From NCBI GenBank assembly GCA_964520655.1, contig CAZFNI010000001.1:122283-186282 (forward strand): a stretch of 64,000 bases of DNA, in the 5' to 3' direction. Below the pieces are notes generated by a model, which saw nothing but the letters and a program-made list of their open reading frames with translations, was not told where the DNA came from and did no database searches. The stretch is from an uncultured Planctomycetales bacterium (GTDB taxonomy: Bacteria; Omnitrophota; Gorgyraeia; Zapsychrales; Fredricksoniimonadaceae). The position numbers and the translations under genes were made by a program. Every line of letters starts with the position of its first letter. Within the stretch, counting starts at the first letter, position 1. Shown piece by piece: positions 1 to 64,000 of the stretch.

Positions 1-351
1 AATAAAGGGCAAGCCATGGTCAAGGTGGGAGATGATTTTGTGTCTTTGACCCGTGAACTGTTGGAGAAAAGTATTGGTGCGGCATCTTTTCATGATAAAG
101 CTTTCTTAAGCAAGGATATTTTAGGGGTCGATCAAGCCATGAAAACCTCTCCTGATAAAGATCTGGGCGGTATCGACCTTTCTAGATCATTGCACCTGCA
201 GACGAACAGCAATGGGCAAAGTATAGACATTCAGATTGATGCCGCTGTTTTAGAACAGCTCCAGCAAGCGCAGGGCTTAACACCGCGTATCCTCTATATC
301 GAGCCATTAAAGAGCATGCAGGGCTTCCTCGGTATTTTACCTTTTAAATAA
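1..351 (+). CDS. hypothetical protein. The frame is open from window position 1, so this is probably a 5'-truncated C-terminal fragment. First in-window ATG is at 16.
   Basis: Open frame 1 from position 1 to the stop at 351. I see no recognisable motif. A -10-like TATAAT lies downstream at ~377. Confidence 0.35.
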   Translation, partial: NKGQAMVKVGDDFVSLTRELLEKSIGAASFHDKAFLSKDILGVDQAMKTSPDKDLGGIDLSRSLHLQTNSNGQSIDIQIDAAVLEQLQQAQGLTPRILYIEPLKSMQGFLGILPFK

Positions 352-420
352 TTGTCCATATCCCTTCTTCATTGTGTATAATTGACCATCAAGTTAAGCT
401 GTGTTCAACAATGAGATGGT

Positions 421-1725
421 ATGAATTTCAACGACATTGATTTTAATGAAGAGTTTGCCGCTGTGTTCGAGGCGTTAGAGAATACATCGGAGAATTTATT
501 TGTCACGGGCAAGGCAGGAACGGGAAAATCAACCTTGCTCCAGTATTTCCGTCACCGTACGCAAAAAGACATTGCTGTGCTGGCTCCGACGGGTGTGTCG
601 GCCATCAATATCAAGGGTCAGACCATCCATTCTTTCTTTCAATTCAAGCCTGATATAACACCGCAGACAGCTGCCGACATCCCTATCCGTAAACGCAAAC
701 GCGAACTGTTCAAGAAACTGGACGCGATCGTCATTGATGAAGTGTCCATGGTGCGCGCGGACCTGATGGATTGCGTGGATACCGTGCTGCGACTCTACGG
801 CCCGCAGTACAATAAGCCGTTTGGCGGTATACAGATGATCTTTTTCGGGGACCTTTTTCAGCTGCCGCCGGTGGTTAGCCGCGAGGAAGAAGACATCTTC
901 CGTACTGCCTATAAGACACCATTCTTCTTTTCTGCAAAAGTTTTCCAGCAGTCTAGATTTAGGACCATGTATCTAAAGAAGATCTACCGGCAAAAGGATG
1001 AACAGTTCATTCATATGCTTAACGCTGTCCGGGATAATGCGGTTGGCGCCCATCATGTGCATGCATTCAATTCCCGGTTTAAGCCGAATTATAAGATCGA
1101 CCCCAAAGAGATCTATATCGCGTTAACGACCACGAATGCCCTGGCAGAGCGGGTCAATACCCAGCAATTGAGTTTATTGTCAACACCCACAAAGATCTAT
1201 GAAGGGATTCTTTCCGGTGAATTTGATAAGAAATCGCTGCCGACCGCACAGATCTTGGAGATCAAAAAAGGCGCGCAGGTCATGATGCTTAACAATGACG
1301 TGGATAAACGCTGGGTCAATGGCTCCCTGGGGATCGTGGCGGGGATCAAAGCCGATCCGGAAGGGGAAGATATCATTGTTGTCGACTTAGAGAACGGCGG
1401 TCAAGTGGATGTGAAGAAATTCAATTGGGAGATCTATCAGTATTACCTGGAGGAAGGAACTGAGGCTTTGGCCTCCAAGGTAGTCGGATATTTTACCCAA
1501 TATCCCCTGAAGCTGGCCTGGGCTGTCACTATCCATAAATCCCAGGGACAGACATTTGACAAGGTGATCATCGATGTTGGTTTCGGGACATTCGCCCATG
1601 GGCAGATGTATGTGGCTTTAAGCCGCGCCACGTCGCTCGAGGGGATAATCTTAAAGCAGCCACTCAATCCCCGGCATATACTTTTAGATGAGCGTGTTGT
1701 TGATTTTATGTCCACCCAAGAGTAG
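421..1725 (+). CDS. PIF1/RecD-like (AAA_30) ATP-dependent DNA helicase
   Basis: Walker A TGKAGTGKSTLL. Walker B-like IVIDEVSM. C-terminal TIHKSQGQTFDKVIID...YVALSRATSLEGI is typical of the PIF1/RecD 2B/C-terminal region. Confidence 0.8.
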   Translation: MNFNDIDFNEEFAAVFEALENTSENLFVTGKAGTGKSTLLQYFRHRTQKDIAVLAPTGVSAINIKGQTIHSFFQFKPDITPQTAADIPIRKRKRELFKKLDAIVIDEVSMVRADLMDCVDTVLRLYGPQYNKPFGGIQMIFFGDLFQLPPVVSREEEDIFRTAYKTPFFFSAKVFQQSRFRTMYLKKIYRQKDEQFIHMLNAVRDNAVGAHHVHAFNSRFKPNYKIDPKEIYIALTTTNALAERVNTQQLSLLSTPTKIYEGILSGEFDKKSLPTAQILEIKKGAQVMMLNNDVDKRWVNGSLGIVAGIKADPEGEDIIVVDLENGGQVDVKKFNWEIYQYYLEEGTEALASKVVGYFTQYPLKLAWAVTIHKSQGQTFDKVIIDVGFGTFAHGQMYVALSRATSLEGIILKQPLNPRHILLDERVVDFMSTQE

Positions 1726-1735
1726 AATCCCTGTT

Positions 1736-3640
1736 ATGTTTGCGTTCGTTATCGCATTATTATTGATGGCCTCCACTGTGTCCGCCGATGACCGTACGCT
1801 TGCGGTCACACAGGCGCTCACCCAAGCCCAGGAAAATAAAGCCTCGACCACAACCTGGGAAGGGCAAAATTCTGATCAGCCTTATCTGACATTACTAAGT
1901 GAATATGAAACCGTTATCAATCCCGACTGGTCTTATGATGAGACCTATCATATACGCATCCGTGTTCAGAAAGACTCTGGGAAAGAATTGGGGGAGTGGC
2001 CCATTTACTACAATAAGTCCCGTGAACAGATCACGGGGGTAACTGCGTTCGTTGAAGCGCCGGATGGAAAGAAATATGAGGCCACCAATATTCAGGATGT
2101 CCCGGCCTATGATAATTCTCCCATGTATTCGGACATGATGGTCAAGATCGTCACGTTGCCGCAAGTCAATATCGGCAGCATGCTGGATGTGACCGTTAAG
2201 AGCCGCACAACGCGCAAAGAGATCTCGCTGCAGTTCTTTGACGATATCATTTATCCTGCAACACCGACGAAGTTCGCGCGCTTCACGTATATATATCCGG
2301 ATAATATGGACATTCGTTTTAAGGCTTATAAACAGGATCATCAGCCGATCATTGAGAAGTCTAATGGGCGGGTAAAATATTCTTTTGTGTTCGAAGAAAC
2401 CAAAGAGCTTAAGACCGAAGAGCTGATGCCTCCAATTGATGAGATCCAGGGGGGATTGTACCTGTCTTCGATCGACAACTGGAAAGATATTGCGGATTGG
2501 TATAGGCGATTGGTGGTCAAAAATATTACTGAAGACGAGAATATTGTAGCAAAAGTGAAGGATCTGACCAAAAATTCAAAGACCCAGTTGGAAAAGGCGC
2601 GCGCCATCGTTGAGTTCATTCAAAACAGTTTTCGCTATGTAGCGCTTAATTTCGGCGATCACACGGTCGAGCCCCATAATATCGTGGATATTTATCGCAA
2701 TCGTTACGGGGATTGCAAGGACCTGTCCCTGTTGACAAAATATATGCTGGAAGTTGCGGGGATACGTTCGCATATGTGTCTGATGAATTCGGAATATTCT
2801 CCTGATCCGGCCAATGTTCTGCCGAACCCGTCGATCTTTGAACATGTGATCCTGCAGGCCGAACTGGATGGAAAAAAGGTTTATTTTGATCCTCAGTTGA
2901 AAGGTTTTGATATTGGACAATTCCCGGCAGATTACGATAATGCGCATGTGATGGTCATTGAAGACACGGGAAATTTCCGCTTCGACCGTCTTCCGATCGC
3001 CTCTGACGCGGCGCATGCCCTAATAAGCCATACGGATGTGAGTATTAATGCGAGCGGGTATGCGGTGTTCGAGTCACGCGTCACGCTTCCGATCGAAGCC
3101 TCTCAAGGCTTCCGCGCCCAGTGGGAGTCCATGAGCGACGATGACAAAAATAAGTTCTACGAAGGTCTGCAGTCGAGTTTCGCCCAGGGGGGTAAAATGA
3201 TCGCTCATGAGGTGAAAGGGATCGATCAGCGTTATGGCCCTCTGGAATTCCATCTGAAATATGAATCCCCGACGGTATACCCGATAGTCAATGACATGAT
3301 CCTCCTTAAAGAACAGCCGCAGAATGAACTGCCGGCTTTTGCGGAGAGCCAACGCCTGCACCCAATATTTTTCCCGACGAATTCCATCATTAGGACCACG
3401 TATGTTTACCACATAGTCGAAGGGCTAAAGGTGGATTTTGTCCCTAAGTCTTTTGAGCTTTCTTTTGATTTTGTTGATATAAGAACGGATTATGAGGTTG
3501 GGGATAACTCTGTTACGATGAATTCGGTCTACAGGATCAAGCGTTCGCTGATCCAGCCTGAACGTTACAAGGAAGTCAAAGATTTCCGTAATGAACTATA
3601 TAAGAAGAATGACCAGTATATTGTGCTGAAGAAAAAGTGA
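1736..3640 (+). CDS. transglutaminase-like cysteine protease domain protein (DUF3857 + transglutaminase core), exported
   Basis: Signal peptide MFAFVIALLLMASTVSA. The TGase core contains YRNRYGDCKDLSLLTKYMLEVAG. The ORF track extends to 1688 and overlaps the helicase, so the ATG at 1736 with a signal peptide is the more plausible start. Confidence 0.7.
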   Translation: MFAFVIALLLMASTVSADDRTLAVTQALTQAQENKASTTTWEGQNSDQPYLTLLSEYETVINPDWSYDETYHIRIRVQKDSGKELGEWPIYYNKSREQITGVTAFVEAPDGKKYEATNIQDVPAYDNSPMYSDMMVKIVTLPQVNIGSMLDVTVKSRTTRKEISLQFFDDIIYPATPTKFARFTYIYPDNMDIRFKAYKQDHQPIIEKSNGRVKYSFVFEETKELKTEELMPPIDEIQGGLYLSSIDNWKDIADWYRRLVVKNITEDENIVAKVKDLTKNSKTQLEKARAIVEFIQNSFRYVALNFGDHTVEPHNIVDIYRNRYGDCKDLSLLTKYMLEVAGIRSHMCLMNSEYSPDPANVLPNPSIFEHVILQAELDGKKVYFDPQLKGFDIGQFPADYDNAHVMVIEDTGNFRFDRLPIASDAAHALISHTDVSINASGYAVFESRVTLPIEASQGFRAQWESMSDDDKNKFYEGLQSSFAQGGKMIAHEVKGIDQRYGPLEFHLKYESPTVYPIVNDMILLKEQPQNELPAFAESQRLHPIFFPTNSIIRTTYVYHIVEGLKVDFVPKSFELSFDFVDIRTDYEVGDNSVTMNSVYRIKRSLIQPERYKEVKDFRNELYKKNDQYIVLKKK

Positions 3641-3641
3641 T

Positions 3642-5609
3642 ATGAGATCATCCTGGAATTCCAATGATGCCAAGAATATTAAAGACGATCCATTGAGCTT
3701 GCGTGTCTATACGTCGCGTTTACTGGGTAAAGAACCGTCGCTTGTATTGCATGGAGGGGGGAACACGTCGGTAAAAGCTTTAGTGCGCGATGCTTTCGGC
3801 GACATGCAGGAAGTTCTTTATATAAAGGGAAGCGGGTGGGATCTGGCGACGATCGAAGCCAAAGGTTTTGCTGCGGTCAAGTTAGACGCGTTAAAGCGCA
3901 TGGCGGCTTTTGATACATTGTCTGATACGGACATGGTCTCCTTGCAGCGGTCAAGCATGCTTGATCCCAATGCTCCTAACCCCTCGGTCGAAGCTATCTT
4001 GCACGCGATCATTCCCTTTAAATACGTGGACCATTCCCACACGGATGCGGTTGTTTCGATCACCAATACACCTGATGGCAAACGCCGTATTGAAGAGGTG
4101 TATGGGGATGATGTCTTGATCGTTCCCTATGTTATGCCGGGTTTTCTGTTGGCAAAGAAAGTGTACAGCCTAACTAGGGGGCTTGACTGGAAAAAATGCC
4201 AGGGTATTGTGCTGTTAAACCACGGCCTTTTTACCTTTGCCGATAGCGCCAGGGACAGTTATGAGCAGCATATTCGTTTAGTTAGTAAGGCAGAGGATTA
4301 TATCAAGCAGCAGCGTATCACGATCGCCCGCAAAAAGTCAGGCGGTGTTGATCTGGATATGCTGGCGCGTTTGCGGCAGTCTGTATCCAACGCCCAAAAG
4401 GCCGCTGTCGTAGCTTTCTGGAAAGATGATCCAAACAGCGTTGGGTTCGCGCATTTGTCTAATGTCTCTACGATCGGAACAAAAGGAACATTGACGCCGG
4501 ACCATGTGATCCGGACAAAGCCTGTTCCTGTGGTTGTCGGCGAAGATCCTCGTGCGGATGTCCAACGTTATGCGAAGAATTATGCGTCATATTTTGAGCG
4601 CAATCAAACGGGTGCGCTTAAGTCTTTGGACCAGGCGCCCCGATGGGCCATTTGTCCCAAGGCTGGCCTTGTCACATTCGGCCGTTCCTATAAAGATGCC
4701 TTGATCACTTCTGATATCGTTGACCACACGGTTTTGGCCATCCAATGGGCCCAGGGCATGGGCGGCTGGAAGGTGTTGTCTGAAAAAGATATTTTTGAGA
4801 TGGAGTATTGGGAACTGGAGCAGGCTAAGCTTGGCAAAGGGGATAAACCCAAAGCCTTGCAGGGCAAAGTAGCGCTTGTGACGGGAGCTTACAGCGGGAT
4901 CGGCAAAGCGGCGGTATTGGCCTTGGCCGCTCAGGGTGCACATGTCGCAGCGCTAGATATCAATCGTGATATTACAAAGGCATTTAATTCCAGTCAGATC
5001 TTAGGTCTTGTCTGCGACGTGACCAAAGATAAAGAGGTCCGTCAGGCGGTCGAGCGTACAGTGCGTCACTTTGGCGGTCTGGATATCGTGGTTAGTAATG
5101 CCGGCATTTTCCCGCCCAGCAGCAATATTGAGAATATGGATCCCAAGACGTGGGACAAAAGCATCGCGATCAATTTAACAAGCCATCAGCGATTGATGAC
5201 TGAGTCGGCAAAGTATTTAAAGTACGGCATAGATCCAACGATCATCATCGTCGCGTCAAAGAATGTCCCAGCACCCGGTCCTGGTGCGTCCGCTTATTCG
5301 GTCGCTAAAGCCGGTTTGACCCAATTGGCTCGTGTTGCCGCGCTGGAAATGGGGGGGATGGGCATCCGCGTGAATGTGCTGCACCCCAATCAAGTGTTTG
5401 ATACGGCGATCTGGACAAAAGAAGTCCTGGCCAAACGCGCTAAAAGCTATGGTTTAAGCGTGGAAGAATACAAGACTAATAATATCCTCAAGACGGAAAT
5501 AACCTCGCACCACGTGGCGGACCTGATCGTCACTCTAGCCGGCCCGGCATTCTTAAAGACCACAGGCGCGCAAATCCCCATCGACGGCGGCAACGACCGC
5601 GTCATTTAA
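3642..5609 (+). CDS. bifunctional class II aldolase / short-chain dehydrogenase (rhamnulose-1-phosphate aldolase-SDR type)
   Basis: The N-terminus has LVLHGGGNTSVKA, an aldolase_II-like motif. The C-terminus has the SDR Rossmann motif VTGAYSGIGKA and a catalytic Y...K region (YSVAKAG). Length is ~655 aa. Confidence 0.8.
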   Translation: MRSSWNSNDAKNIKDDPLSLRVYTSRLLGKEPSLVLHGGGNTSVKALVRDAFGDMQEVLYIKGSGWDLATIEAKGFAAVKLDALKRMAAFDTLSDTDMVSLQRSSMLDPNAPNPSVEAILHAIIPFKYVDHSHTDAVVSITNTPDGKRRIEEVYGDDVLIVPYVMPGFLLAKKVYSLTRGLDWKKCQGIVLLNHGLFTFADSARDSYEQHIRLVSKAEDYIKQQRITIARKKSGGVDLDMLARLRQSVSNAQKAAVVAFWKDDPNSVGFAHLSNVSTIGTKGTLTPDHVIRTKPVPVVVGEDPRADVQRYAKNYASYFERNQTGALKSLDQAPRWAICPKAGLVTFGRSYKDALITSDIVDHTVLAIQWAQGMGGWKVLSEKDIFEMEYWELEQAKLGKGDKPKALQGKVALVTGAYSGIGKAAVLALAAQGAHVAALDINRDITKAFNSSQILGLVCDVTKDKEVRQAVERTVRHFGGLDIVVSNAGIFPPSSNIENMDPKTWDKSIAINLTSHQRLMTESAKYLKYGIDPTIIIVASKNVPAPGPGASAYSVAKAGLTQLARVAALEMGGMGIRVNVLHPNQVFDTAIWTKEVLAKRAKSYGLSVEEYKTNNILKTEITSHHVADLIVTLAGPAFLKTTGAQIPIDGGNDRVI

Positions 5610-5659
5610 ATTTCAGACTTTTGTAAACGTTATGTAGCGATATGATGTTCTCGTGCGTT

Positions 5660-5990
5660 GCATGGAACCCGCAGGGACACGGGATGCTTCTTTCCAGATG
5701 CTCACCCCCCCAGCCCCCACAACAGATACACGTTGGTGGAATGCAACGGTTGGGGTTGATCGTATGAATAGGGTGGCATCTGGTGGGGGACGTTCGCATC
5801 TTGAAAGAACATCCCGTATCCCTGCGAGTTGGCTTGAATACATTTAAGAATATTTCATGCTTACGGGTGGCACCGATATGTTTGTTCTGACCGCAGCGTC
5901 AGGGGAAATTTAGGCTTTATCGTTTGCTACCCCACCGGGGGATGGGTGACGCGAGGACGGAACAAACATGTCGGTGACAGGACCCGTTGC
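5660..5990. ncRNA. candidate structured ncRNA (long nested imperfect hairpins; 6S-like architecture). Strand and identity unresolved.
   Basis: Gene-free gap between convergent 3' ends. A 17-nt arm at 5668-5686 matches its reverse complement at 5810-5826 with one mismatch. Nested inner helices: ccagatgc (5693-5700) with gcatctgg (5776-5783), and ccccacaac with gttgggg. A second domain pairs 5871-5887 with 5960-5976 (17 nt, one mismatch). No tmRNA, RNase P or SRP hallmark motifs are present. Confidence 0.25.
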
Positions 5991-6051
5991 ATGCCAACAA
6001 CAAAAGCACAGCATTCTTTGCTAAGTTTATTAGAGCTGAAACGTATTTAGA

Positions 6052-7242
6052 TTATCTGCGGCGTCTTCTGGAGAATCTGGAGGAGCTAAAGACAACTTGA
6101 GGCTTTTGGAAATTGGCTAATTTGACCGTCGGATGTGATTCGGCGATGGGTAATTTATAACGCATGACGCGTTCGATGTTAGCCACATCCGCCCGCTGGT
6201 CAGGGGAGGCAAATGAGATCGCGTGTCCTTCATGTCCAGCGCGGCCTGTGCGGCCGATGCGATGAACATAGTTTTCTGGATCATCCGGCAGGTCGTAATT
6301 AATGACTAACTCGATCCCTTTGACGTCGATCCCGCGCGCGGCAATATCGGTTGCGATCAAAATACGGTAACGTCCTGATTTAAAACCTTCCAAAGCTTCT
6401 TTGCGTTGACCTAATGAACGGTCAGAGTGGATCTCGGCCGCTTTATGGTTCATCGCCCGGATCGTTTTGCAAAGTCTGGTGGCGCCGTGTTTGGTCCGGG
6501 AGAAAACTAAAATAGGGCCATGGTACTGGTTTAACACGCTGGCCAGCAACTCATTCTTGATCTCACGATTGACGATGAATAGTTCCTGGGTGATCTTATC
6601 CGCTGTTGTCCCGGCACGGGCGATCTCGATTTGGATCGGCAGCTTCATATAGGTATTGGCAATGGCCATGATCTCCGAAGGCATAGTGGCTGAGAAGAGC
6701 ATGGTCTGGCGTTCTGTGGGGACGGTCTTTAAAATGTCTTTAATGTGTGGCGCAAAACCCATGTCCAGCATGCGATCTGCTTCATCTAAGACAACAATGT
6801 GGGCATCATTGAGACGAACGGTCTTTTGCTGCATATGGTCGAGTAAACGGCCGGGAGTAGCAATGATGATGCGCGGGTTAGCACGCAACGCGCTTAATTG
6901 TTTGCCCATGGGATCACCGCCAATAAGAACGGCTGTTTTGATCGATAAGGGGGTGGCAATTTTACGTAAACTTTCATCGACCTGGATGGCCAGTTCTCGA
7001 GTCGGAACTAAGATCAGCCCGCGGCCCTTGATCTGCGCCAAGCGCTGGATCATGGGGATGCCGAAAGCCAAGGTCTTTCCTGTGCCTGTCTGGGCAATGC
7101 CCATCACATCTTTGCCTTCGATCCCAATGGGGATCGCTTGGCTCTGGATCTTGGTCGGAACGGTGAACTTCATCCGGTCCAAAATGGTCACGATGTTGGG
7201 GGCGATGCCTAAGTTGTAAAAGGATACTTCTGTTGAATTCAT
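6052..7242 (-). CDS. DEAD-box ATP-dependent RNA helicase (RhlE-like) with Arg-rich C-terminal tail
   Basis: Motifs AQTGTGKT, PTRELA, DEAD, SAT and HRIGRTGRAG. C-terminal tail SRRRRR. Confidence 0.9.
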   Translation of the reverse strand: MNSTEVSFYNLGIAPNIVTILDRMKFTVPTKIQSQAIPIGIEGKDVMGIAQTGTGKTLAFGIPMIQRLAQIKGRGLILVPTRELAIQVDESLRKIATPLSIKTAVLIGGDPMGKQLSALRANPRIIIATPGRLLDHMQQKTVRLNDAHIVVLDEADRMLDMGFAPHIKDILKTVPTERQTMLFSATMPSEIMAIANTYMKLPIQIEIARAGTTADKITQELFIVNREIKNELLASVLNQYHGPILVFSRTKHGATRLCKTIRAMNHKAAEIHSDRSLGQRKEALEGFKSGRYRILIATDIAARGIDVKGIELVINYDLPDDPENYVHRIGRTGRAGHEGHAISFASPDQRADVANIERVMRYKLPIAESHPTVKLANFQKPQVVFSSSRFSRRRRR

Positions 7243-7319
7243 GGGCTATACCATAACACTAAATGGATAAATATGCAAACTTTCTTCTTTTTCGACGAAA
7301 GATGTACTAAAATGAAAAA

Positions 7320-9026
7320 ATGAGCGATTCAAATATTATTATTTTTCTAGTGCAGTTGTTTTTACTCTTAGGGTTGTCGCGGGTATTGGGTGAAGTGTTA
7401 AATCATTTCCGCCAGCCGGCCCTGACCGCAGAGATCCTGGTGGGGATATGTCTTGGCCCCACCATTTTGGGCCGTTTTTTCCCTTCTGTTCATGCTGAGA
7501 TCTTTCCTGATAATGCCATTCAGATGACGATGTTCCAGACGGTGGCATGGCTTGGAGCTTTTTTCTTTTTGCTGGAAGCTGGTTTGGAAATAGATTTTTC
7601 CAGCGCCTGGCGTCAGAAATCCGAAGCGTTAACGATCGCCATTATGGATATCCTTATTCCCATGGGGATAGGATTCAGCTTGGCCTGGATGCTTCCGGAT
7701 GCCTATCTGGTATCCACGGAGAAACGCATTGAGTTCTCGGTTTTTATGGCAACGATCCTGACTGTGTCTGCGATGCCGATCACGGTGCGTGTCCTGCATG
7801 ATCTTAAACTATCCAAGACAGACTTAGGTTTCCTGATCATGACAGCTCTGTCGGTCAACGATATCCTTGGGTGGTTGTTGTTTACCATCGTGTTTGGCTT
7901 TTTTATTCAGAACACGCTTCACGTACCCACACTGGTGTATACCTTTTTAGAAGCGGGATTCTTTGTGGTCTTTTGCCTGACCTGGGGCAGACACATCAGC
8001 AATTGGATCGTCAATAAAATGAAGGCCTATAAATTACCAGAACCTGCTGCCTCTTTGACGTTCATCTTTTTGCTGGGGCTCTGGTCGGGGGCTGTGGCCC
8101 AGAAAGTGGGCTTGCACGCGCTCTTTGGTTTTTTTCTGGCGGGTGTCATGGCAGGGGAGGCCAAAGCACTTTCCGAGAAGACTCGACATACGATCAGCCG
8201 CATCGTCTACGCCTTATTCGTTCCGCTTTTTTTTGCCGGTATCGGCTTGAAGATGGACTTTTTTAAGTACATTGATCTTTTCTTGATCCTCTTTGTGGCC
8301 ATGGTTGGGGTCGGTGTTCGCTTTATTGGTGCGTGGGTCGGCGTATCCATGACCAAACTGCCTAAGGACAATCGGGCAGTCATTGCGATCGCCCATACAC
8401 CGGGCGGGATGATGGAGATCGTCATGGGGCTGGTGGCTTTGGAGAATCATTTGATCACACCGACGGTGTTCGTCTCGATCGTCCTTGGAGCTTTACTGAC
8501 GGCTATTGTTGTTGGTCCCTGGCTTGGCTGGGCGCTGGGTAAGCGTAAACATATCAGTGTGTTTGAATATTTTTCCCGTAGCGGGATCGATTCAGCCTTG
8601 CTTGTAGAAAGCAAGGAACAGGCCATCATGAAAATGTCGGATATCGCGTTTCATGAAACCGGCGTTGAAATGGCTGAGATCTATCTGGCGGTGTTAGCCC
8701 GTGAAGCGTTGGTGGGCACGGGGTTGGAACATGGCGTTGCGATCCCGCACGCGCGTTTGAATAATTTAACTAAACCCATTGTTGTCTTTGCCAGATCAGA
8801 ACATGGTATTGAGTGGGATTCACCCGACGGCAGCAAAGCCCGTTACATATTTCTAGTCCTTTCTCCTAAAGATGATGATGTCACGCCCATCCAGATCCTG
8901 CAGGCCATTGCCAAAGTCATGCATGATCCAAGGACGATCGGTTCACTTGAAAGCAAACACGATAGCGCCCAGATCTGGGCTGTATTTCAGCATGCCTTTG
9001 ACAGGCTTTATGTAGAAAGGAGATAA
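7320..9026 (+). CDS. cation:proton (Na+/H+) antiporter fused to a C-terminal PTS EIIA type-2 (fructose/Ntr-like) regulatory domain
   Basis: About 12 TM helices over the first ~400 aa. The C-terminal domain carries the EIIA-2 signature GVAIPHARL (His phosphorylation site). Confidence 0.75.
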   Translation: MSDSNIIIFLVQLFLLLGLSRVLGEVLNHFRQPALTAEILVGICLGPTILGRFFPSVHAEIFPDNAIQMTMFQTVAWLGAFFFLLEAGLEIDFSSAWRQKSEALTIAIMDILIPMGIGFSLAWMLPDAYLVSTEKRIEFSVFMATILTVSAMPITVRVLHDLKLSKTDLGFLIMTALSVNDILGWLLFTIVFGFFIQNTLHVPTLVYTFLEAGFFVVFCLTWGRHISNWIVNKMKAYKLPEPAASLTFIFLLGLWSGAVAQKVGLHALFGFFLAGVMAGEAKALSEKTRHTISRIVYALFVPLFFAGIGLKMDFFKYIDLFLILFVAMVGVGVRFIGAWVGVSMTKLPKDNRAVIAIAHTPGGMMEIVMGLVALENHLITPTVFVSIVLGALLTAIVVGPWLGWALGKRKHISVFEYFSRSGIDSALLVESKEQAIMKMSDIAFHETGVEMAEIYLAVLAREALVGTGLEHGVAIPHARLNNLTKPIVVFARSEHGIEWDSPDGSKARYIFLVLSPKDDDVTPIQILQAIAKVMHDPRTIGSLESKHDSAQIWAVFQHAFDRLYVERR

Positions 9027-9029
9027 GCG

Positions 9030-9848
9030 ATGATCTCCAAAGAACAGTTAAAAGAGTTTGGTTTTGAGAATATCGAAAAGTTCCCGCGGCTTCTCTCTAA
9101 TCATGAGGTCAGCATCAGTCTTCCCTCTGCGATCGCTAACGGCGTGGCCGCGGTCAATGTGACCATCGACCGGGGTGTGGCGATCCCGGTACAGATCCCC
9201 GGCGTGCCCAACGGCATGATCATTCGTCATAACGGCACCATGGTCTATGTGGCCCATCGCATTCCTGAAGACCAGACATCATCATTGCAAGCGACTTTTA
9301 CTGACGACATTTCCTACGATGTTCGTTTGGAATCGTTTAATATTATGAGCCGAGCGGTTGAGGTCGATCCTCAATTAAAAGCCGTGTGGGATGAGATCCA
9401 GTCCCACTGGATGCACTGGTATCCGCCGTTCTTAAAAGAGATCGCCAGGCAAAGTTCTGGCCAATATAAATCGATCGGCGGAGCCGTGAAGGTCTTGGAT
9501 TTTCTGTTAGCCAAATTCATCACCGATGTAAAGAACCAGACTCCTCAGGCGGCTGCCATTCCGCTGCGCATCATTGTACAGTCCTTGGAAGAATTGCGTA
9601 AGGGCTGGCAGGGCGAGGAATTTATCGTTGATCAGACAACGGTTGGGCAGATCATGCTCATTGGTCTGGATAAATACACAGATGAAGATTTACGCGGTAA
9701 ATTAAGAAAAACGCTGAAGAATCCTGTCTTTTGTTCCAATGCCGCGTTTGAAGTGTTTTATGAGCCTCGCGCTATCCCGGCCATCAAACTGGTTGTGGAA
9801 AATCCCTCAGGCGCTGATGAATTTTCTTCTGGGATCGAATTATCCTGA
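9030..9848 (+). CDS. hypothetical protein
   Basis: 272-aa ORF in operon-like spacing after the antiporter. No recognisable motif. Confidence 0.45.
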   Translation: MISKEQLKEFGFENIEKFPRLLSNHEVSISLPSAIANGVAAVNVTIDRGVAIPVQIPGVPNGMIIRHNGTMVYVAHRIPEDQTSSLQATFTDDISYDVRLESFNIMSRAVEVDPQLKAVWDEIQSHWMHWYPPFLKEIARQSSGQYKSIGGAVKVLDFLLAKFITDVKNQTPQAAAIPLRIIVQSLEELRKGWQGEEFIVDQTTVGQIMLIGLDKYTDEDLRGKLRKTLKNPVFCSNAAFEVFYEPRAIPAIKLVVENPSGADEFSSGIELS

Positions 9849-9933
9849 AACTTGTCACATATCTTGCCTTAATACTAGACATACGAAAAGACTTCTGATA
9901 TATTATCGCGTTCTTTTAAAGAAAATATTTGAA

Positions 9934-10006
9934 GGGCCATTAGCTCATCCGGTAGAGCATCTGACTCTTAATCAGAGGGTGGCAGGTTCGAGTCCTGCAT
10001 GGCCCA
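9934..10006 (+). tRNA. tRNA-Lys (anticodon CTT), CCA not encoded
   Basis: Acceptor stem GGGCCAT/ATGGCCC. D-arm GCTCATCCGGTAGAGC. Anticodon stem TCTGA/TCAGA with loop CTCTTAA (anticodon CUU). T-arm GGTTCGAGTCC. Confidence 0.9.
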
Positions 10007-10038
10007 TGTTTTCAACCTCCAACTAAAGACGATCAAAC

Positions 10039-10845
10039 ATGGACATCCCATCACTTCAGAAAAAATCAATTGTCATGCGTCGTGATATCCTGGAAATGCT
10101 CGAAGGAGCAGGGTCAGGGCATCCGGGCGGTTCCTTATCAGCTGTTGAGATCATGCTGGCTCTTTACGGCCATGCTCTTAAACATGACCCCAAGAACCCC
10201 AAATGGGAAGAACGCGACCGCGTGATTGTTTCCAAAGGGCATGTGTCTCCTGTCGTGTATGTGACGCTGGCGAATTTTGGATATTTCCCCAAAGATGAAT
10301 TGAAAACCTTCCGTAAATTCGGTGCCCGTTTACAAGGGCATGTGCATACTAAAGTCCCGGGTATTGAATTTAACTCCGGTTCCCTTGGGCATGGTTTGTC
10401 TTACGCCAACGGCATTGCCCTGGGCGCGCGCATGCGCAAGAAAAGTTTTCGGACATTCTGTCTGATGGGCGACGGAGAGATCCAGGAAGGCAGTGTTTGG
10501 GAAGCGGCCATGACAGCGGCGCATTTTAAATTGAATAATGTTTGCGCGATCGTTGATTACAACAAGGTCCAGGAGAACGGGCCGGTCAGCGAGATCAAGG
10601 GTTTAGAACCTTTAGGGAAAAAATGGTCTGCGTTTGGCTGGCATGTCTTTGAGGTCAACGGCCATGACATAAAGGAACTGGTGACCGCTTTGGATGAATT
10701 AAAGAACATTAAGGATAAGCCCTCCGTGATCATTGCGCACACGATCAAGGGTAAGGGTGTTTCTTTTATGGAAGGCAAATGCGCCTGGCACGGGAAAGCC
10801 CCGAATAAAGAACAATTGGCATTGGCCTTAACGGAGCTTGTATGA
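10039..10845 (+). CDS. transketolase, N-terminal (TPP-binding) subunit
   Basis: GSGHPGGSLS and GDGE TPP-binding motifs. Split-type transketolase. Confidence 0.9.
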   Translation: MDIPSLQKKSIVMRRDILEMLEGAGSGHPGGSLSAVEIMLALYGHALKHDPKNPKWEERDRVIVSKGHVSPVVYVTLANFGYFPKDELKTFRKFGARLQGHVHTKVPGIEFNSGSLGHGLSYANGIALGARMRKKSFRTFCLMGDGEIQEGSVWEAAMTAAHFKLNNVCAIVDYNKVQENGPVSEIKGLEPLGKKWSAFGWHVFEVNGHDIKELVTALDELKNIKDKPSVIIAHTIKGKGVSFMEGKCAWHGKAPNKEQLALALTELV

Positions 10846-11798
10846 TGACAACAGCGATGAAACCCACCCCGACACGTGATGGTTTCGGTGAAGAATTAGT
10901 GGCTTTAGGTAAAGTCAATCCGAATATCGTGGTCACTTCCGGTGATCTGGAAGATGCTACCCGCGCGGAGTATTTCAAGAAAGAATTCCCGGATCGTTTT
11001 TTTAATTTAGGGATCACTGAACAGGATGTGGTGGGGACGGCTGCTGGTTTAAGTACGCAAGGGTATGTTGCTTTTGCCACGTCATTCGCGGTGTTCTTGA
11101 CCAACCGCGCTTACGACATGATCCGTCTTGATGTTTGCTACAACAATTGCAATGTGAAAGTCGTCTGTTCTCACGGCGGGGTAACGGTCGGGGAAGACGG
11201 GGCCAGCGCTCAGTGCTTGGAAGATTTTGCCATCATGCGCGTGCTGCCCAACATGAAAGTCATTTGTCCGGCCGATTATATCGAAGCCAAGAAAGCCACG
11301 CGGGCGATCACGGAAACATTCGGTCCGTTCTATATGCGCACATCCCGCGCGCCGCTTCCGATCATCACCAAGGAATCGGATGCATTTGTGATCGGTAAGG
11401 CTAATACGCTTAAGGAAGGTAAGTCAGCGACGATCATTGCCTGCGGGGTCATGGTGGCTCAGGCTTTAAGCGCTGCCGAGAAATTAGCTCAGGAAAACAT
11501 TGATGTACGCGTGATTAACATGCACACCATCAAGCCCATCGACGAAGCTGCTGTCATTGCCGCGGCCAAAGAGACCGGCGCGATCGTGACTGCGGAAGAG
11601 CACCAATCCATTGGTGGTTTGGGTTCTGCGGTAGCGGAAGTGCTTAGCCAGAATTTCCCGGCCCCTTTATCAATCGTTGGCGTGCGTGACAGTTTTGGGG
11701 AAAGCGGAACGCCGGATCAACTGTTGGCACATTATGGATTAAAAGATACCAATATCATTGAAGCTGTGAAAAAGACCATCAGCCGTAAGAAAAAATAA
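10842..11798 (+). CDS. transketolase, C-terminal (pyrimidine-binding) subunit
   Basis: Overlaps the N-subunit by 4 nt. Typical transketolase C-terminal half. Confidence 0.9.
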   Translation: MMTTAMKPTPTRDGFGEELVALGKVNPNIVVTSGDLEDATRAEYFKKEFPDRFFNLGITEQDVVGTAAGLSTQGYVAFATSFAVFLTNRAYDMIRLDVCYNNCNVKVVCSHGGVTVGEDGASAQCLEDFAIMRVLPNMKVICPADYIEAKKATRAITETFGPFYMRTSRAPLPIITKESDAFVIGKANTLKEGKSATIIACGVMVAQALSAAEKLAQENIDVRVINMHTIKPIDEAAVIAAAKETGAIVTAEEHQSIGGLGSAVAEVLSQNFPAPLSIVGVRDSFGESGTPDQLLAHYGLKDTNIIEAVKKTISRKKK

Positions 11799-11810
11799 TA
11801 GCGAGGGTTT

Positions 11811-12911
11811 ATGGCAACTTTAAGAATGTCAGAAGTCGCAGCACTGGGGCAGAGTTTATGGCTGGACAATATCAATCGTTCCATGATCGCCTCCGGACAA
11901 TTGAAGTCCTTGATCGAAAAGGGCCTGCGCGGACAAACGTCCAATCCCGCGATCTTCAAACAAGCCATCGCCAACAGTAATGATTATGATAAGCATATCG
12001 TGCAATTGACCGAACAGGGCAAGTCGGTTTTCCAGGTCTACGATGTATTGACCATAAAAGATGTGCAGGAAGCTGCTGATCAGTTCAAGGGTGTTTATGA
12101 GTCGACCCGCGGCCTGGATGGTTATGTCAGTTTGGAGATCAATCCTAAGCTGGCTAATGAGTTTGAAAGCCAGCTGGCGGAAGGCGTGCGTTTATGGAAG
12201 GCGCTTGCCCGTCCTAATGTGATGATCAAAGTGCCGGCGACTAAGAATGGCTGCAGGGTGGTCGAGGGATTGATCGCTCAGGGCATTAACGTGAATGTGA
12301 CGCTGATATTCTCAGCGGAACAATACAGCGATGTGACGCGCGCGTATATCAAAGGGTTAAAGACCTTGGCCGTCAATAAAGGCGATCTAAGTCGGGTTCG
12401 TTCCGTAGCCAGCGTTTTTGTCAGCCGCCTGGATACTTCGATTGATAAATGGCTGGATGAGAATAAGCAAAGCACGCTGCGCGGGAAAGCCGCTGTCGCG
12501 AATTGCGAGATCATTTATCACAAATACACCAAGGAATTTGGCAGTGCCGATTTCAAGGAATTACAGGCCAAAGGGGCGCATGACCAGCGCGTTTTATGGG
12601 CCTCGACGGGCACAAAAGATGCCGCCTACAGCGACATCAAATATATTACGGAGTTGATCGCCAAAAATACGGTCAACACGGTTCCGGATAAAACATTGGA
12701 AGCATTCTGCGATCACGGGATCATCAAGATCGCTTTGCCTGCGGATGTATCTAAAGCCCAGCACCATATCGAACACTTGCGTCAACTGGGGATAGATCCC
12801 AATGTGGTATGTTTGAAATTGCTGGAGGATGGCTTAGTCGCTTTTGAGAAGTCTTTTGAAGAGCTCTTGGCTTCGATCGAGAAGAAATCTCACGCATTGA
12901 TCAAGAGTTAA
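11811..12911 (+). CDS. tal: transaldolase
   Basis: About 366 aa, starting SLWLDNINR. Central MIKVPAT active-site lysine region. Confidence 0.85.
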   Translation: MATLRMSEVAALGQSLWLDNINRSMIASGQLKSLIEKGLRGQTSNPAIFKQAIANSNDYDKHIVQLTEQGKSVFQVYDVLTIKDVQEAADQFKGVYESTRGLDGYVSLEINPKLANEFESQLAEGVRLWKALARPNVMIKVPATKNGCRVVEGLIAQGINVNVTLIFSAEQYSDVTRAYIKGLKTLAVNKGDLSRVRSVASVFVSRLDTSIDKWLDENKQSTLRGKAAVANCEIIYHKYTKEFGSADFKELQAKGAHDQRVLWASTGTKDAAYSDIKYITELIAKNTVNTVPDKTLEAFCDHGIIKIALPADVSKAQHHIEHLRQLGIDPNVVCLKLLEDGLVAFEKSFEELLASIEKKSHALIKS

Positions 12912-12931
12912 TGGTGTAAACGAGCATTTAA

Positions 12932-12965
12932 GCCCCGCCAGGAAGATCTGGCGGGGCTTTTTTAT
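12932..12965 (+). terminator. Rho-independent terminator after tal
   Basis: GCCCCGCCA-loop-TGGCGGGGC followed by TTTTTATT. Confidence 0.65.
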
Positions 12966-13062
12966 TGCCTAAAAAAGTTAGAAAATAGCGTTCATGCCAG
13001 AGGTTTGGGCTTATAATATCATTAATTCATGTGGATCAACCTTACTTACTCAAGGAGGTTCA

Positions 13063-13740
13063 ATGAGCACATTAGAGATGATCTTAGTCCCGCCCACAAA
13101 ATTATTATTAACTCAAATGACACAGTTCGTAAGCAGTTTGCTCCTGGTTTTTATTTTGTTGCTGATCGGATGGATCATTTCCGGTTTTGTGATCAAGAAC
13201 GGGATCACGAATTTATTAAAGCTCTTGAAAGTGGATAAAATGGCAGACAAGTTGGAGATCGACCGTATCTTGGCTAAGGGAGGGATCACCATCCCTGTCT
13301 CGGAATTGGTGGGGAATATCTGTTATTGGCTGGCCATTTTGATCACTTTTGTTGTTGCGGTCAATGCAGTTGGATTGACGGTGGCTGCGGAATTGCTGCA
13401 GCGCATTGTGCTCTATGTTCCCAATATTATCTCCGCGATCTTCATTCTGGTTATTGGGATGTTCGTGTCCGCGTTACTGAAGAATGTCGTCAAGACAGCG
13501 ACAAGTAATGCAGGCATCGCGCAATCCAATTTTTTAAGCGGCATAGCGGAGGCTGTCGTGATCATTTTTGCCGTGGCCATTGCCATGGAACAGCTGCAGA
13601 TCGGCGCCAGGATCGTTGAGTTGACGATCAGCATTGTACTGGGATCGATCGGTCTGGGGTTTGCCATCGCCTTTGGTCTGGGCTGCAAGGACTTAGTCGG
13701 CAAATCGGTCGCGCACTTTATAGATAAATTAAAAAAGTAA
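13063..13740 (+). CDS. integral membrane protein (tandem conserved-TM-helix repeat; MscS-N-terminal-like)
   Basis: Strong RBS AAGGAGG before the ATG at 13063. -10 TATAAT at ~13012. Two repeated TM-hairpin units. The ORF track's 12994 start is less likely. Confidence 0.5.
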   Translation: MSTLEMILVPPTKLLLTQMTQFVSSLLLVFILLLIGWIISGFVIKNGITNLLKLLKVDKMADKLEIDRILAKGGITIPVSELVGNICYWLAILITFVVAVNAVGLTVAAELLQRIVLYVPNIISAIFILVIGMFVSALLKNVVKTATSNAGIAQSNFLSGIAEAVVIIFAVAIAMEQLQIGARIVELTISIVLGSIGLGFAIAFGLGCKDLVGKSVAHFIDKLKK

Positions 13741-13835
13741 TGACGAAATAAGTCAAAACAAAGGGGCTCAGCTGTTGGGTCTCTTTGTTTTTTTATGAAT
13801 CTTTCCTAGATAACCTTCCAAGAGTGTATTAAACT

Positions 13836-15323
13836 TTGAGTATGGATCCCTGGAGCAATATAACGTCTCTAACGTATAAGCAGATCAAAGACTTACAAAA
13901 TAAACAGCTTCATCATTTTTTAAATACTCACGTCTATCCATTCAGCCCTTTTTATCGGGCGAAATTTGATCACCATAAGATCGATCCGCGCAAGATACGT
14001 TCTATCGCGGATCTAAAAGACCTGCCGTTCTCCACAAAAGCGGATCTGATGACCAAGGAAAATCCAGCACAGTATAAGGATTTTATCCTGCAGCCGGATA
14101 AAGAGAAGATCAAAAAGTCGTGGCCGAAGTGGAAGCTGTTGGACTTGGCGGCCGAGACCATGATGTATGGTAAGGATCACGTCTCAGAGCGTATGGGGCG
14201 GGAGTATCGCCCGATCTTTATGACGTTTACCACCGGGACAACCAGCTGGCCGGTCGCTTTTCTATACAGCCGTTATGATCTGGATAATTTGAATCTCTCC
14301 GGCAGCCGCATGGTGAAATTGTTCGATATAAAGCCGGAAGAGCGCATCATGAATGTATTCCCTTTTGCTCCGCATTTAGCTTTCTGGCAGGTTTTTTTTG
14401 GCGCGGTGGAATCGAATGTCTTTGCCTTAAGTACCGGCGGAGGAAAAGTGATGGGGACAGAAGGTAATTTAACAGCCCTGACCCGCGTTCAAGCATCGGT
14501 GATCTTAGGGGTTCCCAGTTATATTTATCACCTGGTTCGTTATGCCAAAGATAAGGGCGTGGATCTGTCATTTTTAAAACGGATCGTTTTGGGCGCAGGG
14601 CGGGTGACTGTCAACTATAAACAAAAGCTGGCGGAGATGCTGGTATCACAGGGGGCCAAAGATGTGCGTATTTTTGGCACCTATGGGTTTACCGAAGCGA
14701 GGATGGCTTGGGGCGAGTGTCCGGCGGAGAATCATCTTTCCAGCGGATATCATCTTTATCCTGATAAAGAGATTTTCGAGATCATTGACCCCGAGACAGG
14801 GGCAGTGAAAGGTCTTGGGGAAGACGGCGAGATCGTTTACACCTCGATCGATTCCCGCGCTAGCGTCGTGTTGCGTTATAGGACCGGGGATTATGTCAAA
14901 GGCGGTATCGTCCATGAACCTTGTCCTTTTTGCGGTCGCATGACCTTGCGATTATCCAGCGATATTTCCCGTTTGTCGGATTCAAAAGACCTTCAACTCT
15001 CAAAAGTCAAAGGGACTTTGGTTAATCTCAATCATTTTGGCAATGTCTTAAACGATATCCCGCAAGTCGATGAATGGCAGCTGGAGATACGTAAACATAA
15101 TAATGACCCATATGAAGTTGATGAGGTGGTCGTTTATATAACTCCTAAAGAGAATGTTGATGAAAGTGCTTTTGCGGCCATGCTTAAAGATCGCATCATG
15201 GGCGCGACGGAGGTGGCCCCCAATGAGGTTAAATTCATCCCGCTGCCGGAAATGATCAAGAAGTTGGAGCTTGAGACAGCTAATAAGGAAAAACGCATTT
15301 TAGATGTTCGACCGAAAGGATAA
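13836..15323 (+). CDS. adenylate-forming enzyme, phenylacetate-CoA ligase (PaaK/CapK/F390-synthetase) family
   Basis: AMP-binding-like P-loop FTTGTTSWP is degenerate (no Lys). Conserved YGFTEA and GDY blocks. Sits at the head of a beta-oxidation block. Confidence 0.65.
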   Translation: MSMDPWSNITSLTYKQIKDLQNKQLHHFLNTHVYPFSPFYRAKFDHHKIDPRKIRSIADLKDLPFSTKADLMTKENPAQYKDFILQPDKEKIKKSWPKWKLLDLAAETMMYGKDHVSERMGREYRPIFMTFTTGTTSWPVAFLYSRYDLDNLNLSGSRMVKLFDIKPEERIMNVFPFAPHLAFWQVFFGAVESNVFALSTGGGKVMGTEGNLTALTRVQASVILGVPSYIYHLVRYAKDKGVDLSFLKRIVLGAGRVTVNYKQKLAEMLVSQGAKDVRIFGTYGFTEARMAWGECPAENHLSSGYHLYPDKEIFEIIDPETGAVKGLGEDGEIVYTSIDSRASVVLRYRTGDYVKGGIVHEPCPFCGRMTLRLSSDISRLSDSKDLQLSKVKGTLVNLNHFGNVLNDIPQVDEWQLEIRKHNNDPYEVDEVVVYITPKENVDESAFAAMLKDRIMGATEVAPNEVKFIPLPEMIKKLELETANKEKRILDVRPKG

Positions 15324-15326
15324 TCT

Positions 15327-16604
15327 ATGAAACGCATTGCTATCGTCGACGGTATCCGGACGCCATTTTGTAAAATGGGGACATCGTTCAATTATTTAAG
15401 CGCTGTGGACTTAGGGCGCATCGCTTTCCGTGAATTGATCGAGCGCAGCGCGTTGGATGTCAGGCAGGTCGATGAGGTTATATTAGGCTGCGTGGGCCAG
15501 CCGGCAGATGCGGCCAACATTGCCAGGGTTGTGGGGTTATTAAGCGGTATCCCTAAAACAACACCGGCCTTTACCGTTCACCGCAATTGTGCGTCGGGGA
15601 TGGAATCGGTCATTGACGCAGCGATCAAGATCCAGGCGGGTGAGGCTGAATGTATTTTAGCCGGCGGAACGGAGTCAATGAGCAATATCCCCTTCTTTTA
15701 TTCCAAAGAAGCGGTAGAGATCTTCATGGAACTTTCCCGTGCCAAGACACCGCTGGCACGGATACAGGCCTTTTTTAAGTTCCGTCCAAAACATTTGCTG
15801 GCGCCGCGCATCGGCTTGCAGTTGGGGTTGACCGATCCTGCCTGCGGGTTGAACATGGGGCAGACCGCGGAAGTTCTAGCGAAAGAATTCGGGATCACCC
15901 GCAAAGAACAGGATGAATTCGCCTTGCAGAGTCATTTGAAAGCATTGGCCAGTAAAGCGATATTGCGTGAAGAAATTGTGCCGGTGACGCCTGGTCCTAA
16001 ATTCAAAGAAACAGTGACCGACGATAATGGTCCCCGCGAAGGACAGACCATGGAAGCGTTGGCAAAATTAAAACCATTCTTTGAGCGTGTCACCGGAACA
16101 GTGACGGCGGGGAATGCCTCCCAGGTGACTGACGGCGCATGCGCCATTTTAGTCATGAGCGAAGACAAAGCCAAAGCGCTGGGGTATCAGCCGCTGGGGT
16201 ATTTGCGGTCATTTGCCTTTGCCGGTGTCGAGCCTAATCGTATGGGCATAGGTCCGGCACATGCTATGCCCAAAGCCTTAAAGCGGGCGGGACTGAAATT
16301 GTCCGACATGCAGGCGGTTGAGATCAATGAAGCTTTCGCGGTGCAGGTCCAGGCCTGTGTTAAGGCCATGGGTTCGTCATGCTTTGCCAAAGAGTTTGGT
16401 TATGAGGGGACCTTGGGAGATATAGACCCTAAAAAATTAAACGTCAACGGCGGGGCTATTGCTTTAGGACATCCGGTCGGGACGACGGGCGCGCGGCTGA
16501 TCGTGACGTTGCTCAAACATTTAAAACGCAGTAATTTGAATATTGGCATCGCTTCGCTGTGTATCGGCGGCGGTCAGGGCGCGGCGATCATTCTGGAACG
16601 ATAA
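15327..16604 (+). CDS. acetyl-CoA C-acyltransferase (thiolase)
   Basis: N-terminal NCASGM active Cys. C-terminal GHPVGTTGAR and CIGGGQG thiolase signatures. Confidence 0.9.
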   Translation: MKRIAIVDGIRTPFCKMGTSFNYLSAVDLGRIAFRELIERSALDVRQVDEVILGCVGQPADAANIARVVGLLSGIPKTTPAFTVHRNCASGMESVIDAAIKIQAGEAECILAGGTESMSNIPFFYSKEAVEIFMELSRAKTPLARIQAFFKFRPKHLLAPRIGLQLGLTDPACGLNMGQTAEVLAKEFGITRKEQDEFALQSHLKALASKAILREEIVPVTPGPKFKETVTDDNGPREGQTMEALAKLKPFFERVTGTVTAGNASQVTDGACAILVMSEDKAKALGYQPLGYLRSFAFAGVEPNRMGIGPAHAMPKALKRAGLKLSDMQAVEINEAFAVQVQACVKAMGSSCFAKEFGYEGTLGDIDPKKLNVNGGAIALGHPVGTTGARLIVTLLKHLKRSNLNIGIASLCIGGGQGAAIILER

Positions 16605-16621
16605 ACGTAAGGAGAAGAATA

Positions 16622-18040
16622 ATGAACGCATTATGGATATTATTGGCTGTTGCAGTCTTCCCTGGGTTTGCGCAGGCTTCAGTCCTGACCAGTACGTTGG
16701 ATGACCAGGATGGTGTTGAGGTCACGGTGTATAACAGCAATCTGGGCCTGGTCAAGGATACGCGTCATTTTAAGGTCGCCAGCGGCGCTAATGAATTGCG
16801 TTTCATGGATGTAGCTTCAGCGATCATGCCCCAAACGGTACAGATCAAGGCGCTTAATAATGCGGAAAATTTTTCCGTGTTGGAACAGAATTATGAATAT
16901 GACTTAATGGATTCAGCCAAGTTAATGGAAAAATATGTCGGCAAGACGATAAAACTTTTGCGTGAGAACCCGTATCAGGACAAGAAAGAGATCGTTGATG
17001 CGACATTGTTAAGCTATAACAATGGCCCTATCTATAAGATCGGCGATGAGATCTATCTTAATTACGGCGGGCAGCCGATATTGCCCAAGATCCCCGAGAA
17101 TTTGGTATCAAAGCCGACATTGACCTGGCTGTACAAATCTAAAAATGATCTAAACCAAAGCGTTCAGGTCTCGTATTTAACCAACGGTATCAATTGGAAA
17201 GCGGATTATATCGTTGTGGTCAACCAGGCGGACAATGAGGGAAATATCAGCGGCTGGGTGACGCTCGATAATAACAGCGGCACGCAATATAAGGGAGCAA
17301 AACTAAAATTGGTGGCAGGGACGGTGAATCGAGTCCAGAACGTTGGATATGCGGCCCGTCGTAATGTCTTAATGGAAAAAGCGATGGCGATGGATGCTGC
17401 ATCCGAAGGCTTTGCGGAACAGTCATTCTTTGAATATCATATTTATGATCTTCAGCGTAAAACAACGATCAAGAATAACCAAAGCAAACAGGTCAGTTTG
17501 CTGGAAGCATCCAATGTGAAGATGGAAAAAGAATTTTTGGTGGCGGCTGACCAAAATTATTACTGGGGCAATTACGGCAGCCAGGAGATCAAGCAGCCGG
17601 TCAATGTATATCTGAAATTCCGCAACTCCAAAGAGAATCAGATGGGTATGCCTCTTCCGGCGGGAACCATGCGCTTGTATAAGGAAGATGGTCAAAAAAG
17701 TCTGCAATTCATCGGTGAGGATGCGATCAAGCACACTCCCAAAGATGAAGATGTGGAGATCAAGGTCGGAGAGGCTTTCGATGTGGTGGCTAAGCGTGTG
17801 CAGATGAATTATACCCAGAACAGCAATTACTATGAGATGACCTGGGAATTGACCGCGCGCAACCACAAGACGGAAGACATCACGGTCACATTTAAAGAGC
17901 CTCTGACGGGTGACTGGCGTATTATCACCAGCAGCCATCCCTATAAAAAGGTTGATTCCAATACCGCGCGTTTTGATGTATTAGTTCCCAAAGATGGGGA
18001 AGTGAAAGTTTCATATAGGGTCAGTATCCGACGAAACTAA
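16622..18040 (+). CDS. exported DUF4139 (mucoidy-inhibitor-A-like) protein
   Basis: RBS AAGGAGAAG before the ATG at 16622. Signal peptide MNALWILLAVAVFPGFAQA. The VEVTVYNSNLGLV start is typical of DUF4139. The ORF track start 16559 overlaps the thiolase. Confidence 0.55.
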   Translation: MNALWILLAVAVFPGFAQASVLTSTLDDQDGVEVTVYNSNLGLVKDTRHFKVASGANELRFMDVASAIMPQTVQIKALNNAENFSVLEQNYEYDLMDSAKLMEKYVGKTIKLLRENPYQDKKEIVDATLLSYNNGPIYKIGDEIYLNYGGQPILPKIPENLVSKPTLTWLYKSKNDLNQSVQVSYLTNGINWKADYIVVVNQADNEGNISGWVTLDNNSGTQYKGAKLKLVAGTVNRVQNVGYAARRNVLMEKAMAMDAASEGFAEQSFFEYHIYDLQRKTTIKNNQSKQVSLLEASNVKMEKEFLVAADQNYYWGNYGSQEIKQPVNVYLKFRNSKENQMGMPLPAGTMRLYKEDGQKSLQFIGEDAIKHTPKDEDVEIKVGEAFDVVAKRVQMNYTQNSNYYEMTWELTARNHKTEDITVTFKEPLTGDWRIITSSHPYKKVDSNTARFDVLVPKDGEVKVSYRVSIRRN

Positions 18041-18049
18041 GGAGCCATT

Positions 18050-20167
18050 ATGTCTGTAAATTACCGCGAAGAAGCAAGCATTGGCTATATCACTTTTGAT
18101 CTGCCGGATTCGAAAGTCAATGTCTTAAGCACACAGATCTTGACCGCCTTTGAGAAAGTGATCGATGAATTCAAGAATACCTCCGCGATCAAGGTTTTAG
18201 TCATCCAAAGCGCCAAGAAGGATATCTTTATCGCCGGCGCTGATATCAAAGAGATCGAGACGATGACTCAGATCCTCGACGCGAAATCCAAGGCCCAGGC
18301 GGGGCAGCGCATTTTAAATAAATTGGAAGACCTTCCTATCCCGACCATTGCGGTCATTGACGGAGCGGCTTTAGGGGGAGGGTGCGAGTTAGCGTTGGCG
18401 TGTACATACCGCGTTGCGACTTTTAGTGATAAGGTGCGTATTGGACTTCCTGAAGTGAATCTTGGTTTTGTTCCGGGTTTTGGTGGTACATACCGTATGC
18501 CTCGGCTGGTAGGCTTGCAAGGGGCATTAAAGTTGATCTTATCCGGCGCACCCATTGATGCTCAGGCATCGCTTAAGATGGGGTTGGTCGATGCGTTATA
18601 TCCCCAGACGGGATTAGCGGATCGTGTCAGGGAGTTCGCGCTTGCGGCAGGCGCCAGTCCCCGAAAAAGGATCGTTAAGAAAATTACCAAAAAGGGATTT
18701 GATGCCTTCTTAGACAATAATCCATTTGGCCAGGATATTGTTTTTGGAAAATCACGCGAAGGAGTTCTTAAGGCCACTAAAGGGTTTTATCCCGCTCCCT
18801 TAAAGGCGTTGGAAGTCATCAAGAAAACGGTCGGCTTAAAACGAGCCTATGCGCTGGACATTGAATCCAGTGCTTTCGCCGAACTTGCGGTGACGCCGAT
18901 CTCGAAGAATTTGGTGAAAGTATTTTATATGTCGGAGAAATTCAAGAAACTATCGATCCCTGGAATGGAAAACATTAAAGCAATGCCTGTCAAGAAGGGG
19001 GCGGTCATCGGTGCCGGTATTATGGGGGGCGGCATTGCGCAGTTATTGTCCAACCGCGGGGTTTGGGTGCGGATAAAGGATATTAATTATGATGCGGTGG
19101 CTAAGGGATTGAAAGCGGCCTATGATGTCTATGCCGCGGCGATGAAGCGGCGGAAATTAAAACCGGCTGATCTGAACATTAAGATGTCGATGATCAGCGG
19201 CACGCTTGATTACAGTGGATTTAAGGATGCGGATATTGTGATTGAAGCGGTCGTTGAGAATATGGATATCAAGAAAAAAGTTTTTGCGGAAATTGGGAAC
19301 CAGGTCCATGCCCAGACGATCCTGGCGACAAACACATCGTCGCTGTCAGTGACCCAGATGGCGAGCGTAGCTAAAGATCCATCCAAGGTCATCGGGTTCC
19401 ATTTTTTCAATCCGGTGCATCGGATGCCGCTAATAGAGATCATCACCACGTCAAAAACATCACCAGAGACACTTGTCTCAACACTTGAGTTTGCCAAACG
19501 TTTGGGAAAAGTCCCGGTCGTTGTCAAAGACGGGCCTGGTTTTCTGGTCAACCGTATTTTATTGGGTTATATCAATGAAGCTGGGCGTATCTTGGAAGAG
19601 GGGGCTAATATTGAGACCGTTGACAGGATCGCTGTTAAGTTTGGTATGCCTATGGGGCCGTTCACCTTGGCGGATGAGGTTGGGCTGGATGTAGGGGTTA
19701 AAGTCTTGCATATCCTCGAGGCGGGATTAGGTGCGCGTTTTAAGGCGGTGCCAATTTTTGATAAGGTAATTGAGAAAAAATTATTAGGCAAGAAAAGCGG
19801 TAAAGGGTTTTATGTGCACGGCAAAGAACGTGTGGTCAACCCAGAAGCGGCTTCGTTGGTCCGCGGCGGATCGGGAGTAAGCTCCCAAGATGCGTTAGAC
19901 CGCATGATGTATATCATGGTCAATGAAGCAGCGATGATCCTGGAGGAAGGGATCGTGGATAGTGCGGATACGGTTGATGTCGGCATGATCATGGGGACGG
20001 GCTTCCCCCCGTTTAGAGGTGGGCTGTTGCGTTACGCGGACAGCATCGGCATTGCCGTGGTTGTTAAAACCATGGAAACTTTTGAGACAAAATTCAAAGA
20101 CGGTCGTTTTAAACCATGTCAATATTTGCAAAAATTATATAAAGAGGGGAAAGGTTTTTACCAATAG
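18050..20167 (+). CDS. fatty-acid oxidation multifunctional enzyme (enoyl-CoA hydratase / 3-hydroxyacyl-CoA dehydrogenase, FadB/FadJ type)
   Basis: N-terminal crotonase fold (AVIDGAALGGGCELALAC). NAD-binding GAGIMGGGIA in the C-terminal HAD domain. Confidence 0.9.
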   Translation: MSVNYREEASIGYITFDLPDSKVNVLSTQILTAFEKVIDEFKNTSAIKVLVIQSAKKDIFIAGADIKEIETMTQILDAKSKAQAGQRILNKLEDLPIPTIAVIDGAALGGGCELALACTYRVATFSDKVRIGLPEVNLGFVPGFGGTYRMPRLVGLQGALKLILSGAPIDAQASLKMGLVDALYPQTGLADRVREFALAAGASPRKRIVKKITKKGFDAFLDNNPFGQDIVFGKSREGVLKATKGFYPAPLKALEVIKKTVGLKRAYALDIESSAFAELAVTPISKNLVKVFYMSEKFKKLSIPGMENIKAMPVKKGAVIGAGIMGGGIAQLLSNRGVWVRIKDINYDAVAKGLKAAYDVYAAAMKRRKLKPADLNIKMSMISGTLDYSGFKDADIVIEAVVENMDIKKKVFAEIGNQVHAQTILATNTSSLSVTQMASVAKDPSKVIGFHFFNPVHRMPLIEIITTSKTSPETLVSTLEFAKRLGKVPVVVKDGPGFLVNRILLGYINEAGRILEEGANIETVDRIAVKFGMPMGPFTLADEVGLDVGVKVLHILEAGLGARFKAVPIFDKVIEKKLLGKKSGKGFYVHGKERVVNPEAASLVRGGSGVSSQDALDRMMYIMVNEAAMILEEGIVDSADTVDVGMIMGTGFPPFRGGLLRYADSIGIAVVVKTMETFETKFKDGRFKPCQYLQKLYKEGKGFYQ

Positions 20168-20170
20168 GCT

Positions 20171-20749
20171 ATGGAAGCAGCAACGAAACGTAAAATTTTG
20201 ACTTGGATCGCTATTGGTGTTGGATGTTGCATCTTAACGGCGGGATTTTGGTATTTGTCGTTTATTGGGCAATTCTATCCGTACCGTGATGACATGTATA
20301 AATTCCGGATAAAATTCCCCAGGAAATGGCAGTATGTTGTTCATCCTATGCCTGGCGGGGCTTTTGCGGTCTATAAACCGTTCGTAGCGGGGCAAGAAGG
20401 TTTTCGCGATACGGTGAATGTTTCCGTTCAGGACCTTCCAGCTAATATCGCGACGATCAAGGATTTGACTAATACGGTACTGAATCAAATGAAGGCGGTA
20501 TTTAATAATTTGAAGGTTGAGATCTCTCAGCCTGCAATGCTGGGAGAACGCAAGGCCTGGATGGTTGTCTTTTCCGCGGATAAGCCGGATCCGATGAAGA
20601 TATTGACTGTTTGGACGATCAGGGACGCGGAGAAAGCGTATATCGTGACCTATATCGCCAGGGCGGGAACTTATCAAGAGTCTCTTCCTTTGGTTGAATA
20701 CATGATGAAGACATTCAAAACATTTAATAGTGTTGAGGGAAAGAAGTGA
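20171..20749 (+). CDS. hypothetical membrane-anchored protein
   Basis: N-terminal TM segment. No recognisable motif. Translationally coupled to the next ORF. Confidence 0.4.
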   Translation: MEAATKRKILTWIAIGVGCCILTAGFWYLSFIGQFYPYRDDMYKFRIKFPRKWQYVVHPMPGGAFAVYKPFVAGQEGFRDTVNVSVQDLPANIATIKDLTNTVLNQMKAVFNNLKVEISQPAMLGERKAWMVVFSADKPDPMKILTVWTIRDAEKAYIVTYIARAGTYQESLPLVEYMMKTFKTFNSVEGKK

Positions 20750-21351
20750 TGGAGCAGTCTCCGCTGCCGCAAGAGGTTATTGTCGCGCTCAATGGGGAAA
20801 CAAAAAGTTTCGCTTTCAAAGGGCGGCGGGAATATCCGTCAGTCATGTCCTGGGGCATGGTGGGATTTGGGATCTTCTGGACAGGGTTTATTAGCATATT
20901 TTGGATTGTTTTTTTGGGGCCGATCTTTGCGGGAAAAGAAGTTCACTTCAAACTCAATGGTGTTCCAACGACGGCAGGTATAGGGCATTTGGGGCCATTG
21001 ATGTTTCCAGCTGTATTTATCGGGCTGTTCACCTTGGTTGGTTTCTTTTTGTTGTGGAATGGTGTCAAGATGATGGTTGCTGAGGGACCATGGTTTGTCG
21101 GTACCGCCACACGGTTGATCATCTGGAGTCCTAAAAAATTCCGCACCATTGATTGGAAAAATTTCTCTGGAGACATTATGGTCAATGGCGGAACGGATAA
21201 TGCTGATATTACCTTGTCATTATCCTCTGGGCATATGGAAAGCCGAAAGAATGGTCCAAGTCAATATGTGGCGGATAAAGTCTATATGTGCGGTGTCAGA
21301 AATGCTTTATCAATTGAAGAGATCTGCCGTAAGCGCATCAAAGGGGATTAA
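20746..21351 (+). CDS. hypothetical membrane protein (about 3 TM helices)
   Basis: ATGA overlap with the upstream ORF. Hydrophobic segments are present. Confidence 0.4.
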   Translation: MMEQSPLPQEVIVALNGETKSFAFKGRREYPSVMSWGMVGFGIFWTGFISIFWIVFLGPIFAGKEVHFKLNGVPTTAGIGHLGPLMFPAVFIGLFTLVGFFLLWNGVKMMVAEGPWFVGTATRLIIWSPKKFRTIDWKNFSGDIMVNGGTDNADITLSLSSGHMESRKNGPSQYVADKVYMCGVRNALSIEEICRKRIKGD

Positions 21352-21992
21352 AGCCCCATTCTCTCGCTCAAGAATTCTTCCATACTGCTGCAATTTAAAT
21401 AAGGGTTGGATTGTAATTGCCGGCCGATCGTGTCAGTGGGGGTTGGGCCGTAATTATGACCAGGATAGACCACTGTATCGCTGGGGAGTTTGGCGATAAC
21501 CTGGGATAAGCTTTGATACATGACCTTTGCGTCTCCGCCGGGAAGGTCGCAGCGTCCGCAGCCGTCGATAAATAATGTGTCGCCGCTGATCAATTTCCCC
21601 TGTGCGAGGAAGCATTGACAGCCAGGGGTGTGACCGGGTGTATGCAAGACATCAACAATGATGTTTCCGACCGATAATTGCGCATGATCGTCAATGGGGA
21701 CAAGATTATTAAGATTCTTGGTCAAAAATGGTGCTTCCTTTCTGGAAATATAAACAGGCATATCTTTGTATTTAAGTGCCAGATGAAGTCCATTGACGTG
21801 GTCGGGGTGTGCATGGGTCAGAAAAACACTGGTGATGGTGTGTCCAAGTTTATGGGCTTCCTTGAGTAAAAAAGGGACGTCCCACGCGGGATCGACGATC
21901 GCCATTTCTTTTGTGCTGGGATCGCCTAAGAGGTAAAGGAAATTATTGAGCGGTCCTATTTCGTATTGCAAAATCAAAAGTTGATTTTTCAT
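21348..21992 (-). CDS. MBL-fold metallo-hydrolase (hydroxyacylglutathione hydrolase-like)
   Basis: HAHPDH metal-binding motif and HTPGHTPG. Confidence 0.8.
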   Translation of the reverse strand: MKNQLLILQYEIGPLNNFLYLLGDPSTKEMAIVDPAWDVPFLLKEAHKLGHTITSVFLTHAHPDHVNGLHLALKYKDMPVYISRKEAPFLTKNLNNLVPIDDHAQLSVGNIIVDVLHTPGHTPGCQCFLAQGKLISGDTLFIDGCGRCDLPGGDAKVMYQSLSQVIAKLPSDTVVYPGHNYGPTPTDTIGRQLQSNPYLNCSSMEEFLSERMGL

Positions 21993-22037
21993 ATGGTTTA
22001 TTTATACTTGGTTTATTGAAATTATCAAGAAAAACGT

Positions 22038-22610
22038 GTGTCTATTGGGGAGGCGTACATGGCATTGCTCGAATCGGTCAAGATCCCTCTGGGGACTGTG
22101 ATCCCTCAGTTTGAATTGAAGGATCCATTTGGAAAATCATATACATCTGATTCCCTGTTTGGTGAAAGGGGATTGTTGGTCGTCTTCACCTGCAATCATT
22201 GCCCGTATGCGCTGGCGGTGTGGCCGAGAGTTGTGCGGTTGGCCAATTACGGTAAGGGTATGAGGGTCAATACGGTTGCGATCAATCCGAATATTAATCC
22301 GCAGTTTCCCGACGATGCTCCGGATAAAATGATCCTTAAGATCAAGGAATTGGGGATGGAATTCCCTTACCTGGTGGATGCGACCCAAAAGACCGCGGAT
22401 GCGTTTAAGGCCCAATGCACGCCGGACATCTATTTGTTCGATAAGAACAAGAAGCTGGTTTATCATGGCCGCATTGATGATAACTGGAAAGACGAGAGTG
22501 CGGTCACGCGTGAAGAATTGAAGGAAGCGATGAATAATATGGCGGCAGGGCGGCCGATCGATCTCAAGCAGAATCCTTCCATGGGGTGTTCTATTAAATG
22601 GCTTGAATAG
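22038..22610 (+). CDS. thioredoxin-fold thiol-disulfide oxidoreductase (redoxin/AhpC-TSA family)
   Basis: CxxC motif TCNHCPYA in thioredoxin-fold context. Confidence 0.65.
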   Translation: MSIGEAYMALLESVKIPLGTVIPQFELKDPFGKSYTSDSLFGERGLLVVFTCNHCPYALAVWPRVVRLANYGKGMRVNTVAINPNINPQFPDDAPDKMILKIKELGMEFPYLVDATQKTADAFKAQCTPDIYLFDKNKKLVYHGRIDDNWKDESAVTREELKEAMNNMAAGRPIDLKQNPSMGCSIKWLE

Positions 22611-22673
22611 TCTTACATCAAGGGGATGTAAAACCCCTTTGATTTTTATGCCAGTAATGATACACTATCTCAT

Positions 22674-23123
22674 ATGAGAACGGATACGGTCGTCAATGAA
22701 CGCAAAAGGTATGAGCAATACCTGCTTCGTGCCGGCTTAAGGTTTACGCGCGGCAGAGGCGGTGTATTTAAAGAAGCAATGTCTGCTCACGGTCATTTTA
22801 CGGCCGAAGATATTGTTAAATTGTGTTTAGGGCATACCCCTGGGATATCAAGGGCAACGGTCTACAGGGCTTTGCACGAGATGATGGAGGCGGGAGTTGT
22901 GCGCGGCACGGCTTTTGGCGAGAAACATCAGGTTTTCGAGCATGTCTATGATGAGAAACCTCATCATCATGCGCGCTGTATCCATTGCCATACGCTTCTA
23001 GAGTTCGCAGATAAAGGGGAAGATAAGCTTTATCGTCCCACGCTTGAGAAAATGGGGTTTAAAGTTTTGGGGCATGAAATGCATTTTTATGGTGTTTGCC
23101 GCAAGTGTCAGGGGGGTGTATGA
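22674..23123 (+). CDS. Fur-family metalloregulator (likely Mn/Fe uptake regulator)
   Basis: [12 protein letters not shown]. Metal sites [10 protein letters not shown] and CRKC. Overlaps the start of the Nramp gene. Confidence 0.8.
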
Positions 23124-24451
23124 AACAAGCGTGGCGTCAGGATGTTGGAGTGCCGAGTCTTCAGGAAGTGCATGCGTCTGTTGCTGTACCGGTCACAGCC
23201 AGCCCGTGGCGCAAGATGCTGGCTTTTTTAGGCCCGGGATTAATGGTTGCTGTGGGGTATATGGATCCGGGGAATTGGGCGACGGATCTTGCGGGCGGAG
23301 CTCAATTCGGATATGCGCTGTTATCTGTTATTATGATCTCAAATTTGATGGCGATCCTGCTGCAGCATTTATCGCTTAAGCTGGGAATTGTTACCGGCCG
23401 GGATCTGGCTCAAGCGTGCCGTGATCATTACAGCAAGCCGGTCGCATTTTGTTTGTGGGTCCTTTGCGAGATAGCCATCGCGGCGTGTGATCTGGCGGAA
23501 GTTATCGGTTCTGCCATCGCCCTGAATTTGTTGTTTGGGATACCTTTGGTGGTGGGGATACTCATTACGGCATTTGATGTGATCGTGATCCTGTATTTGC
23601 AGCATAAAGGTTTTCGTATCCTTGAATGCATTGTCGGGGGCTTGATCGTCCTGATCGGAGGATGTTTCGCTTATGAAATGATCGTTTCTCATCCCTCCAT
23701 GGGTGGGGTGCTTGCTGGCTTGCTGCCCAGGCCTGAGATTGTGACCAATCCAACGATGCTGTATATCGCGATCGGTATTCTGGGGGCCACGGTGATGCCG
23801 CATAATTTATATCTGCATTCCAGTATTGTTCAAACACGGGCTTTTGAACGAAACGACGCTGGTAAAAAAATGGCTATCCGTTTTGCGACGATTGATTCAT
23901 CGCTGGCGCTTTTATGTGCCTTTTTTATCAATGCGGCTATTTTGATCTTAAGCGCAGCGGCGTTCCACGGGACAGAACATGCGCAGGTTGCCGATATCCA
24001 TGACGCGTATAAATTATTGACCCCTGTTCTGGGGGCTACTTTTGCCAGTACTGTTTTCGCGGTGGCGCTTCTGGCTTCAGGTCAGAATTCTACATTGACA
24101 GGGACATTGGCAGGGCAGATCGTCATGGAGGGGTTCCTTAATATTCGTTTAAGGCCCTGGGTGCGCCGACTTTTGACCCGGTTGGTTGCGATCGTCCCTG
24201 CGGTAGCGGTAGCTGCCATCTATGGGGATAAGGGCGTCGGCAGTTTATTGGTACTAAGCCAGGTGATCTTGTCCTTGCAGCTAAGTTTTGCAGTAGTGCC
24301 GCTGGTCCTGTTTACGGGGGATAAACTTAAAATGGGACAATTTGTAAATCCCAGGTGGTTGCAATTGACGGCGTGGATGATTACCGCTATTATTGTGTCT
24401 TTGAATCTGTACTTATTATTCCAGACGTTTAAAGGATGGTTTGGGGTGTGA
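23120..24451 (+). CDS. mntH: Nramp-family divalent metal (Mn2+/Fe2+) transporter
   Basis: [28 protein letters not shown], the Nramp consensus transport motif. About 11 TM helices. Confidence 0.9.
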
Positions 24452-24452
24452 T

Positions 24453-24890
24453 ATGTATCAAAAGATATTAGTTCCGCTGGATAATTCACCAACCGACCAG
24501 GTGATCTTGCAGCACATACGTCCTTTGGTGAAGCTAACTTCGGCAGAGATTGTTCTGGTCCATGTGGCCGACGGGTTTGCGGCGCGTCTTCAGGGGCAGT
24601 TGAATTTGGCTGACTCTAAAGAAATAACAGAGGACCAGCGTTATTTAAATGAGCAGACGCAATTACTGTCCCAGGAGGGAATTGCGGTTAAAGCGTTCCT
24701 GCTGCAGGGCAAGGAGCCGGCTGAGGCGATCTTGACGCTGGCTAAGACAGAGCAATGTGATCTGATCGCCATGGCCACTCATGGTCATGGTTTTGTCAAA
24801 GATGTTATTTTAGGTAGTGTTGCGGACCAGCTGCGTCATGCGACGAATATTCCGATATTGATGATCAAGGACCCGGGCTGTGAGCGCTGA
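24453..24890 (+). CDS. universal stress protein (UspA family)
   Basis: KILVPLDNS...IVLVHV...ATHGHGFVKDVILGSVADQLRHATNIPILMIK. The ORF track uses a TTG at 24441, but the ATG at 24453 is more likely. Confidence 0.7.
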   Translation: MYQKILVPLDNSPTDQVILQHIRPLVKLTSAEIVLVHVADGFAARLQGQLNLADSKEITEDQRYLNEQTQLLSQEGIAVKAFLLQGKEPAEAILTLAKTEQCDLIAMATHGHGFVKDVILGSVADQLRHATNIPILMIKDPGCER

Positions 24891-25722
24891 GATCTACTTA
24901 AAACGGATGATGGAGTTTGCCAAGAAGGCGGGCGAGGTGTCGCTGCGCTATCGCGATGACAGTGATCCTGGTCTTAAGCCTGACCAGACAGTGATCACCA
25001 AGGCGGATAAAGAGATCTCAGCCCTGTGCCGCATGAAATTCGCCGATATCATTGACGGCAAAGAACATATCATGGTGGATGAGGAAGATCCGGCCGTGGC
25101 AAGCTATCTCGATCAGGGGGTGTTGGACAGGGTTAAATATGTCTGGTCTTTGGATCCGATCGACGGGACGCGTTTGTACGCCAATCGCATGCCGACTTTT
25201 GGGGTATCGCTGGGGGTGCTAAAAGATCTGAAACCCTGGCTTGGGGTGGTATATTTCCCGGTGCTTGATGAATTGTTCTTTAGTGATGGTCAGTATGCGT
25301 ATTTTGTCAGCGATGCGTTTAGCGAATATGAACAGCGGCGATTGATCGTTCCTATTGATGAGCAGATATCTCCACAATCGTTGTTTTTTTGCAATGACAC
25401 CTTCTTTCGTAAATATAACTGGTCGGATAAGGATTTTCATATCATGATCCACGCCTGCGCAGTGGTCAATTTGTGCTGGCCGGCGATCGGGCGGGGTATG
25501 GGGTGTTTTTTAAAATCCAGCCTTTGGGATTTTGCCGGCAGCTGGCCGATCATGAAAGCGGCGGGTATGGATTTCCGTCGAGTCTCTGACGGGCGGGTGT
25601 TGGAGCGCATTGAAGCATCGCTTTTTATGGGCAATGCCAAACATTGGGAGTTAAGGGATTATCACATGATCTCATCGAAACGTAATTTTGATATCATCAG
25701 ATCGAAGATAGTGGGCCTATGA
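24880..25722 (+). CDS. inositol monophosphatase / FBPase-family phosphatase
   Basis: IMPase motifs DEED, LDPIDGT and WDFAGSWPIMKAAG. Confidence 0.65.
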   Translation: MSAEIYLKRMMEFAKKAGEVSLRYRDDSDPGLKPDQTVITKADKEISALCRMKFADIIDGKEHIMVDEEDPAVASYLDQGVLDRVKYVWSLDPIDGTRLYANRMPTFGVSLGVLKDLKPWLGVVYFPVLDELFFSDGQYAYFVSDAFSEYEQRRLIVPIDEQISPQSLFFCNDTFFRKYNWSDKDFHIMIHACAVVNLCWPAIGRGMGCFLKSSLWDFAGSWPIMKAAGMDFRRVSDGRVLERIEASLFMGNAKHWELRDYHMISSKRNFDIIRSKIVGL

Positions 25723-26474
25723 TCATTACGATCGATATTGGAAATACGACGATCGCTGTCGCGCTGATGCAGAAGCGCAGGGTTGTTGTTATGGAGCGTC
25801 TGGATACGGACCTCTCGGCAACGCGCCTAGCGGTTTCTTTAAAGGCGATGTTTGGGCGGTTGAAAAACAAGCATACTATTAAAGGGGTTGCTATTACCAG
25901 TGTTGTTCCAAAAAAGACTGTAATTGTGGAGAGACAATCTTATAATTTCTTCGGAATTAAAGCAAAAGTGGTTGGTAGAGATATATTTGTTCCTTTGGCC
26001 AACCGGTATAAAGATCCTAAACAAGTTGGGCAAGACCGCCTGGTCGGGGCCTATGCGGCCAGCCAATTATACGGTCAGCCGGTCATTGTCATTGATCTGG
26101 GGACAGCGATCACTTTTGATGTTGTTTCTCCCAAAGGTGAATATCTGGGCGGCGTGATCGTCCCTGGGATAAGGCTTTCGGCGGAGTCATTATTCTTAAA
26201 GACGGCGCTGCTGCCCAAAATTGATATTCAGGCTCCAAAGACTGTCATTGGCCGGACCACGCAGGAAAGCATTTTAAGCGGGTTGTTCTATGGTTATGGC
26301 TCACTGTGCCAGGGCTTTATTAATCTGATCTCAGCACAAATAAAAGCGCGGCCCAAAGTGGTTATGACGGGCGGGCACACGCATTTGATGAAAAAGTTTG
26401 TTTCTTCCAAGATCCGCATCATTGACGACGGGCTCGTCCATAAAGGAATGGCACTGTTGGTCGGGGAGTGCTAA
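25719..26474 (+). CDS. coaX: type III pantothenate kinase
   Basis: MIITIDIGNTTIAVAL N-terminal ASKHA motif. About 250 aa. Confidence 0.85.
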   Translation: MIITIDIGNTTIAVALMQKRRVVVMERLDTDLSATRLAVSLKAMFGRLKNKHTIKGVAITSVVPKKTVIVERQSYNFFGIKAKVVGRDIFVPLANRYKDPKQVGQDRLVGAYAASQLYGQPVIVIDLGTAITFDVVSPKGEYLGGVIVPGIRLSAESLFLKTALLPKIDIQAPKTVIGRTTQESILSGLFYGYGSLCQGFINLISAQIKARPKVVMTGGHTHLMKKFVSSKIRIIDDGLVHKGMALLVGEC

Positions 26475-26481
26475 AAAATTC

Positions 26482-26534
26482 TTGACAAAGAAAAAAGCTT
26501 TGCTATATTAGCACTCTGTAATTTGTAGTGCTAA
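26482..26534 (+). promoter_or_regulatory. sigma70-type promoter (TTGACA-16-TATATT) overlapping a CIRCE operator (HrcA site) upstream of groES
   Basis: TTGACA at 26482-26487. TATATT at 26504-26509. CIRCE TTAGCACTC-N9-TAGTGCTAA at 26508-26534 (consensus TTAGCACTC-N9-GAGTGCTAA). Confidence 0.7.
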
Positions 26535-26588
26535 ATTCTCATTCTAAGATTTTTCGTGTAACAACCATATAAATCGGAGGGAAAGTAT

Positions 26589-26879
26589 ATGGCCATTCAA
26601 CCGTTAGGCGACCGCATCGTGGTCAAAGTGTTGGAAGCAAAAGAAGTCACAAAAGGGGGTATCTTACTTCCTGAAACAGCGAAAGAAAAACCGCAGGAAG
26701 CCAAAGTTGTGGCTGTCGGCAAAGGCCGCGTCAAGGAAAACGGCCAATTGATCCCATTAGAGGTCAAGGTTGGCGACCGCGTGCTGTATGGCAAATACAG
26801 CGGGACCGAGATCACCACGACCGATGGTGAAGAGCTGTTGATCATGAAAGAAGAAGACATTTTAGCGATCGTAAAATAA
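26589..26879 (+). CDS. groES: co-chaperonin GroES
   Basis: 96 aa. [11 protein letters not shown]-type start. Mobile loop present. Confidence 0.95.
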
Positions 26880-26888
26880 TTATTCTAA

Positions 26889-28556
<1,668 letters not shown>

Positions 28557-28584
28557 AAAAGGGAAGTATTCCTTTTTCAAAGAG

Positions 28585-28620
28585 GGTGCTTTACAGCACC
28601 CTCTTTTCTTTTTATAATCG
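28585..28620 (+). terminator. Rho-independent terminator after groEL
   Basis: AGAGGGTGCT-TTAC-AGCACCCTCT hairpin followed by a T-rich run. Confidence 0.55.
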
Positions 28621-28654
28621 CATCTTTATCAAACAATATAAAGAAAGACGGTTT

Positions 28655-29116
28655 ATGAAAAATCAAATGAATGGCTCAGTGATGTTGTGTGTGGTGATCG
28701 CGGCAGTTATTGTTCTGACGGGATGCACATCCATGTCTTGTTCTAAAAAAAGCACCTGTCCTGTTAAAAAAGAGTCAACAGCTATAAAAGATCAGGCTGC
28801 CGCAAAACCGGTTGTTCCCCAAGCGGCAGAAGGCTCCATTAAAAGTGATGATGCCACTGTTCTTAGCAGCGGTTTTAATGCCGTATGGCTGGCATCCCAG
28901 AAAACGATACAGCAAATGGGTTTAGTCAGTATCAGTGACAGGTCTGAAGGGCATATTCAGGCGCGTATACGTATGGCAGTGGTGGATGTTAATATTGAAA
29001 AGGTAGATGCCAAAAGCACTCGTGTGAAAGTCAACGCGCTTAAAGATGCTGCCATAGATGATGCGCTTAACGCGGAAATATTTGGCAAGATCAAAGCAGC
29101 TTCCGTGCTGTATTAA
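28655..29116 (+). CDS. putative lipoprotein
   Basis: ATG at 28655 after the terminator. Lipobox LTGC in MKNQMNGSVMLCVVIAAVIVLTGCTS. Confidence 0.5.
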   Translation: MKNQMNGSVMLCVVIAAVIVLTGCTSMSCSKKSTCPVKKESTAIKDQAAAKPVVPQAAEGSIKSDDATVLSSGFNAVWLASQKTIQQMGLVSISDRSEGHIQARIRMAVVDVNIEKVDAKSTRVKVNALKDAAIDDALNAEIFGKIKAASVLY

Positions 29117-29237
29117 ACCGTCTCAGAAGTACTCCATAGCAGACCAGTAAAAAGTGCCGTTGGCGCTTTTTTATGCTATCCTTACCTTGGTTTCAACATA
29201 GTCTATTTTCCAAAAAAAATATACGAAAGAGAGCGGC

Positions 29238-32200
29238 ATGTTTCAACGATTATTCCACTATTTCGTTACAATGGCTTTTTTCACATCAGTAAGTTTACCT
29301 GTGTTTGCCCAACTTCCAGCGATCAATCTTCCGGAACCAGGCGCCGCTGTCACCGTAAGCGCTGTTTATCAGCCGGTGTTGATCAAAGGGGTCAAGGTTG
29401 ACTCCAAGCATCCATTACATCTGGAATTTATTGTCGATCCTAACGGTCTTTCTATTCAAGACAAATCTTTACGAGCCCAAACCCTGCGTTCTGTCAGGTA
29501 TTTTTTAGCTGCGCTTACTGTCCCCAATGATCAATTATGGGTCAATCTTTCGCCGTATGAGAAACAACGCATTATCCCGGATGGTCTTTCCGCCACTGAA
29601 ATGGGGAGGGATCTGCTGGCACAGGATTATCTGCTTAAGCAGTTGACCGCGACATTATTGAGCCCAACGGCGTCGCCAGGTAAAGAATTCTGGGAACGTG
29701 TTTATCGTCAGGGCAGCCACAGCAAACAGGGAGATCCCGTCCGTATTAATGCTTTCCATAAAGTTTGGATCGTTCCGGATCTTGCAGAGATTAGGGAACA
29801 TAACGGGGTCGCGGTCATTGCGAAAAGCCGTTTAAAGGTCATGCTGGAAGAGGATTATCTGGCAGTAAAAAAGAATGCTAGAACGAACGTTACTGAGGGG
29901 AAAGACCGTGCGTCAACTGAATTCATGCGTGCTGTCATCCTCCCTGAACTGGAACGGGAGGTCAATGAAGGAGCGAATTTTAGTATTGTCCGCCAAGTCA
30001 ATGATGCGCTCTTATTAGCGGCATGGTTCAAGCAAAGGGTCAGACAGGGCGTCCTGGCCTCTGTCTACACAGACCGCAACAAGATCGATGGTATTGACCT
30101 TCAGGATAAAACAGCCAAAGAAAAGATCTATACTCGTTATTTGAAGGCATTTAAAAAGGGCGTTTATAATCAGATCAGGGAGGATGTTGACCCATTGACC
30201 CATCTGAAGATGCCGCGTAAATATTTTTCTGGAGGATATGATGGGACGCATCCATTATTCGTTGTCCAGCCGGCTTCAGAACTTTCCATGATAGAGGCTG
30301 CTGGTGGTGCTCGAGCACTGCTTGCGCCTGTTGATCTAATGGTCATGGCTGATCGGGCTCAAGTTTCCCACGTCACGGCCCAGGAGCGCCTGCAGGAGAT
30401 TAGGCATGACGGGTACGCTGGTTTTCCTGTGGTTGTTGGTGATCAAGACCTTCCGTCTGGAATGACTTATGCATTAAGTTTTTATGATGCCACGGCCGGG
30501 GAAAAGAATAATCCTCTACGGGCTCTGATCAAGGCGGGGAAATTACGCGCTGGGCCGGATTTTAAGTTATTGATCGATGGGGTTCAGGACGGGGATGGTA
30601 TCCTGGTGTCAACCGACAGTGAGGTAGAAGTGGATCGGGTGCTGGTCAAGATACTAAGCGGTGATCAACAAGCGGCTGCATTTGATGCCTGGAAAAAGAA
30701 AGCCCGCAGCGCCGCCATTAAACCATTGGCCATCCATACTTCCAGCATGATCGCCCGCCCAACTGAAGTGCTGTATCGATATGGTATTCTTAAGTTGTTG
30801 ATGTCAAAAGATACGGTTTCCATGAAAGAGATCATCGATCATGTTCGTTCCCTGGTTGTTGATGGAACAATCATTCGAAATAATACACCTAATACCCAGT
30901 ATATTTTTGCTGTCCTGCGTGCATATGCCTCGCTGGGTTGGTTGACCTTTGCGGGAGAGTCGGCCAGTGAAGAGATGGTGTTCTCTTTGACAGAGCGTGG
31001 TCAACAGGCGTTGACTGCTGCAAAGAGCTATGCGGCAGTTGCTGATGCTATCCCAGAGTTTGACAAGATCGTTGACCATTTGTTCAACCGTTCATCGGTG
31101 CTGCTTTTGCCTGCTGGCGCCGCTTCATTGCGATCCATGGCTCTAAGTTCTCAACAGGGGTGGGGGTTGCCGGATAATATGGACGAAGAGGTTCGCCATT
31201 TGGTCCGCGGGCAATTGGACGGTTATCTGATCACCAATCTTGCCCTGGCGTTGCATATGGAAGGTGTATTTCGTTTGATCAATGCTGATCTTGACCTGGA
31301 CATGGATGCTATTGTGCGTTCGAGGAAAATTAGCGGGAATACAGATGAACTTAAGGCGGCGCTGGATATTCTAGCCAATGCTGGATTCCTGCGTGAGTAT
31401 GGGGCAGGACGGTACCATGTGACCTCGGAAGGGGTTGTTGCGTTCGACAGGGTCTTGTCATACGGGGTCCCCGTATCTTACAGGCCAAGTTATGACCTGG
31501 CGGAACGTTTTTTGTTCGGAGACGCAAAGCAGATCCCGCGCATGGATGATGAAGGGCATGAATTGCTTGTCTATCGCTACTTGAACGTCCTTGGTTCCGG
31601 TGCCTCGCATGCTACTTATTTTAAGCAAGTTGACAAGATGGTTGTCCAGATGATCCAGCAGCGTTTTAACAGCGGGGACATTCCTGAGCCAGAAGCATTG
31701 ACAACCCTGGCGCCTTTTGTATTGTCATTCGCTGATACCGGCTCCGGTGACGGGAAGTTTTTGGCGCACATTTATCATGTTATTGTGAAGCAAACGCGTT
31801 ACGGCGAGCTGATGCGGGCATATCCACATCTTTATAAGATCGATATGGTGGGGGTGGATTATAACGGTAAATCAAGAGAGGCCACCAGCGCGACACTATC
31901 AGCAGAACGGATCGAACATTCAGTCATTTTCGGGGACATCAATGAGCCTGCTGATATTGTGCGTGACGTGAACAAAGAGCTTGCCAGGAAAAACCAGGGG
32001 TCGCGTCTGTTGGTGATCCATACCCGGACATTCCTGGATCACAATCGTCCCTGGACAGGGATTAAAAATGTGGAACAGGCAAAAGCGCGCGTGTCTTCGT
32101 CAACAGGGACTTATGGCTGGCGCGGTGAGGCGATCCCCAATAATGTCGTCGAGCAGAATCTGTATGAACACTTCAAGTCTTGGGCGGACGCATTAAGTTC

Positions 32201-32681
32201 AGCTGGTCAGAAGGACTTGATCGTGATCGAACTGCACACGGTGCCTCCTGCGATAGCGGCTGTGAATATTGGCCGCACGCTGGATGTTCCTTATTTCTTG
32301 TCGCATGCCTTCTCAGATCAGCTCATCATTGAGTTCCCGGTTTATGATGCCAGGGTCAAGGAGGCTGGATTTGTCCGGCACCCGGATGCTTCGTTCCACA
32401 AACGGTTTCCTGAAGGGGATCTGACCACGGTATCGGTCGATTACTGGATGCTGCCGGACGTTGTTGTGCCTCCCGCCAAAGCAGGCGGGGAGAGTGATAT
32501 GGCCTCTGCGGCGGATGTCGGCGGTATCAACCTTGATCCTCGTTTGGGGCTGCTACGCATTGACACCGGCAAAGAACCTGTGACGCCAGGAGAAACACGG
32601 CCGCTGCCGATCTCTGATATGGATATCAAAGGTTTATACCCCGTACTGATCAAGATCATTCCTTTAAGAAATGAGCAATGA
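29238..32681 (+). CDS. exported paralog 1: shared ~330-aa N-terminal module (ends PRKYFSGG) fused to a C-terminal class I SAM-dependent O-methyltransferase-like domain
   Basis: Signal peptide MAFFTSVSLPVFA. N-module blocks LWVNLSPYE, GRDLLAQDYLLKQLTATL, NAFHKVWIV and LKVMLEEDYLA. MTase motif I FADTGSGDG, acidic MVGVD, FGDINEP (like GGDMF of OMTs) and LLVIHTRTFLDHNRPW (like ILHDW). Confidence 0.6.
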   Translation: MFQRLFHYFVTMAFFTSVSLPVFAQLPAINLPEPGAAVTVSAVYQPVLIKGVKVDSKHPLHLEFIVDPNGLSIQDKSLRAQTLRSVRYFLAALTVPNDQLWVNLSPYEKQRIIPDGLSATEMGRDLLAQDYLLKQLTATLLSPTASPGKEFWERVYRQGSHSKQGDPVRINAFHKVWIVPDLAEIREHNGVAVIAKSRLKVMLEEDYLAVKKNARTNVTEGKDRASTEFMRAVILPELEREVNEGANFSIVRQVNDALLLAAWFKQRVRQGVLASVYTDRNKIDGIDLQDKTAKEKIYTRYLKAFKKGVYNQIREDVDPLTHLKMPRKYFSGGYDGTHPLFVVQPASELSMIEAAGGARALLAPVDLMVMADRAQVSHVTAQERLQEIRHDGYAGFPVVVGDQDLPSGMTYALSFYDATAGEKNNPLRALIKAGKLRAGPDFKLLIDGVQDGDGILVSTDSEVEVDRVLVKILSGDQQAAAFDAWKKKARSAAIKPLAIHTSSMIARPTEVLYRYGILKLLMSKDTVSMKEIIDHVRSLVVDGTIIRNNTPNTQYIFAVLRAYASLGWLTFAGESASEEMVFSLTERGQQALTAAKSYAAVADAIPEFDKIVDHLFNRSSVLLLPAGAASLRSMALSSQQGWGLPDNMDEEVRHLVRGQLDGYLITNLALALHMEGVFRLINADLDLDMDAIVRSRKISGNTDELKAALDILANAGFLREYGAGRYHVTSEGVVAFDRVLSYGVPVSYRPSYDLAERFLFGDAKQIPRMDDEGHELLVYRYLNVLGSGASHATYFKQVDKMVVQMIQQRFNSGDIPEPEALTTLAPFVLSFADTGSGDGKFLAHIYHVIVKQTRYGELMRAYPHLYKIDMVGVDYNGKSREATSATLSAERIEHSVIFGDINEPADIVRDVNKELARKNQGSRLLVIHTRTFLDHNRPWTGIKNVEQAKARVSSSTGTYGWRGEAIPNNVVEQNLYEHFKSWADALSSAGQKDLIVIELHTVPPAIAAVNIGRTLDVPYFLSHAFSDQLIIEFPVYDARVKEAGFVRHPDASFHKRFPEGDLTTVSVDYWMLPDVVVPPAKAGGESDMASAADVGGINLDPRLGLLRIDTGKEPVTPGETRPLPISDMDIKGLYPVLIKIIPLRNEQ

Positions 32682-32687
32682 ACCGTG

Positions 32688-35600
32688 ATGGAAAACCATC
32701 GAAAATCTCTACATGTAATTTTATCTCTGGTCGTATTTATCAGCGGTTTTTTATCGTCTTTGCCTGAAAACTCTTGGGCAAAACATTCATCCGATCTCTC
32801 CATTAATCTGCCCCCTGCGGGAACAATGGTGACATTAAGCCCGCAATATGAGCCCATTACCATCAAGGGCCTGACAGTAGTCAAGAATGATCCTTTTCGC
32901 TTCGACTTTATTATGACTACAGGTGATGATAATAAATTACAAGGTGAAGCCCTGAAGCTGGAGGGAGAGAAACTGATCCGTTACTTTCTTGCCTCTTTAG
33001 CTGTTCCTGAGCAAGACCTGTGGGTTAATCTTTCGCCATATGAAGGCAGCAGGGTCGTTCCTCCTGCTCTTGGAGATACAGAGCTCGGCCGTGACATGCT
33101 CGCGCAGGATTACATTTTAAAACAATTGACCGCGTCGTTGATCTATCCGGAAAAAGAGTTGGGTAAGAAATTCTGGGACAAGGTGTATGCCCAAATGCAG
33201 GCTCAGTACGGCAAGACCGTCAATATTCCGGTCAATACGTTCAATAAAGTTTGGATCATGGCGGATCAAGCGGAAGTGTTTGAGAAGGATCAGACTGTGA
33301 TGGTGACCAAAAGCCGCTTGAAAGTCATGTTGGAGGAGGATTATTTGGCAGCGACTCGTCATGAAGCATCGGGTCCTGCCTGGGCAGCATCTGTTTCGTC
33401 CTCGCACCACCCATCCCCCGGTGGGGTAGCAAACCTAAAATCTACGTTTCCCCTGGTGCTGCGGTCAAAACAGAGTGTGACCTTTGGGAACACCCGGTAT
33501 GAGGGTGCTGCCCAGTCACCCGATGCCGGCAAGACGGATACTCAAGAAGTGATCCGGCAGATCATCCTGCCTGAGATTGAAAAAGAAGTCAACGAAGGCA
33601 AGAATTTTGCGTCATTGCGGCAGATCTTTAATGCGATCATTCTGGCAAAATGGTTTAAAGAGAATTTAAGAGATTCTATTATTAGTCAGATCTATGGGGA
33701 TAAAAGTAAGGTTAAAGGAATTGAAGTGCAAGACAAAGAGATTGCTCAAAAGATCTATGAGCAGTATGTGAGGGCGTATAAAAAAGGTGTCTTTAATTAC
33801 ATCAAGGTCGAAAAAGGGGATGAGCGTTTGTCATCTGTGCCAAGAAAGTATTTCTCTGGTGGTGTTGTGGGGCGCGTTACTATCACAAGGATTTCGGAAA
33901 TAGACGCAGGAACTGCAAGCAGTCTAAAAGACCATGCCATGGTGTTTTCAACTGTTTTGAATCTGGCCTCGGGGGTTAACCCGCCGGCATATAAGATTGT
34001 ACCGATGGTCTCAGATAAGGCAGATATGGCAGGTTTATGGAAAGATCTCAATGATCCTGCAAAAGTTCAGATAAGAATGGATCAGCACAGGATAAATTTT
34101 GTGACAAGGCACGGCACATTGTCTTTTGTAGGGGAGTATTTCAAAGACAAGCCCGATGCTTTACAGAAGATTCGTTATGCCAAACAGGTCTATTTAAGTG
34201 TGTTATCGTTTCGTGATATGTCAGAGATCGAAGCTGTAATACCGGCATTGAGCGTAATTGAAAAGAGGGCGGTATTATCATGGATCGACAGTAAATTCAC
34301 CTCCGCAGGAACGCCTGTCTCAGATAAATTAGGCAGGATCCGTGACATTATTTATGGAAATGAGGAGGATATGGCCATGACTGCCGGTGCGTTTATCACG
34401 GCATTTACAGGTAGGAATGGTTCAGGGGACAGGACCATCATGATCAATGTGTTAAATGAGCTATCAAAGCCGCCATTTGTCCGTGTTCCTAAGACAATAT
34501 TGGGGGAGTATGATATTTATCCTGTGAATGATTATGTTTTAATGAGGGTTAGTAAAGATGCGCAAAAGGGAAAAATGAATTGTGTTTTTGAGGTGGACCA
34601 AGGTGAGATCGGTAGTATTGAAATGGTTGTTGATCAGTCATGGTATGAGGCGCATTCTTTCGCGGATATGATCATGTTGATGAAAGAATTGGCGCAGCAT
34701 TATCTCAGTGATCTGGCCCTGGTGATGTCCGGTTATGTCGGTGTTCGTGCTGATGATATTAGGGTGGTGGGGAATGTTTATTTCTCAAATTTGCAGAATG
34801 ATTGGGACGATGGCGTAGAAATAATCAAGGATCTGCAAATGCTGGGATGGTTTATGGAACAAGGGGCCGTACCCAAATTTGCATTTGACCGGAGAAAAAC
34901 ACGTGTCGATATTGATTATGGAGAGGGTTTGCCTGTTCTTACTTTTGAGTCCAGGGAGGTTAATGGGAAAAAGGTTTTGGATAAGGTTATGTATAAAAAG
35001 GCGGGAGATGATGTCCCGGTGCTGATGGTTCTTGTTGGCCGGGATGGGGGCAAGCTGCCTTGGGTTAAAAAGAGCGTAATGAACGCCTTGGCAGAATTCA
35101 GGAGATCGCTCATTTTGTATATGCTCAAGAGATATCCAGAGCAGAGCCGCGTTATCCTGCACTTGATGTCGTCCAAAGATAGGGAGTCTTTGGAATCAAC
35201 CAACAGTCATTTATTAGGTGACTATGGCTATGCGCTGTACAAAGTTGAAGAGGATTATATGCGACTGCCTATAGCATCAACGATCACTGCGGGAACAGAA
35301 CATCATCCTCCTGCCAGAATATTAACTTTTCCTGGGGTATATTCTCCTGATTATGTAAGAGCCGGTTTGGAAGTAGCGTCTTATTTAGCTCACCCCAATG
35401 CTATAAGATATTCAAAGACGGATCCAGAGTTTATTTATCCTCCTGCCGGTTTGAGCTTGTATGCGGGGTATTTTTCAAGAATAAGCAAGGCGCAGAAGAT
35501 TATTCTAGAGGAGATCGAGAGAGCCTTTAGACAGGAGGGGCTTGTGCTGTATTCAAGGCCGATCGACCATTTTGGCCTTGAGCGGGAACGCAGAGAGGGG

Positions 35601-36263
35601 CTGCATATTGGTGAAGGGGGGGTGAATATATATTTTACGGCTGATCAGGAAAATGTTGCTTATCTTGATCCGCTGCGTCATCAGATCATTAGATCATTAT
35701 GGTTAGCCTTATATGGATTAGATCGAGATGAACAAAGGCTGCAGCAGCAAGAACATGATCGGAAAATGGCTGCTTTTATCAAGTCGTTGTTTAACGAGGG
35801 TGAAACAAATGCCTATCTTTTTCAACCTGTTAATGAAGAAGGCTATATTATTCTAATGAAAGAAGGACGAGAGATCGGACAGGTTGCTATTTTACCGTCA
35901 GGACAGGGAGGTATTCAGGTTGTTATTCAAAGATTTATTCCAACAATGGAGATATTTCAGTATGTTTTGCCGCAAAAGGACATTCAAGGACTGACATGGT
36001 CGGATATTTTGATCGATGTGCTCGATATTCTGGAACAAAACGAGCGAGGCGATCGGGACCAAGGAATGCTGTCGAATACTGGGGGTATTGATCTGAGAGC
36101 TCAAAATGCACCTCTTTCTGTTATTACTCAAGGTGCAGGAGCCGTGATGCGGATCGATCGGTCTATTATTGATCAGATCGAAAGACAAGGCATAGAAGGT
36201 CTTATTCCTGTGGTTCTTAAGATATCCCCATTAGAAAGTACGCGTATTCTCTTTAAACAGTAA
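32688..36263 (+). CDS. exported paralog 2: same N-terminal module (with a ~55-aa low-complexity insertion) fused to an unassigned ~800-aa C-terminal region
   Basis: Signal peptide ending in SWA. Blocks LWVNLSPYEGSRVVPPALGDTELGRDMLAQDYILKQLTASLIYPEKELGKKFWDKVYA, VNTFNKVWIMAD and PRKYFSGG. The start follows the paralog-1 stop by 6 nt (GTG 32685 / ATG 32688). Confidence 0.6.
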   Translation: MENHRKSLHVILSLVVFISGFLSSLPENSWAKHSSDLSINLPPAGTMVTLSPQYEPITIKGLTVVKNDPFRFDFIMTTGDDNKLQGEALKLEGEKLIRYFLASLAVPEQDLWVNLSPYEGSRVVPPALGDTELGRDMLAQDYILKQLTASLIYPEKELGKKFWDKVYAQMQAQYGKTVNIPVNTFNKVWIMADQAEVFEKDQTVMVTKSRLKVMLEEDYLAATRHEASGPAWAASVSSSHHPSPGGVANLKSTFPLVLRSKQSVTFGNTRYEGAAQSPDAGKTDTQEVIRQIILPEIEKEVNEGKNFASLRQIFNAIILAKWFKENLRDSIISQIYGDKSKVKGIEVQDKEIAQKIYEQYVRAYKKGVFNYIKVEKGDERLSSVPRKYFSGGVVGRVTITRISEIDAGTASSLKDHAMVFSTVLNLASGVNPPAYKIVPMVSDKADMAGLWKDLNDPAKVQIRMDQHRINFVTRHGTLSFVGEYFKDKPDALQKIRYAKQVYLSVLSFRDMSEIEAVIPALSVIEKRAVLSWIDSKFTSAGTPVSDKLGRIRDIIYGNEEDMAMTAGAFITAFTGRNGSGDRTIMINVLNELSKPPFVRVPKTILGEYDIYPVNDYVLMRVSKDAQKGKMNCVFEVDQGEIGSIEMVVDQSWYEAHSFADMIMLMKELAQHYLSDLALVMSGYVGVRADDIRVVGNVYFSNLQNDWDDGVEIIKDLQMLGWFMEQGAVPKFAFDRRKTRVDIDYGEGLPVLTFESREVNGKKVLDKVMYKKAGDDVPVLMVLVGRDGGKLPWVKKSVMNALAEFRRSLILYMLKRYPEQSRVILHLMSSKDRESLESTNSHLLGDYGYALYKVEEDYMRLPIASTITAGTEHHPPARILTFPGVYSPDYVRAGLEVASYLAHPNAIRYSKTDPEFIYPPAGLSLYAGYFSRISKAQKIILEEIERAFRQEGLVLYSRPIDHFGLERERREGLHIGEGGVNIYFTADQENVAYLDPLRHQIIRSLWLALYGLDRDEQRLQQQEHDRKMAAFIKSLFNEGETNAYLFQPVNEEGYIILMKEGREIGQVAILPSGQGGIQVVIQRFIPTMEIFQYVLPQKDIQGLTWSDILIDVLDILEQNERGDRDQGMLSNTGGIDLRAQNAPLSVITQGAGAVMRIDRSIIDQIERQGIEGLIPVVLKISPLESTRILFKQ

Positions 36264-36359
36264 AATCTTTTCACAAATCCGCATTGAAGAGATAGAATGC
36301 CTCAGTTAAGATAATTATCTACGTAATTTCCCTTGGATCGTTAATGACGGAGGCTGACA

Positions 36360-36800
36360 ATGTCTAATGTTCGAGAAATACTCAAAACAAAAGGAACGGC
36401 TGTTTGGTCTGTTGATCCGGCAGCTAAGGTTGGTGATACGATCAAGATGATGGCAGAGAAGAATGTTGGGGCTGTACTGGTTCTAGACGGGAAAAAGATC
36501 ATGGGTATATTTTCCGAGCGTGATTTTATCCGTAATGCGGCTAAAACGAATCTTTGTACCACTCAGGAAGCGCTGGTAAAGGATATGATGACCAGTCGTA
36601 TTTTGTTTGTTGGGCCTTCCCAAACCACGGAGGAGTGTATGTCCCTCATGACGGCCAAACGCATCCGCCATCTTCCGGTGATCGAAAATGAAGAGCTGGT
36701 GGGTTTGATCAGCATTGGGGATGTTGTCAACAAGATCATCCAGGATCAGAAATTTTCGATCACCCAGCTGGAACGCTACGTAACAGGCGGGGCTTATTAG
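36360..36800 (+). CDS. CBS-pair domain protein
   Basis: Two CBS motifs (VGAVLVLDGKKIMGIFSERD and HLPVIENEELVGLISIGDV). Confidence 0.75.
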   Translation: MSNVREILKTKGTAVWSVDPAAKVGDTIKMMAEKNVGAVLVLDGKKIMGIFSERDFIRNAAKTNLCTTQEALVKDMMTSRILFVGPSQTTEECMSLMTAKRIRHLPVIENEELVGLISIGDVVNKIIQDQKFSITQLERYVTGGAY

Positions 36801-36929
36801 ATTTTCTTATCGGTCAGTGATTTTGTAAAAATGTGTTGTTGCTCTGCCATTATAGGAATAAGATACAAACTTCCCTGTTAAAGTTGTTTTGCGCCTTTAG
36901 TTTTTTGGCGCACTCCCAAAGGAGTAGAT

Positions 36930-39407
36930 ATGTCGTCTAAATCTGAGCCCAGATCAGGTTGGTCATTCTTAAATAAAGCCATGACCAAAGACGCATTGAA
37001 AGAATCATTCCAAGTTAATCGTCAATACACGCTTTCCAAAGACCAATATACCGCAACGATGTATGATAATTATCTCGCATTGTCGCTGGCTGTCCGTGAC
37101 CGTATTGTGGAGCGGTGGATCAAGACCCAACAGAATTATCACAAAAGCAATGCCCGTCGTGTGTATTATTTATCGATGGAGTTTTTGATCGGAAGGCTGT
37201 TGGGCAATAATATCTATAACCTTGGGATAGAGAAACCGGTCTTTGATTCTTTGGAAGAATTAGGCTTGGATGCGGATGATATCCGCGAGCAGGAAGTAGA
37301 TGCGGGTTTAGGCAACGGTGGTTTGGGGCGTTTAGCAGCGTGCTTTTTGGATTCCATGGCAACGCTTGGCATCCCATCTCACGGGTATGGCATCCGGTAT
37401 GATTACGGGATATTCAATCAGAAGATCAAAGATGGTTTTCAAGTGGAGTTGCCGGATGAATGGCTGCGATTAGGAAGTCCCTGGGAGTTCGCCCGTCCGG
37501 AGAATACAGTCAAAGTGTCTTTTTACGGCAGAGTCCATATGGAGCCGGATGCTAATGATAAATTAAAGGTGCGCTTGATCAATACACAGGATATTATGGC
37601 TGTTCCTTATGATATTCCTGTTCCCGGCTACAAGAACGATGTTGTCAACACCTTGAGGCTTTGGTCGGCGCGCAGTTCCCAGGATTTCGATTTTGAATAT
37701 TTCAAGTCGGGGGATTATGAGCAGGCCGTATACAAAAAGATCTTGTCGGAGAATATCTCCAAGGTCTTGTATCCTGCGGATGATATCTTAAGGGGAAGGG
37801 AGTTGCGCTTAAAGCAGGAATATTTTTTTACAGCTGCTTCAGTCGCAGATATTCTCAGGCGTTTTAAAGTGGAGAACCACAACATTGCCGATCTCCCTAA
37901 GAAAGTAGTTATCCAGTTAAATGATACGCATCCAACATTAGCCATCGTTGAATTGATGCGGCTGCTGTTAGACGAACATGGCATGGATTGGGAGGCTGCC
38001 TGGGATATTACGACCCAGGTGTTTGCGTACACGAACCATACTTTGATGCCGGAAGCGTTGGAATGCTGGCCGGTGGATATGTTTGAGACATTGTTGCCGC
38101 GTCACATGCAGATCATTTACGAGATCAATGCACGTTTCCTGCGTCAGGTAGCTCAGCAGCATTTGGGGGACGATCAGCTGCTGGGGCGGATATCCATCAT
38201 CGAAGAGGGGAATCCTAAAAAGATCCGGATGGCGTATTTGGCCATTGTCGGCAGTTTTTCTGTTAACGGGGTCTCAGCGCTGCATTCGGATCTGCTGAAA
38301 GAAAAATTGTTCAAGGATTTTTACACCTTGACCCCGGAAAAATTCAATAATAAGACTAATGGGATCACCCAGAGGCGCTGGTTGCTTAAAGCCAATCCTC
38401 GTCTATCATCCCTGCTGGTGGACACGATCGGGGATGAGTGGGTCAAGGATCTGACCCAATTGCAAGCCATTGAACAATTGGCCAAGAACAAAGATTTCGG
38501 GATCAAATGGTTTGAGGTAAAAAAGCAAAATAAAGAAACGCTCATCCGTTATATCCAGTCCTCCATGAATATCACGCTTGACCCCAATTCGATCTTTGAC
38601 GTTCAGATCAAGCGCATCCATGAGTATAAGCGCCAGATCTTGTTTGCCTTGTACATCATTTCTCAATATCTGCGTATCAAGAATGATCCGGCCAAGTTCA
38701 TTTATCCGCGCACCTTCTTGATCGGTGGGAAGGCGGCGCCGTCGTATCATATGGCCAAGTTGACCATCAAGTTTATCAACAGCATCGCAGATATCATCAA
38801 TCATGATAAGACGGTGAAAGACAAGATCCGACTGGTCTTTTTAGAGAATTATCGGGTTTCTTTGGCGGAGAAAGTCTTTCCAGCCAGCGACCTCTCTGAA
38901 CAGATATCGACGGCATCAACGGAAGCGTCAGGGACCGGGAACATGAAGTTCATGCTTAACGGTGCGTTAACGATCGGCACATATGACGGGGCTAATATTG
39001 AAATGGCGCAGAAAGCCGGTGAAGATAATATTTTCATCTTTGGTTTAAGAGCACATGAAGTGGCGGCGGTAAAACAAAAAGGATATGATCCCAAAGCCTA
39101 TATTGAAAGTTCGCCGGTGTTAAAAGAGATCTTCTGGTTGATCCAGGGAGGATTCTTCAGTCCCCATAAGCCTGATCTTTTTGCACCGATCGTTCATGCG
39201 TTGACAACGTATGATCCATATCTTGTATGTGCGGATTTTGATAGTTATTGTCTTATGCAGGACCAGGTATCAAGAACATATCTTGATAGGAATTTATGGG
39301 TTTCTAAATCCATCATCAATGTGGCGCGCAGCGGTTTTTTCTCCAGTGACCGCACGATCCGTGAGTATGCCAGTGATATTTGGAAGATAGGACCGAGGCA
39401 GGAGTAA
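36930..39407 (+). CDS. glgP: glycogen / alpha-glucan phosphorylase
   Basis: PLP-site signature EASGTGNMKFMLNGALTIGTYDGANIE. 825 aa. Confidence 0.9.
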   Translation: MSSKSEPRSGWSFLNKAMTKDALKESFQVNRQYTLSKDQYTATMYDNYLALSLAVRDRIVERWIKTQQNYHKSNARRVYYLSMEFLIGRLLGNNIYNLGIEKPVFDSLEELGLDADDIREQEVDAGLGNGGLGRLAACFLDSMATLGIPSHGYGIRYDYGIFNQKIKDGFQVELPDEWLRLGSPWEFARPENTVKVSFYGRVHMEPDANDKLKVRLINTQDIMAVPYDIPVPGYKNDVVNTLRLWSARSSQDFDFEYFKSGDYEQAVYKKILSENISKVLYPADDILRGRELRLKQEYFFTAASVADILRRFKVENHNIADLPKKVVIQLNDTHPTLAIVELMRLLLDEHGMDWEAAWDITTQVFAYTNHTLMPEALECWPVDMFETLLPRHMQIIYEINARFLRQVAQQHLGDDQLLGRISIIEEGNPKKIRMAYLAIVGSFSVNGVSALHSDLLKEKLFKDFYTLTPEKFNNKTNGITQRRWLLKANPRLSSLLVDTIGDEWVKDLTQLQAIEQLAKNKDFGIKWFEVKKQNKETLIRYIQSSMNITLDPNSIFDVQIKRIHEYKRQILFALYIISQYLRIKNDPAKFIYPRTFLIGGKAAPSYHMAKLTIKFINSIADIINHDKTVKDKIRLVFLENYRVSLAEKVFPASDLSEQISTASTEASGTGNMKFMLNGALTIGTYDGANIEMAQKAGEDNIFIFGLRAHEVAAVKQKGYDPKAYIESSPVLKEIFWLIQGGFFSPHKPDLFAPIVHALTTYDPYLVCADFDSYCLMQDQVSRTYLDRNLWVSKSIINVARSGFFSSDRTIREYASDIWKIGPRQE

Positions 39408-39427
39408 AACTAGAACAGGAGTGAGGT

Positions 39428-41488
39428 ATGAAGGACATTAGTAGTATTTTTACGCCTAAACGTATCGCGGTCGTGGGAGCGTCCGTCGATGAAAAAAAGA
39501 TCGGACATCAAATTTTTAAGAATATCATTGAGGGTGGGTATACGGGGGAATTGATCCCGATCAATCCCACGGCTCCTGAAGTCTTGGGGAGGAAGGCTTA
39601 CCCGTCATTAGCTGCCGTTGCGCCGGGCGTTGATCTAGTCATCATTGCCATTCCCGCGCCGCATGTTATCAAGGCCATGGAAGAATGCGCGCAATATAAA
39701 GCCAAAGCCGTGGCGATCATCACTTCTGGTTTTGGGGAAGTTGGCAAGATCGCAGAGGAACAGCGTTTAAGGAAGATCGCTGACGATAACAATATCGCTT
39801 TGCTGGGACCGAATATTTTTGGGCTGGCCTACGGGCCTTCAAAGCTCAATGCCAGTTTTGGTCCTCCCGAATTGTATCCAGGACATATTGCTTTTATTAC
39901 CCAGAGCGGGGCCTTGGGGATAGGGCTGATGGGTTGGACGGTCATGAAGAAACTCGGATTGGGGGCGCTGGTCAATGTCGGCAATAAGGCTGATATCGAT
40001 GAAAAAGATCTGATCTCCTATTTTAATGAGGATCCTAATATTAAAGTCATTCTGATCTATATGGAAGGGATCAAGGATGGATTGAAGTTTTTGACCACCA
40101 AGATCAAGAAGCCGACGGTTGTCTTGAAAGTTGGCCGTTCTTCCAGAGGAGCAAAAGCCGCCGCATCTCATACTGGTTCTCTGTCAGGTTCAGATGCGAT
40201 TTATGACGGCGTTTTTAAGCAGTTGGGTGTTTTGCGGGCGGCCACCTTCACGGAAGCGTTCAGCTGGGCACGCGCATTATCGCAACCATTACCGACGGGC
40301 GATGATACGGTCATCATCACCAACGGCGGCGGTATTGGGGTCGCGACCACCGATGAATGCGAAACCCATAACATTAAGATCTTGGATGATCCTCAATGGC
40401 TGGAAGAAAAATTTCGTAGTACCATGCCGGATTATGGAAGCACGAAGAATCCGATCGATGTGACTGGTGGAGCGGGTGTTGAGGGGTATCGCAAAGCCAT
40501 GAAGATCGCTTTTGCGGAAGATCGCATCAAAGCGGTGATCGTGCTGTATTGTGAAACGGCTGTGACGGATCCCATGGAGATCGCGAAAGCTCTCCATGAG
40601 ACATTCGTGGAGGCCGGCTGCAATAAACCAGTTGTCATGTCGATGGTTGGCGGCGAACGCACCCGCGACGCGCTGGTCTACCTGAATAAGCATAATATAC
40701 CAGCATCAAGTCTCGTTGATGTGTCTGTATCCGCGCTAAAGATCATCTATACCTGGAGAGATATCAAGAATCGCGCTGTTTCCAATGCCGCGATCGAGCC
40801 GGCGCCTCAAGAGGTCCATGCGATCTTAAATGGGGTTAAAGCGCAGGGCAGAGATATTTTAATGGAGCACGAAGCACGTCAGGTCATGGAACTGTGCGGC
40901 GTTCCGACACCGCCCTGGGGTTTTGCCAAAAGTGCGGATGAAGCGGTGCGTTTGGCGGATTCCAAGAAACTTTATCCGCTGGCGATGAAGATCGCTTCAC
41001 CCGATATTGTTCATAAGACTGATGTGGGGGGAGTCGTCTTGAATATCCGTGATGCAGCGGGACTGCGCGAACAGTATGAGAATATGATGTCGCGCATCAA
41101 AAAAGCGGCGCCTTCAGCGAATTTGCTTGGCGTCAATTTGATCAAAATGGTCAGTGGTATTGAGTGTATTGTTGGGATGACAACGGATCCTCAGTTCGGA
41201 CCGGCGGTCATGTTCGGTTTGGGCGGTGTGTTCGTTGAAGCCTTAAAAGATGTGTCGTTTAGGGTGGCGCCTTTTGATGCGGCCGAAGCGGAACGCATGA
41301 TGGGTGACATCAAGTCCAAAAAGATCCTGGAAGGTTTCCGCGGGATGAAAGCCGATAAACCGTCGATCATCAAGACGCTGGTGGCAGTTCAGAAACTGGC
41401 ACCGCTTGTCAAAGAGATCGACATCAATCCATTGTTGACCAATCAAGACGGGTCCTATGCGGTTGATGCGAGGATCGTGTTGAAATAA
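39428..41488 (+). CDS. acetate-CoA ligase (ADP-forming), fused alpha/beta (CoA-binding + ATP-grasp)
   Basis: N-terminal CoA-binding domain (IAVVGASVDEKKIG). C-terminal ATP-grasp. 686 aa. Confidence 0.8.
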   Translation: MKDISSIFTPKRIAVVGASVDEKKIGHQIFKNIIEGGYTGELIPINPTAPEVLGRKAYPSLAAVAPGVDLVIIAIPAPHVIKAMEECAQYKAKAVAIITSGFGEVGKIAEEQRLRKIADDNNIALLGPNIFGLAYGPSKLNASFGPPELYPGHIAFITQSGALGIGLMGWTVMKKLGLGALVNVGNKADIDEKDLISYFNEDPNIKVILIYMEGIKDGLKFLTTKIKKPTVVLKVGRSSRGAKAAASHTGSLSGSDAIYDGVFKQLGVLRAATFTEAFSWARALSQPLPTGDDTVIITNGGGIGVATTDECETHNIKILDDPQWLEEKFRSTMPDYGSTKNPIDVTGGAGVEGYRKAMKIAFAEDRIKAVIVLYCETAVTDPMEIAKALHETFVEAGCNKPVVMSMVGGERTRDALVYLNKHNIPASSLVDVSVSALKIIYTWRDIKNRAVSNAAIEPAPQEVHAILNGVKAQGRDILMEHEARQVMELCGVPTPPWGFAKSADEAVRLADSKKLYPLAMKIASPDIVHKTDVGGVVLNIRDAAGLREQYENMMSRIKKAAPSANLLGVNLIKMVSGIECIVGMTTDPQFGPAVMFGLGGVFVEALKDVSFRVAPFDAAEAERMMGDIKSKKILEGFRGMKADKPSIIKTLVAVQKLAPLVKEIDINPLLTNQDGSYAVDARIVLK

Positions 41489-41513
41489 TATCTTAAATTG
41501 TCAGGTGTTCTTA

Positions 41514-41545
41514 AAAACCCTCCTTTTTAAAAAGGAGGGTTTTTA
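41514..41545. terminator. bidirectional Rho-independent terminator between convergent genes
   Basis: Perfect palindrome AAAAACCCTCCTTTTTAAAAAGGAGGGTTTTT. Confidence 0.7.
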
Positions 41546-42286
41546 TTTTGGCTGGAGATTTTCTTCTTCTTGTTTTTTCTTTAGTTCTTCCATCATGCGT
41601 TTAATGAATTCAGGGTCCTGCATGAGTTTGATGATCTTTGGGTTGGACATCAGTGCGGAATAATTTTTTTCCTGGATCTCGGCTCTGATCTTAGGGTCAG
41701 ATGTTATTTCTACAATGCGGGGATCAGAAAGAAATTCTTCCAGCGAAGGGATGTTGTGAGGGTTCGCTGCTGTTTCGGTTTGAGCTTCAGGTGCGGGGGT
41801 ATTAGATATGCGTTTAGTGTCTTTCTTCTTGTGAAAGAGGAACGAATCAATATCCTTCGATAAGCTGGACATGATCACAGATGATTTAATGGTGTTGTTA
41901 AGAGTTTTAAGTGCCGGGTGGATTGGAGGCAGGAATGTTGTCAAATAAATGACCGGTAGTAAGAATATAAGGCCCCATGCCGCGGTGATCATTGATCCAA
42001 ATGCTCGGCTGAGAACTGAAGGGGTGTTGCCGGTTTTGAAGAAACTTTTGAGCATATGGTAGAAAACAAAAGGCCCCATTAAACCGATAGCAAGGGCTAT
42101 TGGAATGTTGTGGTGCCGGGTAAAGAAATAGTAAGCGATCGCCGTGGCGAGGATCACGGCTGCTGGATCTAAAAGGGACAACCAAAGCCCTCTGATCGCG
42201 CCGCGGACAAGCAGGATAACAAATGCTCCAAGAATGAACAGATCAATGAACATGGTTGATATTATAACATTGATAGGATTATTCAA
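41543..42286 (-). CDS. CvpA-family membrane protein with a hydrophilic C-terminal extension
   Basis: N-terminal FIDLFILGAFVILLVRGAIRGL resembles the CvpA start. 4 TM helices. Confidence 0.5.
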   Translation of the reverse strand: MNNPINVIISTMFIDLFILGAFVILLVRGAIRGLWLSLLDPAAVILATAIAYYFFTRHHNIPIALAIGLMGPFVFYHMLKSFFKTGNTPSVLSRAFGSMITAAWGLIFLLPVIYLTTFLPPIHPALKTLNNTIKSSVIMSSLSKDIDSFLFHKKKDTKRISNTPAPEAQTETAANPHNIPSLEEFLSDPRIVEITSDPKIRAEIQEKNYSALMSNPKIIKLMQDPEFIKRMMEELKKKQEEENLQPK

Positions 42287-42422
42287 AGAGGGAGTTTAAT
42301 AAATCTGTACTGGTGCTTTAGGATGAATAATAATTATTTTCAACCATCAGTGAAATAAGATGTGTTAAAATTAATCAAATTAAATTTCATTAAGAATTTA
42401 GCCGTTTGATAAGGAGAGTTAC

Positions 42423-42707
42423 ATGATTCTAAAATTAAACAAGATCACTCCTAAACCGTTTGTTCTGCTATCAACGATCATTTATTCGGTGGCGGGGCTT
42501 TTTCTGGGGTTGTTCTTTGCTATCGCTTCTGTCGCTGCTCCTCCTGAGCAAGAAGGTGTGAATCTTGGTTTTTGGTCGATCTTGATATTTCCGATCATCA
42601 ATGCCCTCATTGGTGCATTCTCCTCATGGATGATGTGTTTATTATACAATATTCTTTCTGGTTCCCTGGGCGGATTGGAATTTGAATTCGAAGAGATGCA
42701 AAAATAA
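42423..42707 (+). CDS. small hypothetical membrane protein
   Basis: 94 aa with 2-3 TM segments. Confidence 0.35.
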   Translation: MILKLNKITPKPFVLLSTIIYSVAGLFLGLFFAIASVAAPPEQEGVNLGFWSILIFPIINALIGAFSSWMMCLLYNILSGSLGGLEFEFEEMQK

Positions 42708-42715
42708 CCGCGTCT

Positions 42716-43045
42716 ATGCTTACTGTTGTCCTTTTGGTCTTGTCCAATGTTTTTATGACGATCGCCTGGTATGGGCATTTGAGATACAAAAGTAGCCCGT
42801 TATGGATCGTCATCCTTATCAGCTGGGGCATTGCGTTCTTCGAATATTGTCTTCAAGTCCCCGCCAACCGTTTTGGCCACGGGCAATTCTCCGCTGCACA
42901 GCTTAAAACTATTCAAGAAGTCATCACCCTGGTCGTTTTTAGCGTATTCTCCATTGTTTATTTAAAAGAACCTCTAAAATGGAATTATCTTGTCGGCTTT
43001 GCTTTAATGGTACTAGCGGTCTTCTTTATCTTTAAAAAATTCTAG
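42716..43045 (+). CDS. small DMT-superfamily-like membrane protein (DUF486-like)
   Basis: 109 aa with 4 TM helices and a conserved aromatic pattern. Confidence 0.5.
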
Positions 43046-43053
43046 GTGGTTCG

Positions 43054-43590
43054 ATGATGCGTTGGTTTCTGTGTATCATATGTTTATTGTTGGTCGGCCA
43101 AGTTTTGGCCCAGGGAGAGTCTATGGACGCTATTTCGCAGGGCAAGGTTAAGGTCTTTGACGCGGTCAAACGCGCCTATGTGATCGTTGATAAAGTGGTC
43201 AAGACTGATGAAGAATGGAAAAAGATCTTAACGCCAAAACAATACGAGATCCTGCGTGAACATGGGACGGAGGCGGCGTTCTGTGGCTTGCCGGTAAAGG
43301 GGCATAAAAAGGGCATCTATCAATGTGCCGGCTGCGGCAATCACCTATTCCAGGTAACCGAAAAATTTGAATCAGGTACCGGTTGGCCTTCTTTTTGGCA
43401 GCCGGTGAATGAATCTAATGTGGGGACAACCGTGGATAATAGTTACGGCATGCAGCGCGTGGAGGTGCATTGTGCTCGCTGTGGCGGCCATTTGGGCCAT
43501 GTTTTTGACGACGGCCCGCCGCCGACGCATAAACGATATTGTATTAACTCGTATGCGTTGAAATTCATTGAGGATGGACATGAACAATAA
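43054..43590 (+). CDS. msrB: peptide-methionine (R)-S-oxide reductase MsrB with N-terminal signal peptide
   Basis: Zn-binding CxxC pairs ([21 protein letters not shown]). Catalytic RYCINS. Signal peptide [21 protein letters not shown]. Confidence 0.85.
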
Positions 43591-44338
43591 AAATCTATTC
43601 TTTGGGATCGCGGTATTATTGATGTGGTCAGTCTCGGGTTATGCTGCTGATTCCGACAAGGTCTCTGCTAAAAAAGGTTTCGCGCTGGTTGAATTGTTCG
43701 CGTCTGAAGGTTGTGGTAGCTGTCCGGCGGCGGATGCTCTCTTAACCAAGATCCTTAAAAAAGCTTCCAAAGAACATCTGCCTATTTATGCGTTAAGTTT
43801 TCATGTGGATTACTGGAATTATCTGGGTTGGAAAGACCGCTTTAGTTCACCCATTTATACTGAACGTCAGGGGCAGTATGTCTATGTGTTGAAAGCCAAG
43901 AATTCTTATACGCCGCAAATGGTCATCAACGGACAAAAGGAATGCGTCGGTTCTGATGAGAAAATGGTGTGGGGGTATATCAATGGATTCTTGGCTCAAC
44001 CGTTCTCGGTTAATGTCAAGCTTGATCTGACTCATGAGGGGATAAGCAAAGTTAAGGTTCGTTATCATGTTGATCCAGTTGTAGAGGGTGCCTCGATCAA
44101 CTTGGCGCTGGTTGAACGCGATGTCAAAAGTCATCCCAATGCCGGTGAGAATGACGGGCAGCTGCTGGAACAGGATAATGTTGTGGTGAACTTTCAGACC
44201 ATTGCGTTGGCTCAACCTCAAGGGGAAGTGTCCTTTGACTTGCCTTCCGGCATTGATCCTTACAAATTCTCTGTGATCGCGTTTGTTCAAAAAATGGATG
44301 ACCTGAAAATTCTGACTGCCAATAGTGTGGACATATAA
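43568..44338 (+). CDS. exported DUF1223-family thioredoxin-like protein (CxxC)
   Basis: Signal peptide. [17 protein letters not shown] is typical of DUF1223. Confidence 0.55.
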
Positions 44339-45956
44339 AATGAAAATACTGATCCGTATTGCTGTTGTACTCTTGGGTATAGGGTTTATCCTTATCCCGC
44401 TGGCGCTTTATGTGTTAATCCCAATGCAGGGCTCGAAAATTTTAAAGACACCTGTTAAAGTCCGTTCGGTGTACTTTAATCCTCTGACGCTGGATCTAAA
44501 GATCAACGGGCTTGCCATCCTGGACTCAAAACAACAGCCAGTTGTTGGGTTTCGTCAATTGGATGTGGATGTGAGTTTGTTTGATTTAGTGAAAGGTAAA
44601 TATCGTGTCCAGAAAGTAGCTCTGGATGGGTTTAATCTCGCGGTGGTCATGCTCCCTGACGGGCATATTAATTTGCTGGATATCGTCAACAATGCCATGG
44701 CAACGCAGACTACGCAGGCAAAGCAAACAAAAAAGCCTGCTGCCGCGCCCGCACCATCAAGCGGCAAGCCGCAAGACATTCCTTTGGTCGTTGTGGATAA
44801 GATCATTGTTTCTGACGGGATGGTGACGTTCAAGGATCAAAGCATAACACCAAATTTTGCCACAAAACTTCACGGCATCAATGTCAACCTTAATGGTCTC
44901 TCAACGGATCCCACGGCCACGGCACACGTAGTTTTTAAGGCCAGACTGGATGAGAAGGGGGTTATTACTAACGAAGCTAGTATCAAGCCGTTGGCTGTGC
45001 CATTGTCGCTTGAAACTACCTTTGGTTTGAATTCGTACGCGTTGACCGTATTGTCCCCCTATGTCGGCAAGTACACTGGACGTGCGTTACAAGATGGAGG
45101 TTTTGATCTGCAGATGACCTATCGGATCAGCGACAATAAGCTTGCCGCCAGTCATAAGATATTGATCCAGCATTTCAAATTTGGGGAGAAAGTGGAGAGT
45201 AAAGACGCGCTGCATTTACCGTTTGGGCTGGCGATCGCGCTTTTGGAAGATCCTCAAGGAAAGATAAAGATCTCATTGCCGGTCAAGGGGGACATGAGTG
45301 ATCCAAAATTCGAATATTGGCATTTGGTGGGTCAGGTGGTGTCCAATTTCTTTACCAAACTTGTCACCAAGCCGTTCATGTTCTTAGCATCGTTAGTCAC
45401 GGGATCTGAGGAAAGTACGGATGAGTTGGCCAGCGTCAAGTTTACGCCGGGTCAGTTCGAGTTGACGATTCCCGAACAGGAGAAATTAAAAGTATTGTCG
45501 AAAAGCTTAATGGAACGCCCTAAGCTGCGCTTAAAGATCAATGGAAGTTTTGATCCTGATCTGGACTGGAAAGCCATTAAAGCGGAAATGTTCCATAAGG
45601 ATTATACGCAGCTGCGAGAAGATTCCAAAAGAGCCGACACGATGATCTATCGTCAGCTGTATCAGCGTCGTTTCGGTATCCGTGCTCTGTGGCAGTTGGC
45701 CAGGAAATATAAAAAGGCGATCGGGGAATATAATGACCAGGATTTTGATCAGGAAATGAAAAAGCAGCTGATCGAGAATGCGCCTGCGGATAAAGGGGCC
45801 TTGGATGTCCTTGGGGCGGGCCGTGCTCAGGTGGTCTTTAATTATCTTCAAAGCCAGGGTTTTGATCCTTCAAGGTTGGAAATGGGCCAAAGTCAACCGG
45901 TGATGGGAAGCATGGGGTTTGTGCCTTTAGAGTTCACTCTTACCGTTATCGAATAA
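44325..45956 (+). CDS. DUF748/AsmA-like protein with N-terminal TM anchor and a truncated OmpA-like C-terminus
   Basis: N-terminal TM helix. The C-terminal GAGRAQVVFNYLQSQGFDPSRLEMGQSQPV resembles the OmpA C-terminal motif. Confidence 0.5.
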   Translation: MWTYKMKILIRIAVVLLGIGFILIPLALYVLIPMQGSKILKTPVKVRSVYFNPLTLDLKINGLAILDSKQQPVVGFRQLDVDVSLFDLVKGKYRVQKVALDGFNLAVVMLPDGHINLLDIVNNAMATQTTQAKQTKKPAAAPAPSSGKPQDIPLVVVDKIIVSDGMVTFKDQSITPNFATKLHGINVNLNGLSTDPTATAHVVFKARLDEKGVITNEASIKPLAVPLSLETTFGLNSYALTVLSPYVGKYTGRALQDGGFDLQMTYRISDNKLAASHKILIQHFKFGEKVESKDALHLPFGLAIALLEDPQGKIKISLPVKGDMSDPKFEYWHLVGQVVSNFFTKLVTKPFMFLASLVTGSEESTDELASVKFTPGQFELTIPEQEKLKVLSKSLMERPKLRLKINGSFDPDLDWKAIKAEMFHKDYTQLREDSKRADTMIYRQLYQRRFGIRALWQLARKYKKAIGEYNDQDFDQEMKKQLIENAPADKGALDVLGAGRAQVVFNYLQSQGFDPSRLEMGQSQPVMGSMGFVPLEFTLTVIE

Positions 45957-46160
45957 TAAAAACGCAAGTTATTCCATATCAATAGTTTGCAGAATTACCC
46001 ATTGCTTGCAATCCTGCCTTTTATAGTGCATACTTTTTAGTAGAAGAAGCGTTTTCTTTAAAGTTTTCAAATAACAGCAATTTCTTTCTGGCAACTGGGA
46101 AAAGCTGATAAGGGATTTATCTTTTCAAGAGATATTCAATATGGTAAGATAAAGGCATCA

Positions 46161-47513
46161 ATGGCTGGTATTCTATTATTTTTATCCATTATTCTTATCC
46201 CGTCATTATCTTTTGCCGCTATCAGTTTGAATGTCACACCAGCGGACGGCAGCAGCAGCTTGAAACTTGAGCAAGCGTACCTGGGGTTGGACAACAAAAA
46301 AGACGTTCGTATCCGTGTCACAGCAACGGATGGTAAAAGGTATCAAGTTTTTGCGCGAGTTCTCGATCCTATAGTAAATGAAAAAGGCGAAAGCCTCGAT
46401 GTGCGATCCGTTTCTTTGGCAACGATGGCGAGTTCCAATACGTCAGGGACGCTTTATCTCCAGAATGAGAACCCATTGAGCATGGGGGAGCAGTTGATCT
46501 ACAGCTCTGGACAGAATGGGGAAAGCGACTCGTTTACCATCACGTATGCGTTATCGCCGCAAAATATCAGCAGCGGCGGCAATTATTCCGGCCGTCTGGT
46601 ATTTACAGCCAGGTCTTCTGATGGCGCGGACAGTCAGGCAATGCTGGTGATAAATATCCAGTCATTAAGTCATTGGAAGGCTTCGGTGGTTGGCGGTAAG
46701 ACATCAGACCGTATCATGGTCAATGATAGGGATGTGACGGAAAGAACAGCGGATTTTGTGAAGATCACTTTCTTTGGCAACGGCGGTCAGGATGTACGTA
46801 TATACCAGGAAGCGTCCGTTATACCGCAGAATGCCGAAGGGGCGGATCTGGGGCCGGACGGTTTGGTGTTCTACGCCGCGGGGCAAGGGGATGGGATCAA
46901 GGCGCAGAATGTTTCAGTATTAAGCCCAAATCGTACCTTGGTTTACCAAGGGCATGAGCCTCAAGCGGAGATGCTTTTGTATTATCAGTTGAATCCGGCG
47001 GTATTATCCCGACAAGTGCCAGGGATGTACGCGGGTAGATTAAAGTTTACGGTAGAATCGGAACAAGGAACGCAGGATTTTAATATTGATGTGCAGTGTC
47101 AGATTCAACCGGTATTCACACTCGATGTTTCCGTACCAGGCAGCGGGATCAGTTTTGATAATGTGATCGCCAATAATCCGGCTCAAGAGAGGGAAGTAAC
47201 GATCACGGTACACACCAATTTACACAAAGCGTACCAGGTCAGTCAGAATTTTCAGTCGTTGATGACCAATGAGAAAGGTCATCAGATCAGTAAAGAATAT
47301 TTCACTGTAAAAGTGGAATTGCCCCAGGGGGGCAGCGGCAGAACGAAATATCAGGATTTTCTGCCGGTAGAAACAGGAGAATACCCGATATTTGCATCAA
47401 ACAGTAAAGGTGATCCCGTAGTGTTCAAGGTTACCTATAAACTGCAAGGATATCAGGGGATGAGCGCGGGAAATTTTAATGCGCCTATCCAGTATTCTTT
47501 AAACCAAAACTAA
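46161..47513 (+). CDS. exported tandem SCPU (spore coat protein U / Csu-type) domain protein; putative pilus tip or minor subunit
   Basis: Signal peptide. Repeated C-terminal SCPU-like motifs GNYSGRLVFTA, GMYAGRLKFTVESE and SAGNFNAPIQYSL. Confidence 0.5.
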   Translation: MAGILLFLSIILIPSLSFAAISLNVTPADGSSSLKLEQAYLGLDNKKDVRIRVTATDGKRYQVFARVLDPIVNEKGESLDVRSVSLATMASSNTSGTLYLQNENPLSMGEQLIYSSGQNGESDSFTITYALSPQNISSGGNYSGRLVFTARSSDGADSQAMLVINIQSLSHWKASVVGGKTSDRIMVNDRDVTERTADFVKITFFGNGGQDVRIYQEASVIPQNAEGADLGPDGLVFYAAGQGDGIKAQNVSVLSPNRTLVYQGHEPQAEMLLYYQLNPAVLSRQVPGMYAGRLKFTVESEQGTQDFNIDVQCQIQPVFTLDVSVPGSGISFDNVIANNPAQEREVTITVHTNLHKAYQVSQNFQSLMTNEKGHQISKEYFTVKVELPQGGSGRTKYQDFLPVETGEYPIFASNSKGDPVVFKVTYKLQGYQGMSAGNFNAPIQYSLNQN

Positions 47514-47536
47514 CAAAATAACAAAGGGGGAGAGTA

Positions 47537-48145
47537 ATGAAGAGAGTCATCGGTTTATTTGTAGCAGGGGTTGTTTTACTGGCCCAGTCCGGTTATGCGG
47601 CAACAGTGTCATACACTGTGTCAGCGACCGTGCCAACGTCATCGGCTGTTTCGATTAACGCGTTTAGCGTTAACTCAACCAGTGGTGTTAGAACAGCGAT
47701 CACGGGGACAGCATTAAGTTTTGATCCGCTAATCTACCAGCCTTCATTAGGTATCTATTTACCGGATCATTATTTCGTCGTTGAATCAGGTTTGACTTCA
47801 GGTGCCGGCAACCAGGACATCACGGTTGTTTACACGGAAGGTACGAATCCAAACAATCCGGGTCATGGTTTAGGTTGGAAATCAGTGGCGACATTCAACA
47901 AGGTCACTGGTCCCACAACGGAAGTCACGTTGTCTGCCCATGGTAAGAAAATGCTCAAAGATCTGACCGCTGAACATATCACCGCGGCGGAGATCGGTAC
48001 GAACTTGTTGAGAATGTACGTGGGCGTTGTTACCAAAGATCCGGCCGCAGTTCCGTTGGATCCGGCAGCAAGCGAAGTTATCAGCAACGCGGATCGCCAA
48101 GGCGCCTATAACGGCACATTGGTTGTCACCGCGACAGTTGTCTAA
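47537..48145 (+). CDS. exported SCPU-domain pilin-like subunit (archaic chaperone-usher type)
   Basis: Signal peptide MKRVIGLFVAGVVLLAQSGYA. C-terminal GAYNGTLVVTATVV, the SCPU C-terminal motif. 202 aa. Confidence 0.5.
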   Translation: MKRVIGLFVAGVVLLAQSGYAATVSYTVSATVPTSSAVSINAFSVNSTSGVRTAITGTALSFDPLIYQPSLGIYLPDHYFVVESGLTSGAGNQDITVVYTEGTNPNNPGHGLGWKSVATFNKVTGPTTEVTLSAHGKKMLKDLTAEHITAAEIGTNLLRMYVGVVTKDPAAVPLDPAASEVISNADRQGAYNGTLVVTATVV

Positions 48146-48172
48146 GGAAATACGTAACATAAGGCAGATGCA

Positions 48173-48973
48173 TTGAATAAAACAGTTATTTTCTTAGTTT
48201 TGGTGTTGGCATGCTTTTCCGGTAAGACGGCAATGGCGCAGCTTTTTCTCGAAGAGGGGAAGATCGTCACAGCTGTCGAACCGGGAGAGCGTGTCAACAA
48301 ATCGATTTATATTTCCAATACTTCTGACAAGCCGATCAATGTCAGGGCGTATTGGCAGGACTTTATGTATCAGCCGCCCTATGACGGGGTTAAAGCGTTT
48401 GTGCCTGAGGGTACGACCAAATTATCCGCATCCAAGATGATGACGTTCTCCCCGTTGGTTTTCCAATTGCCTGCCTTCGGCAAGCAAAAGATAGAGTATT
48501 CTGTGAATGTGCCTTCAACCGCCAGGGGCGGCTATTATGGGGTTTTATTCTTTGAAAAAGCACCAGATCCTCTGCAGGCCAAGACGGGTTTAAGCATTGT
48601 CACCAGGGTCGGTGCTTTATTTTTCCTGGAAACTAAGAACAAGTCCAAGAAATCTGAAGTGGCGGATGTTGTTGTCGCTACAGATAAAATAACCGGTGTT
48701 TTCAAAAACCAGGGGGATGTGATCTTGATCCCCCGCATGACTTACAACGTTTTCGATAAGGAGGGATTGGTCGCCGACCGCGGTGAATTAAAGAAAATAT
48801 ATGTTCCCCCCGGCGCCTCCGCGAATTGGGAAATGGTCCTGCCTAAATTAAGCGCAGGAAAATTCTCTGTAGTACTAAACACGGATTTAGATGATGGGGA
48901 CGTGATCGTCACTGAGATCAGCATTGATGTGGATACCGCAGGTCATCTGAAGATTGAAAACGTCAAGAATTGA
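48173..48973 (+). CDS. periplasmic pilus chaperone-like protein (PapD/CsuC-like fold)
   Basis: Signal peptide. N-terminal beta-rich pattern KSIYISNTSDKPINVRAYWQ...PLVFQLPAFGKQKI resembles the PapD-like domain 1. Confidence 0.4.
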   Translation: MNKTVIFLVLVLACFSGKTAMAQLFLEEGKIVTAVEPGERVNKSIYISNTSDKPINVRAYWQDFMYQPPYDGVKAFVPEGTTKLSASKMMTFSPLVFQLPAFGKQKIEYSVNVPSTARGGYYGVLFFEKAPDPLQAKTGLSIVTRVGALFFLETKNKSKKSEVADVVVATDKITGVFKNQGDVILIPRMTYNVFDKEGLVADRGELKKIYVPPGASANWEMVLPKLSAGKFSVVLNTDLDDGDVIVTEISIDVDTAGHLKIENVKN

Positions 48974-51660
48974 AGAAGTCCTTCCAGCTGTTCTTCCTAA
49001 TTTTTTTCTGTTGTTCTTGTGCTAATCTCTCCTGGGCTGAGTCGTATACGCCTCAGTCTCAGACATACCATGATGCTTATGTCTATTTTTTAAAGAAAGC
49101 CAGGGCGGCAACTGACCCTTTGAAGATCCTTAGATACGGAAAATTAGCGCGTTTGTACGCAGCTTCTTCGTCTGAAATTGATGCCGCTGAGGCGCTATTA
49201 AAGCAGCAAAATACTCCCGTGTCACCGGTCACCTCTGCTGTGATCGTTGAACAGCCGGCAGCGAAAACGACTATTTCCAGTGGAATAAAAGCGCCATTAA
49301 CAGTGGAAAGTCAGCCGGTACGTTTGAAAGATATTTCTGATAAGCAGACCATAGAGATCCCATTTGGCCATAGTATTATCATTGAGCGGCAGGGGGTAAA
49401 GCGGTTCTTAGTCATCGATGAGGGGATCGTTGAGGTTAAACTTATCGAGCATGCTCAGGTGAAGATCACCGCTGTGAAGCGCGGCAGTACCTTTGTGCAT
49501 ATCTGGGATGAGAGCGGCCGCACCACCATTTACATCAAAACAAATTTTTTGCAGCAACCCTCTGAGACCCAGCAGAACCTAGCCCCTGTTTTAGTGGAAC
49601 ATAATCAGCCGTTTAAGTTCACCTATTCATCAGATTGGAGTGCTTATTATCAAGGCACTAAGCTGCCGCATTTAAGACGTCAGAATTTAAGTTTCTTACA
49701 GAATCTATCCATGGACGGGCCGACGCCTTATGGTGAGGTGGATTCATATGTGACATTTAAGGGGTTTGATAATCATCGCGATATTCAAAGCTATACACTG
49801 GGGGTTAGCCGTATTCCTGTGAAAGGGACAGATAATCTTAATCTGCGGCTGTTTGATGCTGCGCGGCATTTGTCTCCTTTAACACTGGCTGGAGCTCATT
49901 TACGGGGTTTATTCGCGGATGTGGATGTTCTGGATAAGAGTTTGCGCTTTTCTTATAGTCATGGGCAGGTGCGTCCTGCTTTTGGGTTTTTGGGATTTGG
50001 GACTTCTAATAAGATACATTCCTATGTGGATGCCGCAAAAGTAACATTGCTCCCTCACATGAAGAATGGGCAGTATTCGATCAATGTGGCAACAGGTTAT
50101 GGGGCGGATAGGGATCCGAGCGCCTCCAAGAGAGCATATTCTATTGAAGCCGAACAAAAGGTGGATAAAGTCACGCTAAATGGGGAGCTAGCTCGTAATG
50201 ATGATAAGCGCTCCGCGGTGACATCTGGGTTGCGGTATGATAATAACGGCTTTAGCACCAAATTAAATATGCGCGATATCAATAAGGATTATGCGACGGT
50301 CTTGAATCCGGCATCGGCTCAAGGGGAGATCGGGGCGGCCTGGTCGACAAATATCTATAATGAGAAGTTCGACGCGCAAACATTGATCGACGTGTACCGT
50401 AACCGGCTGTATTTTAATCCTAATGACCCAGAGGCTTTGAATATTGACTCCAGCGGCCATTTACATATGCCGATTAATTCTAAGATGTCGTCAGATGCGG
50501 GATTGTTCTACACGCATACGCCGGGAGAATTATCACCCCGGATGAATTTTGGCATAGACGATCGTTTATCTATTTCTATAGACACCTGGAACAAACGGCA
50601 TGGAACGGTTTATGTTGGCGGGGCGTATCAACGCAGCCGCTATTCCAATTCACCAGCGTCCGCCTTTGACCGGTTGACAGCGATCGTCGGCGCCTCTATG
50701 CCCCTGACAGAGAGATTATCCATTCATAGTAAATATGAATTTTCCTGGGTGGATGAACCGTTTACAGGAAATGGGTATAACCCGGCGGTATTTAATGCGG
50801 GGCTTAATTATTATCATCAACTGACGACGCGCCTGCGCGGTACCTGGGACATGAATTACCGCAGGGAACAGGGAGTTGGGGGGAGTAATAGTTTTCTCGC
50901 TGGTGAAGATAGCTTGGATGGGAGCATGGGCTTATCGTATAGCCCAGCAACAGATGTGAATATTTTTGCCGATTCGCGATTACGCCGTGTATGGCCTAAA
51001 TCGACTGATATAGCGGCCTACTATGCGTTGGATGTCCGGTTTGGATTGCGAATGATGTTTGGCGGAAAGGTGTATTTTGATCCGCAAGGCACCGTGCGCG
51101 GCAGCGTATTCGATGATGTGAATATGAACGGTGTCAGGGAACAGGGCGAGGCGGGTCTGCCGCATGTGAAGGTGAAGGTGGGCGACAAAGAAGTGACAAC
51201 AGATGAAAAGGGCTATTTTAGGAAGCCTTATCGTGCCAAAGCGGTGGTGGTGTCTCCTCAGGCGGATAGTATCCCGGCAGGGTATGTCTTATCGACTAAA
51301 GAATCATTGCGTGTGCCGATCGTTTTGGGTAGTGACTCTGAAGTCAATTTCGGATATAGTTCGCATTCATCCGTGTATGGTATTGTGTATGTGGATAAGA
51401 ATGCCAATGGCCAGCCGGATATGGGGGATCAATTCATTTCTAAAGTCAAGGTGACGCTGGATGGTCAGGATCAATACACAGATAATAACGGTGCGTATTA
51501 TTTCCGCAATGTGGCTGTTGGACGGCACCATGTGGCATTAGATCTGAATACGGTTTCTATCGAATTTGTGCCTGTGAAGAAAGTGAAAGATGATTTTGAG
51601 GTTGGCCGCGGTGCTTCCTATGTGATGCATTTCCCCATGAGGATCAAGGAACAACAATAG
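48970..51660 (+). CDS. large exported usher-like / outer-membrane protein: CpaC-type N-terminal domain, central beta-rich region, two C-terminal SdrD-B/Cna-B-like repeats
   Basis: Signal peptide. VIDEGIVEVKLIEHAQVKITAVKRGSTFVHIWDESG matches the pilus-formation N-terminal domain pattern. Central region is rich in alternating aromatic/small residues. C-terminal repeats VFDDVNMNGVREQGEAG...KGYF and YVDKNANGQPDMGD...GAYYF. Confidence 0.4.
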   Translation: MKKSFQLFFLIFFCCSCANLSWAESYTPQSQTYHDAYVYFLKKARAATDPLKILRYGKLARLYAASSSEIDAAEALLKQQNTPVSPVTSAVIVEQPAAKTTISSGIKAPLTVESQPVRLKDISDKQTIEIPFGHSIIIERQGVKRFLVIDEGIVEVKLIEHAQVKITAVKRGSTFVHIWDESGRTTIYIKTNFLQQPSETQQNLAPVLVEHNQPFKFTYSSDWSAYYQGTKLPHLRRQNLSFLQNLSMDGPTPYGEVDSYVTFKGFDNHRDIQSYTLGVSRIPVKGTDNLNLRLFDAARHLSPLTLAGAHLRGLFADVDVLDKSLRFSYSHGQVRPAFGFLGFGTSNKIHSYVDAAKVTLLPHMKNGQYSINVATGYGADRDPSASKRAYSIEAEQKVDKVTLNGELARNDDKRSAVTSGLRYDNNGFSTKLNMRDINKDYATVLNPASAQGEIGAAWSTNIYNEKFDAQTLIDVYRNRLYFNPNDPEALNIDSSGHLHMPINSKMSSDAGLFYTHTPGELSPRMNFGIDDRLSISIDTWNKRHGTVYVGGAYQRSRYSNSPASAFDRLTAIVGASMPLTERLSIHSKYEFSWVDEPFTGNGYNPAVFNAGLNYYHQLTTRLRGTWDMNYRREQGVGGSNSFLAGEDSLDGSMGLSYSPATDVNIFADSRLRRVWPKSTDIAAYYALDVRFGLRMMFGGKVYFDPQGTVRGSVFDDVNMNGVREQGEAGLPHVKVKVGDKEVTTDEKGYFRKPYRAKAVVVSPQADSIPAGYVLSTKESLRVPIVLGSDSEVNFGYSSHSSVYGIVYVDKNANGQPDMGDQFISKVKVTLDGQDQYTDNNGAYYFRNVAVGRHHVALDLNTVSIEFVPVKKVKDDFEVGRGASYVMHFPMRIKEQQ

Positions 51661-51886
51661 ACTGGATCTTAACGAGTTGGCCCATGCGAACCTCATGCTG
51701 GGCTGAGGTGATCTGTTCTTTTGAGGCTGCTGCAGGTTTGGCTTCCTCCATAACGTGGGGAGGAATGGTTAAACTGACAACGTAAGATTTTGTTTCGCTT
51801 TGAGCGGCAATAGAATTTGAGGCTGATATCAGAAGGGTGAGGATTAAGATGCTAAGACGACTTGCGTGGTGCATTGCGCTCTCCAT
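51644..51886 (-). CDS. small hypothetical exported protein
   Basis: 80 aa with a hydrophobic N-terminal segment. Weak support. Confidence 0.25.
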   Translation of the reverse strand: MESAMHHASRLSILILTLLISASNSIAAQSETKSYVVSLTIPPHVMEEAKPAAASKEQITSAQHEVRMGQLVKIQSIVVP

Positions 51887-52053
51887 GGTGGCCAGACAAC
51901 CCTGGTCCTTTCGGACTTTAGGTTCACGGCTTTGCGTCCCTGGATTTCTCCAAGTTTGCCTTTTTCAGTAAAGAACGATATTTTGATACAATAAGAATAT
52001 AGCATGTGTATAATAGATGTGCAAATATATAATATATTGATAATAAAGGACTT

Positions 52054-52743
52054 ATGAATATACCAAAGAAATATCAGCCCAAAGGTTTCATGATCATCTA
52101 CGAGGATAAAGATATTATCGTGGGTAATAAATCCGCGGGTGCATTAAGCGTGGCGGCGCTCTGGAACAGGGAGGATACGATACACCAGGCCTTGAATTGG
52201 TATGTGCGCAAAGGTCAGGTGAAATCCCGTAAGTGTGTTTATGTGGTGCATCGTTTGGATCAGGATACAACAGGGGTTATGGTGTACGCGAAAACGCCCC
52301 AGGCGCAGGCATTCTTAAAAGAAAACTGGCCTAACACGGTGAAATACTACTACGCGATCGTGCAGGGCAATATCCAGAAAAAAAGTGGGACGTTTTCCAG
52401 TTACTTGAAAGAGGATGATGATTATGTGGTGCATTCAACAAAGGACCGTAAAGAGGGAAAGTTCGCGCGGACCGATTATGATGTATTAAAAGAGAATGCG
52501 AAGTTCACACTCGTGAAGGTTCATTTGCTGACAGGCAAAAAGAATCAGATCCGGGTACATTTTGCGGAGAACGGTCATCCAGTAGTGGGGGATGATAAAT
52601 ACGGACCCAAGGTTTCCCGGCAAAAACATATGATGCTGCACGCGCATTATATTTCATTCTTACATCCATTTACTCGCAAGACTGTAGAGTTTAAGGCGGA
52701 GGTTCCGCAGTATTTCAAAGATACGATCCCTTATGCATATTGA
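52054..52743 (+). CDS. RluA-family pseudouridine synthase
   Basis: Catalytic HRLDQDTTGVMVYAK motif. Confidence 0.85.
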   Translation: MNIPKKYQPKGFMIIYEDKDIIVGNKSAGALSVAALWNREDTIHQALNWYVRKGQVKSRKCVYVVHRLDQDTTGVMVYAKTPQAQAFLKENWPNTVKYYYAIVQGNIQKKSGTFSSYLKEDDDYVVHSTKDRKEGKFARTDYDVLKENAKFTLVKVHLLTGKKNQIRVHFAENGHPVVGDDKYGPKVSRQKHMMLHAHYISFLHPFTRKTVEFKAEVPQYFKDTIPYAY

Positions 52744-53948
52744 CCCGCCGCAAATCCGGAAGCCCAGGCCCACTGGAAATTATATCCTCCCAGATGTCCT
52801 GTGACATCCACCGCTTCACCAATAAAATAGAGTCCGGGGACTTTAACGGTTTCCATGGTCTTTGATGATAATTCTTTGGTATCGATCCCGCCTAATGTCA
52901 CTTCGGCCTTGGTGTAGCCTTCCGTGCCTGTGGGGGTAAAGCGAAAGGCGTTAAGTGTCTGACCTATAAATCGCATCTCTTTTAGGGATAGATCTTTTAA
53001 AGCTTTATTCGGGAATGCGTGTTCGCACAAGGTGTCAGAGAGTCTTGTCGGGAGGAATTTTTTAAGAAAGGTTTTGAGTGTGGTGGTATTTCGTTGATTT
53101 TGTTCCAGAATTTTAGTCATGTCCTGCTCTGGGACCAGGTTAACGGTAATTGCCTGCCTTGGCTTCCAGTAGGAGGAGATCTGCAGGATCGCAGGTCCAC
53201 TTAAGCCCTTGTGAGTAAAAAGAATGTTCTCCCGAAAAGATGTTTTTCCAAAAGAGACGATGGTATTTAGAGAAACACCTGAAAGCGTCTTGTAGATAGC
53301 CAGGTCTTGGGTGGACAATGTCAACGGAACAAGGCCTGGAGTACAGGGAATGGTGTTGATATCAAAATGTTTGGCGATCGAAAAAGCAATGTCAGATGTG
53401 CCTAAAGCGGGTATGGATAATCCTCCCGAAGCGACAACGACAGAGTGGCAGTGTATCGCTCCTTTATCAGTGGTAACGAGAAAATGCATATCTTGGCAGA
53501 TGTTCAAGGCTTTTGTTTGGGTCAAGAATCTAACGCCGTAATTGCGGCATTCTTCTTTGAGCATGCTGATAATATCCTGGGCGCTGTTGTCGCAGAATAA
53601 TTGGCCGAGTTTCTTCTCATGATAGGGTATGTTGTATTTACGGACTAATTTAAGAAAATCATGAGGTGTAAAACGGGCCAGGGCAGACTTCATAAAATGA
53701 GTGTTTTGGCAGATGTAGTTGGCGGGGGAAGCATTAAGATTCGTGAAGTTACAGCGGCCGCCTCCTGAAATACGGATTTTTTTGCCCGGCTGATCATTGT
53801 GTTCCAGGATGATGGTCCGCCGGCCTCGTTTGCCGGTCTCGATCGCGCACATCATACCGGCCGCGCCGGCCCCGATAATGACAACGTCCACGTCAGTGGT
53901 TGGTTCTTCCATGGGTGTTAGTATAGAACATGGATGAAAATAATCCAA
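52731..53948 (-). CDS. HI0933/BaiN-like FAD-dependent flavoprotein (aminoacetone-oxidase family)
   Basis: N-terminal VVIIGAGAAGMMCA dinucleotide-binding motif. About 405 aa. Confidence 0.8.
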   Translation of the reverse strand: MDYFHPCSILTPMEEPTTDVDVVIIGAGAAGMMCAIETGKRGRRTIILEHNDQPGKKIRISGGGRCNFTNLNASPANYICQNTHFMKSALARFTPHDFLKLVRKYNIPYHEKKLGQLFCDNSAQDIISMLKEECRNYGVRFLTQTKALNICQDMHFLVTTDKGAIHCHSVVVASGGLSIPALGTSDIAFSIAKHFDINTIPCTPGLVPLTLSTQDLAIYKTLSGVSLNTIVSFGKTSFRENILFTHKGLSGPAILQISSYWKPRQAITVNLVPEQDMTKILEQNQRNTTTLKTFLKKFLPTRLSDTLCEHAFPNKALKDLSLKEMRFIGQTLNAFRFTPTGTEGYTKAEVTLGGIDTKELSSKTMETVKVPGLYFIGEAVDVTGHLGGYNFQWAWASGFAAGQYA

Positions 53949-54006
53949 TTTTTTATTGATTTTTATCTTTCTATATCGTAATATTTGAATATAACGATAA
54001 ACAGAT

Positions 54007-54285
54007 ATGGAGGTGTTCGTGGAATATCAAAAGATCGCAAAAGTGTTAAGGGTCTTGGGTCATCCGGCCAGGCTGCAGATGGCGGAGGGGATCGCCAAGT
54101 ACGGCTGCCATGTGGGCAAGATCGTTGACAGGATGGGGCTGCCCCAGTCAACGGTTTCCCAGCATCTGGCAGCACTGCGCTCGGCAGGGATCGTGGATTG
54201 CGAAAGGAAAGGTCTACGGTCCTGCTATCACGTCACCGATAAAAGATTTCTTAAGATGCTTAAAGTGCTGGGAGAGTTCTCTTGA
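54007..54285 (+). CDS. ArsR/SmtB-family metalloregulatory transcription factor
   Basis: HTH GHPARLQM...CHVGKIV...QSTVSQHLAALRSAGIV. Confidence 0.8.
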   Translation: MEVFVEYQKIAKVLRVLGHPARLQMAEGIAKYGCHVGKIVDRMGLPQSTVSQHLAALRSAGIVDCERKGLRSCYHVTDKRFLKMLKVLGEFS

Positions 54286-55649
54286 AAACGATCACTATGC
54301 TTATCATGATGTTGTTTATGCCTATTGTTTTAGTACACGCTCAGGCTGAAGGTATGGGGAATGTTGTTGCCTTCAAAGAATATTTGGGGCAGGTGTTGGA
54401 GTATTATCCTATATTAAAGAAGGACAATGCGTCGCTGGAAAAAGCCATTGCTCAGAAAGCGGTGGCAGCATCAGCTCAAATGCCTCAATTGTGGGCCTCC
54501 GTTAAGATGGATTACGGTGATGATCCGGTTTATGTCTTTGGAGCGCTTTTGCGGCAAAATAAATTTAGCAATGATGATTTTGCGTTAGGACGTCTCAATA
54601 GTCCAGCACCAAAAGCAGATTATGGGGCAGGGGTAGAAGGGCAATGGTTGCTGTTTGATTTTTCTCAGACGGCATCCAAAGTAAAAATGTTTAAAGCGAC
54701 CGTGGAAGCTGCTGATTTCCAAAAGAAGGCGTCTCGTATGGAGGCGATATTGGCTGCTTCAGAAGTGTACAGCCGCTTAGCCCAAACGGATGAATTTCTA
54801 AAGATCCTGGATCACATTGTTAAGAATGTGAATGATGATGTGAATATGTCAGAAAGTTTGAGCCGTCAAGGATTGAAGCTTGGGGCGGATTTTTATTTGG
54901 CACGCATGGTGCAAACCAGACTCTCACAGACGAAAAATGAAGCACTGGCTGAGAGGGCGGCATTGAATATGGTGTTTAATATTATGCGGGGCCAAGCTCC
55001 AGATATTCCGGTTAAAGTAGTGATGGATTTTAATAAGTCCATACTGTTTGATGGCAAAGCCGAGGATTGGGTTGCCAAATCCGTGTCACATCGCTTAGAT
55101 ATTCAAGCCATGTCCAAAATGATCGAGAGTCAGGGGTATGGGCTTGAACATGAACGCAAAAGCGCACTACCTAAGATCATGGCATACGGCAGAGCGGATG
55201 AGAACGTGCATCGTCTGGGAAGTTCAGGTGGCAGCAATTATACGCTTGGCATTAAAGCAAAAATGGATCTGTTTAATCCTGGGCATGGATCAAGTGTAAA
55301 GGTTGAACAGCAAGAAGTAAATCGTCTAACGGCTCAATTACAGCAGACGAAAGATCAAGCGGCCAAAGACATTGCAGAAACATTTTATCGGGCGGAGGCG
55401 CTGGTCAATAATCTGAAGCTCGCAGAACAGTACCGCAATGATGCTCAAGAAGCTGTGAGTCTTATGGATCCTCTCTATAAAGAAGGCCGGCGCTCCATTG
55501 AACAAATGGCTGCTGTTCGGACAAGTTTTCTGGAAGCTGATCAGCGTTTGTTGAATCTGCAAGCGAAGCGATTGCAGACGTATCTGACATTGAAATATTA
55601 TTCGGGTGAACTTAATGAGAGCGAGGCATTGAACGTTTATGGACAATGA
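54282..55649 (+). CDS. TolC-like outer-membrane efflux factor (OMF)
   Basis: Signal peptide. Two coiled-coil / beta-barrel repeats. 455 aa. Overlaps the ArsR stop and the RND start. Confidence 0.75.
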   Translation: MKTITMLIMMLFMPIVLVHAQAEGMGNVVAFKEYLGQVLEYYPILKKDNASLEKAIAQKAVAASAQMPQLWASVKMDYGDDPVYVFGALLRQNKFSNDDFALGRLNSPAPKADYGAGVEGQWLLFDFSQTASKVKMFKATVEAADFQKKASRMEAILAASEVYSRLAQTDEFLKILDHIVKNVNDDVNMSESLSRQGLKLGADFYLARMVQTRLSQTKNEALAERAALNMVFNIMRGQAPDIPVKVVMDFNKSILFDGKAEDWVAKSVSHRLDIQAMSKMIESQGYGLEHERKSALPKIMAYGRADENVHRLGSSGGSNYTLGIKAKMDLFNPGHGSSVKVEQQEVNRLTAQLQQTKDQAAKDIAETFYRAEALVNNLKLAEQYRNDAQEAVSLMDPLYKEGRRSIEQMAAVRTSFLEADQRLLNLQAKRLQTYLTLKYYSGELNESEALNVYGQ

Positions 55650-58600
55650 GCGAATGAATTGGATAGGTAAGGTGGTTGCGTTTTTTGTGCAGTCTAAGGT
55701 AACGCCGTTGATCCTTGGGTTCTCCTTATTTTTGGGGATCATTGCGGTGGTGAATCTGGCGCGTGAGGAAGAACCGCAGATCTCTGTGCCGATGTTCGAT
55801 ATTTTTGTTCGTTACCCAGGTGCTAGTGCTCAAGAGGTTGAGCGCCGGATCATTAATGTGGGAGAAAGAAAGCTTTGGGAAGTGCCTGGGGTTGAGTATA
55901 TCTATTCCACAGCACAGTCCAATGGCGCGTTGATCGTTGTCCGCTTTAAGGTCGGCGAAGACATGGAGCGTTCATTAACAAAGCTTTACACAAAGGTCTT
56001 TGCGAATTTGGATTTCTTGCCGCCAGGGGCGGGTCAACCTTTAGTTAAGGCACATGCCATTGATGATGTCCCGATCTTAAGCATGACATTTCATTCTGCG
56101 AAACACAGTCCCCAGCAGTTAAGGAGTATCGCAGCAGCAGTTCGTGAATCCATAAACACGATCCCCGACATTTCTCAGACACAATTGATCGGCGGGCGTA
56201 CCCGTCAATGGATGGTGCATTTAGATGAAGAAAAGCTTAAAGCGCATTATTTGGGTGTGGCGGATATTGGTCATTTGATCCGCCAGGCCAATATTAAAAC
56301 GGAAGGGGGGCATTTGGAGGTGTCCCCGGAAGCGGCATTGGTTCAGGCAAACGGGTTTTTTCGAAGTGCGGAAGATCTAAATAATCTGGTCGTCAGTGTC
56401 TCGGGTAAAGATATTGTTTTTTTAAAAGACATTGCTGACATTGTTGATGGTCCTGATCAGGATGAGCGTTTGGTCAATATCCGTTTTGGCAAAGGGTATG
56501 AATTAGAGGACAAGGGTGTCTATGACGCGGTCACTTTGGCGGTATCCAAACGTAAAGGGGCCAATGCTACTTGGATCGCTCAACAAGCACTGGAAAAGGT
56601 CAAGTCTTTAGAAGGTAATATTATTCCTGCGGGTGTGAAAATGACGGTGACCCGTAATTACGGCGAAACGGCGGCAGAGAAGTCCAATGAATTACTGTAT
56701 CACATGGGTATCGCGGTCCTTGGGGTGACGTTGTTGATCGCGTTGGCTTTAGGCTGGCGGGAATCGGGTGTTGTCGCGGTGGCTATTCCGGTGACCCTGG
56801 CCTTGACACTGGCGTCATTCTATTGGATGGGTTTTACCTTAAACCGCATCACATTGTTCGCATTGATCTTTTCTATTGGTATATTAGTGGATGATCCGAT
56901 CGTAAACGTCGAGAACATTGTCCGTCATTTGCGGCTCGCGCAAAATCGAGGGAAAAAATTCCTGGATATTGTTATCGGCGCTGTCAACGAAGTCCAAAGT
57001 CCCTTGATCTTAGCGACGTTAACTGTTGTTGCCGCGATTTTACCAATGGCGTTTGTCAGTGGTTTAATGGGACCCTATATGCGGCCTATTCCTATAGGTT
57101 CAAGCATGGCCATGATGTTTTCGATGATGGCGGCTTTTGTTGCAACACCATGGGCGGCGTATGTGATCCTGCGACGGGCCCACGAACGGGGGGCGCTTAA
57201 AGATGGCCACGATCATCGTGAAGATGCGCTGACAAAATTCTATCGTTGGTATATGCAGCCGCTTATTTATAACAATCAAGTGCGGCAAATTTTCTTGATC
57301 GTCATGGGGGTACTCTTGTGCGCGTCTATTCTCCTTGTACCGCTTAAAGCGGTTAAGGTGAAAATGCTCCCCTTTGATAATAAGGACGAATTCCAGGTCA
57401 TTCTAGATATGCCGGAAGGGACATCGTTTGATAAAACAGCTGCCGTCATCCAGGAGATGGCGGAATATCTGCGCTCCGTCCCTGAGGTTAAAGATATCGA
57501 AGCTTATGTCGGGACCAGCGCGCCGTATAATTTTAACGGACTGGTGCGTCATTATTATTTACGTCAATCGCCGCGCGAAGCAGACTTACAGGTGAATTTA
57601 CTGCCTAAACATAAACGGCATCGTCAAAGTCATGAGATTGCCAAGTCTGTGCGCACCGGCATCCACGAGATCGCAGCCCGTCATCGCGGTCATGTGCAGG
57701 TGGCCGAAGTGCCTCCAGGCCCTCCAGTATTATCGACGCTGAGCATGGAAGTGTATGGTCATGATAATAAGGATCGTGATCAGTTATCAAGGGATGTTGA
57801 AGGGGTTATGGCCGCCAATGCGAATATTACGGATATTACAACGCATGTGGCTTCTGATCAGCGTTTGATGCGTTTGGTGATCGACCATCACAAAGCTGGA
57901 TTAAATGGGATCGCTTCTGATGTGATCGCAAAGACGATAGCGGCCGCGCTTGCCGGAGAGAAGGTAGATTTGGCGCATTTAGAAGAGGAATATGAGCCGG
58001 TTGAGATTATGGTGCGTTTGCCGTCAAAGAAGCGTGCGGATCTTGATCATGTGTTGGCTATGACCATTCTTTCCCGCAATGGGGTGCCGGTACCGTTAAG
58101 AGATCTGATTGTTTTGAAGGATGGCATCGAAGACAAGCCTATCTACCACAAAAATCTGATGAGGGTCAGTTATGTGTTAGGCGATGTCACGGGTCCGTTT
58201 GAAAGTCCTGTATATGTCGTGTTCGAGCTTGATCAAAAGCTCAAAGGATTGAAATTGCCCGGCGTTAATAATAAACAAACGCAGTTAAGAACGCATTGGA
58301 CGGATATGCCCAAAGATGAAAGTCTCTGGGCGGTCAAATTCGACGGTGAGTGGCAGGTGACCTATGAGGTTTTCAGGGATCTAGGTATAGCGTTTGGTGT
58401 TGTGTTGCTGTTGATCTATGTGCTCGTTGTTGGGTGGTTTAAATCATTTAAGACACCGATCATCATCATGCTCCCGATCCCTTTGACTTTGGTCGGCATC
58501 TTGCCCGCACACTGGATCTTTGGGGTTTTCTTCTCGGCCACCTCAATGATCGGGATGATCGCAGGGGCGGGGATCGTGGTGCGTAATTCGATCATTTTGG

Positions 58601-58890
58601 TTGATTTTATCCAATTACGATTGAAAGAGGGGATGCCTCTTCAAGAAGCGGTGATCGATGCCGGGGCCACGCGTTTCAGGCCAATGTTGTTAACGGCATT
58701 GGCAGTAGCGGTTGGGGCATCAGTTATTTTGTTTGACCCCATTTTCCAGGGGCTGGCGGTGTCGCTCATGGCTGGTGAGATCGCATCGACTTTTCTAGCC
58801 AGGACGGCTATTCCAGTCGTCTATTATATGGCCAATAGGAAAGATATTTCATTGATCAACAACGAGGATAAAGGAGGTGTATCATGTTAG
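55639..58890 (+). CDS. RND-superfamily efflux transporter permease (CzcA/CusA/AcrB-like)
   Basis: 1083 aa, 12 TM helices with two large periplasmic loops. N-terminal MNWIGKVVAFFVQSKVTPLILGFSLFLGIIAV. No membrane-fusion-protein gene lies between the OMF and the RND. Confidence 0.85.
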   Translation: MDNERMNWIGKVVAFFVQSKVTPLILGFSLFLGIIAVVNLAREEEPQISVPMFDIFVRYPGASAQEVERRIINVGERKLWEVPGVEYIYSTAQSNGALIVVRFKVGEDMERSLTKLYTKVFANLDFLPPGAGQPLVKAHAIDDVPILSMTFHSAKHSPQQLRSIAAAVRESINTIPDISQTQLIGGRTRQWMVHLDEEKLKAHYLGVADIGHLIRQANIKTEGGHLEVSPEAALVQANGFFRSAEDLNNLVVSVSGKDIVFLKDIADIVDGPDQDERLVNIRFGKGYELEDKGVYDAVTLAVSKRKGANATWIAQQALEKVKSLEGNIIPAGVKMTVTRNYGETAAEKSNELLYHMGIAVLGVTLLIALALGWRESGVVAVAIPVTLALTLASFYWMGFTLNRITLFALIFSIGILVDDPIVNVENIVRHLRLAQNRGKKFLDIVIGAVNEVQSPLILATLTVVAAILPMAFVSGLMGPYMRPIPIGSSMAMMFSMMAAFVATPWAAYVILRRAHERGALKDGHDHREDALTKFYRWYMQPLIYNNQVRQIFLIVMGVLLCASILLVPLKAVKVKMLPFDNKDEFQVILDMPEGTSFDKTAAVIQEMAEYLRSVPEVKDIEAYVGTSAPYNFNGLVRHYYLRQSPREADLQVNLLPKHKRHRQSHEIAKSVRTGIHEIAARHRGHVQVAEVPPGPPVLSTLSMEVYGHDNKDRDQLSRDVEGVMAANANITDITTHVASDQRLMRLVIDHHKAGLNGIASDVIAKTIAAALAGEKVDLAHLEEEYEPVEIMVRLPSKKRADLDHVLAMTILSRNGVPVPLRDLIVLKDGIEDKPIYHKNLMRVSYVLGDVTGPFESPVYVVFELDQKLKGLKLPGVNNKQTQLRTHWTDMPKDESLWAVKFDGEWQVTYEVFRDLGIAFGVVLLLIYVLVVGWFKSFKTPIIIMLPIPLTLVGILPAHWIFGVFFSATSMIGMIAGAGIVVRNSIILVDFIQLRLKEGMPLQEAVIDAGATRFRPMLLTALAVAVGASVILFDPIFQGLAVSLMAGEIASTFLARTAIPVVYYMANRKDISLINNEDKGGVSC

Positions 58891-59069
58891 AGAGATCATT
58901 ACGAGGCATCGCGGGATTCTTTATCCTGTTGAGTTTGGCGCTGGCACACTATGTCGATGCCCGTTGGTTATGGTTTACAGCATTTGTGGGCGCTAATTTA
59001 TTCCAGTCGGCTTTTACCAACTGGTGCTTGATGATGACGATCTTAAAGAAATGTGGGATAAAAGAATGA
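58884..59069 (+). CDS. DUF2892 (YgaP-like) small membrane protein
   Basis: Conserved GANLFQSAFTNWC block. Confidence 0.55.
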   Translation: MLERSLRGIAGFFILLSLALAHYVDARWLWFTAFVGANLFQSAFTNWCLMMTILKKCGIKE

Positions 59070-59117
59070 TCAAGTTATAATAGTGAAGATTCTAGGATCA
59101 ATAAACGGGAAGACAGT

Positions 59118-60764
59118 ATGCGAATACTTATTGTAGGCGGAGTTGCGGGCGGGGCCTCAGCAGCGGCAAGGGCGAGACGCTTATCAGAGAGCGCCGAGAT
59201 CATTGTATTTGAACGCGGTGAGCATGTGTCTTTTGCCAATTGCGGACTGCCTTATCACATCGGTGGAGTTATCAAAGAGCGCGACAAATTGATCCTACAA
59301 ACACCTGTATCATTGTTTAAGCGGATGAACATTATCGTAAAGGTAAGATCCGAAGTCGTTAAGATCGTCCGTGAAAAGAAATATATTGAGGTTAAGGATC
59401 TGGTAACCGGCAAAATGACTCAAGAGCAATATGATGTGCTGATCCTAAGTCCTGGAGCGGAACCGATAAGGCCGTCGATGCCGGGCATTGATCTGCCTAA
59501 TGTCATGACACTGCGCAATATCGCGGATATGGACAGGATCAAAGTGCATGTGGACAAACTGGACCTCAAGCATGCGGTTGTCGTCGGAGGTGGATATATT
59601 GGTCTGGAAATGACCGAGGCGTTGCGTCAACGGGGGGTGGATGTCACGCTCATTGAATTATCACAACAAGTCATGGGGCCTGCCGACCCGGAAATGGCCT
59701 ATTATTTGCATCAAGAATTGAAAAAACATGCCGTGGATCTCAGGTTTGGTGTATCCATGACAGGGATATTTGAAGATGATGATGGGATCGCGGTCGCTTT
59801 AAGCAATTTGGAGAAGATAGCAACGGATTTTGTGATCCTAGCCATTGGCGTGAAGCCCGATGTCTCTTTAGCCAAAGCTGCAGGCTTAAAGATCGGAGAG
59901 CGCGGTGGGATCATGACCAATGCCGCTATGCTGACTAACGATCCGTCGATTTATGCGGTCGGTGATGCGGTTGAGGTGGAAGAATGGGTGACAGGTACGC
60001 GGGCATTGATCCCTTTAGCCGGCCCGGCTAATCGCCAGGGGCGTATCGCTGCGGATAATATTTTCAAACGCGGCAGTGTCTATAAAAAGACCCAAGGCAC
60101 AGCGGTATGCAAATTATTCGACCTGGCCATTGCCATGACCGGCATCAATGAGAAGACACTTAAGCGGATGAATTTGCCTTATGCGAAGATTCATACACAT
60201 GCCAATGACCATGCAGGGTATTATCCCGGTTCAAAGCAAATTCATATGAAATTACTATTCGATCCATCGTCGGGTAAGATCTACGGTGCCCAGGCGGTAG
60301 GTGAGAACGGAGTGGATAAACGTATTGATATTCTGGCAGTTGCGCTGCGTGCCGGGTTGACAGTTCATGATCTGCAGGATCTAGAGCTTTGTTATGCGCC
60401 TCCGTACGGATCGGCCAAAGATCTTGTTAATTTTTTGGGGTTTGTGGCCTCTAATGCCATTAACGGTGATGTGACGCATTGCTATATGGAAGACATCAAA
60501 AATGTTCGACCCAATCAAGTCATTCTCGATGTGCGCACTCAAAAGGAAGCTCAAAGCGGTGTGATCCCCGGGGCGGTCAATATCCCTGTTGATGAGCTGC
60601 GCGGACAACTGGGCGCATTGTCCAAAGATAAAGAATATCTGGCCTATTGCCAGGTGGGATTGCGGGGTTATTTAGCTTGCCGTATATTAAGTCAGTCGGG
60701 TTTTAAATGCCGGAATTTTTCCGGAGGGTATTTAACGTATCAAGCCGCTAGCGGCAATTCATAG
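59118..60764 (+). CDS. CoA-disulfide reductase with C-terminal rhodanese domain (CoADR-RHD)
   Basis: FAD motif ILIVGGVAGGASAAAR. Redox Cys in SFANCGLPY. C-terminal rhodanese with active Cys in AYCQVGLRG. Confidence 0.85.
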   Translation: MRILIVGGVAGGASAAARARRLSESAEIIVFERGEHVSFANCGLPYHIGGVIKERDKLILQTPVSLFKRMNIIVKVRSEVVKIVREKKYIEVKDLVTGKMTQEQYDVLILSPGAEPIRPSMPGIDLPNVMTLRNIADMDRIKVHVDKLDLKHAVVVGGGYIGLEMTEALRQRGVDVTLIELSQQVMGPADPEMAYYLHQELKKHAVDLRFGVSMTGIFEDDDGIAVALSNLEKIATDFVILAIGVKPDVSLAKAAGLKIGERGGIMTNAAMLTNDPSIYAVGDAVEVEEWVTGTRALIPLAGPANRQGRIAADNIFKRGSVYKKTQGTAVCKLFDLAIAMTGINEKTLKRMNLPYAKIHTHANDHAGYYPGSKQIHMKLLFDPSSGKIYGAQAVGENGVDKRIDILAVALRAGLTVHDLQDLELCYAPPYGSAKDLVNFLGFVASNAINGDVTHCYMEDIKNVRPNQVILDVRTQKEAQSGVIPGAVNIPVDELRGQLGALSKDKEYLAYCQVGLRGYLACRILSQSGFKCRNFSGGYLTYQAASGNS

Positions 60765-60770
60765 AAAGGA

Positions 60771-60992
60771 ATGACAATGAAGAATAAGATCAAAGTTCAT
60801 GATGGTATCGTAGGGACGGTTATTTTGTTAAGCGTGATCTTAGCCTATACGGTTGATATCCGCTGGGTATTTCTAGCGGGGGGTGTGTCGCTGGCTATGA
60901 TCTCAAGCGCGTTTACCGGATTTTGCCCGGTTTATTTTATCCTCAATCAATGCATGCCTTGCTCTGATGGTCAGGGCAAATGCTCTTCTTAA
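60771..60992 (+). CDS. DUF2892 (YgaP-like) small membrane protein
   Basis: Conserved SSAFTGFCPVYFIL block. Cys-rich C-terminus. Confidence 0.55.
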   Translation: MTMKNKIKVHDGIVGTVILLSVILAYTVDIRWVFLAGGVSLAMISSAFTGFCPVYFILNQCMPCSDGQGKCSS

Positions 60993-61062
60993 AAAGACGG
61001 TAAATGGTGTTCTGGGGAGAAATTACATAAATATGTCTGAAAAATCTTTGTAACACAATGTT

Positions 61063-61121
61063 TGACAATGATTTATGTAATTTCTCATTTCTTGACAACC
61101 TTCGTTGGTGTGCTATATTTT
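61063..61121 (+). promoter_or_regulatory. candidate sigma70 promoters upstream of paralog 3
   Basis: TTGACA at 61063-61068. A second TTGACA at ~61092-61097 followed 17 nt later by TATATT. Confidence 0.35.
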
Positions 61122-61186
61122 TCGTATTCTTTTTCATTTCCTAGACAGTGAATTCAAAATAATCAGAACGTAACGGAGAGAGCCAC

Positions 61187-64000
61187 ATGTTCAAGAAAAC
61201 ACTTCACGTCATTGTCATTGTTTGTTTTGCGGCGACTTTTATGACCCCTTTAAGAAAGGCTGAGGCCGAGTCTTTGGTGTTGCCGCAACCTGGCACCATG
61301 GTCAATTTAAGCCCCGCATTCTCTCCGGTGCTCATTAAAGGAATAAAGATCCATCCCGATAATCCTTTGTTATTTGATTTCATCATTGATACCGGTCATA
61401 CGGGTTTTAAAGCCCAGCAGCCGCAGTTGCGTCAGGAAACAGAAAAGCTTATCAAATATTTTTTGGCGACTTTGACGATCCCAGAGAATGAACTGTGGGT
61501 TAACTTGTCCCCGTATGAAAAAGACCGCATTATCCCCGACACATTAGGCCAGACAGAATTGGGCAGGGACATGCTGGCGCAGGATTATATCTTAAAGCAG
61601 TTGACTGCCTCCTTGATCTATCCGGAAAAAGAATTAGGGAAAGATTTTTGGAACAGGGTGTATGCCAAGTCCCAGGATCGTTTTGGTAAAGCGCAGGTAC
61701 CGGTCAATACCTTTAACAAAGTGTGGATCATGGCGGATAAGGCGAAGATCTATGTCCATGACAATACCGCGTTTGTTGTTGCGTCGCATTTAAAGGTCAT
61801 GCTCGATAAAGATTATTTGGCCTTAAAGAAGAATCAGAAGACCGCAGCAAACACAAAAGATGTGACATCCGACATCGTACGTGAGATTGTTCTGCCCGAG
61901 ATCGAAAAGGAAGTCAACACGGGCAAGAACTTCGCCAATTTACGTCAGGTGTATCAGTCGATGATTTTAGCGACTTGGTATAAGAACAATTTGAAAGAGG
62001 CTTTATTAAACCAGGTCTATACGGATAAGTCCAAGTTAAACGGGGTCACCGCCGACGATAAAGCAGTGACGGAAAAGATCTACGCGCAGTATTTGGAAGC
62101 GTATAAGAAGGGTGTTTTCAATTATATTAAAGACGATCCCGCATCAACAACGCCGCGCAAATATTTCTCCGGCGGGGCTGTTGGTCTTCACGCACAAGAT
62201 ATCAAGGTGGTTGGAAGCAATGACGTAGATTTTGCCATGTTCGCCAAGACGGGTGCAACAGGTGATCTGCTGCAAGCGACGGCAGCGGTAGAGAAAGATG
62301 CGGCGATGCAGACAGGTCTTCCTGTAAATAACCCTAGACAAACTGAAAGTTGGAATAAGCTTCAGGTGCTTGCATCCAATAGGAGTCAGTATGATTTAAG
62401 AGAATTATTCCGTACTGATCCAGCTCGTTCCGTGAATATGCTTGTCGCGCTCAATGATCAAGTCGAGGTGGATTTTTCAAAGAATCTGGTTGATGGACCG
62501 ACGTTGTCAACATTAGTGGCGTTGGCGAATGAAGTTCAATTGCCAGCAGCCATCGAAATGATGTTCCAGGGAGAGAAGATCAATGAAACAGAAGGACGTG
62601 CGGTCTTACATGTTGCTTTAAGAAATGTGACCCGCGACGCAAGCGGTGAGCTTGTGACGGCGAATGGTCCTATTCTGGTCGACGGAGAAGATGTTATGCC
62701 TCATGTTATTGATGTGTTAAAGAGCGTGGAAGTCTTTACCAAAAAAGTGCAGTCTGGTCAGTGGGTGGGGTTGTCTGGTAAAAAGATCAAAAATATCGTT
62801 AATGTTGGGATTGGCGGTTCTGATCTTGGTCCGCGGATGGCTGCTGAAGCGTTAAAACCTTACAAAGCAGGGGATGTTGATGCATATTTCGTTTCTAATG
62901 TTGACGGTACTGATGCCCAAGAGGTAATGAAGAAACTGGACCCGCAAGAAACTCTTGTGATCGTTGCTTCCAAAACATTCACAACACAAGAAACAATGAA
63001 AAATGCAGATACTTTGAAAAATTGGGTCTTAAAAAGTTATCAGGGTGATATGGAGGCGATTAAAAAGCATTTTGTGGCTGTTTCAACAGCTAAAGATAAA
63101 GTTGAGGCATTTGGTATTGATACGGCCAATATGTTTGAATTCTGGGATTGGGTCGGCGGGCGTTATTCTGTTTGGTCTGCGATCGGGCTTTCTCTGGCAA
63201 CGTATATCGGGTTTGATAACTTTCTTGAGTTTTTGGCTGGAGGAAGAGAGGCGGATGAGCATTTTAGATCTCAGCCGTTTGAAAAAAACATTCCGGTATT
63301 GAAAGCTTTATTGAATGTGTGGTACGGGAACTTCTTAGGAGCGGAAAGTTTTGCGATCTTACCTTATGATCAATACATGCACCGTTTTCCTGCCTTTGCG
63401 CAGCAATTTTTTATGGAAAGCAACGGCAAGAGTGTTGACCGGGAGGGGAAGCCGGTGGGTTATCAAACTGGTTTGATCGCGTGGGGGGAACCGGGCACAA
63501 ATGGGCAGCATTCGTTTTATCAATTGATCCATCAAGGGACGCGTCTGGTTCCAGCAGATTTTATAGGGATAGCTCAAACACATAATCCATTGCCAGGGCA
63601 TCATCCAATGCTGTATTCGAATTTTGTTGCCCAGACGGAAGCGTTGGCTTTTGGCGCGACAAAAGATGAGGTAAGGAAAGCACTTGAAGCAGACCCAAAA
63701 TATCAAGGTAAGGATCTTGATTGGCATGCCATGCAGCAGACGTTCGCTGGGAATAAGCCCACGACCTCGATCGAGGTTGATCAGCTTTCTCCAAGGACAT
63801 TGGGTAATCTGGTGGCTATGTATGAGCAGCAGATTTTTACGGAAGGGATCATTTGGAATATCTATTCTTTTGACCAGTGGGGCGTTCAGCTTGGCAAGAA
63901 GATGTCTGACAGTGTGCTTCCGTTCTTAACTGGAAAGAGGAGTATTAGTGAACTTCCTCAGTCAGGGCTTTCGGCATCTGCTCAGCGGCAGGTTCTTAAG
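61187..64000 (+). CDS. pgi: exported paralog 3: shared N-terminal module fused in-frame to a complete glucose-6-phosphate isomerase. 3' end lies beyond the window.
   Basis: Signal peptide MFKKTLHVIVIVCFAATFMTPLRKAEA. N-module blocks LWVNLSPYEKDRIIPDTLGQTELGRDMLAQDYILKQLTASLIYPEKELGKDFWNRVYA...PRKYFSGG. From ~62340: ESWNKLQ...MFQGEKINETEGRAVLHVALRN...GIGGSDLGP...FVSNVDG...SKTFTTQET...FWDWVGGRYSVWSAIGLS...MESNGK...GEPGTNGQHSFYQLIHQG (PGI signatures). Frame 2 is open from 61187 to the window end. Confidence 0.6.
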   Translation, partial: MFKKTLHVIVIVCFAATFMTPLRKAEAESLVLPQPGTMVNLSPAFSPVLIKGIKIHPDNPLLFDFIIDTGHTGFKAQQPQLRQETEKLIKYFLATLTIPENELWVNLSPYEKDRIIPDTLGQTELGRDMLAQDYILKQLTASLIYPEKELGKDFWNRVYAKSQDRFGKAQVPVNTFNKVWIMADKAKIYVHDNTAFVVASHLKVMLDKDYLALKKNQKTAANTKDVTSDIVREIVLPEIEKEVNTGKNFANLRQVYQSMILATWYKNNLKEALLNQVYTDKSKLNGVTADDKAVTEKIYAQYLEAYKKGVFNYIKDDPASTTPRKYFSGGAVGLHAQDIKVVGSNDVDFAMFAKTGATGDLLQATAAVEKDAAMQTGLPVNNPRQTESWNKLQVLASNRSQYDLRELFRTDPARSVNMLVALNDQVEVDFSKNLVDGPTLSTLVALANEVQLPAAIEMMFQGEKINETEGRAVLHVALRNVTRDASGELVTANGPILVDGEDVMPHVIDVLKSVEVFTKKVQSGQWVGLSGKKIKNIVNVGIGGSDLGPRMAAEALKPYKAGDVDAYFVSNVDGTDAQEVMKKLDPQETLVIVASKTFTTQETMKNADTLKNWVLKSYQGDMEAIKKHFVAVSTAKDKVEAFGIDTANMFEFWDWVGGRYSVWSAIGLSLATYIGFDNFLEFLAGGREADEHFRSQPFEKNIPVLKALLNVWYGNFLGAESFAILPYDQYMHRFPAFAQQFFMESNGKSVDREGKPVGYQTGLIAWGEPGTNGQHSFYQLIHQGTRLVPADFIGIAQTHNPLPGHHPMLYSNFVAQTEALAFGATKDEVRKALEADPKYQGKDLDWHAMQQTFAGNKPTTSIEVDQLSPRTLGNLVAMYEQQIFTEGIIWNIYSFDQWGVQLGKKMSDSVLPFLTGKRSISELPQSGLSASAQRQVLK

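What the first reader, a model, noticed from the sequence alone, without database searches (positions are those of the whole stretch)
61187..64000. Complete glucose-6-phosphate isomerase fused in-frame behind a signal peptide and the same N-terminal module
Reading frame 2 from the ATG at 61187 runs without a stop to the window end. The first ~330 aa are the paralog N-module (signal peptide, LWVNLSPYE, GRDMLAQDYILKQLTASLIYPEKELGK, PRKYFSGG). From ~62340 the sequence is an unmistakable full Pgi (GEKINETEGRAVLHVALRN, GIGGSDLGP, SKTFTTQET, ESNGK, GEPGTNGQHSFYQLIHQG). A core glycolytic enzyme apparently exported or tethered via this module is highly unusual. The other two paralogs sit next to glycogen phosphorylase, which suggests a glucose-polymer theme.
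Basis: seen in the sequence. Interest (0 to 1): 0.85.

Follow-up and report, generated by a model that had tools for sequence, protein, structure and literature searches.

The report
Exported, cysteine-free PGI on Omnitrophota carrier
A complete sugar-phosphate enzyme (glucose-6-phosphate isomerase) is genuinely fused behind a secretion signal and an uncharacterised 300-residue module, as one member of a very large, undescribed protein family in the nanobacterial phylum Omnitrophota whose normally intracellular cargo has been stripped of cysteine, as expected for proteins sent out of the cytoplasm.

Summary
Frame 2 is open from ATG 61187 to the window end. It encodes a Sec-type signal peptide, a ~300-aa N-module shared with two paralogs (29238-32681, 32685-36263), a 43-aa linker, and a full, catalytically intact Pgi starting at its native Met374 (nt 62306).

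The fusion is not an artefact. Seven other independent assemblies carry N-module-PGI fusions. Their PGIs form one clade (61-77% identity to each other, at most 58% to any stand-alone PGI).

The N-module defines an undescribed Omnitrophota family:
- 8,396 clusters at 50% identity.
- The module always occurs once, at the N-terminus.
- Members run signal peptide, N-module, variable cargo, then a conserved ~65-aa "GGIDL" C-tail (88% of complete members).
- Cargo modules are punctuated by D-x-A-[MQ] or SSP[VI] motifs.

Cargo is almost cysteine-free: 0.05-0.07% against 1.1% in neighbouring genes. All six fused PGIs examined have 0 Cys, whereas 113 of 113 free PGIs have at least one.

Best reading: a Sec-exported modular carrier family, with PGI as cargo that acts outside the cytoplasm. 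The machinery, final location and physiological role are inferred, not shown. Nothing I could search describes it.

The parts
61092..61119 (+). Promoter-like site (TTGACA, 16 nt, TG-extended TATATT)
   Evidence: 11 of 12 consensus matches with TG before the -10 hexamer. No comparable site lies upstream of the internal Met at 62306.
61175..61182 (+). Shine-Dalgarno-like GGAGAGAG, 5 nt upstream of the start codon
   Evidence: duplex energy with the anti-SD is -6.6 kcal/mol. The window gene median is -3.3.
61187..61267 (+). Sec-type signal peptide, aa 1-27 (MFKKTLHVIVIVCFAATFMTPLRKAEA | ES), with a predicted SPase I site A-E-A|E
   Evidence: Read directly from the sequence. The AF2 model has a helix at residues 2-19. 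Family-wide, 97% of members have a positively charged n-region and 100% have a -3/-1 small-residue site before the conserved LNLPxPG. There is no lipobox and no twin-arginine motif.
61268..62185 (+). N-module, aa 28-333: an orphan alpha/beta fold that defines the family. It ends in the invariant RKYFSGG (aa 324-330, nt 62156-62176).
62186..62305 (+). Flexible linker carrying two punctuation motifs: DFAM (aa 348-351, nt 62228-62239) and DAAM (aa 371-374, nt 62297-62308, the M being the Pgi start)
   Evidence: D-x-A-[MQ] is enriched 4- to 9-fold after N-modules and not within them. In six PGI-bearing members, 36 of 36 motifs lie outside annotated domains.
62306..64000 (+). Glucose-6-phosphate isomerase domain, aa 374-938, cut by the window end about 4 residues before the canonical C-terminus. 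Zero cysteines.
   Evidence: PF00342 at 676 bits and NF001211 at 733 bits. End-to-end alignment with E. coli Pgi, with the catalytic motifs GGRYS, ESNGK, GQHSFYQ and WGVQLGK intact. 0 Cys, against at least 1 in 113 of 113 stand-alone PGIs.
29238..32681 (+). Paralog B (1147 aa): signal peptide, N-module, AprA-like winged helix and MT2 methyltransferase cargo, GGINL C-tail. 0 Cys.
32685..36263 (+). Paralog C (1192 aa): signal peptide, N-module (with a 60-aa insert), about 725 aa of cargo with no Pfam hit, GGIDL C-tail. 1 Cys.

Best explanation
The ORF starting at 61187 is one gene for one polypeptide. It runs: cleavable Sec signal peptide, ~300-aa orphan-fold N-module, short punctuated linker, then an intact Pgi. 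Beyond the window it very probably continues with further linker or cargo and the family's ~65-aa GGIDL C-terminal tail.

It belongs to a very large, Omnitrophota-restricted family of modular 'carrier' proteins. In this family a constant N-module and a constant C-tail bracket interchangeable cargo modules, separated by D-x-A-[MQ] or SSP[VI] punctuation.

Proposed mechanism:
1. The protein is exported unfolded through Sec and the signal peptide is removed.
2. The N-module and C-tail act as handling, anchoring or sorting elements for a later step, either retention in the envelope or passage across the outer membrane.
3. The cargo, here Pgi, folds and acts outside the cytoplasm: in the periplasm, on the cell surface, or at the interface with a prey or host cell. 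There, together with the PGM and hexokinase cargo of sister proteins, it would interconvert hexose phosphates.
4. The punctuation motifs are candidate processing sites that could release individual cargo modules.

Shown:
- The fusion exists and has been conserved since a single ancient capture.
- The family architecture is as described.
- The signal-peptide features are present.
- Cargo is extremely and specifically depleted of Cys.
- The PGI active site is intact.

Inferred:
- That export actually happens.
- The roles of the N-module, tail and punctuation.
- The site of action and the physiological role.
For: Fusion is real:
- The frame is open, composition is smooth across the junction, and the ORF has its own promoter-like site and SD.
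- Seven further N-module-PGI fusions come from independent assemblies with different architectures: P0001 has hexokinase plus PGI, P0004 and L037 have PGM plus PGI, and P0003, P0005, P0012 and P0364 make up the rest.
- The fused PGIs are monophyletic in an NJ tree (61-77% identity to each other, at most 58% to stand-alone PGIs).

Family:
- 8,396 clusters at 50% identity, 6,783 of them at E<=1e-30. The N-module is always at residues ~1-370, in proteins of 420-5,312 aa.
- All 79 genome loci recovered are Omnitrophota MAGs, several per genome.
- 67 of 76 complete ORFs, and 104 of 132 representatives, end in the GGIDL tail.

Export:
- Positive n-region in 97% of members, an uncharged h-region, and a -3/-1 small-residue site in 100%.
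- Cargo Cys is 0.07% over 77,107 residues, against 1.08% in neighbouring genes (Mann-Whitney p=1e-34).
- An independent set gives 0.053% over 164,785 residues. 87 of 132 members have zero Cys. Generic signal-peptide-like neighbours have 0.56%. Other residues are near normal.
- All 6 fused PGI domains examined have 0 Cys, against 113 of 113 stand-alone PGIs with at least one.
- No CxxxCxxC cofactor motifs occur in cargo.
- From my own knowledge: near-absence of Cys is characteristic of proteins that cross the envelope unfolded or live outside the cell, such as autotransporter passengers, T1SS substrates and S-layer proteins.

Punctuation:
- D-x-A-[MQ] 87 observed vs 9.5 expected, and 218 vs 53. 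SSP[VIL] 149 vs 6.
- 36 of 36 motifs lie outside domains, and each protein uses one motif type.

Context:
- Published Omnitrophota 'multi-enzyme metabolic' long proteins carry signal peptides or TM segments and PGM, hexokinase and starch-synthase domains.
- PGI and hexokinase are accessory in the phylum (bioRxiv 10.64898/2026.06.07.730766).
Against: - Much of the family's cargo needs cytoplasmic cosubstrates that are not expected in a periplasm or outside a cell. Examples are hexokinase (ATP), UDP-glucose pyrophosphorylase (UTP), methyltransferases (SAM), HATPase, LpxC, PGK and even ribosomal protein S9.
- Pgi substrates are phosphorylated sugars that are normally intracellular.
- No secretion or processing gene is conserved next to family genes.
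- The tail matches no known sorting-signal model.
- Signal peptides were judged by simple rules, not by a trained predictor.
- No experimental localisation exists.
- The C-tail of this particular protein lies beyond the window and is only inferred from relatives.
- Whether this genome has a second, cytoplasmic pgi is unknown.
Confidence: 0.6

Rival explanations
1. Membrane-tethered cytoplasmic scaffold. The N-terminal hydrophobic helix is an uncleaved anchor. The N-module and cargo stay on the cytoplasmic face, forming membrane-associated multi-enzyme assemblies that channel hexose phosphates in very small cells (HK-PGI, PGM-PGI).
For: - Cargo consists of cytoplasmic-type, nucleotide-dependent enzymes, often of consecutive steps.
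- The 2026 preprint reads 46% of Omnitrophota long proteins as inner-membrane-anchored with cytoplasmic domains.
- The h-region is fairly long, with a median uncharged run of 18.5 residues.
Against: - The positive charge lies N-terminal of the helix (median +3), which by the positive-inside rule puts the rest of the protein outside.
- A -3/-1 small-residue site is conserved in 100% of members.
- A 20-fold, Cys-specific depletion of cargo and mature N-module has no rationale for cytoplasmic proteins, and the only Cys-rich part is the signal peptide itself (1.46%).
Confidence: 0.15
2. Dual or internal initiation. The physiologically relevant product is a stand-alone cytoplasmic Pgi initiated at Met374 (nt 62306). 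The upstream in-frame N-module is a separate or additional product.
For: - Met374 sits exactly at the canonical Pgi start.
- About half of the window's genes have equally weak SD sequences, so a weak SD (-3.0 kcal/mol) does not exclude initiation.
- The genome has unfused transketolase, transaldolase and glycogen phosphorylase, which imply cytoplasmic hexose-phosphate metabolism.
Against: - There is no stop codon, no internal promoter-like site, and an SD at the in-ORF background level.
- 5 of 8 fused relatives have no Met at the PGI N-terminus.
- The PGI domain is Cys-free like all exported-type cargo and unlike every free PGI.
- The D-A-A preceding the Met is a protein-level family motif that also occurs where no Met follows (D-x-A-Q).
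Confidence: 0.15
3. Artefact or decay. A sequencing frameshift, lost stop codon or chimeric assembly has joined two genes, or the locus is a pseudogene.
For: - The source contig could not be recovered from public collections to check reads.
- Only a 2.9-kb Logan contig covers the upstream neighbouring gene, not the fusion itself.
Against: - The same architecture occurs in 7 other assemblies from different samples.
- The fused PGIs are monophyletic and have been conserved over long divergence.
- Catalytic motifs are intact.
- There is no compositional break at the junction.
- The junction carries the family's own punctuation motif.
Confidence: 0.02
4. Non-catalytic cargo. The exported Pgi acts as a binding or adhesion module (moonlighting, as described for surface glycolytic enzymes in other bacteria) rather than as an enzyme.
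For: - Phosphosugar substrates are scarce outside cells.
- Other family cargo includes interaction repeats such as WD40, HEAT and ankyrin.
- From my own knowledge: surface-exposed PGI, enolase and GAPDH with adhesive roles are known in several bacteria.
Against: - All catalytic motifs are strictly conserved in winA and its fused relatives.
- Co-fusion with PGM or hexokinase, which catalyse adjacent reactions, argues for a metabolic function.
Confidence: 0.08

Closest known systems
Omnitrophota 'multi-enzyme metabolic' long and giant proteins (bioRxiv 10.64898/2026.06.07.730766; West-Roberts et al., bioRxiv 10.1101/2023.11.21.568195)
   Same: Same phylum. Long polypeptides tiled with sugar-metabolism and other cytoplasmic-type enzyme domains (PGM, hexokinase, starch synthase, NUDIX, methyltransferases). 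Most have a signal peptide or TM segments. Proteolytic processing into smaller products has been proposed for them.
   Different: Those papers classify by Pfam content and topology. The passages I searched for N-terminal, C-terminal, fusion and cysteine terms do not describe the conserved N-module, the GGIDL C-tail, the punctuation motifs or the cysteine purge. The present protein is of ordinary length (more than 938 aa), not giant.
MARTX toxins (modular effector-delivery platforms of Vibrio and relatives); comparison from my own knowledge
   Same: Conserved N- and C-terminal regions bracket an array of interchangeable cargo (effector) domains. Short inter-domain sites allow the cargo to be released by proteolysis. 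Cargo is shuffled between relatives.
   Different: MARTX toxins have RTX and glycine-rich repeats, an internal cysteine protease domain and a T1SS C-terminal signal, and no Sec signal peptide. None of these was detected here. The cargo here consists of housekeeping enzymes, not toxins.
Type IX secretion cargo (Sec signal peptide, functional domains, ~80-aa C-terminal domain) in Bacteroidota
   Same: Two-signal logic: an N-terminal Sec signal plus a conserved short C-terminal domain that would direct a second step. Very diverse cargo.
   Different: No match to T9SS CTD models in NCBIfam or Pfam. Different phylum. T9SS cargo has no large conserved N-module and is not Cys-free as a rule.
LapA-type T1SS adhesins (N-terminal retention module, passenger, C-terminal secretion signal); comparison from my own knowledge
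   Same: A constant N-terminal module that could retain or anchor the protein, a variable middle, a constant C-terminal signal, and a short proteolytic motif near the N-module.
   Different: LapA-type proteins lack a Sec signal peptide, carry RTX repeats, and are cleaved by LapG at a di-alanine site. Only 18% of the D-x-A-[MQ] motifs here have Ala at x, and no RTX repeats were found.
Stand-alone bacterial glucose-6-phosphate isomerase (Pgi; PF00342, NF001211)
   Same: The C-terminal 565 aa are a bona fide full-length Pgi with all catalytic motifs, 56% identical to E. coli Pgi.
   Different: It is fused behind a signal peptide and N-module. It has no cysteine at all, whereas every stand-alone homologue sampled has at least one. 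It belongs to a clade made only of fused PGIs.

Membership tests
Glucose-6-phosphate isomerase (PF00342 / NCBIfam NF001211) | Full-length match above the curated cutoff | tested here: met
   PF00342 scores 676 bits (cutoff 22), covering profile positions 1-479 of 486. NF001211 scores 733 bits (cutoff 492).
Glucose-6-phosphate isomerase (PF00342 / NCBIfam NF001211) | Catalytic motifs conserved (Arg in GGRYS, Glu in ESNGK, His in GQH[AS]FYQ, Lys in WGV[EQ]LGK) | tested here: met
   Pairwise alignment with E. coli Pgi (P0111) shows all four motifs conserved.
Glucose-6-phosphate isomerase (PF00342 / NCBIfam NF001211) | Isomerase activity | not testable with these tools
   Needs an enzyme assay of the recombinant domain.
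Omnitrophota N-module / GGIDL-tail carrier family (defined here) | N-terminal Sec-type signal peptide followed by a single N-module ending in [KR]KYFSGG | tested here: met
   winA aa 1-333. Alignments A1 and A2 have 39-66 invariant columns, and RKYFSGG lies at aa 324-330.
Omnitrophota N-module / GGIDL-tail carrier family (defined here) | Cargo separated by D-x-A-[MQ] or SSP[VI] punctuation | tested here: met
   DFAM at 348-351 and DAAM at 371-374, both in the linker and none inside a domain.
Omnitrophota N-module / GGIDL-tail carrier family (defined here) | Near-absence of Cys after the signal peptide | tested here: met
   winA has 1 Cys in total, at residue 13 within the signal peptide, and 0 in the mature N-module, linker and Pgi.
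Omnitrophota N-module / GGIDL-tail carrier family (defined here) | C-terminal ~65-aa tail: GGI[DN]L ... G[FL]xPVIxNIxP ... LLG | not testable with these tools
   The ORF runs off the window at 64000, and the source contig was not found. The tail is present in both window paralogs and in the complete fused relatives P0001, P0003, P0004, L037 and P0364.
Type IX secretion cargo | C-terminal Por secretion-tail domain recognised by NCBIfam or Pfam models | tested here: not met
   There are no NCBIfam hits for complete paralogs B and C, and no Pfam hit for either tail even at E<=10.
Autotransporter (type V secretion) | C-terminal beta-barrel translocator domain of at least 250 aa | tested here: not met
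   The tails are only 55-100 aa and have no Pfam autotransporter hit.
RTX / MARTX / T1SS substrates | GGxGxD nonapeptide repeats, no N-terminal Sec signal, and (for MARTX) an internal cysteine protease domain | tested here: not met
   No Pfam RTX or CPD hits. A Sec-type signal is present. The cargo lacks Cys altogether.
PEP-CTERM / exosortase-, rhombosortase- or sortase-type C-terminal sorting signals | Signature motif followed by a TM helix and a basic cluster at the extreme C-terminus, recognised by NCBIfam models | tested here: not met
   There are no NCBIfam hits. The hydrophobic PVIINxxPxxNLPLLLGL segment is proline-rich and is followed by acidic or polar residues, not basic ones.
Bifunctional transaldolase/PGI (NF007080) | Match above the curated cutoff | tested here: not met
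   The score is 58.6 bits against a cutoff of 712. Transaldolase is a separate gene at 11811-12911.
Lipoprotein or Tat substrate | Lipobox [LVI][ASTVI][GAS]C, or a twin-arginine motif, in the signal peptide | tested here: not met
   The signal peptide MFKKTLHVIVIVCFAATFMTPLRKAEA has no RR motif. Its only Cys (VIVC) does not fit a lipobox and is not conserved in alignment A1.

The most novel reading that the evidence does not exclude
Omnitrophota possess a previously unrecognised, phylum-specific protein export or display platform. It consists of an orphan-fold N-module, a GGIDL C-tail and punctuated, cysteine-free cargo. Through it these predatory or host-dependent nanobacteria externalise whole metabolic enzymes (PGI, PGM, hexokinase, UDP-glucose pyrophosphorylase, PGK and others) and interaction domains. 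That would amount to an 'outsourced metabolism' operating in the envelope, on the surface, or inside or at the attacked cell, with the punctuation motifs serving as polyprotein-like release sites.
Probability: 0.4. Interest if true: 0.9.

Novelty: new variant of a known kind. Interest (0 to 1): 0.8.

Why it matters
If these proteins are truly exported, a whole phylum of ultra-small, host-dependent or predatory bacteria routinely places intact 'cytoplasmic' enzymes outside the cytoplasm, using two conserved handling modules that have no known relatives.

That would do three things:
1. Define a new secretion or display signal pair, and by implication unknown machinery.
2. Change metabolic reconstructions of Omnitrophota. 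A PGI, PGM or hexokinase hit in a genome may not belong to the cell's own glycolysis. This matters given that PGI and hexokinase are patchy in complete genomes.
3. Offer a natural library of thousands of enzymes re-engineered to be cysteine-free and Sec-compatible.

Even on the conservative reading, a family with at least 8,396 clusters at 50% identity and an orphan fold, missing from Pfam and NCBIfam, deserves a family definition.

Tried and rejected
1. Recovering the source contig to see the 3' end of the ORF and to look for a second pgi. An exact 51-mer found nothing in genome contigs or metagenome contigs. An exact-protein lookup of the upstream gene gave only a 2.9-kb Logan contig.
3. The idea that giant Omnitrophota proteins are concatenations of [N-module-cargo-tail] units. 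Rejected: the N-module occurs once, at the N-terminus, in essentially all of the 150 best representatives.
4. The idea that the tail's last strand mimics the N-module's first strand (donor-strand exchange or polymerisation). Rejected at the sequence level: hhalign probability 0.2%.
5. A dedicated neighbouring transporter or protease. None found: the best recurring neighbour is an FtsX-like permease in 9 of 79 loci.
6. A tail-profile search for tails without N-modules or outside Omnitrophota. It returned only short fragments, and the few named ones were Omnitrophota.
8. The punctuation as a DNA-level recombination site. Unlikely, because codons differ between copies (GAT TTT GCC ATG against GAT GCG GCG ATG).
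9. Literature. The signature motifs are not mentioned anywhere searchable. Kizina et al. 2022 (PMC9004380) is not held.


Full report
OBSERVATION

Translating 61187-64000 gives 938 codons with no stop. The first ~333 residues match two other ORFs of the window: 32685-36263 at 48% identity (E 8e-111) and 29238-32681 at 46% identity (E 6e-95).

Pfam PGI covers aa 429-924 at 676 bits. The NCBIfam equivalog NF001211 scores 733 bits against a cutoff of 492, with profile position 5 at aa 382. Aligned with E. coli Pgi, the match runs from the very same start Met (Met374, nt 62306) to within about 4 residues of the canonical C-terminus, where the window ends. Identity is 56%, and the catalytic motifs GGRYS, ESNGK, GQHSFYQ and WGVQLGK are intact.

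The ORF has its own expression signals. A promoter-like site lies at 61092-61119 (TTGACA-16-TG-TATATT, 11/12), and a GGAG Shine-Dalgarno precedes the start (-6.6 kcal/mol). GC content is smooth across the junction.

THE FUSION IS NOT AN ARTEFACT

A search of 5.8 billion proteins with the whole ORF returned proteins that score about twice a PGI alone. They carry the same N-module followed by PGI:
- P0001: N-module, hexokinase, PGI, tail. Its PGI is 73% identical to the window's.
- P0004: N-module, PGM, PGI, tail.
- P0003, P0005 and P0012.

P0001's gene call is truncated. Its true start lies upstream and encodes a signal peptide. Two more fusions turned up later: a 2,084-aa ORF in locus L037 (N-module, unknown, PGI, PGM, three repeats, tail) and P0364.

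In a neighbour-joining tree the six full-length fused PGIs form one clade, apart from 50-odd stand-alone PGIs. They are 61-77% identical to each other and at most 58% identical to any free PGI. This points to one ancient capture, maintained under selection and reshuffled with different partners.

WHAT THE N-MODULE IS

A profile of the module recovers at least 1,954 proteins in the word-indexed database, and nearly every named one is 'Candidatus Omnitrophica/Omnitrophota'. An exhaustive HMMER scan of 1.84 billion cluster representatives finds 8,396 proteins, 6,783 of them at E<=1e-30. The module is essentially always a single copy at residues ~1-370, in proteins of 420 to 5,312 aa.

A scan of one genome per species gave more than 596 matching stretches. 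The best 79 loci are all Omnitrophota MAGs, with several loci per genome. Of these loci, 20 of 79 hold two or three family genes within about 20 kb, as in this window, where paralogs B and C are 3 nt apart.

No library recognises the module:
- Pfam, NCBIfam, PHROGs and PADLOC gave no hit.
- A PDB sequence-profile search gave no hit.

The very conserved C-terminal stretch KKGV[FY]NYIKE...PRKYFSGG is predicted disordered in both models. This is the pattern expected of a recognition or processing motif.

FAMILY ARCHITECTURE

Complete members end in a conserved ~65-aa tail, GGI[DN]L...G[FL]xPVIxNIxP...LLG. It is present in both window paralogs, in 67 of 76 complete ORFs from genomes, and in 104 of 132 long representatives. 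The tail matches no Pfam or NCBIfam sorting-signal model. A tail-profile search gave only fragments, and the few that carry a source name are Omnitrophota.

Between the N-module and the tail lies variable cargo. A sample of 37 members contained 78 Pfam families:
- UDP-glucose pyrophosphorylase, methyltransferases, LpxC, HATPase, WD40 and HEAT.
- Ankyrin, NUDIX, ribosomal S9, PGK and RecJ.
- PGM and hexokinase.

Cargo modules are punctuated. D-x-A-[MQ] is 4- to 9-fold enriched after the N-module but not within it, and SSP[VIL] is about 25-fold enriched. In six PGI-bearing members, 36 of 36 such motifs lie outside annotated domains and flank each module. Each protein uses only one motif type. 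In the window protein the motifs are DFAM (348-351) and DAAM (371-374), and the M of DAAM is Pgi's native start.

WHERE THE PROTEIN GOES

The N-terminus has the three parts of a cleavable Sec signal. The window protein reads MFKK / TLHVIVIVCFAATFMTP / LRKAEA|E. Across 126 representatives the n-region is positively charged in 97%, the uncharged core has a median of 18.5 residues, and a -3/-1 small-residue site precedes the conserved LNLPxPG in 100%. There is no lipobox and no twin-arginine motif.

The independent and, I think, most telling evidence is composition:
- After the signal peptide these proteins are almost devoid of cysteine. Cargo has 0.07% Cys over 77,107 residues, against 1.08% in neighbouring genes of the same genomes (Mann-Whitney p = 1e-34).
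- A second, independent set has 0.053% over 164,785 residues. The mature N-module has 0.036%. In that set, 87 of 132 proteins have no Cys at all, including proteins of 3,000-4,000 aa.
- The effect is specific. All other residues have ratios of 0.9-1.25, except His at 0.62.
- It is ten times stronger than in generic signal-peptide-like neighbours (0.56%).
- All six fused PGI domains have zero Cys, while 113 of 113 stand-alone PGI homologues have at least one. For example, E. coli VPCDF corresponds to VPADF here.
- No CxxxCxxC cofactor motif occurs in cargo.

From general knowledge, such a purge is typical of proteins that must stay unfolded while crossing the envelope, or that live outside the cell (autotransporter passengers, T1SS substrates, S-layer proteins). 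It has no rationale for cytoplasmic enzymes. I therefore favour true export over a cytoplasmic tether.

INTERNAL START

Met374 is at the canonical Pgi start, but several points argue against a conserved internal start:
- Its SD (-3.0 kcal/mol) is at the in-ORF background level of -2.8.
- No promoter-like site precedes it.
- 5 of 8 fused relatives have no Met at that position.

Half of the window's genes have equally weak SDs, so occasional internal initiation in this organism cannot be excluded. It is not a conserved feature of the fusion.

CONTEXT AND LITERATURE

The window is ordinary Omnitrophota chromosome. It encodes unfused transketolase and transaldolase, beta-oxidation genes, GroEL, glycogen phosphorylase, ADP-forming acetyl-CoA synthetase, an RND pump with a TolC-like protein, and a pilus-related gene. 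No gene family recurs next to family members.

Published work describes Omnitrophota long 'multi-enzyme metabolic' proteins with signal peptides or TM segments and PGM, hexokinase and starch-synthase domains. It also reports that PGI (67/176) and hexokinase (25/176) are accessory, while lower glycolysis is universal (bioRxiv 10.64898/2026.06.07.730766). Proteolytic processing of giant proteins has been proposed (bioRxiv 10.1101/2023.11.21.568195).

None of the papers I could read mentions the N-module, the tail, the punctuation or the cysteine purge, and the signature motifs occur nowhere in the searchable literature.

INTERPRETATION

Shown:
- A real, anciently conserved fusion of an intact Pgi to a signal peptide and an orphan-fold module.
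- Membership in a very large Omnitrophota-specific family with a constant head and tail and punctuated, shuffled, Cys-free cargo.

Inferred:
- Sec export, followed by an unknown second step in which the N-module and tail act as anchor or sorting elements.
- Possible proteolytic release at the punctuation motifs.
- Pgi acting extracytoplasmically, plausibly with PGM and hexokinase cargo, on hexose phosphates available at a prey or host interface.

The main difficulty is that much of the cargo needs ATP, UTP or SAM. This keeps a membrane-tether model and a delivery-into-another-cell model alive.

VERDICT

The case is considerably broader and more interesting than a single odd fusion.

- Novelty: a new variant of the two-signal exported modular protein theme, with new modules and an unprecedented class of cargo.
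- Interest: 0.8.

Noticed in passing
window 29238-32681 and 32685-36263: The two paralogs are tandem, with stop and start 3 nt apart. Paralog B carries an AprA-like winged-helix and MT2 methyltransferase cargo (PF23589, PF23525). Paralog C has about 725 aa of cargo with no Pfam hit and a 60-aa insert inside its N-module.
   Followed up: partly
window 61017-61086: An imperfect 29-nt inverted repeat (79% complementary, 12-nt spacer) lies immediately upstream of the promoter-like site of the fusion gene. It could be an operator, or the terminator of the small upstream ORF.
   Followed up: no
window 46161-51660: An 896-aa protein with an RcpC/CpaB-type pilus N-terminal domain (PF13629) and an SdrD B-like domain is preceded by three ORFs (450, 202 and 266 aa) with no Pfam hit. 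This may be a Tad/pilus-related cluster of the kind reported near Omnitrophota giant genes.
   Followed up: no
window 58884-60992: A CoA-disulfide-reductase-like flavoprotein with a C-terminal rhodanese domain (59118-60764) is flanked by two small ORFs, 58884-59069 and 60771-60992. The upstream one has a YgaP-like_TM (PF11127) hit. The downstream one I judged YgaP/DUF2892-like by eye only and did not test. This looks like a small sulfur-transfer unit directly upstream of the fusion gene.
   Followed up: no
window 10039-12911: Split transketolase (N and C halves as separate genes) and transaldolase are unfused and have normal cysteine content. This shows that ordinary cytoplasmic sugar-phosphate enzymes coexist with the exported-type Pgi in this genome.
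   Followed up: partly
family members P0154, P0185, P0164, P0190, P0193 (database proteins): Some members have a second signal-peptide-like hydrophobic segment with an AxA|Q site right after the N-module, as if whole precursor genes had been captured behind the module. 27 of 76 complete members have at least one TM-like segment after the N-module. In the three PGI-bearing members I checked by position (P0004, P0364, L037), that segment is the hydrophobic core of the tail.
   Followed up: partly
C-termini of long family representatives (e.g. P0351, P0345, P0272, P0300): Beyond the GGIDL tail many members end with a further short motif, roughly E-x-[LI]-S-x-L-[NK], at the extreme C-terminus. Its meaning is unknown.
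   Followed up: no
P0375 (77-kb contig), P0423 (86-kb), P0432 (49-kb, Omnitrophica): ORFs of only 63-115 aa that consist of little more than the GGIDL tail occur on long contigs. They may be free-standing tail mini-proteins or remnants of frameshifted long genes.
   Followed up: no
P0002 (1102 aa, 230-kb ENA contig): This is a tandem PGI-PGI duplication in one polypeptide without any N-module. It is unrelated to the Omnitrophota family and appeared only as a high-scoring hit.
   Followed up: no
L037 3148-9399 (aa ~1727-2000 of the ORF): Three copies of an ~80-aa repeat, each beginning with the punctuation motif (DAAMIVDPKTLELLGEPQYLGGRN..., DRAMVVDSKTLQLLGEPQYLGGRN...), lie between the PGM cargo and the tail. 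There is no Pfam hit.
   Followed up: no
   Followed up: partly
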